From contig CM022675.1 of the NCBI GenBank assembly GCA_012295275.1, positions 9,052,001 to 9,116,000 on the forward strand: a DNA stretch of 64,000 nucleotides. The letters are read 5' to 3'. A program made the translations under genes and the position numbers. Shown here piece after piece: positions 1 to 64,000 of the stretch. Within the stretch, counting starts at the first letter, position 1, and the number at the start of each line of letters is the position of its first letter. A model generated the notes under the pieces. It saw nothing but the letters and a program-made list of their open reading frames with translations, made no database searches and had not been told where the DNA came from. Source of the stretch: Chrysomallon squamiferum. Its lineage: Eukaryota; Animalia; Mollusca.

Positions 1-190
1 ATTTAAATTATAAAAAAAAAATAAAAAAAATTGTTGGTTATAGAAATAATAGAAAAGGGAAAGTAAGAAAAATATATTAATATTTCCATCATTTCAGTAA
101 CAAAACAAAACAAATGAAATGAAATATTGCTAATTTTAAAAATAGAATGGTAGAATATATTAATGTGTGTGAGTGAGTGAGTGAGTGAGT

Positions 191-248
<58 letters not shown>

Positions 249-1231
249 TATAACCATCAACTTTTCCAGATCATAAGGAGGAAAAGCAAGGACAGATGTG
301 TCATTTGAAAGAAGAGATAATTACCCCCAGCTCTAAACAAGATAAGAAAGGAAAAAAAAAAAGAATAAATAAGACATCTTTATTACTCAATAAACCTGAA
401 AAAAAAAAAAAAAAAAACAGCAGCTAAAAGTACCACTAATGTAAACGGAAGGCAAAAGCAGATTACCATTATTTCCTTCAATAAAAAAAAAAAAAAAAAA
501 AAAAAAACCCCACCAACCAGTCTCTATACCACCACATCGACTGGTTCCCCAATCAGACAGGTAGTACAAGACATTAACCATCCTTCCAACTAAGCTAAAA
601 AACCAGTGCGAAATCCACAGGACTCCGGTTTTTTCCCCCCCACCGCCTGCCCGTTTATGAGACACAATTATGTTTATTGCCACTCACTTCGACTGCCATG
701 GCAACCAAGTATACCTACCAAGTACAGATTGTTTGCCAGCGATACAGAATTAAATACTTTTCAAAGCGAACATCTGATGATGAAGTCAAAAGCTAAGCAG
801 AGTCTGGTAAAGTTAAAAAAAAAAAATAATAAATAGTCTGTGATGTTTCTGGCTATCTGGAGGATCTTCCCTGCCCTGCCCCACCCCGCCCCACCCCTGG
901 TGCTCCATGCCTGGGGATTTATCAAAAAAAAAAAAAAAAAAACAACAACATTATATCCTTTCCTGTTCATGAGAGGTTCAAATAAAATGCATGAAATGTT
1001 ATAGGTCACATGATCTGTCTTCTTCAGTATATGTTGATATTTCTTACTGTTTATGAGAGGTACAAATCGAAGATTTGTAAGTATTATAGCTCACATGACC
1101 TGTCTGCTTTAGTGCGTCATTTACATTATTTACCATTCCAACCATTGCTGTATGGATAGACTGTTAAATGATGATATATATATATATATATGTGTGTATT
1201 CATTGTATTCATAAATTTATGCTACAATTAA

Positions 1232-1266
<35 letters not shown>

Positions 1267-1408
1267 ATAAAATATATATACGTGCAATATAAATATAAAT
1301 ATATGTACGTGCATTAATGAATGTGTACATGTGTAAGTGTGTGTGTCTATTCTGTTCTAAATTATTGTATTCTATTCTATTCTATCCTATCCTATTCTGT
1401 TCCATTCT

Positions 1409-1460
<52 letters not shown>

Positions 1461-1757
1461 GTGTAAGTGTCCAAAATACAAAAAACACATTTCATTAAAA
1501 TAATATAAACACATCACTCTACTTGATTACCCAGACAAACATTAATGGCTGAACTAGTAAGTAAGTAGCTAAGGAAAATTGATCCTTGTAGCTATGATAT
1601 ATCTACAGCTTCTCTATATTTAACTCCTTAACCAAAGCAGACCATGTAATGACAAAAATTTAAACTATGGAAGAAGCAGAAAATACATAGGAAAAATTAA
1701 AATGTGAAAAAACACACTAGAGGTTCTGATATGACAGGATTTAGGTAGTTGGAATGT

Positions 1758-2290
1758 GAAAATCATGACCAGTGCAGTGGTCACTATAGAAACTAGTAAG
1801 GTAAAAATCTTGACAGGTGTAGTGGTTACTACAGGTATAATAAAAAGTCAAAATCATATTTAGTATATATGTAAAATCAATAAATGTACTTGGAAAAGTC
1901 AAAATCTTGACCAATATAGTGGTCACTACAGATATTACAAAAGTCAAAATCTTGACCAGTATTGTGGTCACTACAGATATTACAAAAGTCAAAATCTTGA
2001 CCAGTATTGTGGTCATTACAAATATTACAAAAGTCAAAATCTTGACCAGTATTGTGGTCACTACAGATATTACAAAAGTCAAAATCTTGACCAGTATTGT
2101 GGTCACTACAGATATTACAAAAGTCATAATCTTGAAAAGTATAGTGTACATTATGCATCCTGGGAAAATCAAAATAATGATTAATATAGCAGTCACTGCA
2201 GGTACTAGGAAAGTCAAAATCTTGATAAAAATCTGTGGTTGTTATGGATACTGAGAAAGCCAAAACTGTGACCAGTATAATGTTCAGTAA
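1758..2290. repeat. 45-bp minisatellite (~11 units, 5 near-perfect)
   Basis: Unit aaagtcaaaatcttgaccagtattgtggtcactacagatattaca, which gives 15-aa repeats in three ORF-track frames. Confidence 0.9.
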
Positions 2291-2422
2291 AGGTATTTAA
2301 GAGGTTAAAGTATGCAAAATAATTCTAAAAAAATCTTATAAATATTTAATCTGCTTTATGAAGAAATTACAAAAATGATAAACTGACATTTATTGTTAAA
2401 AAAATCTAGAAAAATATAATCA

Positions 2423-2456
<34 letters not shown>

Positions 2457-2912
2457 CACATCATAATGCAAAACAGACATCATTAAAATAATATAACATG
2501 TCCAACATGCCTGTTTTGATGTTTTCCAAATTACCTGTGCATTTCTACACAACCAGTATCATATAACCAGAATATGAAGAGTAATTTGAAATTCAATATC
2601 ATTTTATATCACACAGCCTGAAATGTAATAACCACGTTATGACACACAGTATGCAGTCTTCATTAACAAACTGTTACTGAAGTTGAAATAAATAATTAAG
2701 TGAAAGACAAAATATTCTGAAGTAAATTTAAGCACTTCTGTTATAAAACTCTGTTTTAGTCATCTTTTGTTAGCAAACTTGTATACTGTATAAGATTGTG
2801 TTTGTCAAAACAAACAATAGTAGTTTTATGTACTTTGTGTGTGTTGTGTATGTATGTTGTTTGTGTGCCTGTCTTATGTCTGTTTTGTATATAAATCGGA
2901 TTGTCTATCTGT

Positions 2913-2947
<35 letters not shown>

Positions 2948-3035
2948 TATTTACAAGTGCATATATGTGTGTGTTTCTTATGTATGCATGGGTGTGTGTG
3001 TGTCTATATATCTATATATGTATCTGTCTATCTGT

Positions 3036-3088
<53 letters not shown>

Positions 3089-3686
3089 ATCTGTATATAA
3101 CTATATAATCTATATATATATATATGTTAACACATATATACATACATATACACACAAACACACTACACATATTTCTGCATGTATGTAAGATATTTGTATT
3201 TGTATTTGACAATATGAATATATTATAAAAGTGTACACACACACAAACCATCTGATCCTTTCATACAACCTTCCTTTTTGACAACTCGTACCACCGCCAT
3301 TCTCCGATAATAAAGAAACGAACAATGGTTTTCTTTCTTTCAACTCGTTCAGACAGAACAATTTATACCCATTAAATAAGGCCAGATGATGGGGAGAGAT
3401 ACAGCGAAACAAGCAGGCTTCTTGAATAGCATACTTGAGATTATTCTCAGGAAGAGACAGTGCTATTGTGAGGAAATGATGCAGAGATATGCACACAACA
3501 AGAGTGTAAACACATACACTCTCTCTCTCTCTCTCTCTCTCCCCCCTCTCTCTCTCTCTGGCTTTCTAAGTGGCTCTGCTTGCCTGGTACTGATACTTGT
3601 ACACAGCATTGTTTAACACAGGCAGTAAGTCCTGAATAAATTAGTTCTTCTCGGTGGAAACTTGTCTTGTCTTCTGCAACAGCCCC

Positions 3687-4050
3687 TAATGGAAAACAGG
3701 ATCCTGTGTATTCACAATTTGAATATCTCTTATATTTCTTAATGGAAATAGGATCCTGTGTATTCACAATTTAAATATCTCTTATATTTCTTAATAGAAA
3801 TATAGGATCCTATGTATTCACAATTGGAAAATTTCTTATATTCCTTAATGGAATATAGGATCCTCTACGTCCACAATTGGAAAATTTCTTATATTTCTTA
3901 ATGGAAAATAGGATCCTATATGTCCACAATTGGAAAATTTCGTATATTTCTTAATGGGAATAGGATCCTCCGTATTCACAAATAGTCGATTATATTATAT
4001 TCCTTAATAGGATCCTCTCTTCACAAAAGTCTCCTATATTTCCAAATGGG
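3687..4050. repeat. ~53-bp minisatellite with a BamHI site, decaying rightwards to ~5070
   Basis: Unit aatggaaataggatcctgtgtattcacaatttgaatatctcttatatttctt repeated ~6-7 times. Degenerate atccctaatggaaa echoes continue downstream. Confidence 0.85.
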
Positions 4051-4870
4051 CACCTCTTACTTCACAAATGATGTCGGTTATATTCCCTGATATTCCCTAC
4101 ATGTTCACAAATGTAAAGTGTCCTGTAATCCATAAAAACATCTTCTGTATAATCTCCGAAAGACATCCATTCTATTTCCAAATGGAAATTCTCCTTTAAT
4201 CCTTAATGGAAAAAATTCCCTAAATTTCCAAATGAAAAATGTCCTGCTACAGTTCTTAGTGGAAACAGATTCCCATAGACTCTAATGGAAATAGCATCAT
4301 CTATGTTCTCAAATTTAAATTAAAATGACCATAATGCATAAAGGAAAGGCTATCGCATAATCCCAAACAGAAATTAAATAACCTGTAATCCATAATAGAT
4401 ATGAGTTGTTCTGTTTCCCTAATTCGAAGAATCTCTGACAGAAAATGAGACTTCTGTGTTATCTAATGAAATGTATTCCAACAATATCTAATGAAAAATG
4501 AAATAATTGTATTCCTTAAACATATTCCTTAATGTAAACAAGCTGTTATATATTCCCAATGTAAAAAAAATAAAAATAAAAATAAAAATAAAAATTAAAA
4601 GACACAAAATCCACTGGAAAATAACAACAGAAAATTAATCCCTACATAAAAATCCCTAATGGAAAAATAAACTCTGAATAGAAAATAATTTTACAATCCC
4701 TGAAAGAAATTTCATAACTTTAATAAGTAGTGAAATTTAGGTCCCTTAGAATGTTAATGAAGAAACAGATAGATGGGTGAGAGAGAAATAGTAAAAAAAT
4801 AATAAAAATTAAAAAATTCTCTAAAAATAGAAACTGGAGATTTCAACAATCCCTGAAACAAAGTCTTCCA

Positions 4871-4909
<39 letters not shown>

Positions 4910-5388
4910 AAAAAATCATCTAATAATCCCTAACGAAAAATGGGAAAAACTCCCCTAAAAAATTCTCCCAACAGAAAAAAAAAAAAAAAACAGAGAAATC
5001 CGTAAAATTAACCAAAATGAAATGTAATCTATAATCATTCTAATCCCGAGAAATCCCAAAGGAAAACACAGTTTCCAAATGTCAGTAATGAAAATCACAA
5101 TCTGCAGAGTAAACAGAAGGGTCCCAGGCGATCTGCGATTATAATTCAGAAGCAGATTCTTCTCTGTGTAAAATAAGTTATTTCTGTTTGTCTTTCTACG
5201 AGCTTTCGTTTGGAGTGAAAATAACCACACAAAAAACAAAAATAAAATAATAAAAATAATTACATTTTGTATAGGTGAATAGAAATTAATTAACATCTCG
5301 ATTTTGTTACTGAAAGAAATACGAGTGATTATACTGTTACTAATATGATTAATATTGTTAGTAAGAAAAGCAACAACAGCAAATAGCA

Positions 5389-5425
<37 letters not shown>

Positions 5426-5486
5426 TAATAAATAATAAATATTATTAGTAAAGCCAAGGACAACAATAATAATTAAAATATATGTA

Positions 5487-5536
<50 letters not shown>

Positions 5537-6124
5537 TAATAATAAAAAATTATATTAGATAAGGCAAGAATAACAATAATTAAAATATATGTAGTAGTAG
5601 TAGTAGTATAATAATAATAATAATAAAATATATAGAATAATTTATAATGTAATGAATAATAATAATAATAATAATAATAAATATACATACATAAAAAAAT
5701 AAAAATATATACATACATGCATGCATACTAAAAACACACATTAAACTTAAACTACCATCTAAACTTGATAAAAACAAATATGTTTTAAAAAAAATATTTG
5801 ATGAAATAAATTAATACTGAATAAACATTGATAACAGACTGTGTGTGTGTGCATTCGAATTCAAAAATGTGTCCATGCACATGCATGTGTCGGTAGTGCA
5901 TGCATGTGTTATTAGCTGAGTGAGTATGTCTGGATGTGAATAAAAGTTCATGTGTGTGGGTGGGTGGGAGACTGAGTGGGTGGGTGGGTGACTGAGTGGG
6001 TGGGTGGGTGAGTGGGAGGAGATGCATGTACTTCATCAATAAAATGTTTGTTGGTATCTTATCGCACTCATCTACAATTTCATAACCCATTAACCCAGAT
6101 AATAAATTAGCACTATTTTTAAAT

Positions 6125-6171
<47 letters not shown>

Positions 6172-7269
6172 TTACACCTATTAAAAAAAAAAAAAAAAAA
6201 CATTATTTAAACTGCTGTTAATGACAGATGTGTGTTATGTTTTGTATCACATGAGCACCGCATGTTAAACTGACTTACGTTTTATTAGATTAACCTAGAT
6301 AAAAGATAATATGTTGTGGCTGTTGATGTTGTTGTTGTTGTTGTTTTTTTACATACATATTCTGTTATTTACATTTATTAACAAAGTTTGTTTCGTTGTG
6401 GGGGTTTTTTTTGGGTGGGGGTTGGGGGGTTGATTGTAAAAAAAAAGGAGAAAACTATGTCTGCCTCAGCAAATATGTATATTTTTTCTTTTTCTTTTAG
6501 CAGCAAGTAAGGTTTTTTTTTTTTTTAAAAACCACATAGACATTTCTGATAAATCAGTTGTGGAGTTTTGCCTGGAATGTGAGATAGCATATTTGATAAT
6601 CTAGACATTCGACATTAAACTGAACAAAAATCACAAGACAAACTCTGGAATGGGAAAACAGAAATTTTGATAAACCAACCAGTCAAGGTGTATTTGGCTG
6701 GACTGACAAATACGGGAATTTTTTTTATACACCAGCCATTGGGGCACTGGCTAGAACTGGAAAAAAAAAAGTACTCCAAAGGAGGACATAATCCCAAAAG
6801 CTGCAATGCCTGAAGTGCCTGCAAGCTGTCACAGTTCAAGTGACAGCTCAAACCACAGAACCACACTGATTTAACACTGAAGCAATCTGTTTATCTGAAT
6901 CACTCTGCACACTACAGTCCAGATAGATGTTAAATGTCACTCAGTGTTTGGTGTGCATTACATAACACTGAACTCATTTCATCCTTAGCACAAATTATTA
7001 TTATTATTATACAGTTTCCTTCAAGTGTTTACACATTCATTCTCCCTCACACACACACAAACACACACTCTCTCTCTCTCTCTCTCTCACACTCACACAC
7101 ACACATACACACACACATATACACACACACAAGCAAATACTCATGCATCAGTAAATAAAACAAGGTAATATGGGTCCATTCTGTAATTACAGCCTTTGGG
7201 CGTTTCATGTTTCTTAGAATAACTCAATTATTGAGTATTAAAATGTATTACACACTTCTTTCAGTGTTA

Positions 7270-8075
7270 GTCAGTTATTAGGTATTACTATGTATTACAT
7301 AGTTCAGTATTTATAAATTAAAACATACTGCACACTGTATCTGTGTATTAAAATGTTTTAAACACTGCACTTTATATTCTGTATTAACATTGTTAAGTAT
7401 TATTTGTATATATTAGATTGCATTATATTCTTTAATATTACACTGCATATAAATATAATATAATAATTATATCAAACTGCATTAGTATATATTAAATTGC
7501 ACTGTATTCTTTAATATTATTATAATTATAACACTGTACTATATATTTAACTGTATTGCAGGCTTTAATATTACACTGCATATAAATGTAATATAAAAAC
7601 ATTTCACTGCATTAGTACATACTAAATTGCATTATATTCTTTATTATAGTAATTATGATACTATATATTAAACCGTATTATACTGCATTTGTATATATTA
7701 AATTGCACTATATTCTTTACTATTATAATAATGATACTGTACTACACATTTAACTGTATTACATGCTTTAATATTACAGTGCATTTGTTTATATTAAACT
7801 GCATAATATTCTTTATTGTAATAATTATGATACTATATATTAAATTGTATTACACTCTTTAACATTACATTGCATTTCTATGTATTAAATTGCATCATAT
7901 TATTTAATATTATTATAATTATAATACTGTACTAGATATTAAACTGTATCATATTATTTAATATTACACTGCATTTGTATATATTAAGTAACATTATATT
8001 CTTTAATATTATACTGTATTTACATTATTATATTATCTAGTAAGCATATTAAATATTAATGCATATTACACTTTA
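7270..8075. repeat. Degenerate AT-rich tandem repeat
   Basis: Recurrent attaaattgcattatattctttaatattacactgcat motifs. Confidence 0.7.
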
Positions 8076-8249
8076 TAAATATAACCATTTGAATTTTTTT
8101 TTTATTCTTCTTCTTCTTTCATTTTTCTAAATTTAAAATTTTTCTATTTATTTTTTTTTAATTTTTGTTAAAAAGTGTTCAATACGGGTTTCCAGAAGAT
8201 TCCGTGTAGTAAGCTATTAACGCCAGACATCAATAACTATTACAAAATG

Positions 8250-8669
8250 CCTTGTTAAACAAAACAATCATTATTTCACTATTTCGTGACAGACCACCGG
8301 CGCGCTCCATTTGTTTACTTTTATCGCCTTGTTGTTTTCTTATTTATTTCTTTTTTTTTTTTTTTTTTTCATTCTTCTTCTTCTTCTCTCGTCTCTTTTT
8401 AATACCTCGCTCGCACAAAAAAAAAAAAAACAGATTTGCAGAAACACGGATTTCTTTTCTTTCCTCCCCGCCTAACGAAAAACAACAAACGCTGTGAACG
8501 TTTTTTTCTTTCTTATTCCACCGTGTGTTTTATAAGCGCGATTTGTAACTGAATATCCGCCTGGGAGAAACTATGGATTAATCTAAACGCTAATGAGATA
8601 TGGTTTTGACAGTTCTCTCTTTACAAGACAAAACAGCACTTTTTCCCTACACTGTGACCGCCATCTTAC

Positions 8670-8706
<37 letters not shown>

Positions 8707-9150
8707 TCGCAGTAGTAACACGCAACATCTGGCCGCCTGCTTTTTCCGCTCGCTTCTTTTCTTCAACCTCGCTTCCGCGTTAAACAGTACTACTCGCGCG
8801 TGATTTTTCAAAAAAATATAAAAAATAAAAATAAAACAACAGTATGTAAAACAAATAACTAATACTGCACAACAACTACAACACAGAGAGACAAGAGAGA
8901 GAAATTATCACTCACCGACAGATTCCTGAACGGACAAAACAAAGTGTCAGATTGTAATGCAACGCGTTTACTTCCTCGTTTGCGCTCATGACGGTATGAG
9001 CCAAGCAGTAGCAGCTACACGCCCACGCTTTTTCTGGCCACTGAGGCCCCGGCTGAATACAAATACGCGCGCGGTTACGTGCCCCTTGCTGCCACGAAAA
9101 AACCGCCAGAAGAAACCGGAGGTTATGTTTTAATTACCGTCGTATTACGG
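8250..9150 (-). promoter_or_regulatory. CpG-enriched promoter island with probable non-coding first exon (donor GTGAGT at ~8909-8914) of a minus-strand gene running out of the window
   Basis: Strong local CpG/CGCG enrichment, a YY1-like CCGCCATCTT at ~8658 and actcac (reverse donor) at ~8909. Confidence 0.4.
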
Positions 9151-9261
9151 TTATTTTGATTTCGCTAAGTGTACGGCATATAATATATTATTATTATTAT
9201 TATTATACGCTTATTTGTGAGATAAAAATAACTTAATTATACATGTGTATGTGTAGGTATT

Positions 9262-9306
<45 letters not shown>

Positions 9307-10330
9307 AATTATTATTTTAATATTAGCTATAATAATTATATCTATTTCACATAACAGTGACTCCTATTTTAGAATCTAATGGCAGTCCTGCCCGTCTATT
9401 TTTTACACTTTAAATAATAATAATAATAATAACAACAACAACAACAACAATAATAATACTAAATAATTAAAAAGAAGAATGATAATAATAATAACAACAA
9501 ATTAATAATTATAATAATAATAAAGATAAAAGAAAAGAAGAAGAAGAATGATGATGTGAATGTTGATGACTATGATGATGAAACGCTTTTCATCCTGGAA
9601 AAAAGATCTGCCATTGATTTCAAAGGACAATACTACACGTAGGATATTAATATTAATAATAATAACAACAACAACAACAACAACAACTTTAATAACAACA
9701 ACAACAAATGAAAGATATTTTAATAATATTATTTTTTTTTTTTTTTTTTAATTTAATAAATAAAAAATGTTTTCTTACCACGCGTCAAACTCATTAAAAA
9801 AAATAATAATAATAATAAAAATATTTTGTTTTGACTAATATGCTTCCAATTAAACCGCAACATCAAACAAACCGCAGAGGTGGGGGGAAAACATAAAACA
9901 AAAAACAGATCCGTATTCGCCAGACAGGTCAGAATCCAAAGGTTTTCTCAGAGGGTGGTGATGGTGGTATAGTAGTAGTAGTAGTGGTAGTAGTAGTTGT
10001 TGTTGTTATAATTATTGGTAGTAGTATTATTAGTATTATTATTGCTGTTTTTGTTGTTGTTGTTGGTGGTGGTGGTGATGGTGATGGTGATGGTGTCGTA
10101 GTTGTAGTAGTTGTTGTTGTTATTATTATTATTGTATTGTACTTTTTATTAGTATATTTTATATTTGTTGTTGTTGTTGATGATGATGATGTTAACCTAT
10201 AGTACCTATCATTTACCTTTTTTACTTCAAAGCATTTTCTAAAACTCTATTCACTTTAATAATTATATATTATTATCATGATGAAGGTTATTTATTATTA
10301 TTATAATCATCATCATCATCATCATCATCA

Positions 10331-10385
<55 letters not shown>

Positions 10386-11887
10386 CCTACAATGCTCTTT
10401 ATACAAAAAAAAAAAAAAAAATTACGATCCGCACTTTAAAAAATTCTTTTTATGTTATTCGTCTTTACGGGAGTTTTTTTTTTAATTATCACCATAATCA
10501 TCATCATCATTACTATCCTCTTCTCCGGGCCCGCGCTAGGCAACCGTACCCCCCTACCCACCCACCCACGGTGCCTTTTCTGAAACTGTTTCACATTATG
10601 AGATGTAATCTGACAGCGACTGCAAAGTCAACTGACAGAAAGCGCTCGATACACCAGCTACTAATCGTTACGTCACTGCACGCGCCAGGACTACAGTGTA
10701 ACATCTGGATTGCCTCCAAAACTTCCAACAGTACACTGATTTTAAGCGCCATCTACTGGAAACCTGTCCAATCGGTCAATTAGGCAGAGCAGCTTTTTTT
10801 TTTTTTCGGTGGTATTTAAAGGCTTTCGAGAGCGAGACCGTTCGTTTCAAAAGAAATAGAAAGGGAGAAGGTGGGGGGGGGGTAATAAAACAAAAATAAA
10901 AATAAAAAAATGTAATCGTGTATAACTAATAGACTTAACGATCATGTATTTCTTATTTTAATGATCTTTGTTGGGGTTGTTTTTTTTGTTGTGTGTGTGC
11001 ATGTGTCCGTGGAATTCAGGTCCGGAACCGTGGTGTTTTGAGAGCGGTCGGTTTTTTTTTTTTTTTTGAAAAGAGCAGACGCCAAGAATTAGGTTTATGT
11101 TTGTTGTTTCTGAGTATGTTTGCGTGCGTGCGTGTGTGTGGGTGTGTGTGTATATTCTGATTATCACTGATATATATTTATTTATTACTATTACTATTAC
11201 TATTATTATTATTATCATCATCATTACTATCATTATTATTATTATCATCATCATCATCATTACTATCACTATCATTATTATTATTATTATTATTATTACT
11301 GCTATTATTACTGCTATTATTTATTTTTAATTTATTTATTTATTTATTTATTTTGTATTTATTTATTTTATTTTTTATTTATTTAAATGTTTTATTTTCT
11401 GTAAAATAATGCTTTATATCCACGGTGATAAACCTAACGTACAATAATATAATTTCGTTATTCGCGATAATGGAGGCTATTTCTTCATAATTACTTTAAA
11501 ATGTCATTAATTCCTTTAAAGAAACAATATCTTATCGTTATTTTCCGACCGTAACTAGATGGAAGATTCTTTATATTATATTATTTTTAACAGTTTCGTT
11601 CAAGAAATACAGTCTGTGTATCAACATCTATCTGAAGACTGAAAGATATCACTATTTCGGTTGCTAAGAAAAAAAAATCCGATTTTCGGATAAGGTTGTG
11701 TTTATATTGTTAAGTCTTAAAATTACAGTACTAATAGACAACCTTAATAATAGACTTTTGTATTTGAAGTGAAGGCCAGTCTTTGCTGATTATAAAGCAT
11801 AGCAACTATATAAAAGGAAAATTAGGGAAGCTGCCGACTTCGTTTCTTGCACCACGGCCATTTTACTTTTATTTCTTACATCTGTTA

Positions 11888-11972
<85 letters not shown>

Positions 11973-12142
11973 TTCATTACTGCTGTTTTCGTTTTAAATA
12001 AATCAGAAATGAAGGAGGGGAGACAATCGCTACTCTCGTTGACAAATATTTTAGATTGTGAAATCTTTCTATTTTTTTCTTTATTATTATTATTTTTATT
12101 ATTATAGCTGTTGTTATTCCGTTTTGAATAAGCACGCCAAAA

Positions 12143-12167
12143 TGACGTCAACAATGAAATGACGTCA
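12143..12167. promoter_or_regulatory. Tandem pair of perfect CRE palindromes (TGACGTCA x2)
   Basis: TGACGTCA at 12143-12150 and 12160-12167, followed by GCCATGTT (YY1-like) and a plus-strand AG|GTATGG donor at 12234. Confidence 0.45.
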
Positions 12168-12439
12168 CACTCAGAGGGCAGCCATGTTCATTGTCATGTG
12201 TTTCTTCGCTCGCTTATTATTCTTATGTTCAAGGTATGGAAATGATACTTTTACCATATATTTCTTGTACAAGATTAAAAACATCCTTAATCGTAGGATC
12301 TTAATTTGCTGCAATAATTCCAATATTAATATTTAAATCACAGTAAAAAGAGAACACGAGTAGTCTTACTAACATACGGTGCTTATATCCATGGAATGTG
12401 TCTGTATGATCTCTTTGCTGTGTACAGTAGATAATAGTT

Positions 12440-13470
12440 ATGTGTCTCTGTGTTGGCTTTAACTGGTGTTTATATGTTTGTATAATGTCCGTATTTGTTT
12501 GTCTGACAATTTTCTTTATGTTTATGTGTTTATATAATTTTATTATATCTGTGTGTCTGTATGCTTGTTTTATGTTTATGTGTTTGCATAGTTTTGTTAT
12601 ATGTGTGTGTCTGTATGTTTGTTTTGTGTTTTACGTGTTTGTATAGTTTTGTTATGTGTTTGTGTCTGTATGTCTGTTTTATGTTTATGTGTTTGTATAA
12701 TTTTGTTATATATGTGTGTCTGTATGTTTGTTTTATGTTTTACGTTTTTCTATAGTTTTTTGTTATGTGTGTGTGTGTTTGTATATTTGTTTTGTGTTTG
12801 TGTGTTTGCATAGTTTTGTTATGTGTGTGTGTCTCTATGTTTGTTTTATGTTTATGTGTTTGTATTGTTTTCTTATGTGTGTGTGTCTGTTTGTTTTGTG
12901 TTTTTGTATTTGTTTATAGTTTTCTTATGTGTGTGTGTCTGTTTGTTTGTTTGTTTTATATTTATGTTTGTATAATTTTGTTATGTATGTGTGTCTGTAT
13001 CCTTGTTTTATGTTTTATATGTTTGCATAGTTTTGTTATGTGTGTGTGTCCGTATGTTTGGTTTATGTTTATGTGTTTGCATAGTTTTGTTATGTATGTT
13101 TGGTTTATGTTTATGTGTTTGCATAGTTTTGTTATGTATGTTTAGTTTATATTTATGTGTTTGCATAGTTTTGTTATGTATGTTTAGTTTATATTTATGT
13201 GTTTGCATAGTTTTGTTATGTATATGTGTCTGTATGTTTGTTTTATGTTTTACGTGTTTGCATAGTTTTGTTATGTGTGTGTGTCTGTATGCTTGTTTCA
13301 TGTTTATTTTGTCTGTATGTTTGTTTTATGTTTACGTGTTTGTATAATTTTGTGATTTCACTGTGTCTGTATGTTTATTTTATGTTTATGTGTTTGTATA
13401 ATTCTGTTATGTATGTGTCTGTGTGTTCATTTTATATTTATGTGTTTGTATAATTTTGTTATGTCTTTGT
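12440..13470. repeat. TG-rich minisatellite (~40-58 bp unit)
   Basis: Recurrent tttatgtgtttgcatagttttgttatgtgtgtgtgtctgtatgtttgttttatg. Confidence 0.85.
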
Positions 13471-15282
13471 GACTGTCTTGTTTGGCACAAACATGGATAT
13501 AAGCAGTAAAGCTATCATCAGGAACTCACAAATACACATTGATTAATTAAGATACAGACAGAAATGTACACCCACTGACAGACATACAGGCAGACAAATA
13601 ATTAAATATTTAAAATTTAGTTGGAGAGTCACATGACATGACATCAGCTGACCTCTGGTAAGTGTAAGGTTCTCAGATCGGAGTTTATTTCAAATATGGT
13701 ATCTAGGAAATCAAACTTGGCAGATTTTTGTGTGTACAATTCTCCGATCTCCATTATTTTTGGTGAACCGTCAAAATTTGCATCAACATTTTTATGTTTA
13801 TTTTTTTATATTTTGAATGATGCTTCAAAATTTTAATTATATTATAGGACACAACAGTTTTATTTAATTTTATTTATTTATTTATTATTATTATTATTTT
13901 TATTATTATCTTTCTTTTTTTCTTTTTATCACACTTTATTTTTTTGTGGTAGGACAGAAATATTAATAGTGAATTATCATATGTACTTCTTTTTTTAAAT
14001 TTAAATTTTTTATTATTATTATTATTATTATTTTATGTTTTCATTGTAACAAAATATTATAAGCAATAAGCTAATTTTATTAATTATTTATTTATATTAT
14101 TTTATGTTATTATAATTGTTTTTGTTGTTGTTGTTGTTATTATTATTATTATTATTATTTTCAACAAAATATAAATATTCCTAATAAATAATATACAAAT
14201 AAATAAATGCAAATGTAAATTAAAATATTATCTACAGTTCAATTATAAGTAAAGGTGAATAAATGAATCAAAATATAGTATAATTATAATTTTAATTTAA
14301 TTTAATATTCATTACATAATAACTATAGACCATACTAATTTTGTTTTAATATCTGCAGGTTTTTTATTTTAATATTCTTTTATTTTGAAATGAAATTAAA
14401 ATAATTACAATAATATTTTGTTCTTTTTTTCTTTTATTTAAGAAGGAAATTAATTAAATTGCTTTTAAATTTAAATTTGAATAATTTGTTGTGTCTTCTA
14501 ATATAAACAAAAAAAAATTCTACTTTTATTTTTTTTTTTTCATTAATATTTTTCTTATTTATATTTTTTCTCACAATTCCTCACCAATTTTTGGATTTTT
14601 TATAAATGCTATTTTTATTAATTTTTTTAAATATTCTTTTGTAAACAAAATATTTAAATATTTTTCAAAATATTATAAAACTGTACCTGAAATGCAGCGA
14701 CACTGAGTCACCTGGTGAGTGATGATACCCCCACCTCAGGTTGGCTAATAAGAGATAACTCCTACTTGAAAAAGAGTTATCTGCCCCACCTCAGAGTGGC
14801 TAATACGGATTAACTCAAACTTGAAAACGAGTTAACTGGGGGACTGTTCACTTTAGGTACAGAAAATATTTTATTATGTTCACATTTTGATACATTTTAT
14901 ATAAAAATGTTTCACATTAGAAAAATTGCATATTTTTTCTGAAGATTTTTGATTAAATAAAATATTTGGAATTATGAATTATTGTGAAATGTTCCTTTAA
15001 TTCAACAGACCATTAAAATAACTAGTATATATTTTTTTATATATATAAATAATTGTGTAAAGTAAATTTATTATTATTATTAATATTACTGTTGTTGTTG
15101 TTATTAATTATATGTTGTATCATTAATTTTTTGTTTTTATTTATTTTCTTTATTGATTTACTTAATTATTTATTTGTTTGTTTATTTAATACTGGTTCGT
15201 ATATTGATGAATATGATTTATTTTATTTTTTGTTTTGATACTATAATCATTGCTGTCATTACTGTTTTGTTGTTATTATTTA

Positions 15283-15486
15283 TATTATTATATTATATCA
15301 TATCATATCATATCATATCATATCATATCATATCATATTATATTATATTATATTATATCATATCATATTATATATCATATCATATCATATCATATCATAT
15401 CATATCATATCATATCATATCATATCATATCATATCATATCATATCATATCATATCATATCATATCATATCATATCATATTATATT
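15283..15486. repeat. (ATATC)n pentanucleotide microsatellite
   Basis: Direct reading. Confidence 0.9.
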
Positions 15487-17143
15487 ATTATTGGTGTTGC
15501 TCTTGTTGTTCTTTCTGTTTTTGTTATTTCCACAGTGCCAGTAAAAAAATCATCAAAATAAAACACACCTGCTAACAATAATAATTTGTACCACCAAGTT
15601 GTGTACGGTGTTATGAACTCTGAATTACCAGTAGCAAAATAAGAAATCAAACTGTTAAAAACTTTAAAACATTTATTCTTTCTTTTTAAATTTTCACAGT
15701 GAATATCAAATATATCACAGCCACACATGTTTGAAACAATTTTAAACCAAAAAAAAAAAAAAAAATGGAACAAAAAATTTAATCAGTTTTTATGTTTCAT
15801 AAAAATAGTATAATAATAATAATATTTAAGAAATTTTAAAACAATTCAGTGATATTTTTCTCAAAAACTGTACAAACATTTCAAAATAATTAATTCAAAA
15901 TAATTCCATAACATATCGAGAATGCTGTATTGTAATTAACATTGCAAAACCATAACATATCATCTCATGAATAAATAATACTGTGTCATAAGGCTATTAC
16001 AATTTGATTTCGTGAATAAAAAAAAATAATAATAATAATTCTGAAATATTATAGCGACATTACCCAATCTCAGTTAGTACCAATATTTGTCAATTTTTCA
16101 TGACAAAAAATTAGGGGACATCATTATGCATTACAATCATCATCATGATTATCATCAACATCATCATCAAAATCATTATAAAATCCTTATTAGATCTAAA
16201 TTACAGTTTTAGGAACAGAATTTAAAAATTTGTGTTTGTTTTTTGTGTTAGTGCAAAGACTGTTTGGGTTCATCTGGGGGAATGAACTGTCACAGTCACC
16301 TCGGAATGAACTGTCAAAGTCACCTGGGGAGGGGGAATGAACTGTCAAAGTCATCTATCTATTGTAAAATGATTGACATATAATCAAGATATTTTTTAAT
16401 TACTGGCCAAGAAGAAATGGCAAGAAAAACGTTAATATACTGGCAGCCATAATTAATCTTGACGTGAAATATTCGATATATTTATTAATACTGGTTTGGT
16501 ATGATAATTATAATACGTTGTGTTAATACTGTATTTGGTATGACAATTATAATACATTGTGTTAATACTGTATTTAATGTTCGTAATATTTCGACATATT
16601 TAAAAACACAAAACAATAACATTCTATATACAAGTAATAAAAACATGCAGCATAACAAAGTAAATAAAACAGAATCATGATAATTAAATTTAAATATAAA
16701 ATAAATTAATAATTTACATATATTTTTCTTTTTTTAAAATCGCACATACTCCCTTAAACAAAATATAATAACAAAAATTCCTCATGAAATCACAAACTTA
16801 ATAAAACAAATACAGCTCCGCAGAAATCAGTGGAAAACTGTTTCAACCAATCACAATGAAGGATATATTAATTTCCATCTCAGTATTAAAACATCACAAC
16901 TATATGATCACTAATGTTTAAAATAAATTAACTGGTCTCGAGTTTCTCAGTTTGAAGATACGTGATATTTTTTTAGGTTATATACATTCTCTTGTCTTCG
17001 TCGTCGTCGTAATAATGTTGTTCTTGTTGTTGCTGCAACTGCTGATGCTATGACGCAAAAATTCTGTACGTCAATTTTTGTAGGTACCACAGAACACGTT
17101 GTTGTTGCTTTTTTTTTTTACAGGCATATATAAAAAAACAACC

Positions 17144-17174
<31 letters not shown>

Positions 17175-17200
17175 AAGCATTGAATTCTCCTCTTCTAAGA

Positions 17201-23783
<6,583 letters not shown>

Positions 23784-24453
23784 CTGAAATAAATAAATAA
23801 ATAAATAAATAAATAAAATAAAATAAAATAAAATAAAATAAAATAAAATAAATCAAAATAAAATAAAATAAAATAAAATAAAATAAATCAAAATAAAATA
23901 CAATAAAATAAAAATAATAAAAATCAACATTTAATAAAATAAAATAAAATAAAATAAAGAAATAAAATAAATCAAAATAAAATAAAATTAGTAAAATAAA
24001 ATAAAATAAAACATAGAAACAAAAAAGGATAAGAAAAGATTTAGATATATATCAATAAGAAAACTTCGACCTTTAAGCGCTAAATTTTGTTTTCCAACGT
24101 TTTAGCTGTTGTAATTCCGTAGCGAAGGATAGAAGCGATTCAACAGGTAGATCAGACTTTACTAATCTCTCTTTTTGTATACTCAGCAATGAACTGAAGT
24201 CGAGTGGGTGTGTAGGGATTAACTGCAGGGTTTGTTTTGCCACGTAATCCCAGATCTGTTCAACTTAGAGGGATAACTGAATAATCCTTTAAGCGATAGT
24301 TCAAAATCTGTAGAATGCCAGATTAAGACTTAAAGGAACAAAGCCGCGGACATAACAAATGATTCTGCACAAAGGCATGTTTGAACAATTTTTATATATA
24401 GATAATGTTAATAAGTGTATTAGTAGTAGAGTTGTTTTGTTTGTTTGTTTGCC

Positions 24454-24518
<65 letters not shown>

Positions 24519-26039
24519 CATCACTATTATTACAGACTTCAGATATGTTACCACGACAGGCAAACTTGAACAATGTTCAAACTATATTTATGTTATCCGT
24601 TTAATAAAATTTTGTCTATTTTTTTTCGATTTAATTTTAATTTTTGTTTAAAATTAAAAATATAAATTAATTAATAACTACATTCGACTAAAACAAAAAC
24701 AAAAAACAAAACAGATATATTAATTCATTCATTCATTCTAAATTTTCATCTCTTATTTACTTATTTTTATCTTAATTTTTGTAAAAAAATATTTGTATTC
24801 TATCCTCCACCACCACCCTCCCAAAAAAAAAAAAAAAAAAAAAAAAACCCACTGTACTAACGGCCCGCCCTTTCGTTGGATGGTAGGGCTACATTTATTT
24901 AAAGGCGCATGTCCGCCATTGTTTCTGAACGCTTTGTCCATAAACCGTGATTTCCACCCTAACGTCTGGCAGCACTTCAGCCAAAGCGACGCGCACGTTT
25001 AAAAAAATATTACTCGCCTCAGAGACGTTTTATTTAAAACCCGCCGATAACCGATCTATCGAATAACATGTCTGTAATCCAAGAATATGTTTATATGTCT
25101 GACTTAATTCACACTCGAGTGACCCGCGATAGACTGGAACGGCTAAATCAAATAAGTATAAACTGTCATTCCGATAACATGTACTTTTATACACCTTATT
25201 CTTTGTGGTGTTTCTCTTTTGTAATTCTGTTTGTTTGGGGTTTTTTTGTTGTTGATCTGTTACAGCAGTTTTATTGCATTAGCGCGTATAATATTGAATA
25301 GCACGTTTTAATATGTCGAGTAGCCGAATTTTATGTAATTATGGTTTACTCGGTAGTTATGTATTTGATTTATTATATACATATTATACCATATTTATGT
25401 ACCACCTTTTCCATACTAAGCGTACTCAAGAGTGCTTAATGTATATGTCTGTAGTAGTAGTAGTTATTGTTGTTGTAACAGCCGTTGTAGCAGTAGTAGT
25501 AGTAGTAATAGCTGTTGTAGCAGCAGTAGTAATACTAGTAGGAGCAGTCCACTTGCTACTACAACTACAACTACAACCATTACTACTACTATTACAGCTT
25601 TTGCTATTGCCACTGCTATAACAACTACTGAACTGTTACTGCTACTATTACTACTGTTACAGGTATTGTTATTGCTCCTGTTACTATAACAACTACTACT
25701 ACTACTACTGCTGCTTCGACCACTACTATTAATGTCACTTCTCTGGCAACTTCTACCAACACACCCAACACCACTGAAACCACCCGTTTAACAAATCCAG
25801 TTTAATTATTGAATTTCTTTTACGTGTGTAGCAATCAAATGACTAGAATAATATAATCACAACGGAATTAGATACGTGACCTTAATTCCGTACAATTACG
25901 GTTAAAGCCGTTGTCGCCTAGAACGTGAAAAACTGAATAATTTATTATAACTGGGTGCAGATGACTTCAGATAGTTTCACATAATTTGAATGTAACAAAA
26001 TCATTCTATCAACTTTTTTCTGTTATATATTAAAAAAAT

Positions 26040-26107
26040 GTAGTAGTAGTAGTTTTGATGGTAGTAGTAGTGCCAGTAATAGTAGAAGAAGTAGTAGTAG
26101 TTGTAGC

Positions 26108-26139
<32 letters not shown>

Positions 26140-26205
26140 AAGTAGTAGAAGTAGTAGTAGTAGTAGTAGTTGTTGTAGTAGTAGTAGTAGTAGAAGAAGA
26201 AGAAT

Positions 26206-26238
<33 letters not shown>

Positions 26239-26347
26239 AAGAAGAAGTAGTAGTAGTAGTAGTAGCAGTAGTAGTAGTTGTAGTTGTAGTAGTTGTATTA
26301 GTAGTAGTAGTAGAAGAAGAAGTAGTAGTAGTAGTAGAAGACGAAGA

Positions 26348-26387
<40 letters not shown>
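26040..26387. repeat. (GTA)n/(GAA)n compound microsatellite
   Basis: Direct reading. It generates the spurious poly-Val ORF 26055..26636. Confidence 0.9.
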
Positions 26388-26694
26388 TTTTCCTCTTATA
26401 TGTTTAAGCAAGGCTATTTTTCGGTACATAACAGAATACATCGCAAGATAACTTATTTAGCACTGCGAAGAAAATTCTTATTTAATATGTGCATCTTCAA
26501 TCTCTTCATTATTATCTTCTTTTTCCTTTTCTTTTCTTTTTTTTCTTTCTTTCTTTCTCTCTTTATTCATTTTATGACTTTTTTATTTTTTTATTTTTTT
26601 TATTGTGGTTCTTTTTTCAGGCTTAAAGGGATTTAATTATAATTAAAGCCAGCAGATTAAATCAACTTCCAGTGAATTAAAGAATTAAATATTA

Positions 26695-26835
26695 ACCCAC
26701 CGAAGCTGTATGTCTACGCAAAACAGTCGAGCAAGGTCTCGAAGGCCAGCGAAATCGCAAGATTTCGTGACGTCATGCAATTCCCAACATGGCGGAATGT
26801 CTCGCCGTTAACCAAAAACAGAATTACCGGGGTCG
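26695..26835. promoter_or_regulatory. CpG-rich regulatory island with CRE and YY1-like motifs
   Basis: TGACGTCA at ~26768 and AACATGGCGG at ~26786 within a CpG-rich patch in AT-rich DNA. Confidence 0.35.
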
Positions 26836-27700
26836 CTTACAACATAATTAAATATGGATAACCGTGTTCGCAATTCAGGACACCGTTCAACCTTTTACAC
26901 GAAGAAGAGAATTTAAAAACCTATTTCTGTTATAAAAAAGAAGAGAGGAAAATAAATAAATAAAAAGAACCCAACATTTTTGTTGCAGTCGAAGTGGATT
27001 AAAGGACACTGTTAAAAGTAACTTATTAAAGGCATGTTTGAATACGCTGCTTTTTAAGTGCGGTGTTTTATGCGTTTCTCGTTGTTAACGCTGTGCAACA
27101 ACGAATAAAAGGCAGAGTTTATTTATTGAAATTTTATTCGTTTTTGTTTGTTCAACAGTTTGGCAGATCGGAGACAGAGTCTAGACACGACAATCTCCAT
27201 AATCCATAATTCATAACAGGCACGAGCTACCTTTTTTTTGTTTTTTTTTTGTTGTTTTTTTTTGTTTTTGTTTTTTTACGAGAAGTTGGCCGCATGAGAC
27301 ATAGCTCATCTTCAGGCGGGCCGCAGGTACTAATTTAGACGATTTTGTGTTTTTACGAACAGTTTATTTTAAGAAATTGTTCATTTTCATTTACTTCAGC
27401 AACTGTTATAATAAAAAAAATAAAAAATAAAAAAATTACATGTGTTTTAGTATGTTAGTAGATAGAAAATAGACTCATTTTATAAAATGAGTTACTTCAG
27501 CAACTGTTATAATAATAATAAAAAAAATTACATGTTTTAGTATATTAGTAGATAGAAAATAGACTCATTTTATAGAATTTGAATTAATGTTATTCTCCTT
27601 ATTCTCGCAGTTTGCCCATGACTGATTTAGAAGACATTTTCCCGTCCGTGTGTGTATTATGCCACTGTCTGTCAGAAGTCCAAGTTTTGTTCGACGTTTA

Positions 27701-27855
27701 CGGGAAGGTGCATATATAGCACCCCTTTCTGCTAATCGAAAAACAAGCCAGTAATGGCTGAAGTCAGTTTCGCTCGCATTATTTAATGTTTTAGACTATC
27801 TAAGCGTGGATTAAAAAATATGCTAAGTGGGTCGTTAAATAAAGTATTTCTTCCT
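27701..27855 (+). mobile_element. Diverged SINE 3' fragment
   Basis: GGTGCATAT..CCCTTTCTGCTAATCGAAAA...GTCGTTAAATAAAGTATTTCTTCC resembles a recalled gastropod SINE body and tail. A related CATTTAAAAGATCCCTTGCT core recurs in the TIMELESS repeat introns (e.g. ~39151, ~39676). Confidence 0.45.
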
Positions 27856-28483
27856 CTTTTTTTTTTAATATTCTTAATATATCAAGTTGTTGAAATATTG
27901 TTTGTTTACCAGAGAAAAGGCTCGTTAAATTTTGAGAGGCTTTTTTATGATTGTGAAGCCTTTCGTTTATGGTCGTTCCACGGGCCAACGTGACATATTT
28001 GAACGGTAAAAATTAGTCTGGAATTAGTGAGCTGAAATTCTGAACAGGTTTTTTTTTTTTTTTTTTCACAGGTGATGACTTAAAGGTGTAGCCGGAGTTT
28101 GTTTAATTATGGCTAAATGCTAGCAATTTTATAATAAGTTAATATTAAAATAAACATCGTTATAAACCAGTGTGTTTGTGTTGTTTTTTTCTGAGTATGT
28201 TTTCATTCTCCTTTCTCGCTAAATATATTCATCTTTCTCTTTTTTTTTTTTTTTTTTCTTTTCATTTTGTCAATGAATCTCTCTTTTTCGTTACTTATGG
28301 TTACCTGTCAGTGAATCTGTCAATCGTTCTCTTCACTTTCTTATTTATTCTTCTGTCACTTTCTCGTAATTTTCTATTTTCTTATCTCTCTCTCTCTTTC
28401 TCTTTCTTTCTTTCTCTGTCAGTCTGTCTTCTAGCTTTCAGTCTATTTATCTATCTCTTTCTCTCTTTATATATCTTTCTGTA

Positions 28484-28608
<125 letters not shown>

Positions 28609-29095
28609 CCTTCTCATATTATTCTGAAAATCTATTAATGAACAAACTGCCATAAATTTAACTTTTATTCTTCATGCTAGCCAAAATTATATCTATTGAG
28701 ACAACGGAGATAAAGATTTTCAACCAAAACCTATTAAGACAGGACACCCCACCCCCCGTTAATAAGGACAATAATGAATGATCCTCTCTGTATACAGGAC
28801 AATATCGAATAAAAAAATAATTAATCAACATTAAAGTTCACTCGCGCACGTCTGATAGTCTGTTTGTGTGAATATTACAATGCAGTTTAGTACCGTTCAA
28901 AATTTACGCTTTCTTTTCGAACGAAGTTTATCCATTAACGACTGTTCTGTATATGAATTATCTCGTATTTCACAGTAGCGTTGAGATAAACGTAGTTATA
29001 CTGTGCAGTTTATGCTCAAGTATTATGTAAGACCAACAGTTTGTTCTAGATGTCTATCTACTTAGAGAAACGGAAAAAAAGTCAATAATAAATCA

Positions 29096-29184
<89 letters not shown>

Positions 29185-29683
29185 TAACAATAACAATATA
29201 AAAGAAAATATCAATGAAATTTAAAAATTAAATAATAATGATAACAAAAAATATATTAAAATGTTAAATCAAAAAGATAAAAAAAATAAAAAAATAAAAA
29301 ATTTAAAAAAATAACAAAAAATGGCATGATTCGATCCTATTATCGAACGATCAAATATCTAAGCTTACCTTGAAGTGTTAAAACATTTTATTACAAATAA
29401 ACAACTCGTAATACTATTACCCGTTTATCTATCGTACATCTAACACAAATAACCTAGACATGCGTAATATCCCAGATATATCTAACGGATGCATATCTAG
29501 GATATCGTCTGCAAAACTTATTGAACGTAGTCAGGCATATTATTCAGCTCGTAACCTGGAGAGGCGTGCATCAGTGCAGATTTCAAAGATAGCACGCGAA
29601 ATCCGTGACAGTTGAACTACGTCAGACAAATAAATTACGTAATGATTAAACTGATCTCGTATTTTCTCATCGCAGATTGATCT

Positions 29684-29775
29684 GGCTATAACTCGGTGAC
29701 AGGGTACTACTTTGAGACGCAGTGGGGTTATGGGATCGATTCCCCTCGCTGCGTCCCCTTTAGCCATTTCGTGTT
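29684..29775 (+). mobile_element. tRNA-derived SINE head remnant
   Basis: A-box-like TAACTCGGTGA and B-box-like GGATCGATTCC at tRNA spacing, but no convincing cloverleaf. Confidence 0.4.
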
Positions 29776-30023
29776 TAATACTTTGCTGTTTATGAGAAGG
29801 TAGGTGCAACTAATATACCATTTGCTGGTAAGTGATATGAGTAACTATCCAAATATAAAATTTCAGTATTAATAAAAGAAAGACAACTCTTCAGTTATCC
29901 TTTTTATTTATGTCTATATTCTATGAACGATCTGACGTCAAGAATGCAGAACTGTCTTGTAGCGCAAGGAAAGAAAATTACTCTTGTTATAACGCATATA
30001 ACTAACATCTTTATAATAATAAC

Positions 30024-30076
<53 letters not shown>

Positions 30077-30419
30077 AGCTTAGAACAACGCTATGGATAT
30101 TAAAAAATATATATTAGTACAAGCAAAGATTTAAACACACACGCACACACACAGACTCAGTCGATAAGAAAAGACTCAGTCGATAAGAAAACATTACATA
30201 ACTCAACAAAATTGATTCTAGCACAAAGAGATAACACAAAGGAATGAATTTTAAAAATAATAATAATAAAAATAAAAAAATAAAATAAAAAAATACATAA
30301 CACAACAATAAATCTATTGATGCGAATCGAACCATCGACCTAGCTCACCCGAGCGGTTATTCAATGCAGAAACAAAAGGAGATCAAAGGACTGGTTTAAA
30401 AAAAATGTTCGACTACTGC

Positions 30420-32000
30420 ATTAAAGGTGACTTGTCTAACATGGGAACAAGTGTCGAGGTATTAATCATTCATTGAGCCGATACAGTTACCTTTTGTACG
30501 CTAATTGATCCAGTGAGACAAAGTTAATCACCTGGTATATTGCGTAAAGGTGAATTCACACGAAATGATTCGACCAGTCTGGTAATATATGAACAAACAG
30601 TGTGTTGATTTGGCTAAAGGTCTGTTCAAATGAAATAATTTGACATGTGTGCCAGTTGATGTAGGCACTGATGATTTGTTTATAGGTGTATTCATACGGA
30701 ACAATTTTGACATGCCTGTTATTTCATTCATATGCAATGTCTAAATGTATGTTCATACGGTATAACTCGACCTGCCTGTTCATTGACCCAGACGATAAAA
30801 CAAGCTATATGCTAATTTGCTTAAATGCGTATTCAAACGGTACAACTCGAACTATTATTTGACTGAAACAAATCATGTTATATTATTTAAAGGCGTCTGC
30901 ACACGTTATATTTTTACATGTCTGTTAATTACAACATTGCTTAAAAGATGTGTTCATACGGTACAACATTTACTTGATTCACTTTTACATATCTAATCGT
31001 TTTATATATACTTAAGCACCACACGTAATATTTTGACATGTCACATATTTGATCCATGAACGACACTGCAGAAAAATGTGTTCACACAAAGCGTAATTCA
31101 AACTGTCTTCAAAATGATTCAGCGACACACATTTTGTTTTGACTTGACTTGCTTAAAGGTACGTTTACACGATATAACTTAATTTGTGTACTATCGAAAC
31201 ATACAAACATAATTATTATAATATTACATTACTTATAGGTACTTTTACACGATATAATTCAGTTTGTGTTCTAATTCATCGAGACATAAAAACTTAATCA
31301 TCTTACATTACGTAAAGGTGTATTTATATGGCATAACTCGAAATATCTTTTAACTGACCCAAATCTTAAACTGATTTGCTTAAAGGTCTTTTACACGATA
31401 TAACTTGATTTGTTAATTGATTCAGCCATAGAAACCTCATTTTTTTTGTTGTGTTGGTTTTAAAGGCATGAACACACTTTTTAACATAAACTGTTAATTA
31501 ATCCACTCATACAAATCTATTCATGTGTTTTACTTAAAGGTGTGTTTATACGGTATAATTCGGCGTGTCTACTGAATGATTCAGTTATATCAACTAATCA
31601 TGGATACTAATTTTAGGTTGATACATAAGCTACAACTCTTAAATGTTAAGTAATCCAGTCAGAAAAATTCAAAATGTATTGATTTGCTTCAAGGTATATT
31701 ATTCATACGATATATATTTTAGAAACGTTCGTTAACTGGTCATGTTTTGCATTTTATAATCCTTAAATATATGTTCATTATACGACACGACTCGAATTGT
31801 TAATCCAGCTATAGAAATATAAACACATACTGCTTAAAGGCATGTTCACACAATGTAATTTGACATGCCTTAACCGATTCAGTAATAATTTATTGACTTA
31901 AAATTATGTTGCAACTTGATGTCTATTTATTGATTCAGTCGTACAAAACTAATACTGTCAGCTTAATGGTATGTTCATGCAGTATAACTTGAAACAAACC
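30420..32000. repeat. Highly diverged tandem array, ~21 units of 55-80 bp anchored on TTAAAGGtgtgTTCAtACGgtATAACTcGA
   Basis: The anchor recurs at e.g. 30741, 30821, 30887, 30941, 31153, 31233, 31312, 31380, 31460, 31534, 31611, 31688, 31763, 31834, 31898 and 31963, often followed by TTAATTGATTCAG. Confidence 0.75.
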
Positions 32001-32207
32001 TCTACAAAATTAAAGTAATGTTATTAAAAGTATGTAACAGAAATAGAAAATATATATTATCATAAATTAAATATTATACACTGTTTTATGCAACTCCTTT
32101 TATTCTTTTTGATATATATTATTAATGGCTTCTTTTAATTTCAGTAAGGAATTGTTTATATACTTCTGTTTAGTCATTTTATTCTGCACTAAAGATAAAA
32201 ATAATAG

Positions 32208-32263
<56 letters not shown>

Positions 32264-33344
32264 AGAAAATCATATTAGCATGATGATCGATAGCTAAATT
32301 CCAGGTTGTCTTGTACATTAAAAAGATATTTTCATGGTACATGTTATAACGTTATTCATCTGACATTTCCAAAATGATCAAACCGTTTTATTTCTCCATA
32401 TATTACTTTTAACAGACAACCTGCAAGCGGATAAAGTCATTTATTTGATACCTCAAGATTAAAAACCGTCGTACAACGCGTGGCATTATTTAAAAAAAAA
32501 ATTTAAAAACATTTTCGAGATTGTCTAACGTGGTGTAATGTTATTTTTGTTTTTTTTTACGATTGCGAAATAATTAATCGAGTTATTTTAAACTGACACA
32601 AGACACACACAAAAATAACACATCTGACATTTGAGGTAATCGATCGTTGCATATCGCCTTTTTATTTTACCTATGTACTAAATATCCAGCCGCTTACATT
32701 AAAACCTACTGCGAGACAATTAAAGGTTTTATACCGCAGTGTTATTACATGCGTAAGATAACTGATAATTCTATAACGCCTTTTATTTACCATTTACGAA
32801 TTGATATAGCGTTATATAATTTATTTCATTTTTTTTTTTTTTTTTTGCTTCGTAATAAACAAATGTATTAAAATCTTGTATTTCGTATTTATTACGGATG
32901 TGAATACTGCAAATAACGGGTTCATAAATGAAAGGGCACATCTTCTCCCCACCCCCAGCCCTGAAAACTGAACTTATAATAAATACAGATTTGGCGACAT
33001 TTTTAAATTACCACATATCTGTATTTAAAATTTAATTAAATCTTATTTATTTTCTTTTATTTTTTTTATTTTTTATATTTTATTAATAATTTTATACATA
33101 TAAATGCAAGAATGATTATAGGCATATTTTATTTTATTTTACTTAATGCAGATACTGGCAGACATGAAAAAAACAAATCAAAATTATTTTTAAAAAATGC
33201 TCTCTAAAAATAATTAGTTTTAAAAAAACACCCATAATAGCCTTCATACATTTAGTGGCAGACACTATTATTATTTAGAAATAACAAAACATATTCGACA
33301 GTGACAATACAAAACGTACGTCAACACTACACTGTTCAATAAAC

Positions 33345-33378
<34 letters not shown>

Positions 33379-33447
33379 GACACATATCTATACAATACGT
33401 TATCAGTATTATACCACTAACGTTATTCTATACACCCGTACACTTAC

Positions 33448-33578
33448 GTGTATATCCAGGTAGCAGCGCGTGGTACCCACAAATTGCTTTTTTCGTTTTT
33501 CTTTCCGCCTGTGCCCCAGTCTGTTGGTTCTTTCCTCGTGTGTTCGTCATTTTCAGCAAACAACTGCAGGGAAGTCAT
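33448..33578 (-). CDS. Probable first coding exon of the C7orf31-like gene (MTSLQLFAENDEHTRKEPTDWGTGG...WIYT)
   Basis: ACC-ATG start and an open frame to a perfect GTAAGT donor in phase 2, which matches the phase-2 acceptor of exon 23712-23783. A promoter-like island lies immediately upstream. Confidence 0.55.
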
Positions 33579-33679
33579 GGTTAAAACAGAATTTTCAAAA
33601 AAAAAAAAATTAATAATTTTATATAATTTTTTATATATATATAACTATCTATCTTATTTTATTTTGGACTATTTAAAAA

Positions 33680-33810
33680 ACTTCTGCTACAACCGCTCTG
33701 ACACAAAGTTCGCGGCAAGTCCAGGCTACTGTAACGAGTCCCTAGCTACCGTTGCTAAGTGTGTATGTTAATTAGCTTGGCGAACCATTTGCTTCCGGTT
33801 GTTCAACAGG
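33680..33810 (-). promoter_or_regulatory. CpG-containing promoter-like island with RFX X-box-like and ETS-like sites
   Basis: GTCCCTAGCTAC (33738-33749) adjacent to GTTGCTAAG (33751-33759), and CTTCCGG near 33792. It lies just upstream of the candidate first exon of a ciliary-type gene. Confidence 0.45.
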
Positions 33811-33962
33811 TTTTTTTTTTTTTTTATTTTCCCCTTCTGTCTTATCGGATCAGACTTTTAAAAACACTTTGTTCTGTAATCGCCTTAACTAAGCATGGGC
33901 CATTTATAGGGGTAGGTATTAGGGGCGGTTCCAAAGTTTCTAAATATGGGACTTATCTAATA

Positions 33963-33997
<35 letters not shown>

Positions 33998-35885
33998 AAT
34001 GGTGATGATGATGATAAATAAATAATAACAATAGTATTAGTATTACTGGAAAGAATAAAATAATAATAATAATAATTATAATAAGAAGAAGAAGAAGAAG
34101 AAGAAGAAAATTTTTTAAAAATTATGTTAAGAAAATAACAGTATTAATATTAGTAGTGGAAATAAAATAATAATAATAAGAAGAAGAAGAAGAAGAAAAA
34201 GAATTTAAAAAAAAGGATAAGGAAAAAATAAAAAAATAAATTAAACATTATTATTCCTGTTCACTTAAGTATGATTAATTAGAAAACCTAATAGAAGAAG
34301 AAGAAGAAGAAGAAGTAAGTTTTAAAAATTATGATGCAGTAGTAGATGAGATATAGTGTAGAAGTTAACTCCTTTGTTTTTTCCCGTTACAGCCAGCATA
34401 ACACAAATACATCAAAACCATCACTTGGTAAAGGAGCCTACATAACTTAGTTTGTTGTTAATGTGAACTTTGTAAGGATGGTGGGGGTATTTAATTTCCT
34501 ATCACATATATCATTTTCACATCTAGTGATTACCATTATAAAAATACAAGTTTTACTAATGACTTTAAAAGTAAAAAAATATTTTATATCTGATGATTAT
34601 ACATGTAAAAATATAACTTTTACATATACTGACCATATATAAAAGTATACGTTTTATAATTAACGATCATAAGTGTAAAAAATATAACTTTTACATCTAA
34701 TCATCACAGATAAAAAAACAAAAAACTATATATATGTCCATTCATGTTATATACGAACTAGATTATGTAATTATTCAAATAAAGATGTAGTGGGACAAAT
34801 GTATTTGATTTAATAAAGACACACACACACACACACACGAAATAAATAATAATAATAACAATAATAAATAGTTAATTTTATTAATTAGAACCTTGAAACA
34901 ATTTTTTTTTATTTTTTTTATTCATCAGCTTTAAGATGAAATAAAAATCATAAACAAAATTAATAATTATTTTCATTTTATTATCAGTACTATTATAATA
35001 GTAGTAGTAGTAGTAGTAGTAGTAGCAGCAGTAGTAGAAATATACAGGAAATATATATACTGTTTCTCATGCTTTAAATGAATGATTGTTTTACTTCTTG
35101 CAAGAATAAAAACTAATAAGAAACCTTTTATTGTAAAATGAAAACAAATGTGTAACAAAACTTCAAACTTATTAATAATAATAATTAAGTAAATAAATAA
35201 AAATAATAATAATTTAAAACAGAATTTTTTTAACTGTATCAGTTTGCCATCTTTGAGTCTTTAACATAAAATGTTAGACTAATTTGTTTAATTTTTTGTA
35301 ATTGTCATCTCCAATTTCACTGATCAGTTTAAAAATATAAATTACAAAACAAACATCAACACTAGCATTCAATAAACTTTATATATTACATACATTTCCA
35401 GATTTATCAATCATTTCACAAATCACTGACTAAATGTTCACAAATATGACTTAATTTTTGTTTAATGGAATAAATCTCCGGTTTCACTGATCAGTTTAAA
35501 AATCACTGACTTAACATTCGTAAAATTTACATAAATTTTGTTTAATGGAAAATCAAAGATGATCAGTATTCAAGTACAGACTTCCCTCAATTAACAACCT
35601 GTTTAATGACCTCCAATGATTTTATTACAAATTCTCAGACCAGTGGATACTGTATGCTGTACATATGACAACAAGTTTGCTGTCAAAAGCAAGCATTTCA
35701 TCTCTTGTCACATTTCTGAGTCTCAGTATTTTTTCCGCAGTCAGTATTCACCATGTGAACATTCAAGAATTATGCATGTATTACAGGTATCCTTTATTAT
35801 TAGCAAAGATTGGTGACCTTATAATGATGATTAAAACAGTAACAACATATTTAATTGAATCTGGTATTATTTATATATATTTACA

Positions 35886-35956
<71 letters not shown>

Positions 35957-36027
35957 CAAAATGCATTATTTTAAACATTTTAAATATTTTAAACACTTTT
36001 AAAAACGTCAAATGTTTCAACATCGTT

Positions 36028-39000
36028 TCAGTCGTCATCATCATCACTCTCAATACATTTCCTGTTCAACATCTTCCTCAAAGGGATATGGTCATCGACA
36101 TCTGAATCGGAGTCATCACGCAGCTGTGACAACATCGTGGCTGGAAACGTCTCTATAATAAAACAAGATAAAAAAAAAATTAAAAAATTAAAATGAAAAA
36201 TATCAATTAAAATATGAAATATACTAAATTTGTTTATGATAATTTAAGCTGACAGTGTCAAAGATAATAGATTATTTATTTTAAATTGTTTTTAAATTTC
36301 ATTTTTCAATTTCACAATTCTTTGTTTTTAGAATCAGATGTTTAATTTGTTATTTGATGATTATACTCCTATCAGGATATAAATTTAATTAAGTAAAATG
36401 ATTTTTTAAAGATTACAAAGAAAACAAGCCACAAAAGTTTTAAAATTGGAAATATCTTTGTTTTTCTCTTCAACTTACCTTGACCCTGACCTTGATCACA
36501 AGCTGTTTCACTTTGTGCTTGACCTTCACCATCACTCTTATCTTGAGTATGACCTTCACTATCACTCTTATCATTATCATGACCTTCATTATCACTCTTA
36601 TCATTATCATGACCTTCACTATTCACTCTGACCTTGACTTTCACTCTTATCTTGAGTATGACCTTCACTATCACTCTTATCGTTATCATGACCTTCACTT
36701 TCACTTTTATCTTGAGTATGACCTTCACTGTCACTCTTATCTTGAGTATGTCCTTCACTGTCACTCTTATCTTGAGAATGACCTTCACTATCACTATGAC
36801 TTAGACCTTCACTTTCACTCTTGTTATCATGACCTTCACTATCACTCTTATCTTGAGTATGACCTTCACTATCACTTTTATCTTGAGTATGACCTTCACT
36901 ATCACTCTTATCATTATCATGACCTTCACTGTCACTCTTATCTTGAGTAGATCCTTCACTGTCACTCTTATCTTGAGAATGACCTTCACTATCACTCTGA
37001 CCTTGACTTAGACCTTCACTTTCACTCTTATCTTGATCATGGCCTTCACTTTCACCCCGACTGTGACTTTCACTGTCACTCTTATTTTTATCATGACCTT
37101 CACCCTCATCATCACTGTCATCAGAATTGAAGAGTTTGGGACGTTTGCTTTGTGGCTTTCTGCATTCTTCTTCATCTTCATCAACAACCAAACGGTCATC
37201 ATCACTGGAGAAAGAAAGAAAAATAAATAAATAAAAATAAAAATAATAATAATAAAAATTTAATTAATAAATTATGTTTAATTTTAAATAAAAATTATAT
37301 TAAAAATAAAAATAATTAAATTCATCATATTACTATTCTGTACTGTACTATCATTTTATTTTATATATATATAATACACCCCCAAAATATAGATTAAAAT
37401 GCAAAAATCAAAATCTTTAACAATAAATAAATAACATGTTTGAACAAAATAGTTAAAATAATTTTTATCAGTTTGTTCATACATAAATAATACAAAAAAA
37501 AAAAGTATCAAAAAAAAACAATTATTTAGAAACAATAAAAAAAAACAAAAAAAAAAAAAAAATAATAATAAAAAAAAAAGAAAAAAAATCACTGGGACTT
37601 GAAAACTGGTTTATATTGAAAAATACCAACAAGAAAAACAAAAAAAAACCATTAATTAGAATTTGTTTATATAAATAAAATTTATTTAGACATTATTCAT
37701 TTTTTAAACATAGAATCAATTAAAAAGAAAATCTCTTAAAAACAACACAATTTATAACACTTCTGCAACCAAGAATTATTCAAATTTAATAACAAAACCA
37801 AAGAATTCCAAATATTTTTTACATTTCACTTATATTATACTATTTATAATTACGAAATAAAAGTTCAATATTTCACCTGTCACTGTCTGATTCTATCAAT
37901 CTTTTTAAACTCGCTGTTTTCTTTTTCTTTGGTTCTCTATCAACAGTTAATGTCTGTGATGTGATCATCTCACTGTCTGGAATTTTATCTTCATTCTCTG
38001 CTGATGAAGACTGTCTGTAAATGATGATAATGATGATGATGATGATAAAAGCAATAACAGTAATAATAATAATAAAAGAAATAATAGTAATAATATCAAT
38101 AATAATAATAGTAATAACAACAATAATAATAGTAATAATAGTAATAATAATAGTAATAGTAACAATAATAGTAATAATAATAATAGTAATAACAATAATA
38201 ATAATAGTAATAATAAAATTATAATAGGAATAATAATTATAATAATAATAATAATAATAGTAATAATAACAATAATAGGAATAATAATAACAAAAACAAT
38301 AATAATAATAGTAATAACAATAATAATAATAATAATAATAGTAATAACAACAATAATAATAGTAATAATAATAGTAATAATGATAATAATAAAAATAATA
38401 GTAATGACATTATATTGATTATGAAGAACAATAACAATAACAACAACTGTAATAATGATAATATTGATAATGACATGATAATAATAATAAATTAAAATAT
38501 ATTAACAATAACAAGAACTATAAACATGATGATGATGATGATGATGATGATGCTGGTATTCAGAATAATGTTATTAAATAATACAGCTTGATAAGAGTCT
38601 TCAGTAAGAGAAAATTCTCACTCAAGTGAATCATATTTAACTGTACTGTGAACAACTTTGTTATTATTACTTTTGGTTTTCATTTAATATTTAACTAAAT
38701 GAATTATCTTTGAAATCAACCTCACTAGTTCTAAGCCTTTCGAGGAAGATTTTGGATAAGGGATAATTCACCAAGTTTTCCCAATCCAGCCAACCTCCTC
38801 CTCACCCCTCACCCCAAAAATATAATAATATTAAAAATGAAAAAAAAAAAAAAAAATTCAAACTCTAATATTCTTATTCTACCAAATTAAGATTATTTGA
38901 ATCACTGTTTCTTGTTTTGGCTCACTCACCTTTCATCATCTGAGTCTACCAGTCTCATCAATTTTGAAGATTTTTTGTTCTTTTTCTTCGAAGCTGATTT

Positions 39001-41087
39001 TATATCTGTATTTCCATTTTCAACAACAGTTGGTGTGTTTTCATCATCCATTGGAGACAAACTTAAAAAAAAAAAAAAAAAATAAAAAAAAAATAATAAT
39101 AATAATAATTAATAAATATAATTAAAAAAAAAGAAGAAAAAAGACACATACATTTAAAAGATCCCTTGCTACAAATGTGAAAGACACCCATGTAAAACAG
39201 CATAGTTTTATTCTTAAATAATATAACCATGGTATCTAATAGTTTCTTTTCCTTTAAATAGTATTATTACAAACAAACAGATACCTGGTAATGCTTAATA
39301 TAAAAATATTTTATGATGCTATATAAAAAAACCAAAAAATAAAAGAACAAAAAAACCTACAAATTATTACAGTACTAGATAAAAAAAAAATATATATATA
39401 AAAATTTCAAGCTCCTAATTAACAAAATTAAGAAGATATAATTTACTATTTATTATTTATCAAAGTTATTTGATTCACCTTTCATCATCTGAATCTATGA
39501 CTCTCTTCAATTTTGAAGATTTTTTGTTCTTTTTCTTTGAAGCTGATTTTATTTCTTTATTTCCATTTTCAACAACATCATCCAGTGGAGGCAAACTTAA
39601 AAAAAAAATAAAAATAAATAAATAAAAAAATAATAAATAAATATAATTAAAAAAGAAGAAGAAAAAAGATAAACACATTTAAAAGATCCCTTGTTACAAA
39701 TGTGGAAGAACACCCCATACAAGACAGTACAGTTTTTTTCTTAAATAATATAACTTGATATCTAACAGTTTCTTTTCCTTTACTTAGTATTATTACAAAC
39801 AAACATACCTTATAATGCTTAATATAAAAATATTTTTTAGTGATAAAAAAAAACTACGCACACAAAACTCCTCCCAAATTATTATGGTACTAGATTAATA
39901 AATTTTTCTTGTTCCTAATTAACAAAATTAAGAAGTTATGATTTACTATTTGTTACATTTTTAAAAAAAAATTAAAAAAAAAGGAATCAAAGTTATTCTA
40001 ACAAATAAGGAATATTTGAATCACTGTTTCCTGTTTTTAAATATAATTAAAAAGAAAAAAAGAAAAAAAAAGAGATACACATTTACAAATGTTGAAGACA
40101 CTCCATGTAAAACAGCATAGTTTATTCGTAAATAATATAACCTGATATCTGCTTCTTTTCCTTTAAATAGTACAAACAAACGTACCTTCTAATGCTTGAT
40201 ATAAAAATATATTTTTTTAAAACCCCCACAAAACCCCCCCACAAATTATTTGGTATAGGATTAAAAAAAATGTCTTGTTCCTAATTAATAAAATTAAGAA
40301 GTTATGATTTACTATTTATTACATTTTTTAAAAAAATAAAAAAAAGGAATCAAAATTATTCTGAAAAATAAGGAATATTTGAATCACTGTTTCCTGTTTT
40401 GACTCACCTTTCATCATCTGAATCAATGACTCTCTTTGATTTTGAAGATTTTTTGTACTTTTTCTTTGAAGCTGATTTTATTTCTTTATTTCCATTTTCA
40501 ACAACATCATCCAGTGGAGGCAAACTTAAAAAAATAAAAATAAATAAAATAAAAATAATAATAAATAAATATAATTAAAAAAGTAGAAGAAAAAAGACAC
40601 ACACATTTAAGAGATCCCTTGTTACAAATGTGGAAGAAGACCCCATGCATGACAGTACGGTTTTTTCTTAAATATTATAATCTGATATCTAACAGTTTCT
40701 TTTCCTTTAAATAGTATTATTACAAACAAACATACCTTATAATGCTTAATATAAAAATATTTTTTAAAAAAAAAAAAAACACAAAACCCCCCGCAAATTA
40801 TTATGGTACTAGATTAATAAATTTTTCTTGTTCCTAATTAACAAAATTATGAAGTTATGATTTACTATTTGTTACATTTTTAAAAAAAATAAAAAAAAGG
40901 AATCAAAATTATTCTAACAAATAAGAAATATTTGAATCACTGTTTGCTGTTTTGGCTCACCTTTCATCATCTGAATCTATGAGTCTCTTTGATTTTGAAG
41001 ATTTTTTGTTCTTTTTCTTTGAAGCTGATTTTATTTCTTTATTTCCATTTTCAACAACATCATCCAGTGGAGACAAACTTAAAAAAA

Positions 41088-41128
<41 letters not shown>

Positions 41129-43474
41129 ATATAATTTAAAAAGAAGAAAAAGAAAGACACACACATTTAAAAGATCCTTTGTTACAAATAACAACAGCAT
41201 AGTTTATTCATAAATAATATATCCTGGTACCTAACAGTTTCTTTTCCTTTAAATGGTATTACTACAAACAAACAGATACACTGTAATGCTATAAAAATAT
41301 TTTATGGTGCTATAAAAAAAAAAAAAAAAAAACCCAAAACCATTTAAATTATTACAGTACTAGATAAAAAAATATATATATAAAAATTTCAAGCTCCTAA
41401 TTAACAAAATTAAGAAGATATGATTTACTATTTATTATTTTTTTATTTTAATTTTTTCAAAGTCTAATCAAAGTTAGCTGGCAAAAGTAGGAACTTTTGA
41501 ATCGCTGTTTCTTGTCTGGACTCACCTTTCATCATCTGAATCTACCAGTCTCTTCAATTTTGAAGATTTTTTCTTCTTTTTCTTCGAAGCTGATTTTATT
41601 TCTTCATTTTCATTTTCAACAACATCATCCAGTAGAGACAAACTTAAAAATAATACTAATAATAATAATAAATAAACATAATTGAAAAAAAAAATAAAAA
41701 TAGATACACATTTACAAATGTGGAAGACACCTCACGTAAAACAGCACAGTTTATTCTTAAATAATATAACCTGATATCTGTTTCTTTTCCTTTAAATAGT
41801 ATTATTACAAACAAACATACCTTCTAATGCTTAATATAATAGGTATATCAGATAATACTAATCTTCTTAAAAAAAAATTTTGAAAAAGTAATCAAAGTTA
41901 TTCTGAAAAATAAGGAATATTTGAATCACTGTTTGCTGTTTTGGCTCACCTTTCATCATCTGAATCGATGACTCTCTTCAATTTTGAAGATTTTTTGTTC
42001 TTTTTCTTTGAAGCTGATTTTATTTCTTCATTTTCACTTTCAACAACAGTTGATGTGTTTTCATCATCCATTGGAGACAATCTGAAATAATAAAAAATAA
42101 AAAAATAAAAAAATAAAACTAATTTAAAAAAAAAATAATTAAAAAAATAAATAAGACACACACACAGACATACAGACAAAGCCAGACAACGCCAGACAGA
42201 CACAGATTTGCAGATACTGAAGTTAACAGGTTCAGTCATCTTTTATAATCAAAATGTTTACAAGAAGTTCAAAATAAAAAATCTTAAAATAGCAAAAAAA
42301 ATCCTTCCCTTGTCCTACACCATGTACTAATAACTGGAATCAGCAACTTTTTTTTTAACCCTTCTTCAGTCAAGGTCACACAAGGGATATTACACTCCCC
42401 CCACCAAAAAGGTCTTAACTGACCATTTTAGCAATCTCAGAATCTAATATAGGTTAAGGAACAGATAAATAGACATCAATTCATTCATATTTTAACCTTG
42501 GATGTTTTTCTGCTCTATCCAGAGAATCCGAATCTCTTCTTTTTCGTTTTCCTTCTTTTCTTTTCTTCAACAACGTCTGCAACATCTTCCTTCGCTCTTC
42601 CGATTTTTTCTTCTTTGATTCTTTCTCTTTCCTTTCGTCTGCTTTTCGTTTCTTGTCATTTTTCTTGTTTTTTTCAGAATCGTTGCGAGATTTTTTCGCT
42701 TTTGTCTTTTTTATTGTTTTAATTTTAATTTTTTCTGCTGTGACTGGTTCTCCTGACTCATCAAGGACAAGACCGTCTGCCACATTTCTCAGATCTGTCA
42801 CAGACAAATCTGTTGGAATTCTCCAAAATGCTTCCTGGAAGTAAGTAAACAACATTTCATAATAAATAAATAAATATTACTTTGCAGTTATTATATTTAC
42901 ATTTATATATATACATACTCTTGAAATTATTTTCTAGGTCTCAAAACCATTATGAAAGAAGGAAAGAAAAGAAAGAAAGATACAGCAAAAATTAAAAGAA
43001 AGAAAGAAAATGTAAAAATTAAATAAAATTTAGAAAAAAAAAAATAAAAACACAAACAAATAATATACTAAATATTACCAAAAAACTCCTAATAAAATTT
43101 AAATTATATTTTATTAATTAGTTAATTATTATATTATGATTTTTAGGAACAAATCAACATATTTTAATGTTAATGATATTTTGTGAAAATAGTACAGTGA
43201 TGCATTTAATATAAATAAATGAATAAAGGCATGATACAGAAGCCTGGAGCATTGCTGGAATGGGAAATACATTATTATATTACATTATATTAAATTATGT
43301 TATGCTATGCTATGCTATGCTATGCTATATTATATTATATTATATTATAGTCACCTGTTCATTTGATGGTGGTGAAAGACCAATCATCTGCAAAAAGTCT
43401 GTAAAAACTGAGTCCTCCATTGCAGTTTCATTTTCATCTGATAAGGGTACTATTGGTATTGGTACCAATATACC

Positions 43475-43539
<65 letters not shown>

Positions 43540-45986
43540 AATTCAATTAAAATATTCTGTTAAAGCACAATGTCAAATATCCAATGATTACATCTATAAT
43601 TCTATAATATGTATGTCATAAAACAAATTTTTCCTCTTAATTCCAAAACCTTGTAACTGTAAAATAAAGTTTACTAATGAAGATTACTTATATTTGATTC
43701 CAAATTTGAATTCTTTAACCAAAAAGGAGTCATGTGTTTTTTTTTAATAGTTTATTGACAGAGATTATTTTTATTTCATTTTAAATGTGATCTCTAGTTT
43801 ATTTTTCTAATAGTTTATTTCATACAGGTTACTTACATTTGATTCTACATTAATGTGAACAGACTTCGATGGTTTATTATTAAAAATTAAAAATTAAAAA
43901 AAACACTGTAAAATAAATTCTGCAGACTTAATAATAAAGTAAAACATCTCCATCCATGCTTTTGATTTTTTTTAACAGTCTAAAGAATTTTTTTAATTCT
44001 CCTAGGCTATATTTCCATCATGGAATATCCAAACATTTCATAAAAAAAATTTAAAATTTTTAAAATTAATTTTTATTTTAAGACCCCAAATGGCTATGGA
44101 AAATGTTTAGACACTATTTTTTGCCTTGTCTCTGTTATTTTCTTAAATTCTCAGGCTTCTAACAGATATTTCAGTATTTCATGATTTACCGTCCTTCTCT
44201 CTATCATCAGCAGCTCTTCTCAGTTTTGTCTGAATCCAGCCTATTGGACCTCTGTAACCTTTCCCTACAACGTTCCTGATGCAGTCTGCAGCACTGGATG
44301 TTGGAATTATCTGTCCTGACACATCATCATCGTTGTCGCTGTTGTCATCACTAGAAGGAACATCGTCATCACCATCATCACCGTCTTTGTCACTTTTGTC
44401 TAAAAAAATTAGTAATTGAAATTTAGGGGTAAAATTTGTTATATGAAAAACAGGACATAACATCAGTTCCTTGCAATAAGGAAGTATAAAAGAAAAAGAA
44501 AAACAATAAGAAAATTGTTCTTATGTTACAAAAATAGATAAGAAAGTTAAGGCACACACAAAAGTGAGACTGTAGTATATATTTAGTGAATAAATAAATA
44601 AACAAATAACTATACAAACAAGTACCTAAATAAATATAAATAAACAAATATACAACAAACAAGTACCTAAATAAATAAAGCTAAGTAAATACACAATTTA
44701 AAAGATAAACAACAAATTCATTACATTTTAAGTAAAACTTTTCCATTTAAAAAATAACTGATTAAAATTTTTTTTCAAAGTAATTTTAAAGTTTTTATAC
44801 TTTCTAACATCTTGACAAATTTATTTTTTAATTAACTTATAAAATAAATGTTATTTTTGAACAATGAATTAAATAATAATAATAAGAATAATAATAATAA
44901 TAAGAATAATAATAACAACAATAATAACAGTAAATAATTTCTTTAAAAATGAAAACAATATAAATAATAATTATAACAAATCAATAAAACCTAAAACAAG
45001 TTTTTAAAACAAACAAAAAAATCTTACCACTATCATCATTATCTCCTTTCACAATGAATCCATCTCCTTCATCATACCCATCACCATCATCATCATCAAC
45101 ATCATCATTCTCATCATCACTGCCTTTTTTCTTGCCACGTCGCTTTTTGTACAATTCAGACTTATCCTGGACTAGGCCTGAACTAAGTAATTTTTCAATA
45201 ATTTTATTTTTCGACCTTTTGTGACTGAGTTCGGCTAAAATATTACCAACAGGGTCTGAAATTTGAAAGAATAAAGGTTGAAAAAATAAATAAAATTTAA
45301 AAAAAATGAATGTTTAAGAACATGTATGGCACATTTTAGCTTTCCAGGTATATAGTTTTACACATTTAGTCTATTCTGTTTAAATAAAAGTTTATTATTG
45401 TTGTTGTTGTTGTTATGAATTGTTGAAGTGTTAGTGGTGTATTTCATCCATATTAATGAAATATCATCATCTTCATTTTTAGTGGTTTTTATTATATTAT
45501 TATTGTTGTTGTTGTTATTATTATTATTACTGTTATTATATTATTTTTGTTATTATTACTACTTTTATTAATGTTTTTGTTCTTATGATTGCTGTTGTAT
45601 AATGTTATTGTTATTGTTAATATTACTGTAATTTTTATTGTTGCTGTTTTTATTACTATTATTATTATTGTGGTTATTATCATTATTATTGTTGTTATTA
45701 TTATTATTATTATTATTACTGATACTCTTGTTATTGTTGTCAATATTATTACTGTGATTATTATTCTTGCTATTGTTTTTCTTATTATTATCTTTATGGA
45801 TCCTGTTGTTACTATTATTATTATTAAGTTATTAGGTATCAGCTATTTATTCAAGAAAAGTTCTGAACAACAAACAGTACACTGATAAATGACGTGTAAG
45901 TATTTTACCAGCAGAGTTTTTGTGAGTTTCATACAAATCTGCCAGCTCAAATTCTTCTTCTTCTGTCCATGTTTTAGATGAGCTGA

Positions 45987-46033
<47 letters not shown>

Positions 46034-46286
46034 TAGCAATAATAATATTAATAACAGTAATAATAAGTAAAAATAGTAATAATAACAATAAGAACAATAA
46101 AAAAATATTTAATAATAATAATAATAATAACAGTAGTAAAGTAGTAATAATGATAATAATAATAATGATAATATTAATAATAAAATGGTAATAATAATAA
46201 TAATAGTAATAGGTAATAACAATTATAATAATAACACCTGTAAAAGTTTAAAATTAAAAAAATAGTAAGATTAATGATATTATTAA

Positions 46287-46320
<34 letters not shown>

Positions 46321-49300
46321 GTAATAATAAGAATAGTTGTAATATTAACAATAAAGTAAAATTAATGGTATTAATAATAACAGTAATACAATACATGCAT
46401 TTATGACTGTATGTAAGTTGAAGTTTTGTATGTTCTGATAAATTCAGATACACTTATAATTATCTTTTGTATGTGTAGGTATCTGCTATGTACACATTTA
46501 ATAACATACACTCATGTTTGTTTGTTCTGTCTCTATTGCTGAAAATATACACTATTTGATTACTGACAAATTTGCAATAACACTTAATAACAAAAAGTAT
46601 ATCATTTTGTCAATTTCTCACATTCTGTATAGAACAAAAATCCACATATAACATTATATTTGAGAGGCGAAGCTGATAATTTCCCACATTTTCAGCCAAA
46701 CAAACTCTTGTAATACTTAAACCAACGAACAATAACGAAACCACTTTACAGCGAAAACGCACATCGTGTCCAACATCTTGTACTGGATTTCAATTTTGAT
46801 ACAAGTACACCCATTAACAAGTTGTTTGCAATTATCTGTCTCTTAACCTTTGGGGTGCAACATTTGGCTTGTATTAAATTAAAACAACCGGTTTATGTAA
46901 GAGATTCAAGCACTGAGTGAACGTAACAGGGTTTTTTTTAAACGTAATTTCAGAGTCAAGCACTGAATAAGCAACTATGTGCGTATCATTTTCTTGAATC
47001 AAATTCGACAACTTCCCAGATTCTTCAACAAAACAAGTACTTGTGATACTTAATGCAACTAAATAAAACTAGAACCTACTTGATATGATATACAAATGGA
47101 TGAAGGAAAAAATGTTCTTATGTTGAAGAGATTTTAAAGTATAAATAAACAACTAAATAACACACTGCATATTCTCTGATGGTTGTTTCAATTGTTTATT
47201 ATGTTTCCCATACTTCAAAATTTATTTTATTTATATCTTGCTGAAATTATTACTATTTTCATACAACTGTTGATTTTTTTTTTTTTTTTTCCTTTTTCTT
47301 TTAACCTCATCATTTTCAATAATTTTATTAATATTATTATACATTTAGACACTATACTTTCTAATGTGTTTTATTTATATCTGACCAAAATTTTAAATTT
47401 TCATGCCTTTGTTTAATTTCTTTCTTATTAATTTTTGTTTATTTTAACCTGACAGTTTTTTTTAAATTAATTAACAAAAGAAAAATAATTTTAATGATCT
47501 CAACGTACATTGTTGTTTTTTTCTTTTTCAGATCTTTTGCACTGGAAATAAGGTTCAGTCTCTTCAGCTCACAAATAATTTGACCTCGACGTTTGGTGGG
47601 ATCAGTGAAGCGTTCCATGATCAAATCAACCGTGTCCTTCTCTGAAAATGAAGATTAGTCAAAACAAATTTAAAAATAAAATGAAAGTAAATAAATTAAA
47701 AATTTTGTTTTAAATAAAATCTGATAGAAAACAATTTTTTGAATACAGAAATTATTAATATGTATTTTATTTATATAAATAGTGAATAATTCTATAAAAA
47801 TAATTATTATTATTTGTTTTATTATATCCCCATAATTTATGGGCAAAAATTTTAAAACAATTTTTGAAAAAAAAAATAAAAATAAATAAATCGTCAAATT
47901 TTCTTAAAACAGATATTTACTTAATTTACAAAAAAAATTAGATGGTGCTAAATAAACATCTTTAAAAAAATATATATTATTATACGTATTTTGTTTTTAT
48001 AAATATTCTAAAACCAAGATTTAATATTCTTCCAATCATTGTTAAACATAATTTAATTAATATTTTGAAATAAACAACAACCCCCAACCCAAAAAAAGAA
48101 AAAAATTAAAGAAAAAAAAAAAGGATGGTTAAAAACATATATGAAAACAGAAACACATGACAGACATTCATAATCAGACACACAACAGACATACATAATC
48201 ACAGACACATATTTACATGTCATACCAGGATCTTCGCTGTCTCTGAACATTTCAAATAAATGTAGAAGTTCCTCTTCCTGGTCTTCTGTCCAAGTGCTTT
48301 TTGACTTGCTGCTGTTAAACACAATTAAAACAATCTCTGTAACACATTTTATAATCTTTACCCTCTTTCCAGTTCCAACAAGAGCTCCTTAGTATAACTG
48401 AAGGCAAAATTAAGTGTTTTTCTGAGATAATATTACACTATTTTTATTTGCTAATAACAGTCTCAATAACACCTTTTATAAGCTGTATAATTATTCGAAT
48501 TCCAATGGAGACAAATTGAAGTCAAACTTTAGTGCTTTTCTGGGATAATATTAAATAATGTTTATTGTCGAAAAAAATAATTTGTGAAATGGTGGTCATA
48601 TTGTTAATTCTGATTGATCCACAGGACTTTTCCCATTCTAAACTGAACTCCAAGTCTGAAGTAATGCTTTCTTCTTTATAAAAGATATAAAGGATCATGT
48701 TACTAATCCACTAATCCACTAATCCACATCTGTTACTGGAATGATAACAAGTGTCATCAGTCTTGATTAACTCTCCGATATATTTCCCGTTCCAACCTAC
48801 TTGAGACTGATAATATCAAGTAGCCATGTCATTTTAACAAAATTAAGGATAAAATTTATAACAAAAGAGAAAGAATTAAAAATATTTAAAAAATAATAAA
48901 AACGAAAATTTCAAGTCATCGAAGACAATTATTTTTAACTTGGAACTTGTACAACTTTTCTTCATTTTTTTTTTTTCTGAAATATTTTTGTTTCCTGTAA
49001 TTTTACAGGATTCCGAATAAATTTTAAGATGAAGTTTTGTTTATAATGAATAAAATTTTTACCTGAAAGATCCATATCCATCTGTGAGTTCTAGTGATTC
49101 CTTTTTACCTTTCCAAAACAACATCTCCATGAATATTTTCTTGTTTGCCTCAGCTATTTCAGTAAACTTGCGAATTATGTATGTCGCAAACCTCGCTAGT
49201 TCCTGTAAATAAATAAACAATAATAACTGTTATTATTATTATTATTTAAATAAAATAAATAAATAAATAACTAAATAAATAATAATAATAAATAAATATA

Positions 49301-50347
49301 AATAAATAAATAATAAATAATTGTTATTATTATTATTATTCTAAATAAATAATAAAACTTGTATTAGAACAACAACTACTACTACTACTTAATAATAATA
49401 ATAATTAATAAATAAATATATAAATAAATAACAGTAATAATAACAAATTTAAAAAATAACAATAATAAAATAAAAACTAGACAAACTTTTTTTAAATTTA
49501 ATATAGATAATTTTTCAATAAATAATAAAAAATATTTAAAATTAAAAAATAATTTTTAAAAAAAAAATCTATAATAATTAGTAATATTAATATTTAAAAA
49601 GAAACAAATATTTTAACAGTAAATAAAAACAAAGTCCTGAATAATGAAACCAATAATTATAATATCAACAATGAATCAAAAAAAAAAAAAAAAAAAAAAT
49701 AAAAAAACTCCTTCCCCAATAAAAAAGAAATCAAGATTTGCTTCAGACTCTAAAATTAAAAAGATATGCTAAAAATCATTTACCATTTTAATACATTGTC
49801 TATTAATTAAATAATTCTCGAATTTTTTATTTTTTTTATTTTAAAAGTCCAACAGGAAAAAGGTAAGTCTCAATTACCTGATAGTGTTTCATTTTAGCGT
49901 AAGGTCCAAGCAAAACTTTCTGAAAAACTCGGAAAATGGAAGCCTGGAATATCATCGCAGGATAGCCAAGGTCCACTGCAATTCGATGTAGCATTTTCAA
50001 AACACAGTGGTTTGTGTGAATCGAGTTTTTCTCAAAATCAGCCAGCAGCAAAGCGTAAGATTTCAAAATGTCTCCTTTGGCAAAGCTGAGGATAAAAGGT
50101 TAAATTTTAAAACAGAAGGAATAAAAGGTAAAAATAAAATTAAAATAAATGTTGTAAAAAAAAAAAAAAAAAAAATAGAAAGGTAAAGGATGGAGATTGT
50201 TAAATGTGGATATGATTTCAGTATGATAGCAATAGTAAAAATAGCTAAGATAATTCCTAAAAACAAGATTTAGGATAGGGGAAACAGAGGAACACCAAAA
50301 GCAAGAAGAAAAGGGGAAAAAAAAAATATATAAATAAATAATAAATA

Positions 50348-50388
<41 letters not shown>

Positions 50389-50402
50389 AATGAGTCAATT
50401 AT

Positions 50403-50472
<70 letters not shown>

Positions 50473-51001
50473 TAATGGAACACAATTCTTTTCACCATTT
50501 CATTTCATTATTTACAACACAATTTAGCCATTCACAAATTACACTTAATAAACATTATGAATCATACTTTTTAATTATTATTTTATTTAAAAAAAAATCT
50601 ATATAATTAGTAAAAGATTAGTAATAAACTACTAACGGCCTCCTTGCACACAGAAAAATGACCCCAATTATCAAGTACTGTTACACAACAACCATTAGGA
50701 TTGGTCTGAAATCATTAATCTTTTTAAATAAAAGCTTTTCAACATGATGAAGTGTCTTTAAGTATCATACTGTGGGATCACTGCCCCCATCTTGATTCCC
50801 TGTCTTTGTTATTTTAATCACTCTATTCCTTTCCTGCCATTTTGTAAGATTATAAAGAATTTTGATGTTTGTCCATTTTGAGAGCCACTGATATTTGAAT
50901 CACTATTTATTTGAATGGTTTAACTCATGAATAATTAATTAACTGAAATAATAATAATAATGATGATATGGATAATAACAATAATAATTATATATATATA
51001 T

Positions 51002-51046
<45 letters not shown>

Positions 51047-52005
51047 GATGTTAATATAAAAAGTAAATATACTTGTAAAATTATTCGTATTTTTTTTATT
51101 TCTTATAAGACACCTAAATATATGTTTCATACTGAAATGGTTTTAAATATATATATTTATTTCATTGTTGTAAAGTTTTAACAGAGAAAATATTGAAAAA
51201 TAATAATCTATCTGTGTAAAAAGATTTTCAAATTAAATGATTTTTTTTTGGTTTGTTAATTACAACATATATTAATATTTCTGTTACAAGTATCATTGTT
51301 ATTACTCAAAATTTATTATTAGTACAGTTTTGGTGGATAAATTATTTAAAAATAATAACTTACTTGTGTAGAAAGGTTTTAAAATCAAATGACTGCTCAC
51401 TAGTACACACTGATTCAATTTCTTCTTCTTCAACTAAAATAAAATAAATTTTTTATTTTACAATGATTTTTGAAAATATATTATTATGGGTGTTTGGGGT
51501 TATGTTTCGCTTTTTGTTTTTGTGTGTACATGGGTGTGTGAGAGATTTTATTTATGAATAAAATATTTATAAAAAAAAATAATTCATGAAGACGAATTAA
51601 ATCTAAAAAAAATGAAAGAAAAGAAAAATATAAAATTAATTTGATTTTTCATATTAAAATAAATATATAAAAATATAAAAAAAATAAAATAATATATAAA
51701 AATAATAATAAAAAATAATAATAATAATAAAAATAATAATAAATAAATTAATTAATTAATTAATTAATATTTCACCTTCATTTTCTATTTCCTCTTCTTC
51801 CAGTCCTACTGATGCCTCAACTTGAGAATTTGGTCCTAAAAAAATATTTTTAAATTACAAACTAATTAACAAGGTTTATTTAAGACTTAAATCCAATATT
51901 GTTTTATCAATTACATCCATACCAAGTAACACAAAAAACAAAGAAAGAAAATGAAAGGTATAGACTGAAACTATCTCTCTCTCTCTCTCTCACAGAGAGA
52001 GAGAG

Positions 52006-52064
<59 letters not shown>

Positions 52065-52445
52065 CTTAGAATTTTGAGAAAATCTTTCATTTTTATTACT
52101 ATTCTTCATTCTATCCAGTTTTTTATGAAAATGTTAACAAAACAAGAGAGAGATAAAACTGAAAGACAGAAAAGGAACACAGACACACAATTATACACAA
52201 CAATTATTTATTAAGAATTTTGCTATTTATTTTGGTATGTGACTACTTAACGATTTTATTATTCACTATAACAGTACTGTATGAATAACAAGAAAATGTT
52301 TTTAAACAAATACATTTGTATGTGTGGGTGTGTATATATAATACATACAGTGATACACACCTATTTATTTAACACATAGCTACTGCCATTCTTTTAAACA
52401 AAACCAAAATAACTGGATGAAAACAATTCTGTAATATTTTAATAC

Positions 52446-52476
<31 letters not shown>

Positions 52477-53194
52477 TATTAATACTATCATCTGCTATCA
52501 AAGTGGCATAGAAAATTAGTTTGTGGTTCATATGAGTTATTCTTTTATAATACTGAATGATGGATTTTAAAACTGATTGAAAGTGAAGAAAAAAAGAAAA
52601 AAAAACAACAAAAAAAACAACAACATATGGACAGAAATGTAATAAAAAGGTGGATTTTCAGAAATTGTATTTAATTTAATTTTAAAAAAAAAACAATTTC
52701 CCCTCACCATGAGGGTGTCTTTAAGGTGGATTTTAAGACCCCTCCCATCCCTCAACACTAAAGGTGTCTTTCTGAAAAATTAATGTACAGAGATTTTAAG
52801 AACTGTGAGTTTTTCTGCAACTGACTGTCAGTCAAAATGTGTCATTAACTTATAATTTCCTGCATCCTTTTGCTTCTACAAATCACTAAGAACGTTTTCC
52901 TGTCTCGGGTAATTAAAAGGCAGGATGAAGGGTCAAGCACATCGAGTAACATGCGAGTTTATTAAACAGGTTATTATTCTTAATAAAGACAAAATAATAA
53001 CGTTTGTTTTGTTCAGAGTATTAGAAAGGCAGGAAATTAAGTCAGGAGAGAGGAAGAGAAAGAGAGACAAAAAAATAAAAAATAAAAAATAAAAAATAAA
53101 AATAAAATGAAGACAAAGAAGTTGAAAATAATCGAGGGAAGCTGAAAAGACAGAAAGATTGTCTTTGTTGTCTGAGTGAGAGAAAGACTGTGTC

Positions 53195-53269
<75 letters not shown>

Positions 53270-56200
53270 AAGACATGCAGCAGAAAAATTGTGTGTAAAA
53301 AAAAGAGGAAAAGAAAAGAAAAAACAGAAAAAGCATTTCAAAGTAAATCTGAAGTGTTTTTTCTATTTACAATTCTTGAGTGAAAACACTTGAGTTATAA
53401 TTAGATTTATTAATCAATGCAATACGAGAGTAGGTGGGTGTGTCTGCACACGACAAATACTTCAGAGGTACAAACAAACAAACACAGATTTAAAGAAAAA
53501 TGTTATAGAAAATACATGACATTTATTGCTATTTAAAAAAACAAAGTAAATAAAAAAATAAACTAAAATACAAATAATAAATAAATCAAATCAAGATAAA
53601 TAAATAAATAAATAAATAAATATATATATATAATAAAAATATTTAAAAAAAATTAAAACACATCTTTTTTGAAGCATTAGGAAAAATTTCTTCTTCTTTT
53701 GTTTTAACCAAGTATTTCTTATCTGTTATGAAACAATAAATTATTCTTACAAACAAGTCTCAGGCTTTAACCTACTTTAAGAAAGAAAAGAAAAAAAAAA
53801 AAAAAAAAAAAAAAAAATATTAGTACTGAGGGACTAACATCCTGCCCGGCCTGAAATTCATCATGTTAAGTAGCTCGTTCCTGATTTGTTAATTCATAAA
53901 CATTTAGAGTCATGTGACCACTCACTGATCAATCAAAACGTACCAATGTTGAGGGGAATGTGCAACAGAGGAAGTCTGCATTCAAAGTGTTATAGAAAAT
54001 TAGTTTGTGACGGATGTGAAATATTCTTTATGATACTGAATGCTGGATCTTAAAACTGTGTGGTTAGAAAAGTGAAAAAAAAAAAAGAAAAAAAAAAAAC
54101 TTATGGACAGAAATGTAACAAAAGGTGGATTTTAAGAAATTCTTAAAATCTTTTACTGATTTTTTATTGTTATATATATATATAAAGATTAAAACAAAAC
54201 TGTGAAAGGATTACAAAGCAAAAACGGATAAAAGGAAGTTGTAAGTGAAAATTTATTTGAAATCTCCTATTTTAAAGATAAAATTATTTATGATATGTTA
54301 ATATATTGAACAAAAGTGTGGAGTGAGATCTGTTTTGATTTTCTGTACATGTATTCTTTGGATTAAAAGAATAGAAGAAAAACATGAAGATAATTTCCTC
54401 AACCATGGAGGTGAATCTTCAGGTGGTTGTCATATTTTTTTTTATCTGTGTTGTATGTGTGTCTGGTTGTCCTGAAATATGTACATGCTCAAACAAAAAG
54501 GTGAACTGTTACGGAAAACAACTTCGTGAAATTCCAAAAGATATCCCAGGTGACACAATGACTCTTGATCTCAGGAATAACAAAATCGACCACATAGATC
54601 CATCCAGCTTTAAGAACCTTGAGAAGCTTAACGAACTCCTACTCAAGTACAACGAGATTACTTCCCTCGAACCAGGAACATTCAAGTACCTGAAAAACCT
54701 CAAAAACATCGACCTGGGAACCAACAGCATTAAAGTGATCAAGCCTGGAGTGTTCAGTGGTTTGGTGAACCTCAAAGGAATGGACCTGTCTGAGAATTTT
54801 ATCGTTGACATCAACGATTCTTTCCAGAATCTTCCGCTTTTGGAAAGACTGGATCTTGGCAACAACCAGATAAAGTCAATCAATGGAATGGCGTTCAATG
54901 ATCTGAAGAATCTCATCTACCTTGTTATTCCTAAGAACAACATAACAAAAATCGACAGATTCGTCTTCAGGCCTCTTCAGAAACTCTCCTCGATCATTCT
55001 GACGAAAAATCCACTGAAAAACGCCAATGCCATCTTTGCAAGAAATCGCCTGCTTGCCTACATTGATTTAACAGACTGTGCCTTGACACGAATTCCAACG
55101 AAGCTTCCCGCGTCTGTGCAGTATCTGCAACTTCGTAACAACAACATAACACGAATAAGGAAAAATGCTTTTGCTAAAAACAGGCTTTTGGGCATTCTCG
55201 TCCTTGACCAGAACCAGATCAGTGTTATTGAGAAAGGTGCTTTCAGCTCACTGAAGTTTCTTCAGGAGCTTTGGCTGAATGACAACAGACTGAAAGAATT
55301 TCCATCTCCTCTTCCGCTCTCTGTAAAATCAGTTTATCTTTCCAAAAATAAAATCAATGCAGTCTCCAAAGACGATTTTCCAGTCGATTCGCAACTCAAA
55401 AAACTCTCGCTAAAAAGCAATGAAATAACCGATTTAAAACCAAACACATTTCAGGAACTGAAAAATCTACAAATACTCTTCCTAAATCAAAATAAAATCT
55501 CTAATCTGAAAAATCTAACATTTGCCGGTCTCAATCAGCTCTCTAACCTGACACTAAGTAAAAACTTCTTAACAAATATTGAGAAAGATGCTTTCCTTGG
55601 GTTACAGTCGCTGGCTGAATTACAGCTTGCCTTCATTCCTGAAGTGGACCCTCCGATGAAAATTCACGGGAATATTTTTTCAAATATTCCAAACGTAACC
55701 TTCATAGATTTGCAGTTCAGTCCATCACTTGCGCGTGAGGCAGTTACATCAGACATGCTTTCTGCTCTTCCAAAACTCGTGGAAATCAACCTCATGGACA
55801 ACAATTTGAAAACCATGAGTCCAGAAATGGAGACGTACATGGAAAATGTCACAGCTATAAAAATTGCAGGTAACGAATGGCACTGTGACCAGAATCTTCT
55901 CTTTTTGAAAAAATGGATCAAGAAAAATCCTAGAAGATTTTTTCTATTCAGTCAGATTTTTTGTTCGTCGCCTGACAGTTTACGAGGAAAGAGAATTATC
56001 AAGTTAGAAGATGACGAGTTTGTTGCTGTTACTCAGTTTCCACAACAAACAACGTCTGCAACAACTACAGTACCAACTCGAGCTACTACCACCACCAGGA
56101 AAACAAAAGTTAAGAAATCAACAACAAAAAGAAGCATTCCAACGACTAAAATGTCCACACAGAAAGTTTCGACATACAAAACAACTCCGATGAAAGCTAA

Positions 56201-57073
56201 ATATACCAGTACAGTTCCAACCACAAAGGTTACCATGGTATCCAAGATGATGAACCAAACCAGAAGTGATGAAAGAGGAACAACTGTGAAAATTTACACA
56301 AGAAAACTTTACATGAAAACAACCATGCCAACAAAAGGAAGGCCAAAATCAGCCACAACAGGAAGTACCACAACTTATGGAATAAATTCTAATGTTACTG
56401 ACAACAACAACAACAACAAAACAGAATCATTTTCAACAAGCAAAGAAGAAGAAACAACGAAAAACGTCTCATCAAAAGCCACAGTTGAAAACACATCTAA
56501 CAGCACAGGAAAGAAAATGTTTGACACCGTCCCCGAAATTGGTGGAGGGAAAAAACAAGACGACGAAGAAATCAACAGCAACTCGACGAAACAAGAAGAG
56601 CTATCTCCCGAAGAGGGCAAGACAAAACCCCCAGGAAACCACAACACAAAGATAGCTGTCATAGCGACGTGTGTGTCCGTGGTTACGATAATCATCGTCA
56701 TCGTGGTAGCTGTTGTGGTGCACAGGCAGTACAGGAAGAACAAGCTGGTGTACCACAGGGCGCTGCAGTATCGCCAAGACTACACCAACGTGACTTTCTT
56801 CGTGGGCGAACCAGTAAACACCAACAACGAAACCGATCTCATAACAAAACCTAAACCCAGAAAACGGTCAGACCGTGGGTTCGACCTCATCAACAACTAA
56901 GGAAGACATCACTAACGAACTGGACCAGACAATGAAAGTGTACTCTTGGGATGATGACAAATAGAGTTGAGTCCCTTTTTGCTGATAATTATATAAAAAA
57001 AAAATCGACCGTGCCTCTTAACAAATGGAGAGTAGAATTATATCTCATTATAAAGATCTGATTAATGAAATTG

Positions 57074-57107
<34 letters not shown>

Positions 57108-58895
57108 AAAATGGAATTTATCATCGTTAATAGAGAAATGTAACAAATAATGACAAAATTATTTCCAAATGTTATTTGATATGACACAGTTATGTCCTTT
57201 GATATGACTACTGAAGTTATTTCCCATAAGACTTACATGGAGTTATTGTTCTTGTTATGTCCACATTGCATACCATGAAATGACTAAAGAAACTGTTTAC
57301 AAAGTAATGGACTATTCATTAGGAACCTGACTGTTAAAATAAATGTAAGAAGTTATAAGACAGAATTTTTATGGTCAGTATTGTTATATAATTACTGCAT
57401 CAACTAATTTTATTTTTTTAAATTATTGTTTCTTGAACTGTACTGCCAATAGTATTTAAAAGATACTGATAAATATGAAAACTTCTAATGCACAAACAGT
57501 GATTAACTGTCTATTACCATCTTTTAGGTATTTTATTGTACTGATACCCTGTAAATACAAGAGTCTGTTGATGTGTCTGTGTGTTTTATGTATGTTTGTT
57601 ATTAAATTCTGATTAGAGTTATTTAAAATAGTATTTCATATTAATAACTAATATGTAGTTAGTGATACATCTTTGTTATAAATATTTATCATTGAACAGT
57701 TCAGCTTTTATATTGCTGATACTGTTAAGATATATAATGAGTCAGTATATAATATGAATTTCTATAGACCTTTCTGTACCTAACGGTTACCTCAAATTAA
57801 TTTTAAACTGTTTTTAAATATGAATTTGTATTCTGAACATCTGAATTTATTATTTTTTTTATTTTATTTATTTATTATTTTTTTGTCTAAAGCATCTCTT
57901 TCATGCATGTGTGTGTATATATCTATAGTACATAGCTTACTGTCTATGTTAGATATTTATAGAACATTTCATTAATTTTTAATATTAATTATTAATCTGA
58001 ACTGAACATCTATATTTTATTTATTTATTTATTTATTTATTCATTCATTTATTTAGTTATTGTTTTAGGATCTTAGTAGTTTTTAATCTGCCACCAAATT
58101 GTATATGGATATTTTTGATTTTTTTCTAGTAACATTTTATAATGTATTAAATTCAAATATCCCCTTTCTACTTTTTTCGGTAAATCCTGATCTGGATATA
58201 TTAAGAATAAAATTACTGTGAAGAATTTCATTAGAAATTTTATTATTCTTCTGATTATTTTTATATTTACTCTAGTCAATAAACATTTATTTCAACAAAT
58301 TTCAAAACTCTAAAAAAACATTTTTTAAATTAATTTTTTAATGATTTCCCTGCTGATATATTTTATTTATTTTCTTAATTATCTGTGTATAAATACTGTG
58401 AATATGTATTTTCCATAAAATAAATATATTTTATTCTTTTAAATTTTTTGTTTTGTATGTTTATATCTCTATGAATATCAGCATATTTATATAAAAAGTT
58501 TTTATTTAATTTATAAATGGATGCATATATGTTTGCTTACTGCATGGATGGATGGATGGATGGATGGATGAATGGACAGAAACAGAAATCCTTCAGAATG
58601 GATGTATGCATTTGTATCTGCAACAATTTATTTCTATCTACATATTTAAAACTAATTTTAAAATGTTTTCCAACTGTAACAGAATAACAAAAATAATTTA
58701 TTTAATAAATGTGTCATATAAATTTCTTATAAAATAATAAATAACCTACTTGGTAAGTTTGTCATGAAAATTTCTTATAAAAGAATAAATAACCTACTTG
58801 GTAAGTTTGTCATGAAAATTTCTCTAAGAGCCATGAACTCATCTTCTGGAGTAATGTCTGACTTTCCAAAGTCATCTCTTTCAGGCCATACTTCT

Positions 58896-58966
<71 letters not shown>

Positions 58967-61900
58967 TAATAAAAATAATAATAGTAATAATAATAAAAAT
59001 AAAAATAATAATAATAATAATAATAATAACAATAACAATAATAATAATAAAAATAATAATAATAATAATGAATAACAATAATAATAATAGTAATACTAAT
59101 ACTAGTACTAATAATATTAATATAATAATAATGATAAATGTAATAATAAATGTAATAATTGTAACAGTAATAGCAATAACAATAAGAATTGTAAGAATAT
59201 TAATTGTAATAACAATATAATGATGATGATGACAAAAGTAATAACAGTTACAATAACAATAATGACAATAATGACTGTAGTAGTAGTAGTAGTAATAATA
59301 ATAATAATAGTAATAAAAATAATAATAGTATCAGTAGTAAGAATAACAGTAATAACAATAACAACAAAAATAACAACAAACCTGGCTGCCCTAAGTAAAG
59401 CCACGCCCTCCCCAGTCCTGTGACCCCTCAGTGCATCCTGTATGTTTATCATGGCTGCAGCTCTAAAGAATATTTTAATAATAAGAAATTTAATTCTGAT
59501 TACAAAACTAACAGCAAACACATTATTCTGGATTATGAATTTAACTCATAAATGATAGAGATCTCATCGTTGTACAAGCATTTTAATAATAACATATTAT
59601 AAGTTTTTATAGGAAGGAACAGTTTTGTGTTGAATATAACTGAAAGATTGAAGATATAAAAAATATTGTTGCAGAACAAAAACAGACTCAAAAACCCCAG
59701 CTGTAACTCTTTATAAAACTTAAAACTCCAGATTTTGTGTACCATATTTTGAAATTTGTGACATAAATGAATTTATTTTTTTAATAATACCCACCTTTGT
59801 TGATCATCATCTACTTCTGATGCAGCATCAAAAGGTGTAATATCAGTTGGTATCTCACTGTGGCCTTGAATAAGGGCAGATAACTCATCTGAAATCTGGT
59901 CCCAGGATTCCTCGAGTTCTTGTTCCGAAGGTTCATTTGTCTGGTTCTTTGTTTCTGTGAGGAATATAAGATTTTAAATGATAATCTATGTTACTGTTAA
60001 GGTTCCATGTATAATAAAAGTTGCTCTGTACACCAGGTGTGATAAGAAAAAAAAAAAACATATTTTAAATTTATATCTTTAAAATACATGAATAAAATCT
60101 AAGCAGGGATCAGTTATCCTTTCATTTATAAGCAATATTTAATTTTAAGAAATTTTAATATACTGACAACAGATATTTTAAGAGCATGAATTGGAATGGG
60201 ATTTCTTCTTTTCTTTTTTTTTTCTTATCAAAAATTATCTGAACACTAATAATCTGTTTTTCAAATTAAATATTAATTTCTTACTTTCATACTTTTTTAA
60301 TTTCACACTTTATATTTTTTTAATTTTATTCTTTATTTTTTTAATTGTATACTTTTACTTTTTTATTTTCATATTATTAATTTTTTTTTTTAAATATTAT
60401 ACTTCAACTTTTTATCTTCATACTTTTATTTATTTATTTTTTAATTTCATACTTTTATTATTTTTCTTCTTTTTAATCTTCCTCTTCTGCTGAACGACTA
60501 AGTGTGTTTGTCGTGAAAGCTGATCTAACATTCTGAGAAACAAGTGAGTCGACTCAACAAGATCTTTGAGATACGACCTGAAGGAAAAAAATCATAAATA
60601 TTTAACAAAATATTAACATATCTGATAATAATGGAAAATCTAGCAACTCTCTTTAATCCAATATTTACAACATAGGTAATTTACATATAGTGCATGTATG
60701 CATGCATATATGTATATACATATAAATGTATGCATAAAAATATGTATGTGTGTACATTTGTATGTATGTATGAATGAATGAATCAAATCAATGTGTGTAT
60801 CTTGGCATATGTGCTTTGTGTTTGTCTATGTATGTTTATCTATATAATTATGTGTGTCTTTTTACAACAATCAAGTAATATCAGTGGTTACTCAAAAAGT
60901 TCTGAATAAATTAAACATTAACCATTTTAATAAGCTAATAATATATATTTTGAAAAATGGTTCCCATATGCATTATGAAGATTTACCTGGACTGTTTAGT
61001 TTGGTTGAATCTTTTGAGCAAAGTCACAAAAATATCTCGAAACTCCATCATGTAAAATATGTTGCCTTGAAACAAAAATAAAAGAAATAAAATAAAAGAA
61101 ATAAAACTAAATAAAATAATAAAACATAGATCGATAAAAATTAAAATTTTTTTAATATTTTAAAAAATATATATATATATATATATATATATTATTTAAA
61201 TAATTGAAAATATTAATAAAAAGAATAAGACAAAATTATTTTCACATTTTTAAATTTATTTCACATTTATTTATTTAAAATCTGGCACATCCGTCTCAAA
61301 AGATCAAAAATTAAAATAAAATAAAAGCATCTTAAATAGAACAAAAACAGCCAATCAGATGCAAGCTTACTTTTGATAACTTTGGAAGATTCCATTAGCT
61401 GTGGGTTTTTGGATCGATCCATCATGTCAAGGGTTAGCAGCAGCTCCTGGTAAGCTTTCAAGGCAAGATGGACTCTTAAAAATAATTAAATTGAATACAA
61501 ATAAAATAACTGACTAGTAAAATAGAGGATAAGCTGTGATGAAACCTTAATACCAGCTACTCAGTATTTTATATAGTTGAGATTATTTATTAAGTCAACA
61601 TTCAGAAAACAAACTTATATGAAATAAACTAACTTTATAAAACAAATTAAAAAAACACAGTATATATATATATATATCTCTGTGTGTGTGTGTGTGTACA
61701 CACATACACACACAGTACATGTATATCAAAAATTAAAACTAATTTAAAACACTGATACAATAGCAGGGAACAATATTCAGCCAATATATATTCTTGTAGA
61801 ACTATTTACAATGGCAATCATTTTAAATTATGTATATATTTTTTGTGGACAAACCCAGAATATACTCTCTTGATTAGCAAAAATTAAAACTGATTTAAAA

Positions 61901-63638
61901 TACTAATACAAAAGTCAGGGGAAATAACTGGTCAGTATATACATATAGAACTAATTAAGATTGAAGCAGATTTAAAACTTGAAGTTTGAATTCTAAAATA
62001 CCTTTTACTCCACGTAACTGCTTCTTTTTTCTCTGACATAATCATCTCGTAATATGTCAAGAGGTTGTTGTAGATGTAGTGAAATGTCGTAATGGACAAT
62101 GTCTCACTGAAAATTTTTATATTTTAAAATATGTCAATAATTCAATTAAACTTATTGCAAAGGTTAAATATCAATTTTCTTTCAGTGTGAAAAATAAATA
62201 TATATTCAGCAACAGCAGACAGTTTATTTTTTTATTTATTTTAAAGATCTTTTGTTATTGTTTTTATTTTATCCCTTTTTTGTTTTTTTTTAAATAATGT
62301 AAATAAATTTGGTCTATTTAAGAACCTTAAAAATTATTTTGATTTCTTATTTTTAAATTCTAGTAAATCAACAAAAATTTGTGGAACAAATCATCTTGTA
62401 CACAATGTAGTCAGGGGAGATAAATCAGTACCTGACAAGATCAACTCTTTTGCTATGAAGACGACAAAACTCCATGAAGAAGCGCATGGCCCACAAGTAA
62501 TATGTCTCATCGTGATCCTGGGTCTTTTCTCTCACCAGATTATCCTGTTTGAAAAAAAAAAAATTAAATTTTAAATTATGTTTTTATTACAGAATATTAA
62601 CAAATTACCCTGAGATTTAAAATAAAATCATAATAACAGAATCATGACAGCATCCTAGTATTTTTAAAATGTATCTTCTTTTTTTACTTTGTTATTGATT
62701 AAAATATCTTGATAAAAAAATATAACAAAATTAGTACACAGAATATATTTAGACTACTTCAGCATGTATCAACAGGCACACTTTAAGAATTTTTTTATTA
62801 AATACATTTTAAAACAAACTAAAAATTCACAAGTAATTTATATATATATTTTTTTAAATCTCACCTTCACAGCAAACATGAGAGGGTTGTAGCAGTTTTC
62901 CAAAACTGTACAATGAATTCTTTGAGACAAAGTCTAATGCTAAGAGTCGAACGCCGATGAACTTCTGTGTCTTTGATAGGTGCTAAGTGTTTGGCCTTCT
63001 TGTGGTATTTCTTGTTGAAGTCGAGGGACAGGTTCTCTATGTCTCCCTGTGACTTGTGGTAAATCATATCTTTGTCACTGATCGACTTCATATTGACTAC
63101 AACATACGTGCCTCCAAACCTAGAATGCCTGGTAAGCAAAAAAAATAAATAAATAAATAAATAAATAAATAAAATATTTAATAAATAATTAAAAAAATAT
63201 TTGTGTGTGTGTGTGTGTATATATATATATTATTTTAAATACAAAACCAAAAATAAATTGCCAATAACCAAATCAAGAATGTCTGGCAATAAAATTTTAA
63301 AATTTATTATTTTAAATACAAATATATGTCAGAGGCAACTTAGAAAATAAAAAGTAAATAAAGGAAAAACAGAAAAATCAAAACGTAATATCTGAATAAA
63401 TGAGAGAAATGCTAGTCTGTTTTTCTCTGCTTCTCATTTTTTAATTTCCTTATCTTTTCTGAGTGTCCTTCTTTTCCTAAAATTTTGTAATCTCCACTTC
63501 ATTATATAAAATATTGAAAATTTTGAAAATGTCTTGTACTTCAATATAAAAAAGAAATAATTAATGTACCTTGTATTGTGTTTCAGCATGTTCATCTTTC
63601 TCTCTCTTTGTTCCTTTAACCGAACTCGTTCCAGTTCT
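36028..63638 (-). CDS. TIMELESS: Protein timeless homolog (TIM2/Timeout, replication fork protection complex subunit), 5'-partial, 30 exons in window
   Basis: Hand-spliced GT-AG exons: 63570-63638, 62865-63128, 62432-62544, 62002-62106, 61371-61474, 60987-61065, 60453-60577, 59795-59954, 59382-59462, 58798-58895, 51776-51835, 51364-51433, 49878-50085, 49063-49202, 48226-48311, 47509-47641, 45909-45982, 45028-45255, 44190-44399, 43355-43473, 42497-42834, 41950-42081, 41526-41642, 40961-41077, 40408-40524, 39479-39595, 38930-39061, 37877-38014, 36479-37204, 36028-36152. Phases join consistently except for two 1-bp breaks (~62903, ~36622). Peptides match vertebrate TIMELESS as recalled: [93 protein letters not shown], acidic C-terminus RKCIESDDDDD*. 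Confidence 0.95.
36480..37105 (-). repeat. 30-bp coding minisatellite (SEGHTQDKSD-type decapeptide, ~20 units) in the penultimate TIMELESS exon
   Basis: Plus-strand unit gaccttcactatcactcttatcttgagtat. ORF 36619..37191 reads (SEGHxxDKSD)n, bounded by an acceptor at 37205 and a GTAAGT donor at 36478. Confidence 0.85.
38880..42160 (-). repeat. TIMELESS: Tandem exon-plus-intron duplication array in TIMELESS: six intact symmetric phase-2 exons (132,117,117,117,117,132 bp) plus one exon-less unit
   Basis: Near-identical exons at 41950-42081, 41526-41642, 40961-41077, 40408-40524, 39479-39595 and 38930-39061. Each encodes ..IKSASKKKNKKSSKLKR(V/L)(I/V)DSDDE with a GTGA donor. The flanking intron sequence repeats with a ~400-570 bp unit. 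Confidence 0.92.
42497..44399 (-). CDS. TIMELESS: TIMELESS exons encoding the PARP1-binding (PAB) domain and basic tail
   Basis: Exons 44190-44399, 43355-43473 and 42497-42834 give [40 protein letters not shown]...PPSNEQEAFWRIPTDLSVTDLR, which aligns with the recalled human PAB domain. Confidence 0.88.
49878..50085 (-). CDS. TIMELESS: TIMELESS exon ([39 protein letters not shown]...)
   Basis: Canonical splice sites, phase 2 to 0. Matches the conserved NSxHTNHCxxKMLHRxAxDL block. Confidence 0.92.
54384..56900 (+). CDS. Single-coding-exon leucine-rich-repeat type I transmembrane protein (2mit-like architecture), nested antisense in a TIMELESS intron
   Basis: 838-aa ORF with a signal peptide (MEVNLQVVVIFFFICVVCVSG), LRRNT (CPEICTCSNKKVNC), ~16-17 LxxLxLxxNxI repeats and an LRRCT-like cap (GNEWHCD...IFCSSP). 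These are followed by a Thr/Lys-rich stalk, a TM helix (IAVIATCVSVVTIIIVIVVAVVV) and a Tyr-containing cytoplasmic tail. It lies within TIMELESS intron 51836-58797. Confidence 0.93.
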   Translation: MKIISSTMEVNLQVVVIFFFICVVCVSGCPEICTCSNKKVNCYGKQLREIPKDIPGDTMTLDLRNNKIDHIDPSSFKNLEKLNELLLKYNEITSLEPGTFKYLKNLKNIDLGTNSIKVIKPGVFSGLVNLKGMDLSENFIVDINDSFQNLPLLERLDLGNNQIKSINGMAFNDLKNLIYLVIPKNNITKIDRFVFRPLQKLSSIILTKNPLKNANAIFARNRLLAYIDLTDCALTRIPTKLPASVQYLQLRNNNITRIRKNAFAKNRLLGILVLDQNQISVIEKGAFSSLKFLQELWLNDNRLKEFPSPLPLSVKSVYLSKNKINAVSKDDFPVDSQLKKLSLKSNEITDLKPNTFQELKNLQILFLNQNKISNLKNLTFAGLNQLSNLTLSKNFLTNIEKDAFLGLQSLAELQLAFIPEVDPPMKIHGNIFSNIPNVTFIDLQFSPSLAREAVTSDMLSALPKLVEINLMDNNLKTMSPEMETYMENVTAIKIAGNEWHCDQNLLFLKKWIKKNPRRFFLFSQIFCSSPDSLRGKRIIKLEDDEFVAVTQFPQQTTSATTTVPTRATTTTRKTKVKKSTTKRSIPTTKMSTQKVSTYKTTPMKAKYTSTVPTTKVTMVSKMMNQTRSDERGTTVKIYTRKLYMKTTMPTKGRPKSATTGSTTTYGINSNVTDNNNNNKTESFSTSKEEETTKNVSSKATVENTSNSTGKKMFDTVPEIGGGKKQDDEEINSNSTKQEELSPEEGKTKPPGNHNTKIAVIATCVSVVTIIIVIVVAVVVHRQYRKNKLVYHRALQYRQDYTNVTFFVGEPVNTNNETDLITKPKPRKRSDRGFDLINN
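58720..58823. repeat. 48-bp tandem duplication of a TIMELESS exon end plus splice donor
   Basis: aataaataacctacttggtaagtttgtcatgaaaatttc occurs twice, 48 bp apart (aacctac at 58743 and 58791). Confidence 0.9.
62865..63128 (-). CDS. TIMELESS: TIMELESS exon (RHSRFGGTY...), contains an apparent 1-bp deletion
   Basis: AG acceptor at 63129-63130 and GT donor at 62863-62864. ORF track 62867..63139 gives [26 protein letters not shown]...RRSTLSIRLCLKEF. The last 14 codons (LENCYNPLMFAVK) read only after adding one base. Confidence 0.9.
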
Positions 63639-64000
63639 CTGGAAAAAAAGAAGTAATGTTAAAAAAAAAAAAAAAATTAAATAAAAATAAATATATAAAT
63701 AAATAAAATTAAAATGAATAAATGTTAATAAATAAATCAAATGAAAAGGATATTTGATAAAATAAACAACAAAACCATCCCACTAAATAAAAAAATAGAG
63801 AGACATCACAGTTAATTAAAAGAAAGTTAATGAATAAAAGTAAAACAAAAGTTCTTAAATATATAATTCTTCAAATTAAAAAACAATTACTTTATAATTA
63901 TTTAAGTCAGTATCAAATAATCCTTTACATTTCCACATAACAGAATACTCACATTTCAAACTGGTGTTAAGAAAAATATAATTTAAAAATTAAAAAAGAA

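What the first reader, a model, noticed from the sequence alone, without database searches (positions are those of the whole stretch)
51836..58797. TIMELESS hosts an antisense LRR-transmembrane gene: the insect tim2/2mit nesting apparently present in a non-insect lineage
Seen: a 7-kb intron, by far the largest of this gene in the window, lies between ...MTNLP and RPNSQV... and contains a complete opposite-strand ORF with signal peptide, ~16-17 LRRs, Thr-rich stalk, TM and cytoplasmic tail. Established (from memory): Drosophila timeless2/timeout carries the opposite-strand intronic gene 2mit, a neuronal LRR + Thr-rich + TM protein implicated in behavioural plasticity, with the nesting described in insects. 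Inference: if this genome is molluscan and the genes are orthologous, the host-nested pair dates to the protostome ancestor. That would imply a very old constraint linking a replication-fork gene and a neural surface receptor, for example shared enhancers or mutually exclusive transcription in proliferating versus post-mitotic cells.
Basis: partly seen in the sequence, partly recalled or inferred. Interest (0 to 1): 0.85.

Follow-up and report, generated by a model that had tools for sequence, protein, structure and literature searches.

The report
Ancient gene-in-gene pair in a snail
A cell-surface receptor gene lies backwards inside an intron of the DNA-replication gene TIMELESS in what is likely a snail, at the same intron position that holds the giant, gene-bearing intron of bees, ants and wasps, so this pairing, published only for insects as far as my searches reached, likely predates the split of molluscs and arthropods.

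Summary
Confirmed. A 6,962-nt phase-1 intron of a minus-strand TIMELESS (timeout type) holds a plus-strand, single-coding-exon gene: signal peptide, 19 LRR strands, Thr-rich stalk, TM helix, tail. One correction: the 838-aa ORF is cut short by a one-base error in the window; the likely protein has 859 aa. Its nearest named relatives are from abalone and limpet, so the animal is likely a gastropod. Key result: the exons before the host intron measure 81 and 98 nt, as do those before the largest timeout intron (66-179 kb) in 10 of 10 hymenopteran gene models I analysed; published work puts 2mit, or a nested gene, in that intron. The protein belongs to a mollusc-plus-arthropod LRR family with a diverged ant member, likely 2MIT; fly 2MIT itself could not be compared and tree support is weak. 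The pair is likely ancestral to protostomes but is lost easily: two unnamed related loci have the same intron short and empty. A shared-enhancer or mutual-exclusion constraint is untested. This scan noted the same pair before in another genome (non-insect arthropod; unchecked).

The parts
51836..58797 (-). TIMELESS host intron, 6,962 nt, phase 1, near human residue 655
   Evidence: same position as the hymenopteran giant intron
59795..59954 (-). TIMELESS exon, 160 nt (160 nt in Apis florea; 136-169 in the other nine models)
59382..59462 (-). TIMELESS exon, 81 nt (81 nt in 10 of 10 hymenopteran models)
58798..58895 (-). TIMELESS exon, 98 nt, directly 5' of the host intron (98 nt in 10 of 10 hymenopteran models)
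51776..51835 (-). TIMELESS exon, 60 nt, directly 3' of the host intron
51364..51433 (-). TIMELESS exon, 70 nt
49878..50085 (-). TIMELESS exon, 208 nt, matches human 696-762
36000..63638 (-). TIMELESS gene, the part inside the window (5' exons lie beyond 64000; 3' end approximate)
54384..56964 (+). Nested LRR-transmembrane gene, coding region in one exon; likely 859 aa once the one-base error near 56877 is allowed for; a second ATG at 54405 may be the real start
54468..56020 (+). LRRNT cap, 19 LRR strands and two-Cys LRRCT cap (about residues 29-545, pLDDT mostly over 90)
56034..56651 (+). Thr/Ser-rich stalk (206 aa, 23% Thr, 33% Ser+Thr; low pLDDT)
56652..56726 (+). Predicted transmembrane helix (about residues 757-781)
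56727..56964 (+). Cytoplasmic tail; the conserved end (..EDITNE..KVYSWD..) is out of frame in the window and in frame in runs X1 and X6

Best explanation
A single-pass LRR surface-protein gene lies on the opposite strand inside a TIMELESS intron whose position matches the gene-bearing giant intron of hymenopteran timeout, and it is likely the molluscan counterpart of insect 2mit, inherited in place from the common ancestor of molluscs and arthropods. Shown: nesting, orientation, architecture, intron position, and membership of a mollusc-plus-arthropod family. Inferred: the gene entered an already existing intron once (the same intron exists empty elsewhere); it stays mainly by inertia, because a break between the partners would cut an essential host gene, helped in some lineages by its own enhancers filling the intron; it leaves only by transposition or loss, as in Lepidoptera. 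The two proteins likely do not work together: TIMELESS acts at the replication fork, and the nested protein likely acts as a neural adhesion or recognition receptor, binding through its LRR horseshoe on a glycosylated stalk and signalling or trafficking through a conserved tail.
For: Exons of 81 and 98 nt precede the largest intron in 10 of 10 hymenopteran models analysed; phase 1 in 9 of 10 (the tenth model is 5'-partial); codon 640-690 in those nine. An insect timeout sequence printed in the same supplement gives 26 and 32 whole codons for these exons, as in the window (my count by eye). PMC3786989 puts bee 2mit in tim2 intron 14, opposite strand; the giant intron is number 14 in 5 of 10 models, 13 in 3, 15 in Apis florea, 8 in the partial one. 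PMC3936262 reports a nested gene in all its hymenopterans, Tribolium and Drosophila, in intron 10 of Ceratosolen, which is the giant intron if counted from the low-coordinate end. Family: named members in Haliotis, Patella, Pecten, Pomacea, barnacles, spiders, Limulus, myriapods and decapods. Ant P0367 is hit at E 9e-29, 46% over the diagnostic repeats, and scores 310 bits as one domain on a family HMM built without insects, against at most 230 for non-family proteins. RNA-library contigs of one study cover most of the ORF.
Against: No Drosophila or Apis 2MIT sequence could be compared (File S1 unreadable), so that P0367 is 2MIT is inferred, and its genomic place is unknown. Three trees placed it differently: with chaoptin-like outgroups (SH 82), unresolved, sister to 8 non-insect arthropod members (86/67, not starred). 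The stored protein set was gathered with this family, which favours family hits. Fly 2MIT is described with 16 LRRs, a helical N-cap and a four-Cys C-cap; the window protein has a Cys N-cap and two Cys in the C-cap. 0 of 35 metagenome loci (25 of them TIMELESS) held a family gene, and the two that show this intron have it short and empty. No second mollusc locus was seen. Splicing across the intron was not shown in RNA.
Confidence: 0.8

Rival explanations
1. Independent insertion: unrelated or distantly related LRR genes entered the same TIMELESS intron separately in insects and in this mollusc lineage.
For: LRR-stalk-TM genes are numerous and often have one coding exon (general knowledge). 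The ant protein is only 28% identical to the window protein and does not group with the molluscan clade (AU p 0.033). The same intron is empty in L022 and L017.
Against: It needs the same intron out of more than 20, the same orientation and the same architecture twice. The intron is otherwise short (671 and about 470 nt), so it is no obvious target. The only insect family member found comes from the order in which the nesting is reported. An ant protein outside the molluscan clade is what orthology predicts.
Confidence: 0.1
2. Active regulatory coupling: the pair is kept by selection because host and guest share enhancers or exclude each other's transcription (dividing versus post-mitotic cells).
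For: About 550 million years of retention (date from general knowledge); giant introns of 66-179 kb in Hymenoptera; a fly insertion 20 kb upstream of 2mit, inside the intron, lowers 2mit mRNA (PMC3786989).
Against: That insertion left tim2 mRNA normal, and the authors found no functional link. The nesting is missing in several arthropods. The intron here is only 7 kb, with about 2.4 kb upstream of the first RNA-contig cover.
Confidence: 0.2
3. Assembly artefact or dead copy: the ORF is mis-joined into the intron, or is a pseudogene.
For: The window has indel errors, one in this ORF and one in a TIMELESS exon. No laid contig spans guest and host exon together.
Against: The ORF break is absent in both runs that cover it. 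The protein is 56% identical over 99% of its length to an intact homologue. A mis-join would not pick the intron that hosts the gene in insects.
Confidence: 0.02

Closest known systems
Drosophila tim2 (timeout) / 2mit host-nested pair (Baggio et al. 2013, PMC3786989)
   Same: Host of the timeout type; guest on the opposite strand; signal peptide, LRR array, Thr-rich stalk, one TM helix, tail. Bee 2mit is in intron 14, which matches this intron by exon sizes and phase.
   Different: Likely a gastropod, not an insect. Intron 7 kb against tens of kb. 859 aa against 1,141; 19 LRR strands against 16 (18 in bee and moths); Cys-type N-cap, two-Cys C-cap. Position of fly intron 11 not mapped here.
Nested gene in hymenopteran, Tribolium and Drosophila timeout (Gu et al. 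2014, PMC3936262)
   Same: Published exon coordinates put the giant intron after 81- and 98-nt exons, as here.
   Different: The paper calls the guest a putative insulin-growth-factor-binding protein, gives no sequence in the parts I read, and covers arthropods only.
Lrba / Mab21l2 nested pair (as cited in PMC3786989)
   Same: Functionally unrelated host and guest kept nested across animals, with losses in some insects.
   Different: Enhancers in the host intron were demonstrated there; none is shown here. The guest is not a receptor.
Vertebrate LRR genes nested in large introns, such as LRRTM in alpha-catenin and FLRT in MACROD genes (recalled, from no call)
   Same: Neural LRR-TM gene, opposite strand, inside a host intron.
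   Different: Other hosts and other LRR families. Atlas and fold searches gave only generic LRR likeness.

Membership tests
tim2/2mit nested pair | Host is TIMELESS of the timeout (mammalian) type | tested here: met
   Best PDB hits human and worm TIMELESS (62 and 51 bits) over fly-type TIM (32 bits)
tim2/2mit nested pair | Guest wholly inside one host intron, opposite strand | tested here: met
tim2/2mit nested pair | Same host intron as in Hymenoptera (bee intron 14) | tested here: met
   81- and 98-nt exons before the largest intron in 10 of 10 models, phase 1 in 9 of 10; bee intron number
tim2/2mit nested pair | Same host intron as Drosophila intron 11 | not testable with these tools
   No fly exon coordinates in the papers read
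2MIT protein family | Signal peptide, 16-18 LRRs, Thr-rich stalk, single TM, tail | tested here: met
   (19 strands if the one leading into the C-cap is counted)
2MIT protein family | Orthology to fly or bee 2MIT by sequence and tree | tested here: inconclusive
   Only an ant candidate (P0367) was available: similarity favours the family, trees are weak or conflicting; peptides read off fly primers fit any LRR
2MIT protein family | Helical N-cap and four-Cys LRRCT described for fly 2MIT | tested here: not met
   Window protein has a Pfam LRRNT and two Cys in the C-cap; the ant candidate has an atypical N-cap and two Cys. The feature is described for the fly protein only.
2MIT protein family | Neural expression | not testable with these tools
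   RNA-library contigs cover the ORF but show neither tissue nor strand
Toll/TLR, Slit, LGR, LRIG | TIR, EGF/LamG, 7TM or Ig domains | tested here: not met
   Only LRR families in Pfam; fold hits are generic, best TM-score by query 0.46
Genomic regulatory block (guest enhancers in host introns) | Conserved non-coding elements in the host intron that drive the guest | not tested
   No second genome with the filled intron was available

The most novel reading that the evidence does not exclude
TIMELESS plus 2mit is a regulatory block as old as protostomes: an unnamed neural receptor family of molluscs, arthropods and probably annelids, whose spiralian members share a Tyr-x-Trp tail motif, keeps its enhancers inside an essential replication gene, and read-through of that intron separates TIMELESS expression in dividing cells from receptor expression in neurons.
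Probability: 0.2. Interest if true: 0.75.

Novelty: new member of a known kind. Interest (0 to 1): 0.5.

Why it matters
It would move the origin of a published insect gene pair from about 300 million years (PMC3786989) to the mollusc-arthropod split, and it gives the little-studied fly memory gene 2mit likely counterparts in molluscs, where learning circuits are well studied. Because the pair is kept in some lineages and lost in others at a defined intron, it is a natural test of whether old nested pairs persist by enhancer entanglement or by inertia. Ancient nested pairs as such are known, so the kind of system is not new.

Tried and rejected
No whole genome is held for this window. Two word-based homologue searches with the whole protein or its profile were swamped by chaoptin, Toll and Slit; the exhaustive profile search and a region search gave the family. 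From the best 150 I kept the 47 new proteins of at most 1,100 aa and dropped the rest as long multi-repeat proteins. Atlas searches gave only generic LRR clusters; the fold search only generic LRR structures. Family alignments were too diverse for a locus scan; a scan for a TIMELESS motif gave 35 loci, 25 TIMELESS, 0 with a family gene, most too short to tell. Synteny by neighbouring accession numbers failed: no timeout accession was found for the species whose family accession I held, except Limulus, where timeless-m (XP_022243537) is not next to the two of five paralogues looked up. Peptides read off fly 2mit primers were compatible but not diagnostic. One tree run timed out. RNA contigs do not cover about 56,570-57,110, which says nothing either way. 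A splice join across the host intron in RNA remains unshown. No complex prediction was run: no binding claim is made.

Full report
Observation. The window holds most of a TIMELESS gene on the minus strand, from beyond 64,000 to about 36,000. One exon matches human TIMELESS 696-762 at E 5e-16, better than worm TIM-1 and far better than fly-type TIM; another matches 549-598 weakly. Seven exons around the intron in question join into one open frame. The intron runs 51836-58797, is 6,962 nt, GT..AG, phase 1; the other 16 introns measured are 320-1,526 nt. Inside it, on the plus strand, an ORF at 54384-56900 encodes 838 aa with LRRNT and LRR domains. An AlphaFold model shows 19 LRR strands at high confidence, a disordered stalk and one membrane-length helix; the stalk is 23% Thr.

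Correction. The nearest homologue, P0002 (56% identity, 99% coverage), continues in another frame of the window. Of four runs laid, the two that cover the place lack one base at 56877 or 56880. The likely protein is 859 aa and ends in a tail shared with abalone, limpet and scallop relatives. Contigs from two RNA libraries of one study cover about 54,220-56,450; they show no strand and may contain DNA, so this is weak evidence of expression.

Organism. Run names are coded. In the careful tree the protein and P0002 sit with Haliotis and Patella (97/93) inside a nine-member clade whose named members are all molluscs (names). The animal is likely a gastropod. This rests on one gene tree plus the non-insect look of the TIMELESS exons.

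Family. An exhaustive profile search returned, among its best 150, 47 new proteins of at most 1,100 aa that align over the LRR domain. A family HMM scores its own 52 members at 547 bits or more (inflated by self-inclusion) and the best other stored proteins at 230 or less. A region search from a spider member found 66 proteins among 712 candidates: 56 chelicerate, myriapod, crustacean or unnamed members, one ant protein (P0367, Monomorium; E 9e-29, 46%), and nine weaker Slit-like or other hits. P0367 scores 310 bits as one domain on the insect-free HMM, and its first non-family BLAST hit ranks 119th (127 bits against 232 for the best member), in a set that was gathered with this family. Trees are less clear: with chaoptin-like outgroups, unresolved, or sister to the other arthropods at 86/67, with a place among the molluscan members rejected at AU p 0.033. 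All three used LG+G4 without the mixture model. No named deuterostome member turned up, but many members are unnamed. Fly and bee 2MIT could not be compared.

Intron position, the main result. PMC3936262 Table S3 lists timeout exon coordinates for 11 hymenopterans; I analysed 10 and left out Acromyrmex, whose line has a damaged coordinate. In 10 of 10 the largest intron (65.7-178.9 kb) follows exons of 81 and 98 nt; it is phase 1 in 9 of 10, the exception being a 5'-partial model. The window's exons before the host intron are 160, 81 and 98 nt; Apis florea has 160, 81, 98. An insect timeout sequence printed in that supplement has 26 and 32 whole codons over these two exons and aligns residue for residue with the window's (my count). 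PMC3786989 places bee 2mit in tim2 intron 14 on the opposite strand; the giant intron is the 14th in five models, the 13th in three and the 15th in A. florea, whose model begins with a 7-nt exon. PMC3936262 reports a nested transcribed gene in all its hymenopterans, Tribolium and Drosophila, in the tenth intron of Ceratosolen; the giant intron is the tenth from the low-coordinate end, and the tenth from the 5' end is under 1 kb. That the nested gene sits in the giant intron is thus inferred from intron numbers and sizes, not read from a coordinate.

Against universality. A metagenome scan for a TIMELESS motif gave 35 loci; 25 are TIMELESS and none holds a family gene. Most are too short to tell. 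L022, the closest to the window (73% over the 98-nt exon; taxon unknown), has the same phase-1 intron at 671 nt, empty. L017 has it at about 470 nt, empty (by eye). Six crustacean-like loci (L006, L009, L012, L019, L027, L029) and five loci of another type (L007, L011, L013, L015, L033) have no intron at this site. Lepidoptera lack the nesting, and four arthropods in PMC3936262 Table S1 have too little intron DNA to hold it. So the intron is old, and the guest is present in some lineages only.

How it likely works. One early entry of a single-coding-exon LRR gene into an existing intron, before molluscs and arthropods split, explains the shared intron, strand, architecture and family most simply (0.8). 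Retention is likely mostly inertia, since a break between the partners would cut an essential gene, with the guest's own enhancers enlarging the intron in some insects; a fly insertion inside the intron lowered 2mit but not tim2 mRNA. The guest likely acts as a neural recognition receptor: fly 2mit is neural and needed for short-term memory (PMC3786989), and its ectodomain binds axons and other cell surfaces (PMC7252235). Active coupling of the two genes (0.2, not exclusive of ancestry) is untested; independent insertion is left at 0.1.

Literature seen. PMC3786989: abstract, parts 1-2 of 11, passages on orthologues and gene organisation, Table S2; File S1 unreadable. PMC3936262: passages, section 4, supplement parts 1-2 of 13 and passages. 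PMC7252235 and PMC4932443: passages (the latter not relevant). PMC12049834 and its preprint: passages and supplement searches; '2mit' and 'nested' do not occur in the preprint text. PMC8789273: supplement passages and part 6 of 8. Searches listed no paper reporting the pair outside insects; only listings were seen (40 of 121, 15 of 1,517), and the library lacks most subscription journals.

Verdict. It extends a known insect arrangement to a mollusc; it is not a new kind of system, and the proposed constraint is leaky. Interest 0.5.

Noticed in passing
window 17204-21570 (minus strand; further exons probably up to about 33600): Gene downstream of TIMELESS with Pfam SPMIP4-like hits in two exons (PF15093, E 6e-17 and 2e-9); the long ORF 17204-18847 is probably its last exon.
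   Followed up: partly
window 38850-42130 (minus strand): At least five tandem copies of a short Lys/Ser/Asp-rich exon with its flanking intron near the TIMELESS 3' end, and a related exon at 37877-38014. Real exon duplication or assembly effect not tested.
   Followed up: no
window 36400-37204 (minus strand): TIMELESS 3' exon made of 11-residue Ser/Asp/Glu repeats, with a frame change near 36620.
   Followed up: no
window 58739-58834: 48-nt tandem duplication that copies the host intron's donor site; use of the second donor would bring in a stop.
   Followed up: partly
window 52491-52680 and 53975-54150: Diverged duplicate of about 190 nt; the second copy lies just upstream of the nested gene's first RNA cover (local score 217 against at most 118 in 30 shuffles). 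Possibly a relic of a duplicated promoter.
   Followed up: partly
window 62865-63128: TIMELESS exon with a frameshift in a T run, likely a second assembly error.
   Followed up: no
P0002 and P0003: Two family paralogues whose records give the same longest contig length (454,834), so probably tandem copies in a related animal; P0003 has a very short tail.
   Followed up: no
P0005, P0160, P0166, P0170, P0188, P0206 and others: Large unnamed subclade of the family (29 of 52 rows) with a strongly conserved C-terminal end (..GRDINHEGP..VYKWEDF); taxon unknown, annelid is my guess.
   Followed up: partly
L022:1212-1883 and L017:564-1034: The same phase-1 TIMELESS intron, short and without a nested gene.
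   Followed up: yes
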